Shown here: in pieces, positions 1-32,955 of the stretch
How the letters are laid out: each line of letters opens with the position of its first letter
Position numbering within the stretch: the first letter of the stretch is position 1
Origin: Mycoplasmatota bacterium
GTDB taxonomy: Bacteria > Bacillota_I > Bacilli_A > Izemoplasmatales > Izemoplasmataceae
Direction of reading: 5' to 3'
Assembly: GCA_030595255.1 (NCBI GenBank)
Contig: JAUVDP010000012.1
Span: forward strand, 1 to 32,955
DNA length: 32,955 bases
Position numbers and translations under genes: made by a program
The notes under the pieces: generated by a model
Seen by the model: the letters and a program-made list of their open reading frames with translations, nothing else
What the model was told of the DNA's origin: nothing
The model's database searches: none

Positions 1-1207
1 CTTTTACAATTGAATTAGTTAAATATCCTTCGCTAAATTCATCAATTATAATATATCCACTTGCTTCTTTTAAAGAATTAATCATTCCACTTTTCGCAAA
101 AAGTGGAGTTGCGATAAACTCATTATTTATATTACTTATTCTTACTAATTGATACATTCTTCTACCAGAGGGTGAATGTACATTAGTATCTAATCTTGCT
201 TCAAAATATGGAATAGGTAGTATATTATCTAGGTGATAAATTGTATTAACTATTTCATTAATAAATGTATTTAATACAAAGAACGCAGAAGTTGGTTGTC
301 CAGGTAACCCAAAGAATAACTTATTGTTATATTTAGCTATAATACTAGGTTTACCTGGCTTAATACTAATCCCATGAACTAGTAATTCTGCCCCAATGCT
401 TTCTAAAATAGCTAAAGTATAATCTTTATCTCCAACACTACTTCCGCCACTACTAAATACTATATCGCTGTTTTCAAATCCTTTTAAAACAGCTTCTTTA
501 TATGCCTCAAAATCATCATTGATAATCAATGATTCATTTACTACTATATTTTTATTTTTTAGATGATTACTAACAGTGTATGTATTAATATCTCTGATTT
601 CACCAATTAATAGCTCTTCTTTATCTTTAACAATTTCATCACCAGTTGAAATTACTAAAGCATTTAACTTCTCATAAACATTAATTTCTTTAATTCCAAT
701 TGATTTTAAAGCTCCAATTACTAAAGGAGTTATTAATGTATTCTTTTTAACTATTACTTGTCCTTCTAAAATATCACTGCCTTTTAATAAGACATTTTCA
801 TTTATTGAGACACTCTTATTAATTATTACTTCGTCACCTAGTAATTCTGTATTTTCAATCATAACTGCGGCATTTGCCCCTTTTGGCAAATGACCTCCAG
901 TAGGTACATAAACTGTAGTACTAGGAGTAACTATGTCAGTTGCTTCTTTACCCATCAATACTTCTCCAGTTAATTTTAAAATTGACGGAGTTGAAGACGT
1001 TGATAATTTCACACTATTAAAATCAACAGCATATCCATCAACAATACTTCTATTAAAATGAGGTACATCTTCTTTTGATATAATATCTTCAGCACTTACA
1101 TAATTTAAGGCTTCACTTAGTAATACTGTTTTAGTTTTTAAATTGTAATCACTAAAATTATCTTTAAGTAATTTAATTGTTTCATCAATTGATTTAACTA
1201 AGAACAT
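1..1207 (-). CDS. moeA: molybdopterin molybdenumtransferase MoeA (C-terminus runs off the window start)
   Basis: The minus-strand ORF leaves the window, so it is absent from the track. Translation from ATG (rc of 1205-1207), with SD AGGAGG just upstream, gives MFLVKSIDETIKLL..SIVDGYAVD..GGHLPKGANAAVMIENT..SGGSSVGDKDY..GLPGQPTSAF. These are MoeA/gephyrin-E landmarks, and the frame stays open for about 402 codons. The start overlaps the tupC stop by 14 nt. Confidence 0.8.
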   Translation of the reverse strand, partial: MFLVKSIDETIKLLKDNFSDYNLKTKTVLLSEALNYVSAEDIISKEDVPHFNRSIVDGYAVDFNSVKLSTSSTPSILKLTGEVLMGKEATDIVTPSTTVYVPTGGHLPKGANAAVMIENTELLGDEVIINKSVSINENVLLKGSDILEGQVIVKKNTLITPLVIGALKSIGIKEINVYEKLNALVISTGDEIVKDKEELLIGEIRDINTYTVSNHLKNKNIVVNESLIINDDFEAYKEAVLKGFENSDIVFSSGGSSVGDKDYTLAILESIGAELLVHGISIKPGKPSIIAKYNNKLFFGLPGQPTSAFFVLNTFINEIVNTIYHLDNILPIPYFEARLDTNVHSPSGRRMYQLVRISNINNEFIATPLFAKSGMINSLKEASGYIIIDEFSEGYLTNSIVK

Positions 1208-1785
1208 TTTTACCTCCTACCTTGTATTCCACATCTTTTAAATCATCAACAAAAGATTTATTGTGGCTTACAATAATAAAAGTAATTTTATTTTTAAGCT
1301 TTTTAATTAATTGTGTTAATTCATTTATAGACTCTAAATCAAGATGAGTTGTTGGTTCATCTAGTAATACTATATCTGGATTAAAAATAATTGATCTAAT
1401 TATCGATACTTTCATTTTTTCACCTGAAGATAATTTTAATGCATTATTTTCAAGTAAGTGTTCAATATCTAACAACTTAGCATATTCAATAATCTTATCA
1501 TGATATAAACTAATATCTAATTTTCTAACTTTTAAAGGATAAGCAATATTACAGTACGCAGTTCTATTAAAGATAACTGGTTCTTGACTATTATAAGTAA
1601 CGTTAGCATTAATCTTTAATGAACCTTCGTAATCTAAAAATGAAGCAAATACTCTAAGTAATGTTGTTTTACCTGCGCCATTACGTCCACTTATCACAGT
1701 AACTTTATTTTTCTCAAATCTAAAATCTTCAAAGATAAATTCTAAAGATTTCATTTTTACTTTCAAGTTTCTTATCTCAATCATA
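1194..1785 (-). CDS. tupC: tungstate/molybdate ABC transporter ATP-binding protein; short, with no TOBE domain, which fits TupC better than ModC
   Basis: Walker A GRNGAGKTTLL, ABC signature LSSGEKMKVSI, Walker B VLLDEPTTHLD. The likely true start is the internal ATG (MIEIRNLKV) at 1785, with SD GAGGTG 6 nt upstream. The track ORF extends to 1877 only through overlap with tupB. Confidence 0.65.
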
Positions 1786-2460
1786 AAAATCACCTCTAAA
1801 CCTTGCGAGTAAAGTATGTAGTAAGAAAGCAATAGATAGTAAAATGAATCCCATTGCGATAGACATTGAGTATTCACCCATACTATTATTTAAAGCGATA
1901 TAAGTAGTCATAACTCTTGTATCACCTTTAATATTTCCACCCACAAGCATTACTGCCCCTACTTCACTTAAAGCTCTAGAAAACCCTAAGATAATACTCA
2001 TAAATATAAAAGGTTTAGTTTCAATTATTAAGAGAAATATTTTATCAATTTTAGAAGCACCTAAGGTTGTCGCAGTTTCTAAAACTTTCTTTTGAGTTTT
2101 CTCACTTGTAATTATAATATTCCCGATAATAATCGGTAAAACAAGTAATGTTTGAGCTATATACATTGCTGATTTTGTAAATAGTAAATTCATCCCATCA
2201 AACGGTCCAGTAATTAGTAATAGTACTATAAGTCCTAGAACTACTGGAGGTATTCCCATCAAAGTAAATACGACCTTCTTAGTAAACCTCTTTAATTTAA
2301 AGTCGGAAATACTAATTAAGATTCCTAAGAAAGTACCAATAACTGAGGCAGTCAATGTAGCTAAAATTGATATAGTTAAAGACAGAAATATAATCGAATA
2401 TATTTCTGAATCAAAAGATATCAATAACTTAAATGCTTCAATAATACTTTCTAATATCAT
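1777..2460 (-). CDS. tupB: ABC transporter permease (TupB/ModB-like)
   Basis: 227 aa polytopic membrane protein with an EAA-like loop (LGASKIDKIFLLIIETKP). SD GGAGTG lies before the ATG. The gene overlaps tupC on one side and lies 6 nt from tupA on the other. Confidence 0.65.
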   Translation of the reverse strand: MILESIIEAFKLLISFDSEIYSIIFLSLTISILATLTASVIGTFLGILISISDFKLKRFTKKVVFTLMGIPPVVLGLIVLLLITGPFDGMNLLFTKSAMYIAQTLLVLPIIIGNIIITSEKTQKKVLETATTLGASKIDKIFLLIIETKPFIFMSIILGFSRALSEVGAVMLVGGNIKGDTRVMTTYIALNNSMGEYSMSIAMGFILLSIAFLLHTLLARFRGDFYD

Positions 2461-2466
2461 AAATTA

Positions 2467-3252
2467 TCACTCCGCATTAGGATAAAACATCTGTATGTCA
2501 CACATAATAAATTCAGATATTAAAATTTGGATATCACTTCTAAGTATCCAATCATAAAATAAATCAGCATTGTGATCGTCTCTATTATGTAAATCAGTAC
2601 TAACTTTAATAACTCCATACTGATTTACAAGTTCATTTGGATCTTCGTAAGCTACTTCTAATTCAAGATTATCTTCCATAGCACAAAAAGTAGCTATATC
2701 AGTTAAAGTATAATATCCACTAAGAGATGTCATATTTAAAGTAGTTCCCATCCCTTGTCCTGTTTCTTTATACCAATCTCCAAATGTAGATACATCATAT
2801 CCAAATGTATCCCATTGCTTTAATTCCTTCATATGAGTTCCTGAAGAATCTCCACGAGAATAAAAATCAAGTTCATTATCATAGATATAATCAAACGTAG
2901 CTTCAACACTATCTAAATCTAAAGCAACTGGACCCACTATTAAAAAATGATTAAACATCACATTACTTCTCTTTTCTCCATACCCTGCATTCATAAAAAT
3001 CATTTCACTATCATAGTCATGAGTAAATAGAATATCTGCTTCTCCCATTTCTCCCATTTCAAGTGCGGCCCCTGTACCTAAAGCAACTACTTTTACTTTC
3101 ACATCGTATTCTTCTTCAAAATAAGGAAGAATATACTCTAAAAAACCTGAGTTATCTAGAGACGTTGTAGTAACTAAAATTAGTTCTTCTTTGTTACATG
3201 AACTTAAAAATATTGTTAGTAATAAAGTCGTTAATAATAATACTTTTTTCAT
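2467..3252 (-). CDS. tupA: tungstate-binding lipoprotein TupA (substrate-binding protein)
   Basis: Lipoprotein signal MKKVLLLTTLLLTIFLSSC, and the TupA-characteristic TTTS motif (LVTTTSLDNSG). SD GAGGTG precedes the ATG. It is the first gene downstream of the riboswitch. Confidence 0.65.
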   Translation of the reverse strand: MKKVLLLTTLLLTIFLSSCNKEELILVTTTSLDNSGFLEYILPYFEEEYDVKVKVVALGTGAALEMGEMGEADILFTHDYDSEMIFMNAGYGEKRSNVMFNHFLIVGPVALDLDSVEATFDYIYDNELDFYSRGDSSGTHMKELKQWDTFGYDVSTFGDWYKETGQGMGTTLNMTSLSGYYTLTDIATFCAMEDNLELEVAYEDPNELVNQYGVIKVSTDLHNRDDHNADLFYDWILRSDIQILISEFIMCDIQMFYPNAE

Positions 3253-3262
3253 CCTATCACCT

Positions 3263-3303
3263 CAAAAAAAGACTTTTCACGCCAAAAAAGGAGTAAAAAG
3301 TCT
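3263..3303 (-). terminator. intrinsic terminator / riboswitch expression platform directly abutting the tupA RBS
   Basis: On the minus strand the sequence reads AGACTTTT-(21 nt)-AAAAGTCT followed by TTTTTTT. It sits immediately 5' of the GAGGTGATAGG-ATG of tupA. Confidence 0.4.
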
Positions 3304-3304
3304 A

Positions 3305-3398
3305 TAATCCTTTCCAAACGTGGGAGGCACATAAATTTCTTTATATACCCATCGGCTTAAAAGTCATAGATACCCTTAGACTTTTAAGCTCGGAATAC
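3305..3398 (-). ncRNA. molybdenum/tungsten cofactor (Moco/Tuco) riboswitch aptamer
   Basis: The minus-strand RNA reads ..UUCCGAGCUUAAAAGUC..GACUUUUAAGCCGAUGGG..GUGCCUCCCACGUUUGGAAAGG. It carries the hallmark CCGAG, GCCUCCC and GGAAAGG blocks of the Moco RNA motif (compare the E. coli moaA leader ..GCCUCCCGUAUCUGGAAAGG). An internal stem GCUUAAAAGUC/GACUUUUAAGC is present. It lies upstream of tupABC-moeA. The element is short, which suggests the P3-lacking tungsten-associated variant. Confidence 0.55.
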
Positions 3399-3411
3399 TT
3401 TTATTAATTAT

Positions 3412-3420
3412 ATTATACCA
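3412..3420 (-). promoter_or_regulatory. extended -10 element (TGGTATAAT) for the riboswitch-tupABC-moeA transcript
   Basis: The reverse complement of 3412-3420 is TGGTATAAT, placed about 15 nt upstream of the aptamer 5' end. Confidence 0.35.
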
Positions 3421-3473
3421 CATAAAAGCGTTTTCTGACATTTCTTATTTATAATAATTAAGCTCGATTTTAA

Positions 3474-3502
3474 TTGTAAAAATGTTTACAATATATTATA
3501 AT
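3474..3502 (+). promoter_or_regulatory. sigma-A-like promoter for the aor operon (TTGTAA-17-TATAAT)
   Basis: TTGTAA at 3474-3479, a 17-nt spacer, and TATAAT at 3497-3502. The RBS AGGGAGG is at 3524-3530. Confidence 0.3.
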
Positions 3503-3538
3503 AAGGATAGACAAAATAAAAATTAGGGAGGTTAAATA

Positions 3539-5323
3539 ATGTTTGGATACATGGGTAAACTTCTAAGAATCAACTTAACGAATAACTCAATAAAAGTTGA
3601 AGACTTAGATTTAGAACTTGCAAAGAAATTTGTTGGAGGTCGAGGACTAGGAACTAAGATGCTTTACGATGAAATCGATCCTAAAATTGATGCTTTAAGT
3701 CCAGAAAATAAATTATTCTTCATAAATGGACCAATGAGTGGAACTCCTACCCCAACAGGTGGACGTTACATGGTTGTTACAAAATCACCTTTATCAGGAA
3801 CTATTGCTTCATCAAACTCAGGAGGAACTTGGGGTGCACGTCTTAAGTATGCAGGGTATGATGGAATTATCGTTGAAGGTAAAGCTGATATGCCTGTTTA
3901 TATCACAGTTACTGAAGAAAATGTTGAAATTAATGATGCATTTGATTTATGGGGTAAAACAGTTGGAGAAACTACAGATATATTACAAAAAGAAAAGAAA
4001 ACTAATGTATTAGCTATCGGACCTGCAGGAGAAAGATTAAGTAAAATAGCTGCTATCATGAATGATAAAGATAGAGCTGCAGGACGTAGTGGTGTTGGAG
4101 CAGTAATGGGAAGTAAAAACCTTAAAGCTATCGTAGTAACAGGAAACTTAAAAGTTAGTTTATTTGATGAAGAAGCTACTAAAGCTAACAACAAAGAAGC
4201 TACACAAAAACTTAAAGATAATCCAGTTACTGGTGAAGGATTACCAGCTTACGGAACTGCAGTACTAGTTAATGTAATTAACGCTAACGGTATGTTCCCA
4301 ACAAACAATTTCCAAGAAGGTGTATTTGCTAACGCAGAAGATATTTCAGGAGAAACTCTTGCTGAAAAGTATTTAGTTAGAAAAGACCCTTGTCACAGAT
4401 GTCCTATTGGATGTGGACGTTACACTAAAACTGATAAAGTTGAGGGTGGAGGTCCTGAATATGAAACTATCTGGGCATTTGGAGCTGATTGTGGAGTTAA
4501 AGATTTAGCTAAAATTATCGAAGCTAACTATTGGTGTAACCAATATGGTATCGATACTATTTCAGCTGGAGCTACTCTCGCTGCTGCAATGGAATTAAGC
4601 CAAATAGGTTTACTAGATCATGTAGATTTTGAAGGTCATAAACTTGAATTCGGTAACGATGACGCTATCGTTTATTGGACTAAGAAATTAGCTCTAAGAG
4701 AAGGATTCGGAGATGAAATGGCTGATGGATCTTATAGACTATGTGAAAAATATGGTCGTGCTGATTTATCAATGTCAGTTAAGAAACTAGAAATCCCAGC
4801 ATACGACCCTCGTGGTGTTCAAGGGCATGGATTAAACTATGCTACTTCAAACCGTGGTGGATGTCATGTACGTGGATATATGATTAGCCCTGAAATTTTA
4901 GGTTTACCAGCTAAGCTTGAAAGACAAGAACTTAAAGATAAACCTTTCTGGACTAAAACATTCCAAGATTTAACTGCATTTATTGACTCAACTGGTCTTT
5001 GCTTATTTACTTCATTTGCACTTGGTGCTGATGACTATGCTAAGATTTTTAATAGTATAGTAGGAACAAGCTGGAATGGTGACGATGTACTTAAAGCCGG
5101 AGAAAGAATTTATAACATTGAAAAACAATTTAACATAGAAGCAGGAATTTTACCTGAAGAAGATACTCTGCCTGAGAGATTCTTAAAAGTACCAATGCCT
5201 GCTGGTCCTACAGAAGGACATGTCCATCGCTTAAGCGAACTATTACCTGAATATTATGAATTAAGAGGTTGGGACAGTAAAGGTGCACCAACAAAAGAAA
5301 GATTAGAAGATTTAGGATTATAA
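3539..5323 (+). CDS. aor: tungsten-containing aldehyde:ferredoxin oxidoreductase (AOR family)
   Basis: 594 aa. The N-terminus (MFGYMGKLLRINLTN..VGGRGLG) is AOR-type, and the Cys motif DPCHRCPIGCGRY matches the AOR [4Fe-4S] site. The gene sits beside tungstate uptake genes. The SD is strong. Confidence 0.9.
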   Translation: MFGYMGKLLRINLTNNSIKVEDLDLELAKKFVGGRGLGTKMLYDEIDPKIDALSPENKLFFINGPMSGTPTPTGGRYMVVTKSPLSGTIASSNSGGTWGARLKYAGYDGIIVEGKADMPVYITVTEENVEINDAFDLWGKTVGETTDILQKEKKTNVLAIGPAGERLSKIAAIMNDKDRAAGRSGVGAVMGSKNLKAIVVTGNLKVSLFDEEATKANNKEATQKLKDNPVTGEGLPAYGTAVLVNVINANGMFPTNNFQEGVFANAEDISGETLAEKYLVRKDPCHRCPIGCGRYTKTDKVEGGGPEYETIWAFGADCGVKDLAKIIEANYWCNQYGIDTISAGATLAAAMELSQIGLLDHVDFEGHKLEFGNDDAIVYWTKKLALREGFGDEMADGSYRLCEKYGRADLSMSVKKLEIPAYDPRGVQGHGLNYATSNRGGCHVRGYMISPEILGLPAKLERQELKDKPFWTKTFQDLTAFIDSTGLCLFTSFALGADDYAKIFNSIVGTSWNGDDVLKAGERIYNIEKQFNIEAGILPEEDTLPERFLKVPMPAGPTEGHVHRLSELLPEYYELRGWDSKGAPTKERLEDLGL

Positions 5324-5328
5324 ATTTG

Positions 5329-5358
5329 AAAAGGAATGAATAGGAATATTCATTCCTT
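5329..5358 (+). other. perfect 12-bp intercistronic hairpin between aor and the radical-SAM gene, with no U-tract
   Basis: AAGGAATGAATA-GGAA-TATTCATTCCTT, followed by CTTAATATG, the start of the radical-SAM gene. Confidence 0.4.
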
Positions 5359-5364
5359 CTTAAT

Positions 5365-6393
5365 ATGATAAAAAAAATATATATAGAACTCACAAATAGA
5401 TGTAATCTAACTTGTGATATGTGTTACAGGCATACGTGGGATAATATCCTTGGTGATATGGACAAAGAAACAATCAATAAATTATATAATCAAATAGAAA
5501 AACCTATCACCATGGTATTTGGTGGTATAGGAGAACCAACTGTTGCAAAGAATTTTGAATATGCAGTAGATAAGTTTAAAGAATTTGATTTAGAAATTAC
5601 AACAAACGGAATTATGAGTGAAGAAAAACTCTTTTTAATATGTCAAAATTTTAAAAATGTTATAATAAGTGTAGATGGTACAGAGGCAGATTATTATGAT
5701 ATTAGGAAAACAGATTTTAATAATGTTAAAAGAACAATCGAATACATTTATAATTACCGTAAAAAAAACGATGTGAAATTACCAGAAATGGAATTTGCTT
5801 TTGTAATATCAAAAGTTAACAAAGAAGCAATATATAAAGTTATTGACTGTGCAAGTAGAAACAATGTTAAAAAAATATTGATGTCTCATCTTCTTCCACA
5901 AAATTTACATCAACAAAATGAAATATGTTATACAGAATGTTATAACGAATTAGGACATGAATATGTTAAATTAGTTAATAAATATGCATACTTTGGAATG
6001 AGAGTTGTAGTATCTTTTCCATTTATGGAAATTAAAACAGATAGAATATGTCACTTCGTAGAAAACAACTATACATATATTGACTATACTGGTGAAGTTA
6101 GCCCTTGCTATCGATTTGCGAATACATATACAGAATGGGTTTTCGGAAGAGAAAAAACGGTACTAAAACATTCGTTTGGGAATATCTTAAAAGACAGTAT
6201 AAATGATATTTATAATAGTAAAAAGTACAAGGTATTTAGAGACTCAGTTTTACATGTAGATCATCCTAGTTGTGTTGATTGTGATTTGCGTGATGGATGT
6301 AGTTACGTTGATGACACAGAGTTTGACTGCTTAGGTAATTCTCCTAGTTGTGGAGACTGTTTATGGAATAGAAATATAATAAGATGTACGTAG
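5365..6393 (+). CDS. radical SAM protein with a C-terminal SPASM/twitch-like Cys-rich domain (Cmo-like AOR-associated maturase candidate)
   Basis: CNLTCDMC (CxxxCxxC) at residues 13-20. The C-terminus has CVDCDLRDGC..CLGNSPSCGDC, which supplies auxiliary-cluster cysteines. It follows aor directly and precedes moaD. Confidence 0.8.
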   Translation: MIKKIYIELTNRCNLTCDMCYRHTWDNILGDMDKETINKLYNQIEKPITMVFGGIGEPTVAKNFEYAVDKFKEFDLEITTNGIMSEEKLFLICQNFKNVIISVDGTEADYYDIRKTDFNNVKRTIEYIYNYRKKNDVKLPEMEFAFVISKVNKEAIYKVIDCASRNNVKKILMSHLLPQNLHQQNEICYTECYNELGHEYVKLVNKYAYFGMRVVVSFPFMEIKTDRICHFVENNYTYIDYTGEVSPCYRFANTYTEWVFGREKTVLKHSFGNILKDSINDIYNSKKYKVFRDSVLHVDHPSCVDCDLRDGCSYVDDTEFDCLGNSPSCGDCLWNRNIIRCT

Positions 6394-6405
6394 GTGATAT
6401 TAGAA

Positions 6406-6639
6406 ATGATTACAGTAAAATTGTATTCTGCAGTAAGAAAATATGGTGGGAAAGAAGTTCTTTTTGATCATAAAGATGGAATGACAGTTAGAGATATTGT
6501 TGAAGACTTAAAAATACCTCTAAAAGAGTTATCTATTATAATATTAGATAATTTTGATAGTACTCCTGACATTATGTTAGATAGAACAGTTAAAGACGGA
6601 GCATTACTTCATCTGTTTCCTCCAATGGCAGGAGGTTAA
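6406..6639 (+). CDS. moaD: MoaD/ThiS-family sulfur-carrier protein with a C-terminal Gly-Gly
   Basis: 77 aa ending ..LFPPMAGG. SD AGGTGA lies 8 nt before the ATG. The track ORF starts at GTG 6394, but the ATG at 6406 is the likelier start. Confidence 0.7.
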   Translation: MITVKLYSAVRKYGGKEVLFDHKDGMTVRDIVEDLKIPLKELSIIILDNFDSTPDIMLDRTVKDGALLHLFPPMAGG

Positions 6640-6661
6640 AATTATCAAATATAGTAGAAAT

Positions 6662-7315
6662 ATGGGAATAATGAATGATTTTGAACTTGAAAAGTTTAAA
6701 AAGACTAAAGCTTTAATCGTAGGTGTAGGTGGACTAGGTGGATACATTGCATCTAGTTTAGTTAGAATCGGGGTTAGCTCAATTACTATTGTTGATTTTG
6801 ATAAGTTTGATGATTCAAATTTAAATCGTCAACTATTCGCAACTTCAAAAACAATTAATAAATCTAAAGTAGAAGTTGTTAAACTGGAGCTATTAGATAT
6901 TAACCCAGAGTTAAATATCATTGCTATTAATTCAAAATTAGATGAATTATTTGATAAAACTTATTTTGAAGGAATAGATGTTGTATTTGATGCAGTTGAT
7001 AATATAAAATCTAAAGTTTTAATTGAAAAATATTGTTCTATATTTAATATTCCACTTATTCATGGCGCTATAGCGGGATGGTACGGACAACTAGGTATAA
7101 TAATGCCTGGTAGTAACATCTTAAGTGAATTATATAAAGATAAAGAAAAAGGTATTGAATCTGTCTTAATGAGTCCTACTTTTACTCCTGGTATAGTAGC
7201 TAATATGATGATTAGTGAGTTTGTAAAATTTGTATTAAAAAAAGAAGCTCTCGTTAATCAAATTCTTTATATAGACCTTCTTGATCATGAATATCGAATT
7301 ATATACAAAAAATAA
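6662..7315 (+). CDS. ThiF/MoeB-family E1-like adenylyltransferase (short form, with no rhodanese domain or Zn-Cys pairs)
   Basis: ALIVGVGGLGGYIASSLVRIGV (GxGxxG) and VDFDKFDDSNLNRQ, the hallmark of MoeB/ThiF. It is immediately downstream of moaD. Confidence 0.7.
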   Translation: MGIMNDFELEKFKKTKALIVGVGGLGGYIASSLVRIGVSSITIVDFDKFDDSNLNRQLFATSKTINKSKVEVVKLELLDINPELNIIAINSKLDELFDKTYFEGIDVVFDAVDNIKSKVLIEKYCSIFNIPLIHGAIAGWYGQLGIIMPGSNILSELYKDKEKGIESVLMSPTFTPGIVANMMISEFVKFVLKKEALVNQILYIDLLDHEYRIIYKK

Positions 7316-7344
7316 GCAAATCCAATTGGATTTGCTTTTTATTT
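7316..7344. terminator. bidirectional intrinsic terminator
   Basis: GCAAATCCAA-TT-GGATTTGC followed by TTTTTATTT, lying between the convergent genes 6662-7315 (+) and 7343-7678 (-). Confidence 0.7.
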
Positions 7345-7678
7345 ACTCTTCTTCACTAACGTAATCAGTTATAGTACATGCACCTGGATATTCATCATTT
7401 AAATAATTCTCAACACTTTCATTGTGTAGATAAGCCTGTTCTAAAATATTATCATGAGCTTCTTCATCCTGAAGAATATCATTAATATAATATTCATAAA
7501 CTCCATCATCCTTATATATAAATTTATATACATCATCATCTTTAGTACATACAGCAATTAAAGAACCAGATGGAATCTCCATTACATCAGGAGGTGCAAG
7601 TAATTTTTCTCTTAATCCACATCCTGAAAGTAATCCAATAACTAATATTAAACTAAATATTACTATTACTTTTTTCAT
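7343..7678 (-). CDS. small secreted lipoprotein, function unknown
   Basis: Signal peptide plus lipobox MKKVIVIFSLILVIGLLSGC, and an acidic C-terminus. Confidence 0.5.
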   Translation of the reverse strand: MKKVIVIFSLILVIGLLSGCGLREKLLAPPDVMEIPSGSLIAVCTKDDDVYKFIYKDDGVYEYYINDILQDEEAHDNILEQAYLHNESVENYLNDEYPGACTITDYVSEEE

Positions 7679-7718
7679 ATTAACACCTCACAACATATTA
7701 TACTTTATTATAACATAG

Positions 7719-7745
7719 AAAAAAGACCTGCAAAAGATGCAGGTC
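7719..7745 (-). terminator. intrinsic terminator for the 7747-8802 gene
   Basis: GACCTGCA-AAAGA-TGCAGGTC, with a U-tract on the minus strand. Confidence 0.5.
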
Positions 7746-7746
7746 A

Positions 7747-8802
7747 TTATTGTTGATTTTTTAGTTTATAAGCTGAATAAAATAATGTTAACGGTATTAA
7801 TATTGTAATAAATAATAAACTATATTGCAATATTATCCAGTACCATTCGCCTACATATCCAAACCCTAACATTATAATCATATATATAAGAAAAAACGAA
7901 GATAAGATTCCTGAATAAAATAAAATTCTTTTTGTATGTGTAGAACCAATATATTTGTATAAAATCAGCATTAAAGTTGCCACTCCGCCAGTTATTGTAA
8001 CAATAAGTAAACTCATTAATATGAACTCCATATCCCCATTCCCATCAATTATACCAATAATTGTCATTGCAATACCTAGCAATGCAAATATAAAATATGC
8101 TAAAAACCCTATTATTACTGAAATCCTTGATAACTTAAGTAATAACTTATCATTACTACCTTTACTAAGAATCAGTTTTTTTTCATAGTTTTTCTTTTTA
8201 TAATTCTCTTTATACTCTTTTAAGTCTTTTCTAACAGCTCGAAGAGTTTCAATATTATTATTAGCACTCAATTGGATCGACATAGCCAATATTATGATAA
8301 ATTGAGGAAATAAATAAAACACTGGAATAAATATACAAATAATACTAATAATTATTACAGTAATCATAGATAATGATAAATATCTCTTAAGATTTTCAGA
8401 TTCAATTATAACTTTAGTCATTAAGTAAATTCTAATAATCAAATGAGATATAAGAATAACAAATACAATCCATGATAAATAAACAGCTATCCCATAAGTC
8501 CCGTTAAAAATTACATAGTACCCCTTCATTATGAATTCTATATCTGAAGATATAAAATAACCTTCCTCAGCAGTTGTGTGTATAAAGTTAAATAAATATG
8601 CAACAAATACTAAAATTGAAGTAGTAAGATATATTATGTTCCTACGCTTATCAATATCCATATATACCTCTACTTTTTCTCCACCAATAATCTCATTAAT
8701 TGATAGTTTATATAAGATAGATAATCTTTCTAAAATCTCAATATCAGGAATTGATTCTCCTCTTTCCCACTTTGAAACAGCTTGAGTTGATACATTACAC
8801 AA
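7747..8802 (-). CDS. XRE-family HTH regulator fused to a polytopic membrane domain; the 5' end is anomalous (no ATG, and an in-frame TAG replaces a Leu codon of the paralog)
   Basis: ..LTQKDISKLCNVSTQAVSKWERGESIPD is a Cro/C1-type HTH, followed by about 8 TM helices. It is paralogous to 18785-19357. The open frame upstream of TTG 8802 reads TKLRKENNLTQ, but a TAG falls where the paralog has LL. No ATG is available. Confidence 0.5.
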   Translation of the reverse strand: MCNVSTQAVSKWERGESIPDIEILERLSILYKLSINEIIGGEKVEVYMDIDKRRNIIYLTTSILVFVAYLFNFIHTTAEEGYFISSDIEFIMKGYYVIFNGTYGIAVYLSWIVFVILISHLIIRIYLMTKVIIESENLKRYLSLSMITVIIISIICIFIPVFYLFPQFIIILAMSIQLSANNNIETLRAVRKDLKEYKENYKKKNYEKKLILSKGSNDKLLLKLSRISVIIGFLAYFIFALLGIAMTIIGIIDGNGDMEFILMSLLIVTITGGVATLMLILYKYIGSTHTKRILFYSGILSSFFLIYMIIMLGFGYVGEWYWIILQYSLLFITILIPLTLFYSAYKLKNQQ

Positions 8803-8875
8803 CTTAGAAATATCTTTCTGAGTTAAATTATTTTCTTTCCTTAGTTTTGTCTATTTACTAGTAATTGATTTATAT

Positions 8876-8890
8876 CAACTATCAGTTGAC
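8876..8890. promoter_or_regulatory. perfect palindrome TCAACT-ATC-AGTTGA upstream of the HTH regulator gene (candidate operator)
   Basis: 6-3-6 inverted repeat, read directly from the sequence. Confidence 0.25.
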
Positions 8891-8971
8891 CTATATAAAT
8901 GCCTTAGTTAAAGTATTTATCATATAATCTAACTCTTATTATAACATAGTTTTTCTATTAAAAATCTTTAA

Positions 8972-9004
8972 ATAAAAAAGGCTTATCAAATAACAAGCCT
9001 TTAA
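8972..9004 (-). terminator. minus-strand hairpin + U-tract, about 320 bp downstream of the fic stop
   Basis: AAGGCTT..AAGCCTT followed by TTTTATTT on the minus strand. Confidence 0.35.
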
Positions 9005-9324
9005 TAGTTAATCTTTTTATAAAAATGTAAATGATATTAATAATGTTGATAAGTCACCATAGTTAGTTCTAATATAAGTTAAATCAAATAGAACTTTAAA
9101 AATAAACGCTATAAATCCTCATGCAATTCTTTCAAGAATTGCAATAATAACTAGCGATATCATTATTAAAGCTTTTGATTTACCTATTTTATGTATTTGT
9201 ACTTCTTTTTTCTTAATTAATACTGCCGCAAGACCTAGTAAAGATAACAACGATAAAACTTATTGTTAATATACTTATTAATCTAGTAAAAGTTTCCACA
9301 AAATCCACTTCATTTATTTAACTA

Positions 9325-10416
9325 TCAAAATATCACCATATTATCCTCGTTGTGTGTAGTTTTTCCGTACCAATTTCTTTTATATCTTGCATCTTTAAAA
9401 TTACCTATTTTTTTAATCTTTTGTTCATTTAATAGATTCTTAATAACTTTTTTAATAGTTTCATGTGAAATATCAGGCCATACGAGATGAATCTCTTTTC
9501 TTGAAATAGGATTCCAACTCTTCTTAATTGTTTCTTCAATTCTAAATTTCTTACTTTTCTTTTCGTTATCTACAATTCTAAAACGGCTATTTAACTCAAT
9601 ATGGCAAGAATATAAAGATTCTAGAAAGTTTTCAATAAAAGGATTATAGTCATTACTATTATCATCCCAATTTATTGAAGATAATCTTATAGATTCATAA
9701 TATTCAGATTTATAGTTGTTAATTTGTTTCTCAAATGAAACAAATTCTCCAACGTTATATTCATTTCTAAATAATAGTAATAATGATAATAACCTTGATA
9801 TTCTACCATTACCTTCACTAAATGGTTGAATACAAAGGAAATCGAAAATTACACAAGGTATCAATAACAATCTAGGAATAGCTCTGTCATCTAGCGCTTC
9901 TTTAAAGCCTCTAACTAGCAGTTCCATCGCCCCATTAGTATCTTGTGAACTTACAGGGTTAAGAATAACTTTCCTAGTTCCATTTGGTAAATCCTCGGTA
10001 AATAAAATATCATTATCTTTATAAGCCCCTACTGAGTTTAGTCCTGTATGTAATAATAGTGTTTTATGAAAATCTCTTATAATATATTCATTAAATTGAA
10101 AGCTGTCATAATTAGTAAAAATCTCATTTATTACATCACTATAACCTAAAATTATTCCCTCACTCCGATTAACAGGATCTATGTGTTTGTCAATAAGTGA
10201 TTCAATTCTTTTATCAGTTGCAAAAATACCGTCAATAGCGTTAGATGCTTTTACAGATTGAGTTTTTGAAATATCTCGTAGATTACTAAATACTTTTGGA
10301 TACATTTCACTATTAATCATTCCAACTGCTTGAATTTTTTCAATTGATACTAATAATGACAAAACATTATTAGATATACGGTCTGTCTTTAAAAATGAAT
10401 AATCATAAACTTTCAC
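9325..10416 (-). CDS. Fic/DOC-family protein with a degenerate catalytic motif (QPFSEGNGRISR instead of HPFxEGNGRxxR)
   Basis: ..CIQPFSEGNGRISRLL, where the codon is CAA (Gln) in the place of His. The likely start is GTG 10416, with SD AGGAGTGA 7 nt upstream. The track ORF extends to GTG 10455, which is directly preceded by an in-frame TAG and has no SD. Confidence 0.7.
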   Translation of the reverse strand: MKVYDYSFLKTDRISNNVLSLLVSIEKIQAVGMINSEMYPKVFSNLRDISKTQSVKASNAIDGIFATDKRIESLIDKHIDPVNRSEGIILGYSDVINEIFTNYDSFQFNEYIIRDFHKTLLLHTGLNSVGAYKDNDILFTEDLPNGTRKVILNPVSSQDTNGAMELLVRGFKEALDDRAIPRLLLIPCVIFDFLCIQPFSEGNGRISRLLSLLLLFRNEYNVGEFVSFEKQINNYKSEYYESIRLSSINWDDNSNDYNPFIENFLESLYSCHIELNSRFRIVDNEKKSKKFRIEETIKKSWNPISRKEIHLVWPDISHETIKKVIKNLLNEQKIKKIGNFKDARYKRNWYGKTTHNEDNMVIF

Positions 10417-10430
10417 ATAATCACTCCTTA

Positions 10431-10520
10431 CTAGGTATATTTTATCATATTGCACCTAGTAAATCAATAATAATTCTTTTTACTAGGTATTTAATACAAT
10501 GTATTACCTAGTAAAATAAA
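10431..10520. promoter_or_regulatory. two tandem copies of a 9-bp inverted repeat (TACTAGGTA-N15-TACCTAGTA) over the fic promoter and 5'UTR
   Basis: Copy 1 is at 10431-10467 and overlaps the fic RBS region. Copy 2 is at 10484-10516. Both were read directly from the sequence. Confidence 0.3.
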
Positions 10521-10545
10521 AAGACTAGAATTTTCTAGTCTTTGA
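10512..10545 (-). terminator. terminator of the YbaN-like gene
   Basis: AAAGACTAGAA..TTCTAGTCTTT is an 11-bp perfect stem, with TTTTTATTTT on the minus strand. Confidence 0.5.
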
Positions 10546-10583
10546 TATTAAGTGATCTTTATAAAAATATAATCATTATAACT

Positions 10584-10946
10584 TTAATTAAATACTATAT
10601 TTAGTCTATATAAGAATACAGTATGAAGAATTCCTACAATAAATAAGATACTTCCAAATAAAATACTTTGGGAAAGAATAATACTAATACATATAACAAA
10701 CCATATTGTAATTACTGCAGTTTTTCTATCTTTATATGTTATACCTCTGTATTTAGTATAATTAGTGATAATAGGGCCAAATGTTTTATTATTCATTAGC
10801 CAGTTATATAATCTATCAGAACTATGTGTAAAGAAATAAGCAGCTATTATTAAGAATATTGTTGTAGGTAAACCGGGTACTACTACTCCTATTGCGCCAA
10901 TTGCTAACATTATAGATCCTAATATTATATATACAATTCTTTTCAT
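10584..10946 (-). CDS. DUF454/YbaN-family small inner-membrane protein
   Basis: PGLPTTIFLIIAAYFFTHSSDRLYNWLMNNKTFGPII is YbaN-like. It has 3-4 TM helices. SD GAGGTGA. Confidence 0.55.
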   Translation of the reverse strand: MKRIVYIILGSIMLAIGAIGVVVPGLPTTIFLIIAAYFFTHSSDRLYNWLMNNKTFGPIITNYTKYRGITYKDRKTAVITIWFVICISIILSQSILFGSILFIVGILHTVFLYRLNIVFN

Positions 10947-11029
10947 TTCTTCACCTCAAATCTTATATTATTTCTCTTTATACTATATCATAAAAATTAT
11001 AATTAAAGGAGGTATATGCTTATCTCTCA

Positions 11030-11059
11030 AAAAAAACAACATACTGTGTATGTTGTTTA
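11030..11059 (-). terminator. terminator of the 11057-11683 gene
   Basis: AACAACATAC-ACAG-TATGTTGTT, followed by T8 on the minus strand. Confidence 0.45.
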
Positions 11060-11683
11060 GTATTCCATTCTTGAATATGCCATTATTATATATGTAGTAA
11101 TATGAGTAATGAACAATATAAGCATTACTACTCCTACCACCATATAATATGGGGGTGAATATGGACCACTAAAGAAGAAAGGATATATAAATATTACTAG
11201 AAAATATAATGATAGTACTAAAATTTTCCCAAATAATTTCGGCCAATTAGGAATCCATCTCTTTAGTTCTAAGAATACAAAAACTAAAATAAGAAGCGCT
11301 AAAAATCCTACAAATGAAGAAATCAAACCATAATGCAGTGCTTCATTATAACCAACATTCCAATCTATCATGCGTACTTGAAAGTAAGTTATTGTAATTA
11401 ATGCTACTGGTATAGGTGGAAATACTATCATTGCAATCATTCTTAACTTTTTATGTGTCATATCTACTGCCTTATACAAATTAGTTGATTTATTTACAAT
11501 AATAATTCCAAATACAGGTATAGCAATTATAGTGTAAAATGCAGTGTAAATTATATCATTATAATATTCTCTAAAACTTAAATAAATTAAACCTATTGAT
11601 ATTACTGATACAATAACAATTATTAAATGATTTTTTTTGTAGTCTATAAAATGTTTTTTACTAGCTTCTAATATCTCTGTCAT
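11057..11683 (-). CDS. hypothetical polytopic membrane protein
   Basis: 208 aa with about 6 predicted TM helices. SD AGGGAGAG. No recognisable family. Confidence 0.45.
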   Translation of the reverse strand: MTEILEASKKHFIDYKKNHLIIVIVSVISIGLIYLSFREYYNDIIYTAFYTIIAIPVFGIIIVNKSTNLYKAVDMTHKKLRMIAMIVFPPIPVALITITYFQVRMIDWNVGYNEALHYGLISSFVGFLALLILVFVFLELKRWIPNWPKLFGKILVLSLYFLVIFIYPFFFSGPYSPPYYMVVGVVMLILFITHITTYIIMAYSRMEY

Positions 11684-11707
11684 AGTAACTCTCCCTTGTT
11701 TTCTGTA

Positions 11708-11791
11708 TGGTGCGGTCGATGAGATTTGAACTCACACATCCTAAGATACTACCCCCTCAAGGTAGCGCGTCTGCCGTTCCGCCACGACCGC
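11708..11791 (-). tRNA. tRNA-Leu (anticodon GAG), class II with a long variable arm, CCA encoded
   Basis: The reverse complement is GCGGTCGTGGCGGAACGGCAGACGCGCTACCTTGAGGGGGTAG..GTGAGTTCAAATCTCATCGACCGCACCA. Acceptor pairing is GCGGTCG/CGACCGC. The anticodon stem is CTACC/GGTAG with loop TTGAGGG. The T-loop is TTCAAAT. Confidence 0.85.
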
Positions 11792-11913
11792 ATAAAGTAA
11801 TTATAACATTATAAGGTTAAATTGTTTATTAGTTTTTTTATTATTTTATTTAGATTTAGTCTTCACATTATGACTAAAATTTGATACAATTTAAACAGTC
11901 TAGGAGTGATAAT

Positions 11914-12456
11914 ATGTTAGTAATGATTGGTGCAAGTGCAAGTGGTAAGACAGAAATAGCGAAAATACTAATAGAGAAATACGGATTTAGTAAATTAGTT
12001 ACCTATACAACACGTGATATGCGTGAAGGTGAAGTAAATGGAATCGATTATCACTTCATTTCTATTGAAGAGTTTGAAAAGAAAAAAAAGAAGAGAGAAT
12101 TCTTAGAAACTGCACAATATCACAACACTTATTACGGTTCACCTAAAAAAGGTGCAGATGAAATGAAAGTCATCATTGTTGAGCCTAAAGGAGATAACTC
12201 AATATTTAGAAAAAATCTTCCTAAGACAATATTTATCTATTTAGAAACAGATCAACTTATAAGAAGAGTTAGAATGTTAAATAGAGGGGATAAACTTGAA
12301 GATGTTGAATCAAGATTTAAAGAAGATAAAAAACATTTTAGAAAATCTAGGTTTAAGCACCTAGATCACATTGTAAATACTAGTTCACATACTTTAGAAG
12401 AATTAGCAGAAAACATCTATCATTTGTACACTGAAGATATCAAAAACCAAAACTAA
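11914..12456 (+). CDS. guanylate kinase-family protein (short Gmk-like P-loop kinase)
   Basis: P-loop GASASGKTE and TTRDMREGEVNGIDYHFIS, the guanylate kinase signature. The ATG at 11914 has SD AGGAGTGA upstream. The track start at 11881 is a TTG. Confidence 0.55.
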   Translation: MLVMIGASASGKTEIAKILIEKYGFSKLVTYTTRDMREGEVNGIDYHFISIEEFEKKKKKREFLETAQYHNTYYGSPKKGADEMKVIIVEPKGDNSIFRKNLPKTIFIYLETDQLIRRVRMLNRGDKLEDVESRFKEDKKHFRKSRFKHLDHIVNTSSHTLEELAENIYHLYTEDIKNQN

Positions 12457-12476
12457 TAGTTTTGGTTTTTTTATAC
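12443..12476 (+). terminator. intrinsic terminator
   Basis: AAAACCAAAAC-TAATA-GTTTTGGTTTT followed by TTTT. The stop codon sits in the loop. Confidence 0.5.
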
Positions 12477-12531
12477 AAGGGTGTTATAATGGTTTTATAA
12501 TAAAACTAATGTTTCAAAAGGATGGTGCACG

Positions 12532-13851
12532 ATGGAAACTTTGTTGACACTTGATAACTTTGCTTTTATTTCTTTTTATGAAGTATTAACTGAAAGTATT
12601 ATCTATAATATTGCATTACTATTAACCCTAGGTATAATTGGTGGTAAATTAGCTAATTTGGTTAAACTACCTAAAGTTACAGGATATATTATTATTGGTA
12701 TAATCGCGGGACCTAGTGCCCTCCATTTACTAAGTTCAGACGTTCTATATAGTTTTAAACCATTTAAAATCTTAGCTTTAGGTTTTATTGGTTTTAATAT
12801 TGGAATGGAACTGAACTTTTCTAATTTAAAAAGTTCAGGTAGACATGTGCTATTTATTACATTTAGTCAGGCAATATTAACATTCCTTATGGTAATGTTT
12901 GCTGTAGTTTTATTTGTAGATGAGTATAAATGGACTTATGGACTTATTTTTGGAGCAATAGCTACAGTAACTACTCCTGCTCCAATACTTGCTTGTATTA
13001 AGAGTTATAACGTAAAAGGAAGACTATCTGATTTGTTATGTCCGATGGTTGCACTTGATGATGCTATTGGTATTATGATTTTTGCGTTTGTTTTACCAAT
13101 CTCTGTTTACTTAGCTGGACATAGTGGGGAAGTAATAAGTGGAACTACTTTAATTATTGGACCTCTATTTGAAATTGGTTTTTCAATTCTAATAGGTAGT
13201 ATAATCGGATTGATTTTAATATACGTTTTAGATCACTTTAAAAAGGGAGATAATGTTTCATTACTCTTAATAGTGGTTATTGGGATACTATTTGGAATTG
13301 CAATTGGATACGCAGTCGAGATTTCAGCTATTTTGTTACCATTAACTATAGGAGTATTAATAGCGAATGGTCTTGAAAGAGAATTTATGTTTAAGATTAA
13401 AGAAAATACCGATGCTATTATATTACCCTTATTACTTGTATTTTTTACTTTATCAGGAGCTGAACTTAAAATTCATTTATTATGGCAAATAGGTGGGCTT
13501 GGTTTGATCTATATAGTTGTTAGATTAATAGCTAAATATTTAGCTACTAGTTTCTCATCGAAAATCATTGGTGAAAATAGTGATGTTGTAAGATATTTAG
13601 GAGTTGCTTTAATACCTCAAGGTGGGGTAGCAATCGATATGGCAATCCTAGCTGAATTTAGATTTATACAGCTTGCTAACGAGACAAACAGTGCTTTAGC
13701 TGAAATTGGTTCTACTATTCTAACTGTAATTTTAGCAGCTACTGTTATTTATAAAATATTTGGTGAAATTATTGTTAAATGGGCATTTGATCAAGCACAT
13801 GAAATACCTAAACATGACAAGGATTATTTGGAACATCAACATGTTCTTTAG
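12532..13851 (+). CDS. cation:proton antiporter (CPA/Na+-H+ exchanger family membrane protein)
   Basis: 439 aa with about 12 TM helices. The motifs and topology are KefB/NapA-like. An extended -10 TGTTATAAT lies at about 12483. Confidence 0.75.
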   Translation: METLLTLDNFAFISFYEVLTESIIYNIALLLTLGIIGGKLANLVKLPKVTGYIIIGIIAGPSALHLLSSDVLYSFKPFKILALGFIGFNIGMELNFSNLKSSGRHVLFITFSQAILTFLMVMFAVVLFVDEYKWTYGLIFGAIATVTTPAPILACIKSYNVKGRLSDLLCPMVALDDAIGIMIFAFVLPISVYLAGHSGEVISGTTLIIGPLFEIGFSILIGSIIGLILIYVLDHFKKGDNVSLLLIVVIGILFGIAIGYAVEISAILLPLTIGVLIANGLEREFMFKIKENTDAIILPLLLVFFTLSGAELKIHLLWQIGGLGLIYIVVRLIAKYLATSFSSKIIGENSDVVRYLGVALIPQGGVAIDMAILAEFRFIQLANETNSALAEIGSTILTVILAATVIYKIFGEIIVKWAFDQAHEIPKHDKDYLEHQHVL

Positions 13852-13860
13852 ATAGTTGAC

Positions 13861-13890
13861 AAGCAGTTCAATTTGAACTGCTTTTTTTGT
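13861..13890 (+). terminator. intrinsic terminator
   Basis: AAGCAGTTCAA-TT-TGAACTGCTT followed by TTTTTTT. Confidence 0.55.
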
Positions 13891-13999
13891 TATTTAAAAT
13901 CATTACAATTCCAGAATTGTTTGTATAGAAAGTAAGCGTTTTTATGTTATGATAGTAATAAGGAATTATTTTGTACATCAAAACACTTTGGAGGCATAT

Positions 14000-15542
14000 T
14001 ATGAATAAAAACATATTAGACAAAATTAAAGTTGAAACACTAACGGCTAATCCTGAATTAAATGAGCCACATAAGAACTTACATGAGAAAGAAGTTAGAG
14101 TAGTTCTTAAGAACTGTGACATTATTAATCCTGAAAATATTAACCATTATATTGCTAAAGATGGTTATTTTGCGATTAATCAGATTTTAACAGGAATGTC
14201 ACAAGAAGATGTAATTAAAGTTGTATCTGATTCTGGACTTCGTGGTCGTGGTGGTGGTGGATTCCCTACAGGTAGAAAATGGAACTTTGCTTATAAAAAT
14301 GAAAATGATACGAAATATATAATATGTAATGCTGATGAAGGTGATCCAGGGGCATTTATGGATCGTTCAGTACTTGAAAAAGATCCACACAGTATTCTTG
14401 AAGGTATGATAATTGCGGGATTCGCAATTGGAGCTGAAACTGGGTTTATTTATGTTAGAGCTGAATACCCACTAGCAGCAGAAAGATTACAAAAAGCAAT
14501 TGATGATGCACTTGAACTTAATATCTTAGGTGAAAATATCTTTGGTACTAAGTTTAATTTTAAAATTGAAATTAGATTAGGTGCTGGGGCATTTGTTTGT
14601 GGTGAAGAAACAGCGTTAATTGCTTCAATAGAAGGTAATAGAGGCATGAGTAAAAATAAACCTCCTTATCCAGCTATTGAAGGATTATATGGTAAACCTA
14701 CAATTATTAATAACGTTGAAACGTTAGCTAATATATCTCAAATAATATTAAAAGGTAGTAAATGGTTTAGATCATTTGGTACAGAAAAATCTCCAGGAAC
14801 TAAAGTATTTGCTTTAGCTGGTAAAATTAAGAATACTGGACTTATTGAAGTTCCTATGGGAATAACTTTAGGTGAAATTATTCATGATATCGGTCGTGGT
14901 GTTGGGAACAAGAGAAAATTTAAAGCAGTTCTTACTGGTGGACCTAGTGGTGGGTGTTTAACTGAAAAACATTTGGATCAAGAAGTTGATTTTGATACAC
15001 TAGTAGCCCTTGGAAGTATGATGGGCTCAGGTGGAATGATTGTTTTAGATGATCATGACTGTATGGTTGATATTGCTAAATTCTATTTAGATTTTAGTGT
15101 AGATGAAAGTTGTGGTAAATGTACTCCTTGTAGAGAAGGTACTATCCAACTTTATAAATTATTAGAAAAAATCACTAATGGTGAAGGAACTATAGCTGAT
15201 TTAGATAAACTTAAAAAACTATCTAAAGCAGTTAAGAAAACTTCTTTATGTGGACTTGGTATGACAGCTCCAAATCCTATCTTATCAACATTAGAACATT
15301 TCTACGATGAGTATTTAGCTCATGTTACTCATAAAGTATGCCCAGCAAGTTCTTGTAGAGGGTTAATTGAAAAATATATAATCCAAGATAACTGTGTTGG
15401 ATGTACAATATGTGCTAAAAGATGCCCTGTTCAGTGTATAACTGGCGAGAGAAAGGGTCTTCACGTTATTGATCAAGATGCTTGTATCCAATGTGGAGAA
15501 TGTTTTGCATCATGTAATTTTGATGCAATAATTACTAAGTAG
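14000..15542 (+). CDS. NuoF-like NAD(H)/FMN/[4Fe-4S] subunit of a formate dehydrogenase complex (beta), with an extra C-terminal 2x[4Fe-4S] ferredoxin domain
   Basis: GLRGRGGGGFPTGRKW is the NuoF FMN site. CGKCTPCREG is present. The C-terminus has CVGCTICAKRCP..CIQCGECFASC. SD GGAGG lies before ATG 14000. The track start at 13971 is upstream of the SD. Confidence 0.85.
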
Positions 15543-15544
15543 AG

Positions 15545-18235
15545 GTGACTACGATGAAGATGATAAATTTAAAAATAAACGATCAAGAAATAGTTGTTGA
15601 AGCAGGGAAAAATATTTTAGATTATTGTGTAGAACTTGGAATAGATATTCCAACATTTTGTCATGATGAAAGAATCAAATCTGAAGGTGCATGTAGAATG
15701 TGTGTTGTTGAAGTTAAAGGAATAAATAGGCTACTAGCTAGTTGTGCTACTCCTGCAACTGATGGAATGGAAATTAAAACTCATTCACCTGAAGTTATGG
15801 AAGCTAGAAAAGATGTTCTTGAATTAACTTGGGCAAGTCATCCAAATGATTGCGTTGTATGTGATGCTAATGGTGATTGTAAACTTCAAGATTATTCATA
15901 TGAATATAATTTAACTTCTATTCCTGAATATGATGGACATAAAAGAAACTTTAGTATTGATGATTCTAATAAATTCTTTTATATCGATCCTGAAAAATGT
16001 ATTTTATGTGGTAAATGTGTTTATGTTTGTAAAGATCTTCAAGGTGTTGAAGCTTTAGGATTTAATCAACGTGGTCACGATACATTTATTTCATTCGCTT
16101 TTGATAATGGTATGGAACAATCAAATTGTGTTAGTTGTGGTAACTGTGTTAGTGTTTGTCCAACTGGTGCATTAATGGAAAAAAGTAACGTAATGTTTAG
16201 AAGTTGGGAAACTAAGAAAACAAGAACTACTTGTCCATATTGCGGTGTTGGTTGCCAATTTGATATCGTAACTAAAGGAGAACAAGTCGTTAGAATAGAC
16301 CCAGCTCCTGGAACTCCTAATGAAGGATTATTATGTGTTAAAGGTAAGTTTGCTTATAAATTCATTAACCATAAAGGTAGATTAACTAGTCCTTTAATTA
16401 AAGAAAACGGTGAATTTAGAGAAGCTTCATGGGATGAAGCTTATGATTTAATCGCTAGTAAATATACTGAATTAAATAATAAATACGGTTCAGCAACATT
16501 CGCAGGTCTTGCGAGTGCTAAATGTACTAATGAAGAAAACTATATGTTCCAAAAATTATTCCGTGCAGCAATTGGTACAAACAATGTAGATCACTGCGCT
16601 AGACTATGTCATGCTTCTACTGTTGCTGGACTAGCTACTACTTTAGGTAGTGGTGCAATGACTAACAGTATCGCTGAAGTAAAAGATCATGATGTAATAT
16701 TTGTTATTGGATCTAATACAACTGAAACACATCCTGTTATTGGATCATTTATGAAACAAGCGATTGCTAAAGGTTCTAAAATAATTGTTGCTGATCCTCG
16801 TGAAATTGAATTAGCGGAAGGTGCTGATGTATTCCTAAAAATACTACCTGGAACTAATGTACCTTTATTAAACGCAATGATGAAAGTAATTTATAATGAA
16901 AATCTTCATGATATAGATTATATTTCAGAAAGAACAGAAAACTTTGAAACTACTTTAGAAACAATACAAAACACTGATATTGAAGAAGCCGCAGAAATTT
17001 GTGGTATAGACGCAGAAGATATTAGAAAAGCAGCTAGAATTTATGCTGCTGGAAATAAAGCTGGAATATATTATGCTATGGGTATTACTCAACATTCACA
17101 AGGTACCAACAATGTTAAGAGTATAGCTAACTTAGCACTACTATGCGGTAATGTAGGAATTGAATCTGGTGGAATCAACCCGCTACGTGGACAAAATAAT
17201 GTTCAAGGTGCTTGTGATATGGGTGGATTACCTGATGTATTCCCAGGATATCAAAAAGTGTTTAATGATGAAGCACGAGCTAAGTTTGAAAAAGCTTGGG
17301 GTGTTAAATTAGATAATAAAGTTGGATTAAGTTTACCTCATGTACTTGATGGTGCTTATGAAGACCAAATTAGATTCTTATATATAATGGGTGAAAATCC
17401 TGTAGTAAGTGATCCAGATACAACACATGTTAAGAAATCATTAGACAACTTAGACTTCTTAATAGTTCAAGACTTATTCATGACTGAAACTGCTGAAATG
17501 GCGGACGTTATTTTACCTGCTTCTTCATACGCAGAAAAAGAAGGAACTTTCACTAATACTGAAAGACGTGTTCAAATGATAAGACCAGCAATTAAACCTG
17601 TTGGTGATAGTAAAGCTGATTATATAATCATTCAAGAAATCATGAATAAAATAGGATATAATCAACCTATATTAACTCCAAGTGAAATTATGGATGAAGT
17701 TGCTACTCTAACTCCTATCTACGGAGGGGTTAGTTATGATAGAATACAAGAATTGGGATTACAATGGCCAGTTTTAGACCATAATCATCCTGGTACCAAG
17801 TACCTACACAAAGATAAGTTCGCACGTGGTCTAGGTCTATTTAGTGAAGTAGAATTCGCAGAAGCTAAAGAATTACCTGATGAAAACTTCCCTATAGTTC
17901 TAACTACAGGACGTGTATTATATCACTTCCATACAATTTCAATGACAGGTAAAAACGAAGAAATTAATGAAATAGTTCCTGAAAACTTTATTGAAATTAG
18001 TCCAAAAACAGCAGAAAGTTATAAACTTAAACACATGGATCACGCTAGTATTTCATCGAGACGTGGAACAACAAAAGCAGTTGTTCACGTAACTGATAAA
18101 ATCGGAGACGGAGTTATGTTTATGCCATTCCATTTCGCTGATGGAGCAAATATGTTAACAAATACTGAATTAGACGCAACGTGTAATATCCCTGAACTTA
18201 AAGTTTGCGCTGTTCAGATTGATGGAAAGTTATAG
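15545..18235 (+). CDS. fdhA: formate dehydrogenase catalytic subunit (Mo/W-bis-PGD), Cys-type, with a NuoG-like N-terminal Fe-S region
   Basis: The N-terminus has a 2Fe-2S site (CHDE..CRMC) and ferredoxin CxxCxxCxxxCP motifs. The MopB cluster is TTCPYCGVGCQFD. The active site ARLCHASTVAGL has Cys-His where selenoprotein homologs have Sec-His. There is no in-frame TGA. Confidence 0.9.
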   Translation: MTTMKMINLKINDQEIVVEAGKNILDYCVELGIDIPTFCHDERIKSEGACRMCVVEVKGINRLLASCATPATDGMEIKTHSPEVMEARKDVLELTWASHPNDCVVCDANGDCKLQDYSYEYNLTSIPEYDGHKRNFSIDDSNKFFYIDPEKCILCGKCVYVCKDLQGVEALGFNQRGHDTFISFAFDNGMEQSNCVSCGNCVSVCPTGALMEKSNVMFRSWETKKTRTTCPYCGVGCQFDIVTKGEQVVRIDPAPGTPNEGLLCVKGKFAYKFINHKGRLTSPLIKENGEFREASWDEAYDLIASKYTELNNKYGSATFAGLASAKCTNEENYMFQKLFRAAIGTNNVDHCARLCHASTVAGLATTLGSGAMTNSIAEVKDHDVIFVIGSNTTETHPVIGSFMKQAIAKGSKIIVADPREIELAEGADVFLKILPGTNVPLLNAMMKVIYNENLHDIDYISERTENFETTLETIQNTDIEEAAEICGIDAEDIRKAARIYAAGNKAGIYYAMGITQHSQGTNNVKSIANLALLCGNVGIESGGINPLRGQNNVQGACDMGGLPDVFPGYQKVFNDEARAKFEKAWGVKLDNKVGLSLPHVLDGAYEDQIRFLYIMGENPVVSDPDTTHVKKSLDNLDFLIVQDLFMTETAEMADVILPASSYAEKEGTFTNTERRVQMIRPAIKPVGDSKADYIIIQEIMNKIGYNQPILTPSEIMDEVATLTPIYGGVSYDRIQELGLQWPVLDHNHPGTKYLHKDKFARGLGLFSEVEFAEAKELPDENFPIVLTTGRVLYHFHTISMTGKNEEINEIVPENFIEISPKTAESYKLKHMDHASISSRRGTTKAVVHVTDKIGDGVMFMPFHFADGANMLTNTELDATCNIPELKVCAVQIDGKL

Positions 18236-18244
18236 GTGAATAAA

Positions 18245-18739
18245 ATGAGTATATATGTATTAGAAGAACAATTAAACGAATTTAAAATTGAAGTTATAGA
18301 CAAATACAGAGATACAAAAAGTCCTTTAATGCAAATTTTACAAGAATCACAAAAAAGATATGGTTGTGTTCCAGTAGAAGTCCAAGAATTTATTAGTAAA
18401 GAAATGAACATAACTACAGCTAAAATTAATGGAGTAGTATCATTTTACTCAATGTTTAGTTTGAAACCAAGTGGTAGACATATCTTAGGTGTTTGTACAG
18501 GTACAGCGTGTTATGTTAAAGGAGCTTCAAGACTAGTTGAAAGAGTTGAAGCTTTACTTGATACTGAGTATGGTTCTACAACTGAAGATGGATGTTTTAC
18601 TTTAGCTCATACTAGATGTGTTGGAGATTGTGCTCAAGCTCCAGTAATTATGGTAAATGACGAATTTAATGGTAAAGTAACTAGTGATGATATTCCAAAA
18701 ATAATTGCTAGACATCGAGGAAAGAATTGTAAAAAATAG
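18245..18739 (+). CDS. NuoE-like [2Fe-2S] thioredoxin-fold subunit (gamma) of the formate dehydrogenase
   Basis: CTGTACYVKG...CVGDCAQAP is the NuoE Cx4C..Cx3C pattern. SD AGGTGA lies 5 nt before ATG 18245. The track start at GTG 18236 overlaps the fdhA stop. Confidence 0.8.
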   Translation: MSIYVLEEQLNEFKIEVIDKYRDTKSPLMQILQESQKRYGCVPVEVQEFISKEMNITTAKINGVVSFYSMFSLKPSGRHILGVCTGTACYVKGASRLVERVEALLDTEYGSTTEDGCFTLAHTRCVGDCAQAPVIMVNDEFNGKVTSDDIPKIIARHRGKNCKK

Positions 18740-18744
18740 TATTT

Positions 18745-18790
18745 AAAAAGCAAGAATCATTTTAATTGATTCTTGCTTTTTTTGTTATTT
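18745..18790. terminator. bidirectional terminator, member of a repeated hairpin family
   Basis: AAGCAAGAATCA-TTTTAA-TTGATTCTTGCTT followed by TTTTTT. It is nearly identical to the hairpin at 19503-19526. Confidence 0.6.
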
Positions 18791-19357
18791 TTTAAGATAC
18801 AAAGTTAATACATATCCAAATATAAATACTACCCAAGCAATATACCATAAGTTAAACACTAACCCTAGTATAAGAAATATACCAGCACATGCTGAGTATA
18901 CCATATCCTCTTGTCTCTTTTCCTCTTTACTCGCTTCAGAATTAAAATTATAACCACCCATATCAAAACTAACATATAACAACATAGCTACTGATAGTGC
19001 AGCGATACTCAATATTATAATTGTATAAGTATTATAGTTTTCATATCCAAATATAAAGACTGAAATTGGGGAAAGAATTAGTAATACAATTGCTGATATC
19101 ATAATCAATTTATTTCTTTTTGATAGAACCCTTTTATCTTCTTTTTCAATAAGTTTCCCTTTAAGTATTTCATCAACAGTAATATCATATAGTTTTGCGA
19201 TTTCTAGTAATAATAGTGAATCGGGAAGATTCTCTCCTCTTTCCCATTTACTGACAGCTTGATATGATACTCCTAACTTTTCGGATAAATCTGTTTGTGT
19301 ATAATTGTTATCTTTACGTAATTTTGTAAGTAAATATGCAGCTTTATTTTCTAACAT
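18785..19357 (-). CDS. XRE-family HTH regulator with a C-terminal membrane anchor (paralog of 7747-8802)
   Basis: MLENKAAYLLTKLRKDNNYTQTDLSEKLGVSYQAVSKWERG is an HTH, followed by 3-4 TM helices. SD GGTGAGGTGG. Confidence 0.6.
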   Translation of the reverse strand: MLENKAAYLLTKLRKDNNYTQTDLSEKLGVSYQAVSKWERGENLPDSLLLLEIAKLYDITVDEILKGKLIEKEDKRVLSKRNKLIMISAIVLLILSPISVFIFGYENYNTYTIIILSIAALSVAMLLYVSFDMGGYNFNSEASKEEKRQEDMVYSACAGIFLILGLVFNLWYIAWVVFIFGYVLTLYLKK

Positions 19358-19495
19358 ATTACCACCTCACCTTCATAATACAATACAATTAATATGATTT
19401 GTATAACTTTGTGGTTTAATTATCTAAACCTAAGGTTGAATTTTATTACTTCTTCTCCTTATTAAGAGAAATATCTTACTCAACCTAAAAGTGAA

Positions 19496-19528
19496 ATAAA
19501 AAAGCAAGATCAATTGATTCTTGCTTTA
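19496..19528 (-). terminator. terminator overlapping the last codons of 19510-20289; second copy of the repeated hairpin
   Basis: AAGCAAGATCAATTGATTCTTGCTT, with TTTTTATTT on the minus strand. Confidence 0.45.
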
Positions 19529-20289
19529 AATTTACTTATAACTTCTTTTATATTAATAAATGGTAAAGACATTATACTCCATAGTGACATATAAAATATA
19601 AATGCTCCTGGAATTATATAGACAAATGGAATTGGTCTTTCTACTAATACTCCGTTTATTTCTTTTTGATAAGTAATCCATGGTGCTGCTGATTCAAATA
19701 AGACATACACATCATTACCACTACCCCAAATACCCATATAATTTGGCAAGTAGTTTCTTAAACCTACTTCTACAAAGAAAGCTGTTAAAGCCATATTATA
19801 CATCGCACCAAACATTAAAAGTAAAAACATATAACCTAAATGTTTAATACTAGGAACATGTAATTTCCATGCTATTAATAATAATGGTACTCCAACTAAT
19901 ATTACATGTGCAAAGAAGAATCTAATAGTGTTGTAAGCAAATAGTGTATCACCTGCTATATTATTTGGATATAGAAGTGAAGAGAATGCAAATACAGCAC
20001 CTAGATAATACATGTAATCTTTTAATATCTTATTCTTAGATAACATAAAGAACGGGTAAACTAAAGTTGAAAATCCACATAAATCAGTAAAGAATAGCTC
20101 ATACGTTTTTAAATCAGATTCTAGCCAATACCGAGAAAAATGAATTACCCAAGCTAAAATTGTTAAGCTAAAAAGAAACCAATATTTAAAACTATTAGAT
20201 CTATTTTTAAAAGCATAGTATAATCCAATAATTACTAAGGGTACTAACCCAGTATAAAATAAATGATTTAAACTAAACATATCTAGCAT
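19510..20289 (-). CDS. polytopic integral membrane protein (possibly the YwaF/TIGR02206-like family), paralog of 22100-22861
   Basis: About 8 TM helices. Roughly 50% identical to the paralog over the full length (..KYWFLFSLTILAW.HFSR..IRFFFAH.IL..). ATG 20289 has SD GGAGGGA. The track start is a TTG at 20304. Confidence 0.5.
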   Translation of the reverse strand: MLDMFSLNHLFYTGLVPLVIIGLYYAFKNRSNSFKYWFLFSLTILAWVIHFSRYWLESDLKTYELFFTDLCGFSTLVYPFFMLSKNKILKDYMYYLGAVFAFSSLLYPNNIAGDTLFAYNTIRFFFAHVILVGVPLLLIAWKLHVPSIKHLGYMFLLLMFGAMYNMALTAFFVEVGLRNYLPNYMGIWGSGNDVYVLFESAAPWITYQKEINGVLVERPIPFVYIIPGAFIFYMSLWSIMSLPFINIKEVISKFKARIN

Positions 20290-20354
20290 AATATATCCCT
20301 CCAAGTCGTAAATATTAAAATACTTGTCTATATAATTATACTACAAATATTTAT

Positions 20355-20390
20355 AAAAAAATACATTCCTTTTTGGAATGTATTTTATTT
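20355..20390. terminator. bidirectional terminator
   Basis: ATACATTCC-TTTTT-GGAATGTAT flanked by A7 and TTTATTT. It overlaps the ABC-F stop codon. Confidence 0.5.
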
Positions 20391-22008
20391 AATCTTTATA
20401 TAATTTCGAAACTTGTTCTTTAGCTTTTTCACTACCCAAGAAATTGTCAAATGATCCTTCAAAAGTATAAGAACCTAAATCTCCAACTTCCACTACTTTA
20501 TTAGTAACTGTGTTTAATAGTCTATGATCGTGTGATATTAATAGTAAAGAACCTCTATATTCTTTTAAGCCTGTATTTACGGATGAAATTGATTCTAAGT
20601 CTAAATGGTTTGTAGGTTGATCCATTAATAATGTATTAACTTCAGATAACATTAACTTAGATAACATACAACGCATCTTCTCTCCACCAGATAGATACTG
20701 AACTTTTTTAAATACTTGATCTCCACTAAATAACATTCTACCAAGGAATCCTCTAATATATGATTCGTGAGGGTCTTTTGAATATTGTCTAAGCCAATCA
20801 ATTAAAGAGAGTTTTGGATCAATAAAGTAATCTGTATTATCAAGTGGTAATAAAGAGTGAGTTACAGTTTGTCCCCATTTAATTGTCCCAGTATCTGGTT
20901 CAACTTCACCTTCTAGTACTTTTAGTAATAATGTTTTAGTCAAATCATCTTTTCCTGTAATAGCTACTTTATCATCTCTACTCACAACAAACGATACGTT
21001 CTCAAATATTTTTTTGCCTTCAAATGAAGCTGATAAATTTTCTACTGCTAGTACATCTTTACCAAGATTTCGTTCTATATCAAATCCAACAAAAGGATAC
21101 TTTCTTGATGAAGGTACTATTTCATCAAGATTAATTTTTTCTAAAGATTTTTTTCTTGAAGTTGCTTGAGAAGATTTTGATGCATTAGCGCTAAATCTAG
21201 CTATAAATGCTTTTAACTCTTTAATTTTATCTTCTTTTTTCTTATTAGAAGCAAGCATTAATCTTTGAGCTAATTCTGATGACTGTTTCCAGAAATCATA
21301 GTTACCTGGATAAAGCTTAACTGCGAAATAATCTATATCAACCATGTGAGTACATACTTTATTTAAGAAATGTCTATCATGTGATACTGTAATAACTGTT
21401 TTATCAAAATCTAGTAAGAAATTTTCAAGCCAATCAATTGCTTCAAAGTCTAGGTGGTTTGTAGGTTCATCTAGTAATAAAATATCGGGATCACCAAACA
21501 ATGCTTGAGCTAACAATATCTTAACTTTATCTTGCCCAATTACTTCACTCATCTTTTTATCAAAGTTATCACTATTTACTTTCAATCCATTTAATAACTT
21601 CTCAGCTTCAACTTCAGCATTCCATCCATCAAGTTCAGCAAACTCAATTTCAAGTTCGGCGGACTTCATTCCATCTTCATCAGTAAATGGATCTCTTGCA
21701 TATAACTCTTCTTTTTCTTTCATTATGTCAAATAATCTTTTATGTCCCATAATAACAGTCTCAATAACACCAAAATCATCATATTCATAATGATCTTGTT
21801 TTAATACTGCCATTCTATTTCCTTTTTCAATAATTATGTCTCCTCTAGTAGACTCTTTATCTCCTGAAAGAATCTTTAAGAAAGTAGACTTACCGGACCC
21901 ATTAGCCCCTATTACACCATAGCAATTACCTGGTATAAATTTAATATTTACATCTTCAAATATTTTCTTATCAGAAAATATTAAATCTAAATTTGATACT
22001 GTGATCAT
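20389..22008 (-). CDS. ABC-F family ATPase (two tandem ABC domains, no TM domain; translation-factor/ARE-like)
   Basis: Domain 1 has GANGSGKST and LLLDEPTNHLD. Domain 2 has LSGGEKMRCMLS and LLMDQPTNHLD. The inter-domain linker is about 65 aa and K/R-rich. ATG 22008 has SD AGGAG 8 nt upstream. The track start at GTG 22041 is less likely. Confidence 0.8.
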   Translation of the reverse strand: MITVSNLDLIFSDKKIFEDVNIKFIPGNCYGVIGANGSGKSTFLKILSGDKESTRGDIIIEKGNRMAVLKQDHYEYDDFGVIETVIMGHKRLFDIMKEKEELYARDPFTDEDGMKSAELEIEFAELDGWNAEVEAEKLLNGLKVNSDNFDKKMSEVIGQDKVKILLAQALFGDPDILLLDEPTNHLDFEAIDWLENFLLDFDKTVITVSHDRHFLNKVCTHMVDIDYFAVKLYPGNYDFWKQSSELAQRLMLASNKKKEDKIKELKAFIARFSANASKSSQATSRKKSLEKINLDEIVPSSRKYPFVGFDIERNLGKDVLAVENLSASFEGKKIFENVSFVVSRDDKVAITGKDDLTKTLLLKVLEGEVEPDTGTIKWGQTVTHSLLPLDNTDYFIDPKLSLIDWLRQYSKDPHESYIRGFLGRMLFSGDQVFKKVQYLSGGEKMRCMLSKLMLSEVNTLLMDQPTNHLDLESISSVNTGLKEYRGSLLLISHDHRLLNTVTNKVVEVGDLGSYTFEGSFDNFLGSEKAKEQVSKLYKD

Positions 22009-22079
22009 ACTATCAACTCCTAGCCTTTTAAATACTACCACAACAGTAGGGAAATTCCTACAAATTAGTTCTTTTTTTT

Positions 22080-22108
22080 ACAAAAAAAGGATAGAATTTC
22101 TATCCTTT
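22080..22108 (-). terminator. terminator of 22100-22861
   Basis: AAAGGATAGAA-TT-TCTATCCTTT is a 10-11 bp perfect stem, with T7 on the minus strand. Confidence 0.5.
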
Positions 22109-22861
22109 ACTCTTTTTAAAATTAATAAACGGAACAGACATACTAAACCAAACAGGAAATGCGAATAAAATAGTACTTGGAAGCATATACACAAACGGTA
22201 TTGGTCTTTCCGTTAGAATACCATTAAATTCAGTTTCGTATGTGGCCCAAGGTGCAAATATTAGTGCCACATCACTAAATACATCGTCCCCATTACCCCA
22301 AACACCCATATAATTTTCTAAATAGGGTTTAAGACCAGTTTCAACAAAAAATGCTGAAAGTGCCATATTATAAACCGCACCCATTAACACAAATAGAAAC
22401 ATCCATCCTAAATTCTTAATATTTGGTATATGCAGTTTCCATGAAGCTGAAAGAACAGGAACCATTATAAGTATTAAATGTGCAAAGAAAAATCTAATTG
22501 AGTTAAATGCAAATATAGGATCTCCTTCTACTGTATATGGATAACCAAGTGATAAGAATGCAAAAAATCCTCCAACATAATACATGTAGTCTTTAGCAAG
22601 TTTTGATTTTGATAAAAATAAAAACGGATAAAGTAATGTAGATAATCCACATAAATTCGTAAAAAACAGTTGGTAAGTTCTTAAATTATCAGAATAAATA
22701 ATACGAGAAAAATGTACTAACCAAGCTAAAATTGTTAAAGAGAATAAAAACCAATACTTGAATTTATCTGATTTAGATTTAAAACCATGATGAACTACAA
22801 CTATAATTAAAAATGCAGTTATTACCCATAAATAATGATTTAAAGTAAATATATTTATCAT
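22100..22861 (-). CDS. polytopic integral membrane protein, paralog of 19510-20289
   Basis: Same length and topology as the paralog, with conserved blocks. The start MINIFTLNHYLW aligns to MLDMFSLNHLFY. Confidence 0.5.
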   Translation of the reverse strand: MINIFTLNHYLWVITAFLIIVVVHHGFKSKSDKFKYWFLFSLTILAWLVHFSRIIYSDNLRTYQLFFTNLCGLSTLLYPFLFLSKSKLAKDYMYYVGGFFAFLSLGYPYTVEGDPIFAFNSIRFFFAHLILIMVPVLSASWKLHIPNIKNLGWMFLFVLMGAVYNMALSAFFVETGLKPYLENYMGVWGNGDDVFSDVALIFAPWATYETEFNGILTERPIPFVYMLPSTILFAFPVWFSMSVPFINFKKSKG

Positions 22862-22909
22862 AAAAATCATCCTATCTTATTGTATTTACATATCTTTAGT
22901 AACTATTAA

Positions 22910-22938
22910 ATTATAACATTTGAATTTTTGCTAGTCAA
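22910..22938 (-). promoter_or_regulatory. near-consensus sigma-A promoter (TTGACT-17-TATAAT) for 22100-22861
   Basis: Reverse complement: -35 at 22933-22938, a 17-nt spacer, and -10 at 22910-22915. Confidence 0.45.
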
Positions 22939-22944
22939 CTAAGT

Positions 22945-22985
22945 AAAAAAAAGAATATTGTTTACTATACAATATTCTTTTTTAT
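22945..22985. terminator. bidirectional terminator ending the TIR operon
   Basis: AAGAATATTGT-TTACTAT-ACAATATTCTT flanked by A6 and T6. Confidence 0.5.
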
Positions 22986-23287
22986 TAAATTATAATACCT
23001 AAAAGTGAATTAATTTTTTTAAGTTTTCTCTTAATTTTTCTACTATTCCAAATAGAATGTTTTAGATGCTTTTTAATTGCTTCTAAATACTTATAGACTT
23101 TCTTTAAATCTCTTTTACTTATTACTTTGTTACTATTTACTGAATATGATACTTTTTCCTTTAATTCAAATAAGTATTTTTTATATTTTTCGTTTTTTAC
23201 ATTTTCTCTTACTTTTTCCAATTCCTTTGCTAAATCAAATAAATTAGTAATTGTAATTCTTCTTTTGTTTTCTATATCTTTACCCAT
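22985..23287 (-). CDS. small lysine-rich (very basic) hypothetical protein, the last gene of the TIR operon
   Basis: 100 aa, about 30% K/R, predicted helical. SD TAGGTGA. It lies 8 nt downstream of the SPFH gene. Confidence 0.4.
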   Translation of the reverse strand: MGKDIENKRRITITNLFDLAKELEKVRENVKNEKYKKYLFELKEKVSYSVNSNKVISKRDLKKVYKYLEAIKKHLKHSIWNSRKIKRKLKKINSLLGIII

Positions 23288-23295
23288 AATATCAC

Positions 23296-24159
23296 CTACA
23301 TCTTACTTCCACAGTTACTGCAAAACTTTGCACCAACTGGATTTTTGTGTCCACATTCATTACAGAATGCGAACTTTGGTTTATCGTGTTTATTTTCTTT
23401 TCTTAATTCTTTTCTTTGATCTTTTTCCATATCAAATTTCATCTTATTAATAATATTATCTTTTTTAGCACTAGTCATTAAATTAATGAAGTCTTCATCA
23501 TAGAAGAATCTTTCAATAAAGAATTTATTTACCTCTACTCCATACTCACTAAAGATAGGTTGTAGTATTTCTTTTATATCAGAGGCGATTTTCTTCTCTT
23601 TTGTAGTAATAACAGCTATATCATTAATACCGTATTTATTCTTAACAAATACAGTTGCTATAGCATTTCTAATCTCTACGTTAAGCTCTGATTTAAAAAA
23701 CTCTTTAACCATTTCTTGAGTAAGTTTTTCATGTGCTCCTTGTACTTTTGAGAATAGCTTCATTGAGTTGTTTACAGAAAACTTATACGCTCCATTCGCT
23801 CCTACAAAAGTATGTAGATCAAAGTCTCTATCGTATACATCAATTTTATTTGGTGTTCCCCATTTATTCTCTAATTGAGCTAATCTATTAATATAGTATA
23901 CTTGACAATCTTCACTAGTTTTAGCATCCTTAAATAATAATTGAAACAATGATTGTCTCTTATCATTAATTAAGTAATACTCTTCTCTATCATTAAACGA
24001 TCCTAGATATACTCCTTTTCTTAAAAATATAATATCGCAATCTTTTCTAGAATATATTTTAGATTTTTGTGTTAAAACTGATACATCACTTTGCCATATA
24101 ACAGCGCTTGGATCTCCTTTAAATATAACATCATTAGGTTTAATCTTTTCCTTGCTCAT
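23296..24159 (-). CDS. SPFH/band-7-like protein (COG4260 'putative virion core protein', YdjI-like) with a C-terminal zinc ribbon
   Basis: 287 aa. The C-terminus has FCNECGHKNPVGAKFCSNCG (CxxC-x10-CxxC). The N-terminal 250 aa are of soluble alpha/beta type. SD AAAGGGGAGA. It lies 2 nt after the upstream gene. Confidence 0.45.
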   Translation of the reverse strand: MSKEKIKPNDVIFKGDPSAVIWQSDVSVLTQKSKIYSRKDCDIIFLRKGVYLGSFNDREEYYLINDKRQSLFQLLFKDAKTSEDCQVYYINRLAQLENKWGTPNKIDVYDRDFDLHTFVGANGAYKFSVNNSMKLFSKVQGAHEKLTQEMVKEFFKSELNVEIRNAIATVFVKNKYGINDIAVITTKEKKIASDIKEILQPIFSEYGVEVNKFFIERFFYDEDFINLMTSAKKDNIINKMKFDMEKDQRKELRKENKHDKPKFAFCNECGHKNPVGAKFCSNCGSKM

Positions 24160-24161
24160 AA

Positions 24162-24986
24162 TTATCTCCCCTTTTTAATTCTATATTTTATAGTCTTTAA
24201 CTTTTTTTCTGCTTCAATCTTTATATGTTTCTTAAATACTGGGTCACTATTTATTGAATCTTTAACTGGGAACTCATCAATTCTTTTAATTCCAAAATAA
24301 ATTCCGCTTATTAACCCTATTACTATTACTAAATGAATGTTATATTCAAAGTCATTTATAGTTTCTGATACTATTTTAGTACCATCTAAAATAGATGATA
24401 ATAATAATACAGTTAATCCTATTAACAAAAATGATATTGATGATTTTACAAACTCTTTTATTATTAACGAAAATGAACTTCTAAATAATCTATTTGAATT
24501 AATTCTATTAATATTAAAATTTGGTAAATACACTTTTTCTACATTATTAGTAATTAATTCAGGCAGTTTCTTATTTTTATAATCATCTTTATATACATCC
24601 AACATTATCTTACTCATATCTTTCCCAATCTTTTTATCGACTAATGTTTGATATATTTCTAATGTTGTTTCTTTAGGAAAATCTCTAGTTAATAACATTA
24701 GCTTGTTTTCCTCGTAATAAACTCTTAAAAATGCATATTCTATATACTTGTCAACATATTTCTTACTTGCTCCACTATAATCCTTTTTTATGTTAGCAAG
24801 ATAATACGCATTCCTAATAACCTCTTTAAGTTCTTTTGAATACTTGTCTTTATGTTCATTAGGTAATATTTTCTTAATGAAAACTTCATCATCTAGTTGT
24901 TGTTTCTCATATAATATATTAGCTCCACATGAATCACATATTAATGTCATTTCATTAAGTCTTTTATTACATTCTCTACATATCAT
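24162..24986 (-). CDS. N-terminal zinc-ribbon protein with two C-terminal TM helices (YdjG-like membrane anchor candidate)
   Basis: MICRECNKRLNEMTLICDSCGAN (CxxC-x12-CxxC). TM helices at ..ISFLLIGLTVLLLSSIL.. and ..IHLVIVIGLISGIYFGI... SD GAGGGGGA. It overlaps the TIR gene by 11 nt. Confidence 0.5.
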   Translation of the reverse strand: MICRECNKRLNEMTLICDSCGANILYEKQQLDDEVFIKKILPNEHKDKYSKELKEVIRNAYYLANIKKDYSGASKKYVDKYIEYAFLRVYYEENKLMLLTRDFPKETTLEIYQTLVDKKIGKDMSKIMLDVYKDDYKNKKLPELITNNVEKVYLPNFNINRINSNRLFRSSFSLIIKEFVKSSISFLLIGLTVLLLSSILDGTKIVSETINDFEYNIHLVIVIGLISGIYFGIKRIDEFPVKDSINSDPVFKKHIKIEAEKKLKTIKYRIKKGR

Positions 24987-26937
24987 TTTCTGTCCCCCTC
25001 ACAAGTAATTCTATTCTACTGTTTTTATTTCTCTTTTTGTGATAACAGTGAAGGATTAAGTCATCTGCAAATTCATTATATTTGTCAGAATCAAATAATT
25101 TCTGGAAAATTACTGAATCTAAAATTGCTGTTCTTTCCTTTTTCCTTAATTTATATATTGCATCATATGCATCATATGTATTTTTAGCTTTTATTTTAGA
25201 CAAGAATAGATATAAGTACTTATCATATGAAGAATTATCATAATAGAATAGTTCTTTTGCAGATTTATAAGCACCTTTAAAATTACCATCAATAAGTAAA
25301 GAATCAGTTCTTTCATATGTTTTTCTTATAACTTCAGATAGTTCTTGAAGATTCACATTTCTTTTTTCAGTTCCTTGAGCAAAGTTATTGTAATATCTTT
25401 TATGATATTCCTTCAAATGACTCCGTTCAAAGTCTTTGTGATTCTTAATTTTATCGAAGTCTTCAAATAAATATTCTAATTCTTTAATAAGTTTTTCATT
25501 ATCAATTCTCATATTTACAGCAAAATCAGTTGAGAATTCATGATTTATTATCGAGTTCCCCCATAAACATAAAATATGGTTACTACAATGCGAATTTAAG
25601 AAATCTATTTTAGTTCCATCAAGAGTGTTCTTCTCATTTAAATACTCTATTAATCTTGAATATATTAGCTCCTCATATTTACTAATATTCTCTGGATACT
25701 CATCACTTCTAAAATCTGCATATCTTTTATATTGTTTAAAAGGTACTTGTTCATAATAATCTAGCAATTGGCTTAAAGAAGATGTTCTCTTTACATTGTT
25801 ATTAAAGACTTCTGTGCTATCAAATTTATTTTTAGCAAGAAATAATAACCACCATGCTTCACTTGAATCTGGACTAACTCCAAGTGCATCTTTAATAGTA
25901 TTTGAAGCTTCGTCGTAGTTAGAGTTCAATAATTCAACTCTAGATCTATTCATCTTCTTTGTAAACTCGTCTATTTCAGATGCTTGTTTTCTACTTCTTC
26001 TATTATTTTCCTTTTTAATCTCACTATTCAATATTTCATAAACCCTTTTTCTTAATGTTTTTAGTGCTGCATCTTTATCCTCTGTTGCATCTACCCATTT
26101 ATTACCATCAAAGAAATATTTAAAAACTGAAGTATGTTTTGAGGTATCAATTTTATATTCTATTCTTCTTTTCTTTAGTTTTGTTGCGAATTCAATTTCT
26201 TTTTTTACATCTCTACTGATCATAGCATCATGTGATGAAATTACTAGGAAAAGCCTAGATTTTGTAATTGCATCTTCAATGTTGTTCCAATAATTCTCAT
26301 TATCATTGGGTCTTAAGTTTCTAGTAGAGATCCAACAGGTATTACTATCCTCTTCTAGTGTATTTAAAACTTCATTAGCGTATTCTAATTCAGTTGATCT
26401 AAATGAAATAAAGACATCTCTAGGAATAAGTGAATAGTTCTCTTCATCAATAAGTTTTTGTCTATACACTTCTTTATATTTACCAAGTTTCGATAAATCA
26501 TTATTAGAAATAAACGTTTCTACTAAGCCCCTATCTCTAATATCACTATAACCTATTATATGATCTATTATAGTTTCTATTTCCTCAGGAAGATTACTAA
26601 TAATCTGTTCATAAAAATCAAATAAGTATCTTCTAGCACCAAAAGAATAATTTGCGTAAGCATAAAAATAATTTCCTAAATAGTCTTTAGGAATTAAACT
26701 TAAAATTTCTTTTGAAAAATGTAAAATATTTTTGTGATCATCAGATAGTATTGATTTTTGAAGATTACTTCTAAGCTTTTTAATATTAGAAATATCTTTT
26801 ATCGATTTCCCCGCAAAATCTTTTCCATTTTCTAATAAAAAAGTATTACCACATGCATCACATTTCTTTGTTATATCTTCGGTTTCTACATCTAATGTAT
26901 TACCACAAGTAGTACACGCCACCCTATAAAGTTCCAT
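24976..26937 (-). CDS. zinc-ribbon + TIR-domain + TPR-like repeat protein (candidate NADase effector)
   Basis: The N-terminus has CTTCGNTLDVETEDITKKCDACGN (CxxC-x14-CxxC). The TIR core runs about residues 170-260: DVFISFRSTELEYANEVLNTLEE..RLFLVISSHDAMISRDVKKEIEFA, with βA DVFISF and S..S(R)..EI matching the SxxxxxSRWCLDEL catalytic-Glu block. The C-terminal 350 aa are helical-repeat/TPR-like. ATG 26937 has SD AGGAGG 6 nt upstream. The track start at 27015 is a 26-aa out-of-context N-extension. Confidence 0.7.
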   Translation of the reverse strand: MELYRVACTTCGNTLDVETEDITKKCDACGNTFLLENGKDFAGKSIKDISNIKKLRSNLQKSILSDDHKNILHFSKEILSLIPKDYLGNYFYAYANYSFGARRYLFDFYEQIISNLPEEIETIIDHIIGYSDIRDRGLVETFISNNDLSKLGKYKEVYRQKLIDEENYSLIPRDVFISFRSTELEYANEVLNTLEEDSNTCWISTRNLRPNDNENYWNNIEDAITKSRLFLVISSHDAMISRDVKKEIEFATKLKKRRIEYKIDTSKHTSVFKYFFDGNKWVDATEDKDAALKTLRKRVYEILNSEIKKENNRRSRKQASEIDEFTKKMNRSRVELLNSNYDEASNTIKDALGVSPDSSEAWWLLFLAKNKFDSTEVFNNNVKRTSSLSQLLDYYEQVPFKQYKRYADFRSDEYPENISKYEELIYSRLIEYLNEKNTLDGTKIDFLNSHCSNHILCLWGNSIINHEFSTDFAVNMRIDNEKLIKELEYLFEDFDKIKNHKDFERSHLKEYHKRYYNNFAQGTEKRNVNLQELSEVIRKTYERTDSLLIDGNFKGAYKSAKELFYYDNSSYDKYLYLFLSKIKAKNTYDAYDAIYKLRKKERTAILDSVIFQKLFDSDKYNEFADDLILHCYHKKRNKNSRIELLVRGTENDM

Positions 26938-27025
26938 TCTCATCCTCCTATAAAAATACAAAAAAAAGTGAAAAAATCGCTTTTCACCTTGTATTATATT
27001 CTCCCTGCATAGCAACTATATATTA

Positions 27026-27034
27026 ATTATACAA
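27026..27034 (-). promoter_or_regulatory. extended -10 (TTGTATAAT) promoter for the TIR operon
   Basis: The reverse complement of 27026-27034 is TTGTATAAT, about 85 nt upstream of the start codon. Confidence 0.3.
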
Positions 27035-27076
27035 TACGAAGTTCAGTATTTAAAGATTTTTTGATAATTCATATAC

Positions 27077-27111
27077 AAAAAAAACAACACTTGATAACCC
27101 CAAGTGTTGTT
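27077..27111 (-). terminator. terminator of rplY/ctc
   Basis: AACAACACTTG..CAAGTGTTGTT followed by T8 on the minus strand. Confidence 0.5.
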
Positions 27112-27128
27112 TAATTTAACTATTTATA

Positions 27129-27731
27129 TTATTCGTCTTTTTGATTAATTACTTCTACTTCAGTAACTTCATCTTGTTCTTCTGTTTCTTCTTCTTCAAT
27201 TATTTCACGATGCATAGAAGCACTTACTACAACATTTTCAAGTTCTTGAAGAACTTTTATACCTTCAGGTAATACGATATCTTTAACAAGAAGTGAATCA
27301 TTTTCTTCTAAACTTGAAACATCTAATTCTAAATGAGAGATTCCTTTACCTACCGCATATTCAATGTCGAGTGTATGTAAGACAATATTTAAATCTAATC
27401 CTTTTTTCTTAACTGCGTCAGCATTTAACAATTCTAAATTTACATTAGAAACTAGAGTATCATCAAGAGATACTTTTAACAAGTCAAAATGAGTAACTTG
27501 ATTATAGTTAAGATGAGAAGTATGTATATCTTTTATGTAAACAAGATGTTTTTTACCTTCTAATTTAATTTCAAAAGTTTTTGATTTACCATTTTCTAAA
27601 TAACAATGAATAAATTCAGATCTTTGTGCTTTTACTGATTTTGAATCAATACCTTTTCCATAAAGAACACCTGGAATTTCTTGTAATGAAACAACTTTAC
27701 TTCCTTTTTTTGTACGTAATTTTATGTCCAA
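27129..27731 (-). CDS. rplY: 50S ribosomal protein L25 / general stress protein Ctc (long form with an acidic C-tail)
   Basis: ..KVVSLQEIPGVLYGKG.. is the bL25 signature. The acidic tail is EEEETEEQDE. The likely start is TTG 27731 (LDIKLRTKKG), with SD AAGGAGTGGAG 6 nt upstream. The track start at 27797 lies upstream of the SD. Confidence 0.75.
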   Translation of the reverse strand: MDIKLRTKKGSKVVSLQEIPGVLYGKGIDSKSVKAQRSEFIHCYLENGKSKTFEIKLEGKKHLVYIKDIHTSHLNYNQVTHFDLLKVSLDDTLVSNVNLELLNADAVKKKGLDLNIVLHTLDIEYAVGKGISHLELDVSSLEENDSLLVKDIVLPEGIKVLQELENVVVSASMHREIIEEEETEEQDEVTEVEVINQKDE

Positions 27732-27850
27732 TTTACTCCACTCCTTTTTATATTTATTACTTATTATACCACACTTATTATTATTAACATAATTCAATAT
27801 TTTAACTAAAAAAACTACAGTAATTTATCATCGTTTCTAATCTATTTATT

Positions 27851-28354
27851 TCAATCATATGTAGTTGTATTTGTGATTACTAAATCTGAATAAACCACAT
27901 GAATTATTCCTTCTTTAACGTATTGATTTAAGACTTCAGATAAGATAACTTCTGTCCGAACAGTAATTTCAATCCAGTTATTTTTTTGACTAATTCCAAT
28001 TGATTTAATCTCAAATTCTTTCATTCTTGATAATAGAATTTTTTTAATACTTTCTAGTTTTGCTTCGCTATGTTGTACTAGTTTTATTTTAAGTCCTGAT
28101 TGTTCAACAGAAGCTAGTACATAATCTGGTGCGCCTTCAACGATAGCCATTGTAAGTGCATGATTTTCATCATAAAATATACCTGCATAATAATGATTAT
28201 ATTTATAATATACTTCCTCAGCTTTATAATGCGGAAATGATACATCTAATTCAAATGGATTATCTTCTAAAACTTCATTTTCACTTTCTTTACTACACCC
28301 TGTTAATACTAATATCATAATTATAATTACAAATACTTTTTTCACACCAATCAC
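27851..28354 (-). CDS. hypothetical lipoprotein
   Basis: MIGVKKVFVIIIMILVLTGC is a signal peptide plus lipobox. 167 aa. Confidence 0.5.
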   Translation of the reverse strand: MIGVKKVFVIIIMILVLTGCSKESENEVLEDNPFELDVSFPHYKAEEVYYKYNHYYAGIFYDENHALTMAIVEGAPDYVLASVEQSGLKIKLVQHSEAKLESIKKILLSRMKEFEIKSIGISQKNNWIEITVRTEVILSEVLNQYVKEGIIHVVYSDLVITNTTTYD

Positions 28355-28412
28355 TCCCTTAAATTTATTTTATCATTTTGAATAAATACTAATCAATTTT
28401 TAAAAGTAAGTT

Positions 28413-28439
28413 ACAAAAAAACGACCCTAAAGGTCGTTT
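28413..28439 (-). terminator. terminator of the 28451-28699 gene
   Basis: AAACGACC-CTAAA-GGTCGTTT, with a U-tract on the minus strand. Confidence 0.45.
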
Positions 28440-28450
28440 ATAGTATTTTT

Positions 28451-28699
28451 TTATCCTCCACCAACAAAATGAGTAAAGACAACATCATCTCCATCATTAA
28501 TAGGCTCATTAAATCTTGCTGGATGTACTACTTTATCAATATTAACAAAGACTACAGCTTGTTCAAAATCTTTTAAATCTAAATTAGGAAGTATTCCCTT
28601 TAATTCTGAGATTATTTCATTGATAGTTCCAGGTTTAACTTCAAAAGTATGTTGTTGATATTTACTTCTAAGTAAATGTAAAAATCTAACTGTTACCAT
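28451..28699 (-). CDS. MoaD/ThiS-like beta-grasp sulfur-carrier protein (second copy in the window) ending in GGG
   Basis: 82 aa ending ..DGDDVVFTHFVGGG. The pattern parallels the MoaD C-terminus (..DGDEVAFFPPVTGG). SD AAAGGAAGT. Confidence 0.5.
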   Translation of the reverse strand: MVTVRFLHLLRSKYQQHTFEVKPGTINEIISELKGILPNLDLKDFEQAVVFVNIDKVVHPARFNEPINDGDDVVFTHFVGGG

Positions 28700-28766
28700 A
28701 ATATTACTTCCTTTCGTCTTTATTATGTAATTATTATAGCATACATATTTAAAAATCTCGAGGTAT

Positions 28767-29339
28767 CTACTTAGTCACAGACTTTGCTATCTCTTTTATT
28801 CTAGTAAATAACTTATTATAAACATTTTTAATTCTTTCTTCAGTTACATAGTTCATAACCTCATCAATATAAAACCAATTTACAGCTGAGTTTTCATCTT
28901 CTTTAACAATTAACTTTTCAAACTCATCTGCGATTAACAAGTATGTAGCATTTAAATGTAAATGGTCTCCTACAAATTTACCATTCTTTTTATGATTTTC
29001 AACTTGTATAATATCTATACCAATAATATCTTCATTATATATAGTTATGTTATTAACACCTGTTTCTTCTTTAGCTTCTTTAATTGCTACTTCTAGTAGA
29101 TTAGGATTGCCATCGTTATGTCCACCAACCCAACCCCAAGAGTTGTATATATTATGATGGATAAATAAAACTTTATCCATCACTTTATTTACTACTATAG
29201 CTGATGATGTTACGTGAGCTACTAAGTTTGTTCTATCAAGACAATCTTGATTATTATTAATAAAACTCAATATTGCTTTTTTATCTACTAATTCTTGTTC
29301 ACACTGTGGTAAATAATTTTTAAACTTTTTAAGATACAT
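28767..29339 (-). CDS. Nudix hydrolase
   Basis: GGHNDGNPNLLEVAIKEAKEETGV fits the Nudix box Gx5Ex7REuxEExGu, with K in place of R. Confidence 0.6.
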   Translation of the reverse strand: MYLKKFKNYLPQCEQELVDKKAILSFINNNQDCLDRTNLVAHVTSSAIVVNKVMDKVLFIHHNIYNSWGWVGGHNDGNPNLLEVAIKEAKEETGVNNITIYNEDIIGIDIIQVENHKKNGKFVGDHLHLNATYLLIADEFEKLIVKEDENSAVNWFYIDEVMNYVTEERIKNVYNKLFTRIKEIAKSVTK

Positions 29340-29365
29340 CTTCTCACCTACTTATTCATAATTAC

Positions 29366-30091
29366 CTATTCTGCAGAATAGCAAAATCTTGTTAAATTAT
29401 TTAGATATGCTATAGCTGCTACTGTTGTTCCATAAAATATTACATCTTTATCACTTAATAATCCATCTATTGTATCATTCACTACAGTTGATCCTGTAGC
29501 TACAATTAATTCACAATTTTCTATAATGTCTTCAGTAGATTCAGGTCCTTCAACTACAGCATCATTAAATACTTTGTTAAAATTATCTTTATCTAAGTCT
29601 ACTATTCTAATACTAAAACTTTTTGATAGTGCTTGAGCCATTCCTGGTTGTAACCCAATAAGTCCAATACTAGGATTACCATACTGTTCACCTATATAAT
29701 TTACTAATTGATTTGCACATATTCCTAGTTCTTCATTTTTACAATGTATTGTTGCTTCAATTAGTCCTAAATACTTTAAAACTGCATTCATCGTAGCAAT
29801 AAGAATTGCACGTTCAAAATTATTAGTTAATTTTAAATCAAGAATATCTTTTAGCTTGCCTTTATAACTTCCTGGTTCATCTGTATAAGCTTGTCCTTTG
29901 CTATTTTTAAACGTTGCTTCAATTAATACTTCTTTACCTTTTAATATAGGGTAATCATCTCTTTCAGGTTGCCCAACCGCTTGGTAAGGAGTTAATGTTT
30001 TAGCAGAGATAATTTCAATCTCTTCATTCATCAAATTATTTTCTAATAATATTTGAACAAACTTTTCTTTTGATTTATCTAATAAACTCAT
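29366..30091 (-). CDS. hypothetical protein, possibly a DUF4213/DUF364 (Rossmann-like, 'putative metal chelation') family member
   Basis: 241 aa and soluble. The ..IVATGSTVVNDTIDGLL.. segment is Rossmann-like. The family assignment is from memory only. Confidence 0.3.
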   Translation of the reverse strand: MSLLDKSKEKFVQILLENNLMNEEIEIISAKTLTPYQAVGQPERDDYPILKGKEVLIEATFKNSKGQAYTDEPGSYKGKLKDILDLKLTNNFERAILIATMNAVLKYLGLIEATIHCKNEELGICANQLVNYIGEQYGNPSIGLIGLQPGMAQALSKSFSIRIVDLDKDNFNKVFNDAVVEGPESTEDIIENCELIVATGSTVVNDTIDGLLSDKDVIFYGTTVAAIAYLNNLTRFCYSAE

Positions 30092-30185
30092 AATACACCT
30101 CGCTATATATTTTAATAATATTTATAAATACAAATCATTTTTCCATGTTAATATACAATAATATTTTAACATACATATGTAAAAA

Positions 30186-30216
30186 AAGGCACTATCTTTT
30201 GATAGTACCTTTTTTA
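30186..30216 (-). terminator. terminator of the EAL gene; member of a second repeated hairpin family
   Basis: AAAAAAAGGCACTATC-TTTT-GATAGTACC followed by TTTTTT. The 15-nt 5' arm is identical to 32916-32930. Confidence 0.5.
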
Positions 30217-30291
30217 AAATTTATCTTGTTGTAATGGTGTTTATAGTGTTTTGCAGAGTATCTTAATAGAGTTTTATTTATTATTAGGCTT

Positions 30292-32649
30292 TCACTTCAG
30301 TATTTTGCTACTTTTTACAGGCAAAGAATAATAATAACCTTGACCATATATTGCGTTGTATTCCTTTACTTTATCTTCCATAATTCGGGTTTCGATACCT
30401 TCAACCACTACATTTATACCTGTTTTAGCGGTATAGTCAAGAATCATTTCAACCATTGTAGCTGCATTCTCATTTTCAAGGGAATACCAAAAAAACTGTT
30501 TATCAATTTTTAAATAATCTATAGGCAAACGGAGAAGATTATTAATTGAAGAAAATCCACTACCAAAATCATCTAAAGATATTTTTACACCTAGTTTTTT
30601 TATCTGTAATAATATTTTTAATAATTCTTTATCTGTTTTATAAAACATCGTTTCAGTTAATTCTAATATTAGGTATTTAGGGTCGTAGTTATTTTCTTTT
30701 AATAATTGTTCAATTAACTGATAAATATTATCGTTATATAATTGAACAACTGAAATGTTTACCGACATCATAATCGATTTACCATATTTCTTTTTATATT
30801 CTTGCCCAAATTTAATAGCTGATTTAAGAATAAATTCTCCTATTTCAACAATACTCTTGTTCTTTTCAGCAATTGGAATAAAATTATCAGGATATACCAC
30901 CCCTAGTTCACGGTTTTTCCAGCGAATCAATATTTCATATCCATAAATTTCCCCAGAACTCAAGTCAATAATAGGCTGAAAAACAGGGTAAAACTCATTT
31001 CTTTCTAATGCACGATTTAATTCCTTCTCAATGGTTAATTCCATCAATATAGCATCCTTTTTTTCTACATCATAAAATTGTATTGTTGTTTCCAATGGAT
31101 TATGCCCCATCGTTGTTAAATTTAAATTTACAAGTAATTCTTTAACTGGTAAATTATTATTTAGATATATACATCCCAGCCTATGTTCAAGAAAAATATT
31201 AGATTGCCCTATATGAAAAACTTTTGAAAGATTCTTAATCAAAGTATTAGCAATTTTAGATATCTCTTTCTTATTTATATTATTATAAGATAAGAAGACA
31301 AAACTTGTAGTAGTAATTCTTGTTAAAAATGTATCTTCATCCATATTGGATTGCAAAAGTTTAGTAATTTCTCTAGTAAGATTTGTTGCTTGTTCATATC
31401 CATATATTTGTGTTAGTAAAAGAAGATTGGATATATGCACTTGCAATAGATATCCACTTTTTCTTTCTCCTTGAAGAATTTCTTGAAGCTTAACATGATT
31501 ATCAAGGTTAGTCTCTGAATCTTTGTATATAATTTGATATTGAGCATCTTTTATCCTAGTAAGCATATTGTTAAGTTCTAATGAAATTATTGATAATTCA
31601 TCATCCCATTTATCTACTACTTTCATAGATAAATCTCCTTCTCCAACTTTTTCCATCACATCACTAATAGATTTTATTCGCGATGATAAAAATTTCGAAA
31701 ATTTGATAGTCGCTAAAAAAATGATAATCACTAATGAAACTATTAACAGTATACTGTAAAAAATAAGTTCGTTTGATTTTTCATTTAAAATACTACTTGG
31801 AATAACCCTATAATAATACCAACCTGTTGTTGTAGAATGATATGAAAAAACTACTTTTGAAATACCATTTTCCTCAACTTTATAAAGTTCATCACTAGTT
31901 TCATCATACATAGGTAATGTAAAATCAAGTACACTAGCGTCTTCAAATAAAAGTGTCCCATCAGGATGTGACATGATAATATTTTGATCTGAAATGATAA
32001 TATTATAAGGTTGATTATAACCTTCGAAATCAGTAGTTAACAAAGACAGTTTTTCTAAAGTGATATCAGCACCTACAACACCTATAAGAATTCCACTTTT
32101 ATCATGTACAGCCTTGACTGTTCCAAGATTAATGTCGTTTGTTGTAACAGATTTATAAGGCTCTGTAAGTTGAACTGTATTTGGGTTTTGAACTGCTAAT
32201 TTATACCAAATACGAACTCGAGGATCATAACTAGTGCTTCTAGCACGTGGATGACTTCGTACAAAAGCTCCGTTTATAGTTCCGTAATAAACAGAATTCA
32301 TATATGAATGATTGAGTCTATAAGCATTTAACAAATCAATAATTTGTTGTTCCTCGTCTGTTATATTATACTCAAAAGTGTCTTCATCAGCATTAATAAA
32401 ATTAGTAAAATCTTGATCACTTTCATATTGAAGTAATAAATTTTCAGATAACGTCATTACTTCATTTTCAGCAGTTTCAAGAAGAGTTGATACCTCCGAA
32501 TCAATATTCTGAAGTTCTTCCATAGATAAGACCGTATTATGTTCACGGATTTCATTGAGTACAATGATACTACTTATTATTGTATATAAAACCAATGGTA
32601 CAATCCCTATAAATGCCAATGCTCGAAATATTTTTTTATAAATACTCAC
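30292..32649 (-). CDS. membrane sensor c-di-GMP phosphodiesterase: TM, Cache-like periplasmic domain, TM, HAMP, degenerate GGDEF, EAL
   Basis: The N-terminal TM is followed by an extracytoplasmic segment of about 270 aa, then a second TM (ILLIVSLVIIIFLATI). HAMP: KFLSSRIKSISDVMEKVGEGDLS. The middle domain lacks a GG(D/E)EF motif. The EAL domain is intact: YEILIRW, LILELTE, DDFGSGFSS, KIDKQF, VVEGIET, QGYYYS. GTG start with SD AGGAGG. Confidence 0.85.
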   Translation of the reverse strand: MSIYKKIFRALAFIGIVPLVLYTIISSIIVLNEIREHNTVLSMEELQNIDSEVSTLLETAENEVMTLSENLLLQYESDQDFTNFINADEDTFEYNITDEEQQIIDLLNAYRLNHSYMNSVYYGTINGAFVRSHPRARSTSYDPRVRIWYKLAVQNPNTVQLTEPYKSVTTNDINLGTVKAVHDKSGILIGVVGADITLEKLSLLTTDFEGYNQPYNIIISDQNIIMSHPDGTLLFEDASVLDFTLPMYDETSDELYKVEENGISKVVFSYHSTTTGWYYYRVIPSSILNEKSNELIFYSILLIVSLVIIIFLATIKFSKFLSSRIKSISDVMEKVGEGDLSMKVVDKWDDELSIISLELNNMLTRIKDAQYQIIYKDSETNLDNHVKLQEILQGERKSGYLLQVHISNLLLLTQIYGYEQATNLTREITKLLQSNMDEDTFLTRITTTSFVFLSYNNINKKEISKIANTLIKNLSKVFHIGQSNIFLEHRLGCIYLNNNLPVKELLVNLNLTTMGHNPLETTIQFYDVEKKDAILMELTIEKELNRALERNEFYPVFQPIIDLSSGEIYGYEILIRWKNRELGVVYPDNFIPIAEKNKSIVEIGEFILKSAIKFGQEYKKKYGKSIMMSVNISVVQLYNDNIYQLIEQLLKENNYDPKYLILELTETMFYKTDKELLKILLQIKKLGVKISLDDFGSGFSSINNLLRLPIDYLKIDKQFFWYSLENENAATMVEMILDYTAKTGINVVVEGIETRIMEDKVKEYNAIYGQGYYYSLPVKSSKILK

Positions 32650-32915
32650 GATTACACCTCCTTACTGGTTCTGATAGAATGAAAGGTTTATCATCGAGTA
32701 CTCATAACCACCCTTTTATATCAGAATTATATCATGTTATAATTATAAAGTAAATTTTCGTATTTCTCTGCATACTTTATATGTTCTTTAAATCTCTTTT
32801 TAAATAGTATTATCAGCAAGAATTTTTTTTATATATAATCTAATATCATATTTCATAATATATGTATATATTTTTTCTTAGTGTTTCAATAAAATATAAC
32901 TTCATTACACGAAAA

Positions 32916-32955
32916 AAGGCACTATCACATGAAATTAGTGATAGCACCTTGTTAT
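32916..32955 (-). terminator. hairpin + U-tract at the window edge (terminator of a gene beyond the window end); second copy of the GGCACTATC repeat
   Basis: AAAAAAGGCACTATCAC-atgaaattag-TGATAGCACC. A U-tract on the minus strand follows at 32905-32915. Confidence 0.35.

What the first reader, a model, noticed from the sequence alone, without database searches (positions are those of the whole stretch)
3263..3420. Moco/Tuco riboswitch with a terminator platform controlling tupABC-moeA, back-to-back with a tungsten AOR operon
The minus-strand leader carries the conserved Moco-RNA blocks CCGAG...GCCUCCC-N6-GGAAAGG. The last two reproduce almost exactly the GCCUCCCGUAUCUGGAAAGG of the E. coli moaA element. 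A rho-independent terminator follows (8-bp stem + U7) whose U-tract abuts the tupA SD, so ligand binding would terminate transcription before the RBS. The element is compact, about 95 nt. It precedes tungstate-uptake genes and lies next to a tungsten AOR. These are the features reported for the P3-lacking class proposed to sense the tungsten cofactor rather than Moco. This is a strong candidate for a Tuco-specific riboswitch, and ligand specificity for that class remains experimentally thin.
Basis: partly seen in the sequence, partly recalled or inferred. Interest (0 to 1): 0.7.

Follow-up and report, generated by a model that had tools for sequence, protein, structure and literature searches.

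The report
Tungsten-cofactor-type riboswitch before tungstate uptake genes
This is a real but ordinary member of the known Moco/Tuco riboswitch family (the form lacking stem P3), placed ahead of tungstate-uptake genes, where it most likely stops transcription when the cell has enough metal-pterin cofactor.

Summary
Rfam RF01055 (Moco/Tuco aptamer) matches window 3291-3407 (minus strand) at 81.4 bits against a gathering score of 36 (E 1.8e-18). The P3 hairpin is deleted. An 11-bp terminator hairpin and a 7-T run follow, and the T run ends directly at the SD of a tupA-tupB-tupC-moeA operon. A tungsten-type AOR operon lies divergently upstream.

The source is a close relative of Candidatus Izimaplasma HR2. 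Among 60 metagenomic tupA loci scanned, 47 carry RF01055, and no copy has P3, so the architecture is common. In the Izemoplasmatales clade, P2, P4 and the terminator covary strongly.

I add an antiterminator model. CACGUU-GGAAAGGA (P5 loop plus aptamer core) pairs with UCCUUUUU-GGCGUG (the conserved terminator loop). This helix is the MFE of truncated transcripts in all 14 clade leaders, is nearly isoenergetic with the terminator state, and is separated from it by about 18.6 kcal/mol. That fits a kinetically controlled OFF switch.

Tuco rather than Moco selectivity remains inferred from context only. The class has been described (Regulski 2008; E. limosum 2024). Verdict: a new member of a known kind, of modest interest.

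The parts
3412..3441 (-). Predicted sigma-70-type promoter of the tup operon: -35 ATGTCA (3441-3436), an 18-nt spacer and an extended -10 TGgTATAAT (3420-3412). The inferred transcription start is around 3405.
   Evidence: The consensus scan gives 10 of 12 matches with TG before the -10. The block is conserved in five related leaders. The start site is inferred and not mapped.
3291..3407 (-). RF01055 Moco/Tuco aptamer without P3.
- P1: 3397-3392 with 3310-3305 (5 of 6 pairs, one U-U).
- P2: 3389-3379 with 3365-3355, with a CUAAG...UAUG receptor-like bulge.
- P4: 3350-3340 with 3335-3325, capped by the GAAA tetraloop 3339-3336.
- P5: CC 3324-3323 with GG 3315-3314.
- Conserved core: GGAAAGG 3315-3309.
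   Evidence: cmscan gives 81.4 bits against a gathering score of 36, E 1.8e-18, with P3 deleted. On 14 clade leaders 84.8% of cells are paired, 18 pairs change on both sides, and 0 of 500 shuffles reach the observed values.
3278..3322 (-). Proposed antiterminator. CACGUU (3322-3317) pairs with GGCGUG (3283-3278), and GGAAAGGA (3315-3308) pairs with UCCUUUUU (3292-3285). The helix uses the P5 loop, the P5 3' strand, the aptamer core and the first three bases (GGA) of the P1 3' strand. It encloses the terminator 5' strand in its loop.
   Evidence: It is the MFE of transcripts truncated at 3287-3275. The same helix is the MFE in all 14 clade leaders, z = -1.8 to -4.7 against shuffled downstream sequence. 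Its main helix is 88.5% paired, 7 pairs change on both sides, and 0 of 500 shuffles reach the observed values. The barrier to the terminator state is 18.6 kcal/mol. It is inferred and not shown experimentally.
3264..3303 (-). Intrinsic terminator. The stem is AGACUUUUUAC (3303-3293) with GUGAAAAGUCU (3280-3270), with optional inner CC/GG pairs, followed by the T run 3270-3264.
   Evidence: The hairpin folds at -16 kcal/mol, z = -6.2. In relatives 95.7% of cells are paired, all 13 stem pairs change on both sides, and 0 of 500 shuffles reach the observed values. Cognate strands beat swapped strands, with 0 of 2000 permutations as low.
3250..3263 (-). Shine-Dalgarno GAGGUG (3263-3258) and the tupA start codon ATG (3252-3250).
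   Evidence: Read directly from the sequence. The ORF is listed.
2467..3252 (-). tupA-like tungstate-binding lipoprotein (261 aa). It has a signal peptide with an LSSC lipobox, a TTTS motif and a SRGDSSGTH motif.
   Evidence: The best NCBIfam hit is NF041772 TupA, 182.6 bits, below the equivalog cut-off of 400. It matches PDB 3LR1 (tungstate-binding protein) and 5MY5. Several sources name homologues as tungstate transport substrate-binding protein.
1777..2460 (-). tupB-like ABC permease.
   Evidence: NF038017 at 180.5 bits (above its cut-off) and NF041773 TupB at 127.7 bits.
1194..1787 (-). ABC transporter ATPase (tupC-like, short form without a C-terminal domain).
   Evidence: Pfam ABC_tran, with WtpC and TupC among the NCBIfam hits.
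1..1207 (-). moeA (molybdopterin metal-insertion enzyme). It overlaps the end of tupC and runs off the window's left edge.
   Evidence: Pfam MoeA_N, MoCF_biosynth and MoeA_C; NF011068 at 368 bits.
3539..7315 (+). Divergent operon, given as context:
- aldehyde:ferredoxin oxidoreductase (3539-5323);
- W-cofactor oxidoreductase radical-SAM maturase (5365-6393);
- MoaD/ThiS-like protein (6394-6639);
- MoeB/ThiF-like protein (6662-7315).
It has no riboswitch of its own.
   Evidence: AFOR_N and AFOR_C at 276 and 501 bits, TIGR04317 at 340.9 bits, ThiS and ThiF. No RNA family match appears in its leader even at E <= 1. The divergent AOR is conserved in 7 related loci.

Best explanation
The leader of the tupA-tupB-tupC-moeA operon is a P3-less member of the Moco/Tuco riboswitch family (RF01055). 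It works as a transcriptional OFF switch.

Transcription starts near 3405 from an extended -10 promoter.

When the metal-loaded pyranopterin cofactor binds (most probably the tungsten cofactor, given the genes controlled), it holds P1, P5 and the GGAAAGG core inside the aptamer. The downstream hairpin 3303-3270 then closes, and RNA polymerase terminates in the T run 3270-3264, just before the SD.

Without ligand, the 3' third of the aptamer (CACGUU-GGAAAGGA) pairs with the newly made UCCUUUUU-GGCGUG. This traps the terminator's 5' strand in a loop and sequesters the first bases of its 3' strand, so polymerase reads through into the tungstate-uptake and metal-insertion genes.

Shown here: family membership, absence of P3, the terminator, its conservation and covariation, and the gene context.

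Inferred: the antiterminator, the kinetic control, the transcription start and the identity of the ligand.
For: - RF01055 scores 81.4 bits against a gathering score of 36, with P3 deleted.
- Aptamer P2 and P4 covary across 14 clade leaders.
- The terminator folds at -16 kcal/mol with z = -6.2. In relatives it is 95.7% paired and all 13 stem pairs change on both sides.
- The antiterminator is the MFE of truncated transcripts and of all 14 clade leaders. It is 84.3% paired overall and 88.5% in its main helix, against 46-66% for slid controls.
- The terminator loop it uses is nearly invariant while the stems vary.
- The ON state (-38.3) and the OFF state (-40.2 to -41.4) are near-isoenergetic. 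The ON-to-OFF barrier is 18.6 kcal/mol, and the unliganded aptamer converts to the antiterminator over 5.8 kcal/mol.
- The genes controlled are TupA-like, TupB-like, an ATPase and MoeA. The divergent neighbour is an AOR with the W-cofactor maturase, and that synteny recurs in relatives.
- Every tupA-associated copy examined lacks P3.
- Literature: P3-less RNAs correlate with Tuco use, and terminator platforms exist in the family (PMC2408646). In E. limosum, terminator-type P3-less copies are up-regulated under W limitation (PMC11725836).
Against: - There is no ligand-binding or expression data for this RNA. W-versus-Mo selectivity of the P3-less class has never been shown by direct binding (PMC10265488, PMC2408646).
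- P1 is weak. The window forms 5 of 6 pairs, and in the clade only UCC:GGA is conserved (64% of cells paired).
- The 5' side of the antiterminator is fixed by the aptamer, so its covariation is modest (14 cells with double changes). The cognate advantage is small (-12.9 against -12.0 kcal/mol, 45 of 2000 permutations). The alignment was also fitted to the structure.
- At full length the MFE contains the terminator even without ligand, so regulation must be kinetic, and that was not tested.
- The simple terminator scanner reported no site. The likely reason is that, read as one uninterrupted stem, the hairpin has a 12-nt loop, above the scanner's limit of 8.
- TupA, TupB and the maturase score below NCBIfam equivalog cut-offs.
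- The lineage reportedly also has Mo enzymes (PMC8289736).
Confidence: 0.8

Rival explanations
1. The RNA and mechanism are the same, but the aptamer is not tungsten-selective. It would respond to Moco, to both Moco and Tuco, or to a shared pterin feature, and would couple tup-moeA expression to the total metal-pterin pool.
For: - No direct binding data exist for any P3-less RNA (PMC2408646, PMC10265488).
- MoeA, which is in the regulated operon, acts on the shared MPT precursor.
- Izemoplasmatales are reported to encode Mo-dependent xanthine dehydrogenases (PMC8289736, PMC8397711).
- The window also encodes an FdhA-like bis-pterin enzyme whose metal is unknown.
Against: - The controlled transporter is TupA-type and matches solved tungstate-binding proteins.
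- The divergent neighbour is an AOR with a W-cofactor maturase.
- The P3-less/W correlation is near-perfect in Regulski 2008.
- All 48 copies at tupA loci seen here lack P3, while the E. coli moaA copy has it.
- In E. limosum, W limitation de-represses terminator-type copies (PMC11725836).
Confidence: 0.3
2. Control is mainly translational (SD sequestration), as reported for E. limosum tupABC, and the hairpin with its T run is incidental.
For: - Related leaders L017, L022, L024 and L026 use the same CUCCUUU block as an anti-SD and have no terminator.
- In the full-length MFE the SD region pairs weakly with the aptamer's CCUCCC.
Against: - In the window the SD lies outside every strong helix, directly after the T run.
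- The hairpin plus U tract is conserved with full covariation in the clade.
- CCUCCC:GAGG is only 4 bp and long-range.
Confidence: 0.07
3. It is an ON switch. Ligand-stabilised extended P1 (leader AAAAG 3402-3398 with CUUUU 3300-3296, the outer P1 of the Rfam model) would sequester the terminator's 5' strand and allow read-through.
For: - The Rfam alignment places outer P1 pairs on the terminator 5' strand.
- The 116-nt truncated fold shows AAAAGU:ACUUUU.
- Leader:T5 complementarity is better in cognate than in swapped pairs, with 4 of 2000 permutations as low.
Against: - Outer P1 adds only about 0.6 kcal/mol, and its barrier to the terminator is 1.8 kcal/mol.
- The pairing averages only -3 kcal/mol and rests largely on one co-varying position in related sequences.
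- It leaves the conserved terminator loop, which is complementary to the aptamer core, unexplained.
- Positive feedback on W uptake is biologically unlikely, and known family members repress (PMC2408646, PMC11725836).
Confidence: 0.03
4. It is a chance resemblance or a decayed relic with no regulatory function.
For: P1 is weak, and the closest relative (HR2) carries two mismatches in P2.
Against: - E is 1.8e-18.
- The element is conserved at the same position in relatives down to about 50% TupA identity, with compensatory changes.
Confidence: 0.01

Closest known systems
P3-less ('Tuco') class of the Moco RNA motif, Rfam RF01055 (Regulski et al. 2008, PMC2408646)
   Same: It shares P1, P2 (with a tetraloop-receptor-like bulge), P4 (GAAA loop), P5 and the conserved CCGAG / GCCUCCC / GGAAAGG blocks. 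It has no P3. It is associated with tungstate transport and MPT metal insertion. Terminator-type expression platforms are described for the family.
   Different: There is no categorical difference. The host lineage (Izemoplasmatales, wall-less Bacilli relatives) is not among the phyla listed in 2008. P1 is unusually short and weak in this clade.
E. coli moaA Moco riboswitch
   Same: It belongs to the same family (103.6 bits). The GCCUCCC...GGAAAGG blocks are identical, and both are OFF switches.
   Different: E. coli keeps P3 and spans 145 nt. It acts by burying the RBS in P1 (translational control), controls pterin synthesis, responds to Moco and is not repressed by the W form (PMC2408646).
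Eubacterium limosum P3-less RF01055 riboswitches (PMC11725836)
   Same: They are P3-less copies upstream of tupABC, an AOR-type WOR1 operon and others. The focA and fetABC1 copies use terminator hairpins and are de-repressed under W limitation. Complementary segments overlap an aptamer helix and the platform.
   Different: In E. limosum the tupABC copy is predicted to sequester the RBS, whereas here it is a terminator. In E. limosum the AOR operon has its own riboswitch, whereas here the AOR operon has none.

Membership tests
RF01055 Moco/Tuco riboswitch aptamer | Covariance-model score at or above Rfam's gathering score | tested here: met
   81.4 bits against 36, E 1.8e-18, full model 1-135.
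RF01055 Moco/Tuco riboswitch aptamer | P1 helix closing the aptamer | tested here: met
   The window forms 5 of 6 pairs (UAUUCC with GGAUUA, one U-U). The helix is weak in the clade: only UCC:GGA is conserved and 64% of cells are paired.
RF01055 Moco/Tuco riboswitch aptamer | P2 helix with a tetraloop-receptor-like bulge (CUAAG...UAUG) | tested here: met
   The window has an 11-bp perfect P2 and the receptor sequence. Nine of the 11 P2 pairs change on both sides in the clade.
RF01055 Moco/Tuco riboswitch aptamer | P4 helix capped by a GNRA (GAAA) tetraloop | tested here: met
   P4 is 11 bp with a GAAA loop. 94.2% of cells are paired and 7 pairs change on both sides.
RF01055 Moco/Tuco riboswitch aptamer | Conserved unpaired core and P5 (CCGAG, GCCUCCC-N6-GGAAAGG) | tested here: met
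   All blocks are present at the expected positions and are invariant in the clade.
RF01055 Moco/Tuco riboswitch aptamer | Location in the 5' leader of Moco/Tuco transport, synthesis or use genes | tested here: met
   It lies upstream of tupA-tupB-tupC-moeA.
RF01055 Moco/Tuco riboswitch aptamer | Direct, selective binding of the metal-pterin cofactor | not testable with these tools
   This needs anoxic binding or probing assays. It has not been achieved for the family by direct binding according to PMC2408646 and PMC10265488.
P3-less (proposed Tuco-sensing) subclass | Absence of the P3 hairpin between P2 and P4 | tested here: met
   The P3 model positions are deleted, and only CGAU links P2 to P4. 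The E. coli control retains P3.
P3-less (proposed Tuco-sensing) subclass | Association with tungsten-specific genes or organisms | tested here: met
   The TupA-type binding protein matches PDB 3LR1. An AOR and a TIGR04317-like maturase are adjacent. All 48 copies at the 47 tupA loci examined are P3-less.
P3-less (proposed Tuco-sensing) subclass | Response to the W cofactor but not the Mo cofactor | not testable with these tools
   There are no data for this RNA. The only evidence is indirect expression data in E. limosum (PMC11725836).
Intrinsic (rho-independent) terminator | Stable hairpin immediately followed by a U tract, upstream of the regulated ORF | tested here: met
   An 11-bp stem at -16 kcal/mol, z = -6.2, is followed by 6-7 U. 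It is conserved with covariation. The simple scanner did not list it, probably because the 12-nt loop exceeds its limit.
Intrinsic (rho-independent) terminator | Observed transcript 3' ends at the U tract | not testable with these tools
   This requires Term-seq or in vitro transcription.

The most novel reading that the evidence does not exclude
This P3-less aptamer is a truly tungsten-selective pterin sensor working in a lineage that, according to the literature, also runs molybdenum enzymes (xanthine dehydrogenase). Tungstate uptake and W insertion would then be regulated independently of the Mo branch by an RNA that tells W-pterin from Mo-pterin. The compact aptamer, the clear terminator and the defined antiterminator would make it a convenient in vitro termination-assay substrate for finally testing that selectivity.
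Probability: 0.45. Interest if true: 0.55.

Novelty: new member of a known kind. Interest (0 to 1): 0.3.

Why it matters
The element correctly marks a tungsten-centred regulon (tungstate uptake, metal insertion and a neighbouring AOR) in Izemoplasmatales, free-living wall-less relatives of Bacilli. It shows that feedback control of W cofactor supply by RF01055 extends to this lineage.

Whether P3-less RNAs really discriminate Tuco from Moco has been an open question since 2008. This copy is a clean candidate for testing it: a 93-nt aptamer, a strong terminator and a mapped antiterminator. Dozens of equivalent candidates exist, however, so it offers no unique leverage.

Tried and rejected
1. 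Antiterminator between the P2 5' strand (AAAAGUCUA, 3385-3377) and the terminator 5' strand (UAGACUUUU, 3304-3296; 9 of 9 complementary). Rejected: the pairing breaks in L008, L009 and L012, and the state costs about 23 kcal/mol more than the alternative (-15.3 against -38.3).

2. Outer-P1/leader pairing with the terminator 5' strand as a functional ON element. It adds about 0.6 kcal/mol and has a 1.8 kcal/mol barrier to the terminator. It is kept only as an unexplained weak signal.

3. The innermost UA:UA pairs of the predicted antiterminator. Not supported (38.7% paired).

4. A second riboswitch for the AOR operon or the FDH cluster. None was found, even at E <= 1.

5. SD masking by the aptamer's CCUCCC. 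It is only 4 bp and long-range, so it was dismissed.

6. The simple terminator scan found nothing. This is explained by its loop-length rule, not by absence of the hairpin.

7. An exact-sequence look-up of TupA found no record. The nearest genome is Ca. Izimaplasma HR2, with TupA 91% and AOR 99% identical.

8. MAFFT alignment of the platform was out of register in the U runs. It was replaced by CM-guided alignments, which lean towards the structure imposed on them.

9. The palindrome at 3473-3492 as a Rex-type operator. One match in the window is not above chance at 2 mismatches or fewer, and there was no exact match in the loci. It remains a lead only.

10. A literature search for Izimaplasma plus tungsten returned nothing.

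Full report
**Observation.** It carries a TGgTATAAT extended -10, then UAUUCCGAGC, then GCCUCCC-ACGUUU-GGAAAGG, then a hairpin and a run of seven T that ends directly at GAGGUG and the ATG at 3252. Rfam's RF01055 model (now named 'Molybdenum/Tungsten riboswitch aptamer') matches 3291-3407 at 81.4 bits against a gathering score of 36, E 1.8e-18. The match covers the full model, and the 15 positions of the P3 hairpin are deleted. As a control, the E. coli moaA leader scores 103.6 bits over 145 nt with P3 present. The window matches 16 of those 20 positions, and the two conserved blocks are identical. One detail needs correcting. The terminator stem is 11 bp (AGACUUUUUAC 3303-3293 with GUGAAAAGUCU 3280-3270), not 8, at about -16 kcal/mol and z = -6.2.

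**Surroundings.** Four tightly packed genes lie downstream on the minus strand:
- a TupA-like lipoprotein (2467-3252);
- a TupB-like permease (1777-2460);
- an ABC ATPase (1194-1787);
- MoeA (1-1207, running off the window).

The TupA-like protein's best solved relatives include the Geobacter tungstate-binding protein 3LR1 and 5MY5. It scores below NCBIfam's equivalog cut-off, so metal selectivity is not established.

A divergent operon lies on the plus strand. It encodes an aldehyde:ferredoxin oxidoreductase, a protein close to the 'tungsten cofactor oxidoreductase radical SAM maturase' family (340.9 bits, cut-off 380), a MoaD/ThiS-like protein and a MoeB/ThiF-like protein. That operon has no RNA-family match, even at E <= 1.

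**Source and relatives.** The nearest genome is Candidatus Izimaplasma HR2, with TupA 91% and AOR 99% identical. HR2 and a more distant Izemoplasmatales MAG carry the same P3-less element before tupA. Among metagenomic tupA loci, RF01055 was found in 18 of the 20 closest, 11 of the next 20, and 18 of 20 further loci. All copies span 109-141 nt. The longer ones carry insertions in the distal part of P2, and P2 and P4 are always separated by only a few bases, so none has P3. This architecture is therefore common. Two tupA homologues (L013, L014) have no riboswitch. The divergent AOR recurs in seven related loci at 75-99% identity.

**Structure support.** On 14 clade leaders the aptamer structure is 84.8% paired, 18 pairs change on both sides, and none of 500 shuffles reaches the observed values. 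Slid controls give 35-49%. P2 and P4 carry the covariation and P5 is invariant. P1 is weak, because only UCC:GGA is conserved. The terminator was realigned with a covariance model. It is 95.7% paired and all 13 stem pairs change on both sides. Swapping 5' and 3' strands between sequences destroys the pairing, with 0 of 2000 permutations as low as the cognate mean.

**Mechanism.** I folded the nascent transcript at successive lengths.
- At 3303 the MFE is the aptamer with P1.
- Once 3287-3275 have been made, P1 and P5 are replaced by a long helix in which CACGUU (P5 loop) pairs with GGCGUG and GGAAAGGA pairs with UCCUUUUU.
- When the terminator's 3' strand is complete, the MFE returns to aptamer plus terminator.

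The 3' strand of this antiterminator is the terminator's loop. That explains why the loop is nearly invariant in the clade while the stems vary. The same helix is the MFE in all 14 clade leaders, z = -1.8 to -4.7 against shuffled downstream sequence. Its main helix is 88.5% paired. Changes on the 3' side (U to C) keep the pairing with the fixed GGAAAGGA, and the outer helix changes on both sides.

The antiterminator state (-38.3 kcal/mol) and the terminator state (-40.2 to -41.4) are near-isoenergetic. The estimated refolding barriers are below.

| Transition | Barrier (kcal/mol) |
|---|---|
| Antiterminator to terminator | 18.6 |
| Unliganded aptamer to antiterminator | 5.8 |
| Outer P1 to terminator | 1.8 |

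Together these describe a kinetically controlled OFF switch. Ligand holds the aptamer's 3' third, the terminator forms, and transcription stops before the SD. Without ligand the antiterminator forms first and polymerase reads through. The family match, the terminator and the conservation are shown. The antiterminator, the kinetics, the transcription start and the ligand are inferred.

**Alternatives examined.**
- A 9 of 9 complementarity between the P2 5' strand and the terminator 5' strand is not conserved and is energetically poor.
- The Rfam model's outer P1 places the A-rich leader on the terminator 5' strand. Cognate pairs are slightly better than swapped ones (4 of 2000 permutations), but the pairing is worth only about -3 kcal/mol. 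It adds 0.6 kcal/mol and is displaced over a 1.8 kcal/mol barrier, so it cannot make this an ON switch.
- Purely translational control is unlikely here, because the SD lies outside the strong helices. Related leaders (L017, L022, L024, L026) do use the same CUCCUUU block as an anti-SD.

**Comparison with what is known.** Regulski et al. 2008 defined the Moco RNA motif. They noted that 58 of 176 copies lack P3 and that these correlate almost perfectly with tungsten use. They also reported that some copies are followed by intrinsic terminators (PMC2408646). A 2024 study of Eubacterium limosum analysed five P3-less copies, including one before tupABC. It reported de-repression of terminator-type copies under W limitation (PMC11725836). 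Reviews still describe the ligand evidence as indirect (PMC10265488). The window's element meets every testable defining feature of the family and of the P3-less subclass. Ligand selectivity cannot be tested here. One caveat for the 'Tuco-specific' label is that Izemoplasmatales are reported to encode Mo-dependent xanthine dehydrogenases (PMC8289736, PMC8397711). The window itself also encodes an FdhA-like bis-pterin enzyme. The lineage may therefore use both metals.

**Verdict.** The observation and the interpretation are correct. The element is a new member of a known, already analysed kind. The clade-specific antiterminator model is a useful but routine addition. Interest is modest, at 0.3.

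Noticed in passing
window 3473-3492: A perfect inverted repeat ATTGTAAA-N4-TTTACAAT overlaps the -35 of the predicted AOR promoter (TTGTAA-17-TATAAT, 3474-3502). Its half-sites are kept in L001 and L005 but not in L004 or L006. From memory it resembles Rex-type operators (TTGTGAA-N4-TTCACAA), and Rex is reported to control Tuco synthesis genes in E. limosum (PMC11725836). It is not above chance on the window scan.
   Followed up: partly
window 13971-18739: A NuoF-like, FdhA-like (896 aa molybdopterin oxidoreductase) and NuoE-like cluster, probably an NAD-linked formate dehydrogenase and a second pterin-cofactor enzyme near the W locus. The active-site position is Cys355-His (ARLCHAST). A weak SECIS_3 match (25.5 bits, gathering score 63, E 0.13) starts at that codon, 16604-16662. 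It may be a relic of a selenocysteine ancestor, or it may reflect coding-sequence similarity.
   Followed up: partly
L053 675-796 and 875-996; L078 671-790 and 865-985: Two tupA loci from metagenomes carry tandem P3-less RF01055 aptamers in one leader.
   Followed up: no
L013 1-418; L014 1-341: These tupA homologues (55-56% identical) have a plain promoter and SD and no RF01055 element. Riboswitch control of tupA is therefore not universal in this group.
   Followed up: partly
L017, L022, L024, L026 (leaders downstream of GGAAAGG): These leaders have the same aptamer but an SD-sequestering platform. Their pyrimidine block (CUCCUUU, UCCUUUC or CCCCU) can pair either with the aptamer's GGAAAGG or with the SD. 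It is a translational version of the same three-way logic.
   Followed up: partly
L001 1307-1423 (Ca. Izimaplasma HR2), also L003 and L005: P2 carries two adjacent non-canonical pairs (A-A and C-C) where the window's P2 is perfectly paired. The rest of the element is identical.
   Followed up: no
window 3398-3402 with 3296-3300: The leader AAAAG is complementary to CUUUU in the terminator 5' strand (the Rfam model's outer P1). Cognate pairs are slightly better than swapped ones (4 of 2000 permutations), but the pairing is energetically negligible. Its role, if any, is unexplained.
   Followed up: yes
window 3421-3441: The promoter spacer of the tup operon (AGAAAACGCTTTTATG) is conserved across five relatives. 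It contains an A4-CGC-T4 pseudo-palindrome. Whether a protein binds there was not examined.
   Followed up: no
window 23296-27015: A 679-aa TIR-domain protein (24976-27015) lies next to a protein with no family match (24162-24986) and an SPFH/Band-7 protein with a zinc ribbon (23296-24159). This could be a defence-type cluster.
   Followed up: no
window 11708-11791: tRNA-Leu (GAG) on the minus strand.
   Followed up: yes
window 9325-10455 and 30292-32649: A Fic/DOC-domain protein, and a dCache-GGDEF-EAL signalling protein.
   Followed up: no

What the first reader, a model, noticed from the sequence alone, without database searches (positions are those of the whole stretch)
5329..7315. AOR followed by a radical-SAM/SPASM enzyme, MoaD and a minimal E1: candidate dedicated tungsten-cofactor/AOR maturation module
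The operon order is aor, then a rSAM (CxxxCxxC plus SPASM-like CxxCx5C...Cx7CxxC), then moaD (GG tail), then a 217-aa ThiF/MoeB-like protein with the adenylation motifs but no CxxC zinc site or rhodanese domain. A MoaA-like cmo gene is known next to aor in Pyrococcus. Here, however, the rSAM carries a SPASM-type auxiliary-cluster region typical of protein/peptide-modifying enzymes. A private MoaD/E1 pair is attached. This suggests a sulfur-insertion or post-translational step specific to AOR-type tungstopterin (for example dithiolene or sulfido ligand delivery). It would be separate from the housekeeping moa genes, which lie elsewhere (a second moaD-like gene is at 28451). A perfect 12-bp hairpin without a U-tract (5329-5358) separates aor from these genes. 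It could act as an mRNA stabiliser or partial attenuator, giving a high AOR-to-maturase stoichiometry.
Basis: partly seen in the sequence, partly recalled or inferred. Interest (0 to 1): 0.55.

Follow-up and report, generated by a model that had tools for sequence, protein, structure and literature searches.

The report
Known tungsten-enzyme accessory gene cluster
The genes after the tungsten aldehyde oxidoreductase are a divergent copy of an already described accessory cluster (Cmo-type radical SAM protein, MoaD-like sulfur carrier, small ThiF-like activator), so the finding is real but not new, and what the radical SAM protein does is still unknown.

Summary
A perfect 12-bp hairpin (5331-5358) lies between aor and the radical SAM gene.

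The claimed novelty does not hold. The radical SAM protein belongs to NCBIfam TIGR04317, "tungsten cofactor oxidoreductase radical SAM maturase" (E 8e-102; 340.9 bits, below the 380 cut-off). That is the same family as Pyrococcus cmo, which carries the same SPASM region and all nine C-terminal cysteines. AOR-linked MoaD/MoeB clusters were described in 2006. The AOR-linked MoaD paralogue was deleted in Thermococcus kodakarensis in 2024, and the ThiS-like gene was named WorX in 2026.

Of 37 related loci with full flanks, 25 have an AOR gene and 24 a ThiS-like gene within 3 kb; 7 have the ThiF-like gene. All 36 loci with aor directly upstream carry a strong hairpin in that gap, which fits differential expression.

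The window also holds a Moco/Wco riboswitch, tupABC and moeA next to aor. One unexpected result: family members that pass the cut-off also sit in arsenic-resistance operons. The enzyme's chemistry remains untested.

The parts
2..1207 (-). moeA (molybdopterin metal insertase); its C-terminus is cut by the window edge
   Evidence: Open frame found. NCBIfam MoeA models give 368 and 252 bits, E 6e-110. The homologous ORF in L001 continues upstream, next to a second MoeA-like ORF.
1194..3252 (-). tupC (1194-1877), tupB (1777-2460) and tupA (2467-3252): tungstate ABC transporter
   Evidence: Best NCBIfam matches are TupA NF041772 (182.6 bits, E 9e-54) and TupB NF041773 (127.7 bits); the TupC/WtpC models also match. 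All are below their equivalog cut-offs. Pfam gives PBP_like_2 and ABC_tran.
3291..3407 (-). Moco/Wco riboswitch aptamer upstream of tupA; it lacks the short hairpin at model positions 60-75
   Evidence: Rfam RF01055, 81.4 bits against a gathering score of 36, E 1e-19, full model 1-135.
3474..3502 (+). promoter-like site upstream of aor (TTGTAA-17-TATAAT)
   Evidence: Consensus scan, 10 of 12 matches. This is a consensus match only.
3539..5323 (+). aor: tungsten-type aldehyde:ferredoxin oxidoreductase, single-subunit type
   Evidence: Pfam AFOR_N 276 bits and AFOR_C 501 bits.
5331..5358 (+). perfect 12-bp hairpin with a GGAA loop between aor and the radical SAM gene; outer pairs 5317-5322 / 5364-5369 join the aor stop region to the radical SAM AUG
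   Evidence: Fold gives -17.6 kcal/mol, z = -5.1. The same stem sequence occurs in L001, L002 and L004, with an A:T to T:A swap at the stem top in L004. A strong hairpin occupies this gap in 36 of 36 loci.
5365..6393 (+). Cmo-type radical SAM/SPASM protein (TIGR04317 family)
   Evidence: TIGR04317 E 8e-102, 340.9 bits over the full length. Pfam Radical_SAM plus SPASM. All 12 cysteines conserved in 85-86 of 86 relatives. AF2 model with pLDDT 89; its closest solved folds are SkfB, SuiB, CteB, BlsE and anSME.
6406..6639 (+). MoaD/ThiS-like sulfur-carrier protein (WorX/UblC type) ending in Gly-Gly; the ORF is open from GTG 6394
   Evidence: Pfam ThiS 29.8 bits against a cut-off of 22.5. C-terminus is ...MAGG. 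Among ThiS-like neighbours in related loci whose alignment reaches the ORF end, 53 of 57 end in GG.
6662..7315 (+). short ThiF/MoeB-type adenylyltransferase without zinc-binding CxxC pairs and without a rhodanese domain
   Evidence: Pfam ThiF 167 bits. One Cys in 217 aa. Nucleotide-binding motifs align with E1 enzymes. All 11 short ThiF-like genes beside the carrier gene lack CxxC.
7314..7337 (.). bidirectional terminator-like hairpin that closes the operon and the convergent gene 7343-7678
   Evidence: 10-bp stem followed by T-runs on both strands.

Best explanation
This is a tungsten-utilisation locus in an Izimaplasma-like bacterium. It is about 96% identical to Ca. Izimaplasma HR2 over the radical SAM protein.

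Layout. A riboswitch-controlled tupABC-moeA unit faces the operon aor - radical SAM - moaD-like - thiF-like. The three downstream genes are the accessory set that recurrently travels with AOR-family genes.

Likely mechanism (inferred, not shown here):
1. The ThiF-like E1 adenylates the C-terminal Gly-Gly of the MoaD-like carrier.
2. The carrier is converted to a thiocarboxylate.
3. The carrier donates sulfur for the dithiolene of the pyranopterin. AOR needs two pyranopterins per tungsten. This step would require a MoaE encoded elsewhere.
4. The Cmo-type radical SAM protein has one SAM cluster and nine further invariant cysteines, enough for two auxiliary [4Fe-4S] clusters. It performs a further radical step on the cofactor or on apo-AOR. 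Its chemistry is unknown.
5. The hairpin after aor acts as a leaky transcript end or 3' stabiliser, and it also buries the radical SAM start codon. AOR is therefore made in excess over its helpers.

What is shown: the homology, the conserved gene order, the conserved cysteines and the conserved hairpin position.
What comes from the literature: deleting the AOR-linked MoaD paralogue in Thermococcus kodakarensis lowers the activity of tungsten enzymes.
What is inferred: every biochemical step in this organism.
For: - Family assignment: TIGR04317 E 8e-102 over the full length, whereas MoaA models reach only 35-41 bits.
- Full-length homologues include Pyrococcus proteins named 'cofactor modifying protein' or 'tungsten cofactor oxidoreductase radical SAM maturase'. 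P0090 scores 502.7 bits and P0053, which has the same gene order, scores 398.1; both are above the cut-off.
- The order aor-rSAM-ThiS-ThiF recurs in L002, L004 and L006. P. abyssi has aor-ThiS-rSAM.
- Co-occurrence across 37 full-flank loci: AOR 25, ThiS 24, ThiF 7. The AOR context is spread over the whole family tree.
- All 12 cysteines are conserved.
- Carrier tails end in GG in 53 of 57 cases, and 11 of 11 linked E1s are zinc-less.
- Hairpin: z = -5.1. Its stem sequence is shared by relatives at 53-62% protein identity, with one compensatory swap. In 36 of 36 loci the gap holds a strong hairpin, mean best -23.5 kcal/mol against -15.6 inside aor, and 12 have T-tracts.
- Tungsten context: riboswitch, tupABC and moeA.
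- Literature: PMC1779556 describes AOR-linked MoaD/MoeB clusters. PMC11323500 reports tk1066 aor, tk1065 UblC and tk1064 radical SAM; in the ublC deletion AOR activity is about 54% and FOR is undetectable in pyruvate medium, and tk1065-tk1064 form their own transcription unit. PMC13328260 names WorX and thiF as likely pterin-biosynthesis genes. PMC6365974 describes aorD/aorE.
Against: - No experiment on any TIGR04317 protein was found, so 'maturase' is a name derived from gene context.
- The window protein falls below the curated cut-off (340.9 against 380).
- About 30% of full-flank loci have neither an AOR nor a ThiS gene nearby. Members that pass the cut-off sit in ars operons, so the family may not be AOR-specific.
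- Some AORs, such as that of Aromatoleum, have MoaD-like genes but no radical SAM gene in their operon as described (PMC6365974).
- No MoaE is present in the window, and the rest of the genome could not be searched.
- The hairpin lacks a U-tract and has only 3 G-C pairs, so termination efficiency is uncertain.
Confidence: 0.7

Rival explanations
1. The radical SAM protein is a functional MoaA (GTP 3',8-cyclase). Together with the MoaD-like carrier and the E1 it forms a private early pathway that makes pyranopterin for AOR.
For: There is weak similarity to MoaA in the radical SAM core (MoaA models 35-41 bits; PDB MoaA E 5e-12 over residues 16-189). PMC1779556 labelled the neighbouring radical SAM genes 'MoaA'.
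Against: - MoaA model scores are far below their cut-offs (231-325 bits), and the match covers only the N-terminal core.
- The C-terminal half is a SPASM domain with nine invariant cysteines and ends ...IIRCT. MoaA instead has a three-Cys cluster and a Gly-Gly tail.
- In the fold search MoaA ranks 21st, with TM about 0.5, behind SPASM and Twitch enzymes.
- From memory, Thermococcales also carry a separate archaeal MoaA.
Confidence: 0.06
2. The radical SAM protein modifies the AOR polypeptide, in the manner of anSME or peptide-modifying SPASM enzymes. Alternatively the MoaD-like protein is conjugated to AOR like a ubiquitin-type modifier. In either case the target is not the cofactor.
For: The closest solved folds are protein- or peptide-modifying SPASM enzymes: SkfB, SuiB, CteB and anSME. 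T. kodakarensis Ubls are also conjugated to target proteins (PMC11323500 abstract).
Against: - The protein has no N-terminal peptide-recognition domain; the radical SAM core starts at residue 5.
- Small-molecule SPASM/Twitch enzymes (BlsE, BtrN) match about equally well.
- The term 'post-translational' does not occur in the paper on the 1.59 A CaAFOR structure (PMC12727526).
- Family members occur without any AOR gene nearby.
Confidence: 0.12
3. The module delivers a terminal sulfido or sulfhydryl ligand to tungsten in AOR. The MoaD thiocarboxylate would be the sulfur source and the radical SAM protein the inserting enzyme.
For: Whether AORs carry a sulfur ligand on tungsten is an open question. 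Sulfide reactivates some homologues, and a cofactor sulfurase gene lies near the C. autoethanogenum AFOR gene (PMC12727526).
Against: - There is no direct evidence.
- Sulfide did not reactivate CaAFOR, and its structure shows oxygen ligands (PMC12727526).
- Known sulfido delivery systems (FdhD, MOSC/NifS-type sulfurases; PMC13197769, PMC12727526) do not use MoaD or radical SAM enzymes.
- The T. kodakarensis data fit a role in pterin synthesis (PMC11323500).
Confidence: 0.1
4. The radical SAM family has a broader role in metal or metalloid handling and is not specific to AOR. The aor linkage would be only its most common context.
For: - Members above the TIGR04317 cut-off (429.4 and 420.5 bits) lie between ArsR and bona fide ACR3 arsenite pumps (TIGR00832, 460 and 398 bits) in L056 and L040. 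L005 has ArsD, ArsR and a cation-efflux gene beside it.
- About 10 of 86 loci have ars-like neighbours, scattered over the tree.
- All 12 cysteines are retained in these members.
- A Marinitoga member follows two moeA genes.
Against: The AOR/ThiS context is dominant and spans the tree. The ars-linked copies could be secondary recruitments with new substrates. No literature supports this reading.
Confidence: 0.1
5. The 5331-5358 palindrome is a DNA operator for a dimeric regulator, or purely a translational control element for the radical SAM gene, and not a transcript-end element.
For: - The stem sequence itself, not only the pairing, is conserved among Izimaplasma-like relatives at 53-62% protein identity.
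- The extended fold pairs the radical SAM AUG with the aor stop region.
- No Shine-Dalgarno sequence precedes the AUG.
Against: In more distant loci the same gap holds unrelated G+C-rich hairpins, many with T-tracts. That points to a structural RNA role, not a shared operator. One compensatory swap keeps the pairing in L004.
Confidence: 0.2

Closest known systems
Pyrococcus/Thermococcus aor-moaD-cmo cluster (P. furiosus cmo, 'cofactor modifying protein'; T. kodakarensis tk1066-tk1065-tk1064)
   Same: - It has the same radical SAM family: 35-36% identity over the full length, the same SPASM region and the same 12 conserved cysteines.
- A MoaD/ThiS-like carrier ending in GG lies next to aor.
- The accessory genes are transcribed separately from, or downstream of, aor (PMC11323500).
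   Different: - The gene order differs: aor-moaD-rSAM in the archaea, aor-rSAM-moaD-thiF here.
- The archaeal cluster contains no E1.
- The archaeal proteins have N- and C-terminal extensions.
- The window protein scores below the curated family cut-off.
AOR-linked MoaD/MoeB 'tungsten cofactor biosynthesis' neighbourhood of Iyer, Burroughs and Aravind 2006 (PMC1779556); WorX plus thiF next to class I WORs (PMC13328260)
   Same: A dedicated MoaD-like gene lies strictly adjacent to aor, often with a MoeB/ThiF gene and a radical SAM gene, and apart from the main Moco operon. The role proposed there is also supply of pterin for the tungsten cofactor.
   Different: Nothing essential differs. This is a further instance, in an Izimaplasma-like lineage, with a zinc-less short E1.
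Aromatoleum aromaticum aorABCDE (PMC6365974)
   Same: MoaD-like genes (aorD, aorE) at the end of an aor operon are regarded as tungsten-cofactor maturation factors. Many metagenomic relatives found here also carry two tandem ThiS-like genes.
   Different: That AOR has three subunits. The operon as described has no radical SAM gene and no E1.
MoaA (GTP 3',8-cyclase)
   Same: It has a radical SAM core with CxxxCxxC and belongs to the molybdenum/tungsten cofactor field.
   Different: Its C-terminal domain, auxiliary-cluster cysteine pattern and C-terminal tail all differ. Model scores are far below the cut-offs.
anSME and other SPASM/Twitch radical SAM enzymes (SkfB, SuiB, CteB, BlsE, BtrN)
   Same: These are the closest solved folds, with Foldseek E 1e-10 to 1e-13 and TM 0.58-0.64. 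They share the SPASM auxiliary-cluster domain.
   Different: Sequence identity is only 12-19%. The window protein has no peptide-recognition domain and has two cysteines beyond the seven of the canonical SPASM pattern recalled from memory. Its substrate is unknown.
Short ThiF of thiamine operons (NCBIfam PRK08644, TIGR02354) and E. coli MoeB/ThiF
   Same: It has the adenylation fold and motifs and a similar size.
   Different: It is below all equivalog cut-offs, has no zinc-binding CxxC pairs, and its context is aor and not thiamine genes.

Membership tests
NCBIfam TIGR04317 (tungsten cofactor oxidoreductase radical SAM maturase; Cmo) | Whole-protein score at or above the curated cut-off (380 bits) | tested here: not met
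   340.9 bits, E 8e-102, residues 2-341 aligned to model positions 3-348 of 349. The close relative P0004 also falls short (344.7 bits). P0053, with the same gene order, passes at 398.1, and the Pyrococcus abyssi-type P0090 passes at 502.7.
NCBIfam TIGR04317 (tungsten cofactor oxidoreductase radical SAM maturase; Cmo) | Radical SAM CxxxCxxC motif plus a SPASM domain with the family's conserved C-terminal cysteines | tested here: met
   C13, C17 and C20, and C229, C248, C303, C306, C312, C322, C329, C332 and C341, are each present in 85-86 of 86 relatives. Pfam Radical_SAM and SPASM are both above their gathering scores.
NCBIfam TIGR04317 (tungsten cofactor oxidoreductase radical SAM maturase; Cmo) | Gene adjacent to an AOR-family (tungsten oxidoreductase) gene | tested here: met
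   The gene starts 41 nt after the aor stop. Of 37 full-flank relatives, 25 have an AOR gene within 3 kb.
NCBIfam TIGR04317 (tungsten cofactor oxidoreductase radical SAM maturase; Cmo) | Demonstrated role in maturing a tungsten enzyme | not testable with these tools
   No biochemical or genetic study of any family member was found.
MoaA (GTP 3',8-cyclase; TIGR02666, TIGR02668, NF001199) | Score above the curated cut-offs, with a match over the full length | tested here: not met
   35.4, 41.5 and 41.0 bits against cut-offs of 284, 325 and 231. Only residues 2-206 align.
MoaA (GTP 3',8-cyclase; TIGR02666, TIGR02668, NF001199) | C-terminal three-Cys GTP-binding cluster and a Gly-Gly tail (recalled from memory) | tested here: not met
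   The C-terminal half is a SPASM domain with nine cysteines, and the protein ends ...IIRCT. MoaA ranks 21st in the fold search.
MoaD/ThiS sulfur-carrier proteins | Beta-grasp ThiS-family domain | tested here: met
   Pfam PF02597, 29.8 bits against 22.5. The narrower NCBIfam models SAMP1 (29.6 against 60) and MoaD_arch (25.8 against 49.5) are not reached.
MoaD/ThiS sulfur-carrier proteins | Free C-terminal Gly-Gly for adenylation and thiocarboxylation | tested here: met
   The protein ends ...PPMAGG followed by a stop codon.
MoaD/ThiS sulfur-carrier proteins | Formation of a C-terminal thiocarboxylate and sulfur transfer to the pterin precursor through MoaE | not testable with these tools
   No MoaE is present in the window, and the remainder of the genome could not be searched.
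ThiF/MoeB-type E1 adenylyltransferases | ThiF-family Rossmann fold with nucleotide-binding motifs | tested here: met
   Pfam PF00899, 167 bits. GVGGLGG, NLNRQ and DAVDN align with E1 active-site motifs. No NCBIfam equivalog cut-off is reached; the best matches are ThiF TIGR02356 at 126 against 275 and PRK08644 at 113.8 against 159.
ThiF/MoeB-type E1 adenylyltransferases | Structural zinc site made of two CxxC pairs, as in E. coli MoeB/ThiF (recalled from memory) | tested here: not met
   There is one Cys in 217 aa. All 11 short ThiF-like genes beside the carrier gene also lack CxxC, whereas the unlinked MoeB-like gene in L031 has two.
Intrinsic (Rho-independent) terminators | G+C-rich stem followed directly by a U-tract | tested here: not met
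   The 12-bp stem has 3 G-C pairs and the tail is CUUAAUAU. The consensus scan does not report it. Hairpins at the same position in many distant relatives do meet the definition.
Moco/Wco riboswitch (Rfam RF01055), for the element upstream of tupA | Score above the Rfam gathering threshold over the full model | tested here: met
   81.4 bits against 36, model positions 1-135, at 3291-3407 (-).

The most novel reading that the evidence does not exclude
The Cmo/TIGR04317 radical SAM enzymes may not be AOR-specific maturases. They may catalyse a still unknown radical reaction on a metal- or metalloid-thiolate species that is shared between tungsten-cofactor assembly and arsenic handling. Two observations leave this open: members that pass the family cut-off sit between ArsR and ACR3 in several unrelated lineages, and they keep all 12 cysteines. 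If so, the aor-linked copy in this window would carry out a missing, tungsten-specific step of cofactor assembly that no known Moco gene accounts for.
Probability: 0.12. Interest if true: 0.7.

Novelty: new member of a known kind. Interest (0 to 1): 0.3.

Why it matters
AOR-type tungsten enzymes are of practical interest for reducing acids to aldehydes and for bioethanol production, and they are hard to produce in active form. The accessory genes that travel with them are obvious candidates for what heterologous hosts lack.

This window adds nothing new in kind. It does offer a compact tungsten locus from a bacterium with a low-G+C genome: riboswitch, transporter, moeA, aor and three helper genes. 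That set could be moved as one unit into an expression host.

The analysis also shows that the curated family model misses this lineage. It further shows that the family name 'tungsten cofactor oxidoreductase maturase' may be too narrow, because some members sit in arsenic-resistance operons.

Tried and rejected
The rest of the genome therefore could not be checked for moaA, moaC, moaE or moeB.
- Literature searches for TIGR04317, its name, 'cofactor modifying protein' and SPASM plus tungsten found no study of the enzyme. The 1995 cmo paper (PMC177251) is not held.
- A search of all fetched loci for a co-located canonical MoaA found one extra radical SAM ORF (L066). It is not MoaA: 58.9 bits against a cut-off of 284.
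- The hairpin is not a repeated element. There is a single match in the window even with 3 mismatches allowed.
- A 10-codon mini-ORF (5336-5368) lies inside the hairpin, and its TGA overlaps the radical SAM ATG. I rejected it as a coupling device. Its AAGGA abuts the ATG with no spacer, and the arrangement is kept in L002 but not in L004.
- Rfam found no known RNA family at the hairpin.
- The first hairpin-survey script timed out. A lighter version with in-gene controls replaced it.
- The profile search against PDB sequences found no solved member of the family.


Full report
**What is in the sequence**

- aor (3539-5323, 594 aa) carries the two Pfam AOR domains.
- 41 nt downstream, a 342-aa ORF (5365-6393) has the radical SAM motif C13-x3-C17-x2-C20 and a Pfam SPASM domain.
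- Next is a ThiS/MoaD-like ORF ending in ...MAGG. It is open from GTG 6394. It more likely starts at ATG 6406, behind AGGTGA, which gives 77 aa as in its relatives.
- The last gene is a 217-aa ThiF-family protein (6662-7315). It has intact nucleotide-binding motifs, a single cysteine and no second domain.
- A hairpin with T-runs at 7314-7337 closes the unit.

The hairpin between aor and the radical SAM gene is a perfect 12-bp stem (5331-5342 / 5347-5358) with a GGAA loop. The extended fold has -17.6 kcal/mol, z = -5.1, and no shuffle out of 200 folds as well. One correction to the cysteine spacing: the tail reads Cx6CxxC, not Cx7CxxC.

**What the radical SAM protein is**

Its best NCBIfam match is TIGR04317, 'tungsten cofactor oxidoreductase radical SAM maturase'. 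The match has E 8e-102 and 340.9 bits and covers both protein and model end to end. The score is below the curated cut-off of 380. MoaA models reach only 35-41 bits and cover only the N-terminal core.

A database search returned 108 homologues. They include Pyrococcus proteins named 'cofactor modifying protein' and 'tungsten cofactor oxidoreductase radical SAM maturase', at 34-37% identity over 99-100% of the query. All have precomputed SPASM domains. Scores on TIGR04317 for selected relatives:
- Pyrococcus abyssi-type protein P0090: 502.7 bits.
- Caldanaerovirga protein P0053, whose locus has exactly the window's gene order: 398.1 bits.
- The window's closer relative P0004: 344.7 bits, also just short of the cut-off.

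The window protein is therefore a divergent member of the cmo family, from a low-G+C lineage that the model's threshold misses.

In an alignment of 22 diverse members, and again in 86 members, three N-terminal and nine C-terminal cysteines are conserved in 85-86 of 86 sequences. Nine C-terminal cysteines are enough for two fully ligated auxiliary [4Fe-4S] clusters, with one to spare.

An AlphaFold model built from the alignment is confident (mean pLDDT 89, pTM 0.88). Its nearest solved folds are SPASM and Twitch enzymes: SkfB, SuiB, CteB, BlsE and anSME, with TM 0.58-0.64. MoaA ranks 21st. No member of the family has a solved structure.

**Co-occurrence**

I fetched neighbourhoods of nine homologues individually and 80 metagenomic loci with a family alignment. 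I then scored all six-frame ORFs with profiles for AOR, ThiS-like and ThiF-like proteins.

Of 37 non-redundant loci with at least 2.5 kb on both sides:

| Feature within 3 kb | Loci (of 37) |
|---|---|
| AOR gene | 25 |
| ThiS-like gene | 24 |
| Two tandem ThiS-like genes | 8 |
| ThiF-like gene | 7 |
| Neither AOR nor ThiS | 11 |

- The exact order aor-rSAM-ThiS-ThiF recurs in the window's clade and in Firmicutes-like relatives (L002, L004, L006, L012, L016, L018, L088).
- Thermococcales have aor-ThiS-rSAM.
- On a neighbour-joining tree the AOR/ThiS context spans the whole family.
- Among ThiS-like neighbours whose alignment reaches the ORF end, 53 of 57 end in GG.
- All 11 short ThiF-like genes beside the carrier gene lack CxxC. 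The 'minimal E1' is therefore a conserved subtype and not a peculiarity of this window.

**Prior knowledge**

[quoted passage not shown] These often come with MoeB and occasionally 'MoaA', apart from the main Moco operon. The authors proposed that they make molybdopterin for the tungsten cofactor of AORs.
- In Thermococcus kodakarensis, tk1065 (UblC, MoaD family) lies between aor (tk1066) and the radical SAM gene (tk1064) and forms an operon with tk1064. Deleting ublC lowers AOR activity to about 54% and abolishes FOR activity in pyruvate medium (PMC11323500).
- A 2026 classification of tungsten oxidoreductases calls the ThiS-like gene WorX. It notes worX and thiF next to single-subunit enzymes and treats neighbouring genes with 'SAM-like' or ThiS annotations as pterin-biosynthesis genes of unknown exact function (PMC13328260).
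- Aromatoleum aromaticum has two MoaD-like genes, aorD and aorE, at the end of its aor operon (PMC6365974).
- I found no experimental work on the radical SAM protein itself.
- Whether AORs carry a sulfur ligand on tungsten remains open (PMC12727526).

**The hairpin**

The same stem sequence (AAGGAATGAAT...ATTCATTCCTT) occurs in the aor-rSAM gap of relatives whose radical SAM proteins are only 62% (L002) and 53% (L004) identical. The loops differ, and an A:T to T:A swap at the top of the stem in L004 keeps the pairing.

In more distant loci the sequence is unrelated, but the architecture is the same. All 36 loci with aor directly upstream have a strong hairpin in the gap. The mean best hairpin is -23.5 kcal/mol, against -15.6 for windows of equal length inside aor. 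Many are canonical terminators with 10-14-bp G+C-rich stems, and 12 have T-tracts.

This agrees with the separate transcription unit reported for tk1065-tk1064 (PMC11323500).

In the window the gap is only 41 nt, there is no U-tract, and no Shine-Dalgarno sequence precedes the radical SAM AUG. That AUG is paired with the aor stop region in the extended fold. Both read-through and translation of the helper genes are therefore expected to be low. This is inference; 3'-end mapping is needed.

**Surroundings**

The locus is a tungsten island.
- Upstream and divergent from aor lie tupA, tupB and tupC. Their best matches are the TupA/TupB/TupC models.
- Beyond them lies moeA, cut by the window edge.
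- This unit is preceded by a Moco/Wco riboswitch at 3291-3407 on the minus strand (81.4 bits). It lacks the short hairpin at model positions 60-75. From memory, that variant was linked to tungsten-cofactor genes.
- A formate dehydrogenase alpha subunit with NuoF- and NuoE-like partners lies at 13971-18739.
- The second ThiS-like gene (28451-28699) ends VGGG and is about 26% identical to the first. It sits beside NUDIX and DUF364 genes, not moa genes.

**An unexpected side result**

Several family members without an AOR neighbour sit in arsenic-resistance contexts.
- In L056 and L040 the radical SAM gene passes the TIGR04317 cut-off (429.4 and 420.5 bits). In L056 it lies between an ArsR-family gene and an ACR3 pump that passes TIGR00832 (460 bits). 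In L040 the ACR3 pump (398 bits) follows the gene, and an ArsR-like ORF lies within 3.5 kb.
- L005 has ArsD, ArsR and a cation-efflux gene.
- About 10 of 86 loci are of this kind. They are scattered over the tree and keep all 12 cysteines.
- I found no literature on this.

This means either repeated recruitment to a new task, or a chemistry that is not specific to AOR.

**Verdict**

The interpretation as a dedicated AOR/tungsten-cofactor accessory module is reasonable and matches what is already in databases and papers, so the finding is a new member of a known kind.

The most likely working model is as follows. A private E1 and carrier pair feeds sulfur into pyranopterin synthesis for AOR. 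A Cmo-type radical SAM/SPASM enzyme does an as yet unknown step. A leaky hairpin keeps helper expression low. The first and third parts have indirect support. The radical SAM step is unknown.

Noticed in passing
window 3291-3407 (-): A Moco/Wco riboswitch (Rfam RF01055, 81.4 bits) lies upstream of tupA. It lacks the short hairpin at model positions 60-75. From memory, that variant was associated with tungsten-cofactor genes.
   Followed up: partly
window 2-3252 (-): moeA (cut by the window edge) and tupC, tupB and tupA are transcribed divergently from aor. Together with the aor operon they form a compact tungsten island. The relative L001 has a second MoeA-like ORF further upstream.
   Followed up: partly
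L056 4443-7163; L040 2584-5362; L005 5048-8124: Radical SAM proteins that pass the TIGR04317 cut-off (429 and 420 bits) lie next to ArsR-family genes and bona fide ACR3 arsenite pumps, or next to ArsD, ArsR and a cation-efflux gene, with no AOR gene nearby. About 10 of 86 loci are of this kind, they are scattered over the family tree, and all 12 cysteines are kept.
   Followed up: partly
L076 6058-6288 and 6311-6664 (likewise L051, L064, L045 and others): In loci with two tandem ThiS-like genes after the radical SAM gene, the first ends in Gly-Gly. The second has no Gly-Gly and carries a conserved tail of about 38 aa (SMWPFQYRHG...).
   Followed up: no
L004 (CP074575.1), about 5938-5955: In this complete Mycoplasmatota genome the radical SAM gene has an in-frame TAA where relatives have the nearly invariant Tyr6. 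The called protein (P0029) consequently starts inside the CxxxCxxC motif. This is either a pseudogene or a sequencing error.
   Followed up: no
window 5336-5368 (+): A 10-codon mini-ORF (MNRNIHSFLI) lies inside the hairpin, and its TGA overlaps the radical SAM ATG (ATGA). The arrangement is kept in L002 but not in L004, so it is probably incidental.
   Followed up: partly
window 13971-18739 (+): A NuoF-like gene, a formate dehydrogenase alpha subunit (TIGR01591, 851.8 bits, above its cut-off) and a NuoE-like gene lie together. They look like an NAD-linked formate dehydrogenase, a second Mo/W enzyme in the window.
   Followed up: no
window 28451-30091 (-): A second ThiS-like gene ends VGGG. It lies next to a NUDIX hydrolase and a DUF364 ('putative heavy-metal chelation') gene, with no moa genes beside it.
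   Followed up: partly
window 24976-27015 (-) and 9325-10455 (-): There is a 679-aa protein with a TIR domain (TIR_2 / ThsB-like) and a Fic-domain protein. Both are possibly related to defence or toxin functions.
   Followed up: no
P0099, P0100, P0106 (alignment A1, columns 1-50): Anaerolineae-type homologues carry an N-terminal extension of about 45 aa that looks like an AbrB/SpoVT-type swapped-hairpin domain. This was not checked against Pfam.
   Followed up: no

Follow-up and report, generated by a model that had tools for sequence, protein, structure and literature searches.

The locus described here raises the question of what a TIR protein does when it is encoded together with a stomatin/flotillin-like SPFH scaffold and a zinc-ribbon membrane protein. 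The host is a wall-less marine bacterium, and the genes concerned (g1 to g4) form an operon on the minus strand at 22985-26937 of the window, that is, of the whole 32,955-nucleotide stretch of DNA that was analysed. The operon probably links the activity of the TIR to damage of the membrane. More specifically, and at slightly under an even chance, it may encode a single sub-membrane assembly in which a membrane-anchored TIR enzyme, scaffolded by the SPFH protein, answers membrane perturbation. The pairing of TIR with SPFH is absent from the defence catalogue and the papers searched: the PADLOC models left g2-g4 unmatched and gave only a marginal ThsB match for g1 (E about 1e-3), and no combination of a TIR domain with SPFH was found in the literature searched. 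The operon thus lies outside the defence systems catalogued in PADLOC, as the preliminary description had supposed.

Operon structure and transcription signals

The four reading frames are tightly packed in the arrangement originally reported. g1 and g2 overlap by 11 nt, the next two junctions are gaps of 2 nt and 8 nt, and a purine-rich Shine-Dalgarno sequence lies ahead of each of the four starts. The upstream boundary is set by the intrinsic terminator of rplY (27082..27112, minus strand; 13-bp stem and T-run), and a sigma-70-like promoter, TTTAAA-17-TATAAT, is placed between this terminator and g1 (27026..27054, minus strand). Directly 3' of the g4 stop, an intrinsic terminator closes the operon (22947..22983, minus strand) with a 15-bp hairpin of -13.1 kcal/mol (z = -4.7) that leads into a U-run, and the gene after the operon is driven by its own strong promoter (22910-22938). 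The initial proposal of a single promoter and a single terminator holds as far as the terminator is concerned; promoter-like matches in this AT-rich stretch are not enriched (30 versus 32.5 in shuffles), so that position alone backs the g1 promoter, and TTGTATAAT was not scored as an extended -10 by the promoter tool.

The TIR protein

g1 (24976..26937, minus strand) starts with an ATG behind AGGAGG and encodes a soluble protein of 653 aa in which no TM segment is predicted. The N-terminal CxxC-x14-CxxC zinc ribbon first read from the sequence is present (C8, C11, C26 and C29; 26851..26916, minus strand), its cysteines being invariant in 24 orthologs and found in 138-139 of 143 family members. 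A family-specific domain follows (residues 35-166; 26440..26835, minus strand), which has many invariant residues, is helical in the AF2 model and always lies N-terminal to the TIR in this family. The TIR domain itself (residues 172-300; 26038..26424, minus strand), with the BB-loop RNLRPND, matches the Pfam TIR_2 profile at 3.9e-12 over residues 175-295. In the AF2 model of g1 (pLDDT 83), this part resembles the TIRs of MyD88, PdTIR, SARM1 and SPARTA in Foldseek (probability 1.0; highest TM 0.74). The codon of Glu247 (26197..26199, minus strand) falls at the catalytic-Glu position of NAD-cleaving TIRs, an equivalence established by motif position (…SxxxxxSxDVxxE…) rather than by residue-level superposition; the residue is invariant in orthologs and kept in 142 of the 143 family members. 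Both features claimed at the outset, a TIR fold and a Glu at the catalytic position, are thus found, although conservation of this Glu does not by itself establish that g1 is an NADase. The C-terminal domain (25018..25980, minus strand) is all-helical and confidently modelled (pLDDT about 90), as expected of the helical repeats announced for it. Its TPR-like nature is only partly shown, because the C-terminal 330 aa contain a single TPR motif in sequence (residues 338-370) and the matches to TPR-protein folds are weak.

It could also be envisaged that this TIR is non-catalytic and serves for homotypic assembly or as an adaptor, like the TIRs of MyD88 and TLRs, building together with the SPFH scaffold a sub-membrane platform for envelope-stress signalling or membrane organisation with no NAD+ chemistry involved. 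In line with this, the top structural matches are MyD88 TIR filaments (TM 0.74), and the nearly invariant RNLRP.D of the family lines up with RDVLPG, the BB loop of MyD88, which is the classic interface between TIR domains. The role of SPFH proteins as scaffolds (PMC8581546) would also fit, as would the housekeeping-like context and vertical inheritance of the locus, described below. However, a Glu247 preserved in all but one family member is hard to square with a pure scaffold, and MyD88 carries Gln at the aligned position. Moreover, to our knowledge, the bacterial TIR domains studied to date are overwhelmingly NAD+-processing, and a purely structural role appears distinctly improbable.

The SPFH protein, its basic partner and the membrane component

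g3 (23296..24159, minus strand) encodes a soluble 287-aa SPFH protein of the Band_7_1 type (3.4e-15). It ends, as proposed, in a CxxC-x10-CxxC zinc ribbon (C266, C269, C280 and C283; 23299..23367, minus strand; Zn_Ribbon_1 7e-8) that is invariant in 23 homologs. g4 (22985..23287, minus strand), the obligate partner downstream of the SPFH-zinc-ribbon gene, encodes a basic helical protein of 100 aa whose computed K+R content of 29% agrees with the earlier estimate of about 30%; its domain-family search gave no match. Since no TM segments are predicted in g3 or g4, a membrane partner is needed.

In this operon, the candidate for that part is g2 (24162..24986, minus strand), a 274-aa protein translationally coupled to g1 that has both of the elements ascribed to it. 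Its N-terminal zinc ribbon (C3, C6, C17 and C20; 24927..24980, minus strand) is an invariant CxxC-x10-CxxC, and a hydropathy scan reveals a C-terminal hydrophobic hairpin (TM helices 182-200 and 215-233; 24288..24443, minus strand), with the same two helices in all g2 orthologs. A domain-family profile search with g2 gave no match. The gene is seen only beside TM-less TIR orthologs: at least one TM follows the module in 86 of the 116 other family members, versus none of the 26 members of Izemoplasma type. Furthermore, g2 tracks the TIR gene and not the SPFH gene, because HR1-type genomes keep the overlapping g1-g2 pair while g3 and g4 are missing at the locus. The anchor would then be the TIR protein's own TM segment or segments in most lineages and the coupled g2 in Izemoplasmatales. 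Against this substitution stand the poor AF2 model of g2 (pLDDT 54) and a search for homology between g2 and the TM tails that it would replace, in which none was found.

The preliminary description had compared g2 and g3 with YdjG and YdjI of the B. subtilis pspA-ydjGHI (samGHI) operon. For g3 the comparison is sound: YdjI/SamI is a soluble Band-7 and zinc-ribbon protein that is recruited by membrane YdjG/H and nucleates the ESCRT-III homolog PspA (PMC8581546; bioRxiv 10.64898/2026.02.06.704340), and g3, a soluble Band_7_1 protein with a C-terminal ribbon, shares its architecture and is likewise encoded beside a zinc-ribbon membrane protein. For g2 it extends no further than the combination of a zinc ribbon with TM helices. 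According to its published description, YdjG combines two zinc ribbons with an NTF2-like domain and a single TM (PMC11237479); g2, with one ribbon, a helical region, two TMs and no match to an NTF2-like domain, is not a demonstrable homolog, and its identification as YdjG is not supported. The absence of PspA noticed earlier is confirmed among the ORFs and domains of the operon, from which the TPM protein YdjH is missing as well; unlike samGHI, the operon adds an obligate g4 and a TIR partner.

Linkage of TIR, SPFH and g4 across genomes

The conservation of this gene set was assessed in 40 non-redundant TIR-module loci from Izemoplasmatales, Clostridia, Christensenellales, Erysipelotrichales, Chloroflexota and Elusimicrobiota. 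An SPFH homolog is found at 10 kb or less from the TIR module in 25 of them, and in 11 of the 16 loci where each flank extends to 5 kb or more, whereas none of five loci with unrelated TIRs has one. The linked SPFH gene lies on the strand of the TIR gene in 23 of the 25 cases. The linkage is reciprocal: in all 13 loci fetched by SPFH alone, g4 is directly downstream of the g3 homolog, and the TIR gene adjoins or is near SPFH in every SPFH-fetched contig with enough flank. The synteny of the four genes in related genomes is complete in L003, L010, L048 and L050-L052, and L049 and L061 have three of the four on contigs cut at one end. Since TIR, SPFH and g4 co-occur across phyla, the TIR-SPFH association is broader and tighter than first noted.

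The operon is better read as a conserved TIR-SPFH-g4 triad with g2 as a lineage-specific anchor than as a psp-like operon with a TIR gene at its first position, the form in which it had been introduced. A PspA-less variant of pspA-ydjGHI that received a TIR gene by chance, with TIR and SPFH uncoupled, would account for the YdjI architecture of g3 and for a zinc-ribbon membrane protein next to it (PMC11237479). Such an origin is strongly disfavoured by the synteny and highly improbable, given the reciprocal linkage in several phyla with varied gene orders, the lack of YdjH and PspA genes, the features that separate g2 from YdjG and the retention of g2 with the TIR gene, but not with g3, in HR1-type loci. 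On the other hand, about a third of the TIR family loci have no SPFH gene within reach. Together with the HR1-type genomes, these loci indicate that SPFH is not indispensable in cis, a point that weighs against a single TIR-SPFH assembly.

Sister lineages and the link to membrane damage

In sister loci, the TIR-SPFH pair is accompanied by genes for Snf7-type ESCRT-III proteins (above the Pfam cutoff), Vps4-like AAA+ ATPases (AAA+/CdvC-like) and a zinc-ribbon trypsin-like protease, which argues that the input or the output of the system is membrane damage or remodelling. An SPFH gene beside one of the ESCRT-III superfamily recalls YdjI-PspA, although the protein is here of the Snf7 type with an AAA+ ATPase and not PspA. 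Xre HTH genes are also present in these loci. In the Izemoplasma operon no ESCRT-III-like gene was found, nor is g4 a relative of the Snf7-like proteins of the sister loci, so that the link to membrane repair is indirect; this counts against the reading favoured here. As a separate observation, a few flanks of the family carry Hhe, PDC-S37 or SIR2-like genes.

According to this favoured reading, the core would consist of the zinc-ribbon/helical TIR protein, the soluble ribboned SPFH scaffold and the basic partner of roughly 100 aa. By analogy with the recruitment of SamI/YdjI by SamG/H, the membrane component may bring the SPFH oligomer to the membrane's inner face, where the oligomer would hold or concentrate TIR proteins. 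Perturbation of the membrane would alter this assembly, and the ensuing TIR-TIR association could turn on NAD+ cleavage, leading either to NAD+ depletion or to a nucleotide signal. The assembly could in this way serve phage defence or a general response to envelope stress.

Genomic context and a possible role in defence

The products of the operon might instead be dedicated to abortive infection against phages, as considered in the preliminary description, sensing membrane perturbation by phages and killing or arresting the cell through TIR-mediated NAD+ depletion or a Thoeris-like signal. The catalytic-position Glu is compatible with this, as are the marginal ThsB matches (ThsB_TIR, 22.5 bits). 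The family is multi-copy per genome in Clostridia, where its extracellular tails (LRR_5, RCC1, Big and Flg_new) are hypervariable, a pattern that conflict or recognition genes would show. The serine protease and Xre HTH genes of the sister loci and the few flanks mentioned above would point in the same direction, together with the sister-locus AAA+ ATPase, which matches PADLOC IetA (3e-43) and TRIP13; the IetA match, however, is at the level of any classical AAA+ protein (NCBIfam IteA, 124 bits versus a cutoff of 510).

The setting of the operon argues otherwise. Its GC and GC3 equal those of its neighbours, the flanking genes are housekeeping or metabolic here and at other Izemoplasma loci, which are not defence islands, and no mobile-element gene was found near it. 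Orthologs diverge at the pace of nearby metabolic genes, regional synteny is partly kept, and no relatives were found on plasmids, phages or viral contigs (IMG/VR). The inserted accessory module suggested in the preliminary description is accordingly not supported, and neither is an inserted defence module. In addition, the TIR module is extremely conserved instead of diversifying, the domain searches revealed no effector whose domains are known to bind a signal, and PADLOC recognises no more than the ThsB similarity of g1. A dedicated anti-phage function thus seems unlikely, if still a serious contender.

Relation to known systems

Thoeris and other TIR anti-phage systems share with the present operon a TIR with the catalytic-position Glu, a small operon and non-TIR partners. 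Here, in contrast, g1 is accompanied by an SPFH scaffold, a membrane anchor and a small basic protein, none of which has a known signal-sensing or killing domain, g1 has zinc-ribbon, helical and TPR-like domains of its own, and the locus lies outside defence islands and mobile elements. HflK/C are TM proteins of the Band_7 family whose client is a protease, whereas g3 is soluble, of the Band_7_1 type and ribboned, and its putative client would be a TIR protein. The likeness to HflK/C-FtsH and other SPFH cages around a membrane enzyme is limited to the proposed corralling, in which the activity of a client enzyme is controlled by its confinement or concentration within an SPFH oligomer at the membrane, a logic cited in PMC10936438. 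A survey of Thoeris types I-XI does not mention SPFH, Band 7 or flotillin (bioRxiv 10.64898/2025.12.03.692087). Finally, many family members resemble Toll-like receptors and MyD88 in joining a cytoplasmic TIR (BB-loop R-x-x-x-P) through one TM to extracellular repeats, leucine-rich or other. Unlike these members, g1 itself has neither TM nor ectodomain. The members differ from the animal proteins in that their orientation is inverted, with an N-terminal TIR, the repeats are of the LRR_5/BspA, RCC1 or Big type and the family keeps the Glu at the catalytic position.

Organization of the operon

The four genes lie on the minus strand, according to both the ORF listing and direct reading, in the order g1 (24976-26937; 653 aa), which encodes the zinc-ribbon/TIR protein, g2 (24162-24986; 274 aa), encoding a zinc-ribbon protein with two transmembrane (TM) helices, g3 (23296-24159; 287 aa), encoding an SPFH-zinc-ribbon protein, and g4 (22985-23287; 100 aa), encoding a small basic helical protein. 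The first two genes overlap by 11 nt and the following junctions are gaps of 2 and 8 nt, exactly as the preliminary description had it, and a purine-rich ribosome-binding site is present at all four starts. Upstream of g1 lies rplY (Ribosomal_L25p/TL5_C), which ends in a clear terminator at 27082-27112, and a -35/-10 pair is located between this terminator and g1, at 27026-27054. On the other side, a 15-bp hairpin followed by a U-run (-13.1 kcal/mol, z = -4.7) comes directly after the g4 stop, and the gene downstream has a strong promoter of its own. A single promoter and a single terminator had been proposed for the set; the hairpin answers to the terminator, and the promoter is called by position only, because in this 27% GC DNA consensus matches are no commoner than in shuffled sequence. 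Given the tight junctions, the bounding terminators and the separate promoter of the next gene, g1-g4 look like one operon.

Architecture of the TIR protein

At the protein level, residues 175-295 of g1 match the Pfam TIR_2 profile (3.9e-12), and the TIR part of an AlphaFold2 model built from 24 orthologs (mean pLDDT 83) matches the TIR domains of MyD88, PdTIR, SARM1 and SPARTA (probability 1.0; highest TM 0.74). Profile and structure thus agree on a TIR (flavodoxin-like) fold, and the domain first proposed by eye is confirmed. PDB sequence searches, run with g1 by itself or with its profile, return designed TPRs only, the best TIR match having an E of 0.34, and no NCBIfam model fits the protein. 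The TIR is preceded by a CxxC-x14-CxxC zinc ribbon and a helical domain of about 130 residues, many of them invariant, and is followed by a long helix and by helical repeats that are modelled with confidence over about 330 residues. The C-terminus had been called TPR-like; the repeats are indeed helical, and their TPR identity comes down to one motif by sequence and weak fold matches to TPR proteins.

The conservation of this module was assessed in 143 proteins carrying it at their N-terminus, for the most part representatives that share 50% identity or less. Of these, 138-139 keep the four ribbon cysteines, the BB-loop motif R-N-L-R-P-x-D is near-invariant and Glu247 is present in 142. The latter residue belongs to the motif VISSxxAMxSxDVKKE, which, judged by its position, would be the strand-C/helix-C block bearing the catalytic Glu in NAD-cleaving TIRs. 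R-N-L-R-P-x-D aligns to the BB loop of MyD88 (RDVLPG), a protein that has Gln at the position of Glu247. This pattern would fit an enzyme that is at the same time constrained at an assembly interface. A TIR domain with a purely structural role appears quite improbable in view of the near-invariance of Glu247.

The partner proteins

The product of g2 is matched by no Pfam, NCBIfam or PADLOC model. It consists of an invariant N-terminal CxxC-x10-CxxC ribbon, a helical middle region and two hydrophobic helices, and its AlphaFold2 model (pLDDT 54) is too poor for a fold search. A resemblance between the N-termini of g2 and g1 was considered and rejected, as hhalign aligns just the 19-residue zinc ribbon (probability 44%). 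The g3 protein matches Band_7_1 (3.4e-15) and, at its C-terminus, Zn_Ribbon_1 (7e-8), and has no TM helix; its SPFH domain is recognized by both Band_7_1 and Band_7, and so are those of its long and short homologs in related loci. NCBIfam gave only noise for g3, and a PDB search with the SPFH profile found no solved relative. The g4 protein contains 29% Lys+Arg and a conserved H-x-x-W-N-x-x-x-I-K-R/K motif, and no Pfam family, NCBIfam model or PADLOC model matches it. The possibility that g4 is a miniature ESCRT-III protein was discarded after hhalign comparison with the Snf7-like proteins of sister loci (probability 0.2%).

Conserved linkage of TIR and SPFH genes

Full-length g1 orthologs (about 25, at 46-81% identity) are found in Izemoplasma-type genomes. 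Among the homologous loci fetched for comparison (L numbers), all four genes stand in this order in L003, L010, L048 and L050-L052, so that the synteny expected in related genomes is borne out, and the order is partial on the end-cut contigs L049 and L061. Izimaplasma genomes of the HR1 type (L001, L002, L008, L009) contain an overlapping g1-g2 pair without SPFH or g4 genes at the locus; an acetyltransferase gene takes the place after the pair in L001 and L002. In several Izemoplasma-type genomes the TIR gene is immediately preceded by a conserved gene for a 419-434-aa protein with no Pfam match (L001:8584-9843; L003:8576-9871; L010 and L011, 434-aa ORF), a position taken in the window by rplY.

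Beyond the Izemoplasma clade, the N-terminal module of zinc ribbon, helical domain and TIR reappears at 35-46% identity in proteins with other C-termini, among them TM segments that lead into LRR_5, RCC1, Big or Flg_new repeats, TM segments only, or Sel1 repeats. As the family profile also caught LRR_5 repeats, giant repeat proteins swell its 14,222 matches at 1e-30, and only listed proteins bearing the N-terminal module, from an exhaustive representative search, were counted as family. A pattern scan with one genome per GTDB species identified 35 loci of this family, spanning Izemoplasmatales, Clostridia, Christensenellales, Coprobacillus, Flexilinea (Chloroflexota) and one Elusimicrobiaceae MAG. 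With L001, L003, L004, L006 and the window added, there are 40 non-redundant loci, and in 25 of these (11/16 when at least 5 kb was available on both flanks) iterated HMMs, applied to six-frame ORFs, detected an SPFH homolog no more than 10 kb away, on the strand of the TIR gene in 23 of the 25. Pfam Band_7_1 or Band_7 backs most of the short, divergent matches. SPFH genes typically exist in only a few copies per genome, by our estimate, and therefore the chance expectation in the roughly 0.6 Mb of flanks is well below one; near unrelated TIR proteins no SPFH gene was found in five loci.

The reverse test, in which loci were fetched from the SPFH side only, through two contig look-ups and 15 metagenome contigs, gave the same picture: a g4 homolog lies directly downstream of the SPFH gene in all 13 cases with room for it, and a zinc-ribbon-TIR gene adjoins or is near the SPFH gene in all contigs with enough flank. 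The genes occur in the orders TIR-g2-SPFH-g4, TIR-SPFH-g4 and SPFH-g4-TIR, and from this variation together with the reciprocal linkage it follows that the conserved unit is formed by the TIR protein, the SPFH-zinc-ribbon protein and g4. A coincidental juxtaposition of a TIR gene with a psp-like operon is essentially excluded by this reciprocal synteny. The linkage is strong and crosses phyla, and the TIR-SPFH unit is real, conserved and uncatalogued.

The place of g2 is clarified by its distribution, since it is found only beside TIR proteins devoid of TM helices. No TM helix follows the module in any of 26 Izemoplasma-type proteins, against at least one in 86 of 116 other members, and TIR proteins of 809-897 aa that span the whole of g1 and add 3-5 TM helices (L006, L012, L013, L056, L057) have no adjoining g2. 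Comparison with the tails of 11 fused members by HMM and phmmer picked up composition only, and g2 as a split-off tail of the TIR protein was rejected; because no homology to TM tails is detectable, g2 is read as a putative functional substitute for the tail, that is, as a separate anchor.

Many members of the family combine an N-terminal cytoplasmic zinc-ribbon-TIR part, one TM helix and an extensive extracellular region of LRR_5, RCC1, Big or Flg_new repeats, the layout of a reversed Toll-like receptor (for example the 4039-aa product of L004:9284-16927 and the family proteins P0027, P0028, P0032 and P0033). Several genomes have two or more family copies (L017/L018, L038/L039, L033/L034, L023/L026), and tandem pairs are seen in L016, L021 and L031.

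Relation to known systems

TIR domains serve immunity in animals, plants and bacteria alike and, in all characterised bacterial TIR systems known to us, the TIR is paired with a soluble sensor or a signal-activated effector. The locus had been presumed to be uncatalogued, and this is upheld by PADLOC, which gives nothing for g2-g4 and only marginal ThsB matches for g1 (E 0.0017-0.0039); the Pfam ThsB_TIR profile reaches 22.5 bits on g1 (cutoff 21.2) as a secondary match under TIR_2. Full-text literature searches for a TIR domain together with SPFH/Band-7 or a zinc ribbon retrieved no description of such an association. A survey of PSP systems reports the Band-7 plus zinc-ribbon architecture (YdjI) with PspA, YdjG and YdjH and does not include a TIR immune domain (PMC11237479), an ESCRT survey reports SPFH-ESCRT links for archaea only (PMC10936438), and a 2025 preprint on 29 Thoeris-type configurations leaves SPFH, flotillin and zinc ribbons unmentioned (bioRxiv 10.64898/2025.12.03.692087).

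An assignment to Thoeris does not hold because the adjacent effector, in which a signal-binding domain such as SLOG or Macro is joined to a toxic domain, is absent: g2 and g4 match no family and g3 is an SPFH-zinc-ribbon protein. With SamGHI (YdjGHI), the B. subtilis membrane-stress module encoded with PspA, the operon shares the YdjI/SamI type of protein, a soluble Band_7_1 domain with a C-terminal zinc ribbon, which g3 matches in architecture. However, the PspA partner is missing, as none of g1-g4 matches PspA_IM30 or Snf7, and so is YdjH, a TPM-domain membrane protein, with no TPM match in g1-g4 or the flanks. YdjG consists of two zinc ribbons, an NTF2-like domain and a TM segment (PMC11237479), whereas g2 has one ribbon, a helical region, two TM helices and no Pfam or NCBIfam match; the early equation of g2 with YdjG accordingly finds no support, and membership in SamGHI fails on PspA, YdjH and the architecture of YdjG alike. 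The system belongs to neither Thoeris nor SamGHI, and in part it is like both: a soluble SPFH-zinc-ribbon protein may, by analogy with SamGHI, be recruited by a membrane partner, and the predicted NAD+-processing enzyme is shared with TIR systems. Soluble SPFH-zinc-ribbon proteins of the YdjI/SamI type, which are poorly understood, would thereby gain a second, PspA-independent client.

ESCRT-III-like and AAA+ genes in sister loci

Clustering of neighbouring ORFs showed that many non-Izemoplasma loci also encode helical proteins of 165-226 aa that match Pfam Snf7. Two of these, at 27.8 and 29.3 bits, exceed the gathering cutoff, and the profile of the proteins finds Vps24 along its entire length (E 0.006) as well as CdvB and CHMP3. 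Directly after these genes come single-domain classical AAA+ ATPases of 380-390 aa with a helical N-terminal domain, for which the top NCBIfam models are CDC48, PAN and CdvC (CdvC 194 bits, below cutoff) and Vps4_C is weak. These genes are located at L018:15424-17166, L019:7077-8864, L034:13975-15738, L032:6380-6982, L013:5065-5562, L025:5557-7323 and L016:3928-4512 and 6724-7944, in Clostridia and Flexilinea and in MAGs of other Bacillota. The Snf7-like, AAA+, SPFH-zinc-ribbon and g4-like genes are contiguous in L018 and L019. Of the Snf7-family protein and MIT-AAA+ ATPase that mark ESCRT-III/Vps4 systems, the window operon has neither, and candidates are confined to the sister loci.

The SPFH genes themselves are of two subtypes. 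One is long, bears the zinc ribbon and has g4 after it, which is the arrangement of the window; the other is short, ribbon-less and without g4, and precedes a gene for an uncharacterised protein of 316-348 aa, itself succeeded by the Snf7-like gene (L029:7022-9859, L013:3301-6277, L034:11687-13962, L016:1366-4512, L025:3851-6144). The second subtype measures about 200 aa, and 510 aa in L016; in L029 and L013 the Snf7-like gene is separated from the TIR gene by one for a multi-TM protein of about 240 aa, which matches DUF4271 weakly. Serine proteases that combine a zinc ribbon with Trypsin_2 also recur near TIR/SPFH genes, together with small Xre-type HTH genes (L025:7304-8137, L028:8111-8872, L021:19001-19852, L041:15433-16698, L029:5992-7044, L016:1004-1402, L025:3483-3839), and in L029 the protease is fused to the HTH. 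These proteases match PADLOC RT-Protease_XI, and the AAA+ ATPases match IetA and TRIP13 at a generic level.

The Snf7-like and AAA+ companions therefore place the TIR-SPFH pair repeatedly within membrane-remodelling gene sets, and the SPFH-Snf7 neighbourhoods parallel the YdjI-PspA link of B. subtilis (PMC8581546; PMC10936438). The sister loci point to candidate Snf7/Vps4-like gene pairs in bacteria which, if true, would run contrary to current reviews, a recent one of which regards bacteria as lacking Vps4-like ATPases (PMC7619361). It is possible, if rather doubtful, that the operon represents a reduced form, in a wall-less bacterium, of a widespread and hitherto undescribed pathway, in which an SPFH protein scaffolds a membrane-anchored TIR enzyme and whose fuller forms include Snf7-type ESCRT-III and Vps4-like AAA+ proteins. 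Were this the case, TIR 'immune' chemistry would be linked in bacteria to ESCRT-type membrane repair or remodelling.

Proposed mechanism and inheritance

We tentatively favour, with a chance put a little below even, a membrane-anchored TIR enzyme that is scaffolded by the SPFH protein and responds to membrane perturbation; beyond linkage and residue conservation, the steps are ones that we infer. Perturbation of the membrane would change the state of the assembly and, with it, TIR activity, g2 would serve as the anchor in this wall-less lineage and g4 as a cofactor of the SPFH protein. A TIR with a flotillin/stomatin-like scaffold and, in sister loci, Snf7/Vps4-like partners would add the state of the membrane as a new class of input or output. 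The proposal is directly testable, since the system is compact (four genes, 4 kb), has a key residue in E247 and comes in fused and split variants that predict contacts.

A dedicated anti-phage abortive-infection system, in favour of which the expansion of paralogs with variable ectodomains and the AAA+, protease and HTH companions in Clostridia speak to some degree, is a less likely alternative in the light of the genomic setting and of the lack of a known effector. The window is ordinary chromosome. Besides rplY it encodes an aldehyde:ferredoxin oxidoreductase, behind a Moco/tungsten riboswitch, as well as ThiF/ThiS, an ABC transporter and an ABC-F protein, a formate-dehydrogenase/NuoF-like cluster, two members of the TMEM164 family, and Nudix and GGDEF-EAL proteins. 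Among named organisms, those with the nearest relatives of g1 and g3 are Candidatus Izimaplasma/Izemoplasma, which are free-living, wall-less Bacillota, and GC and GC3 of g1-g4 are those of the neighbouring genes. The operon is accompanied in three related metagenomic contigs by nearby homologs of the Na+/H+ exchanger and NuoF/FDH genes that it has in the window. In comparison with the window, sequence identities in these contigs and L048/L049 are 56-59% for the TIR protein, 39-40% for g2, 64-70% for the SPFH protein and 52-72% for g4, compared with 44-56% for neighbouring metabolic genes. No g1 relatives were found on plasmids or phages by tblastn or on IMG/VR contigs by scanning, and a mobile-element origin was rejected after these searches. 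Native composition, regional synteny, metabolic-like divergence and the lack of mobile-element relatives bear the signature of a chromosomal operon that is probably vertically inherited under purifying selection, and the inserted accessory module of the preliminary description finds no support. A defence-island test on 90 flank proteins of 10 non-Izemoplasma loci returned mostly housekeeping proteins and a few defence-like ones, a mixture that favours neither side.

Some further features of the window deserve mention. Directly downstream of the operon, paralogous TMEM164-family membrane-protein genes (19510-20304 and 22100-22870) surround the ABC-F ATPase gene (20389-22041). The Moco/tungsten riboswitch (3291-3407, minus strand; 81 bits) is located upstream of a PBP-like/ABC transporter cluster and divergent from the aldehyde:ferredoxin oxidoreductase gene, in a region, with associated spans at 2467-3252 and 3539-5323, that forms the GC-rich stretch of the window. 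An AT-rich stretch encodes a Fic/DOC-family protein and a 351-aa HTH_3 protein (9325-10455 and 7747-8802), and a tRNA gene is present at 11711-11791.
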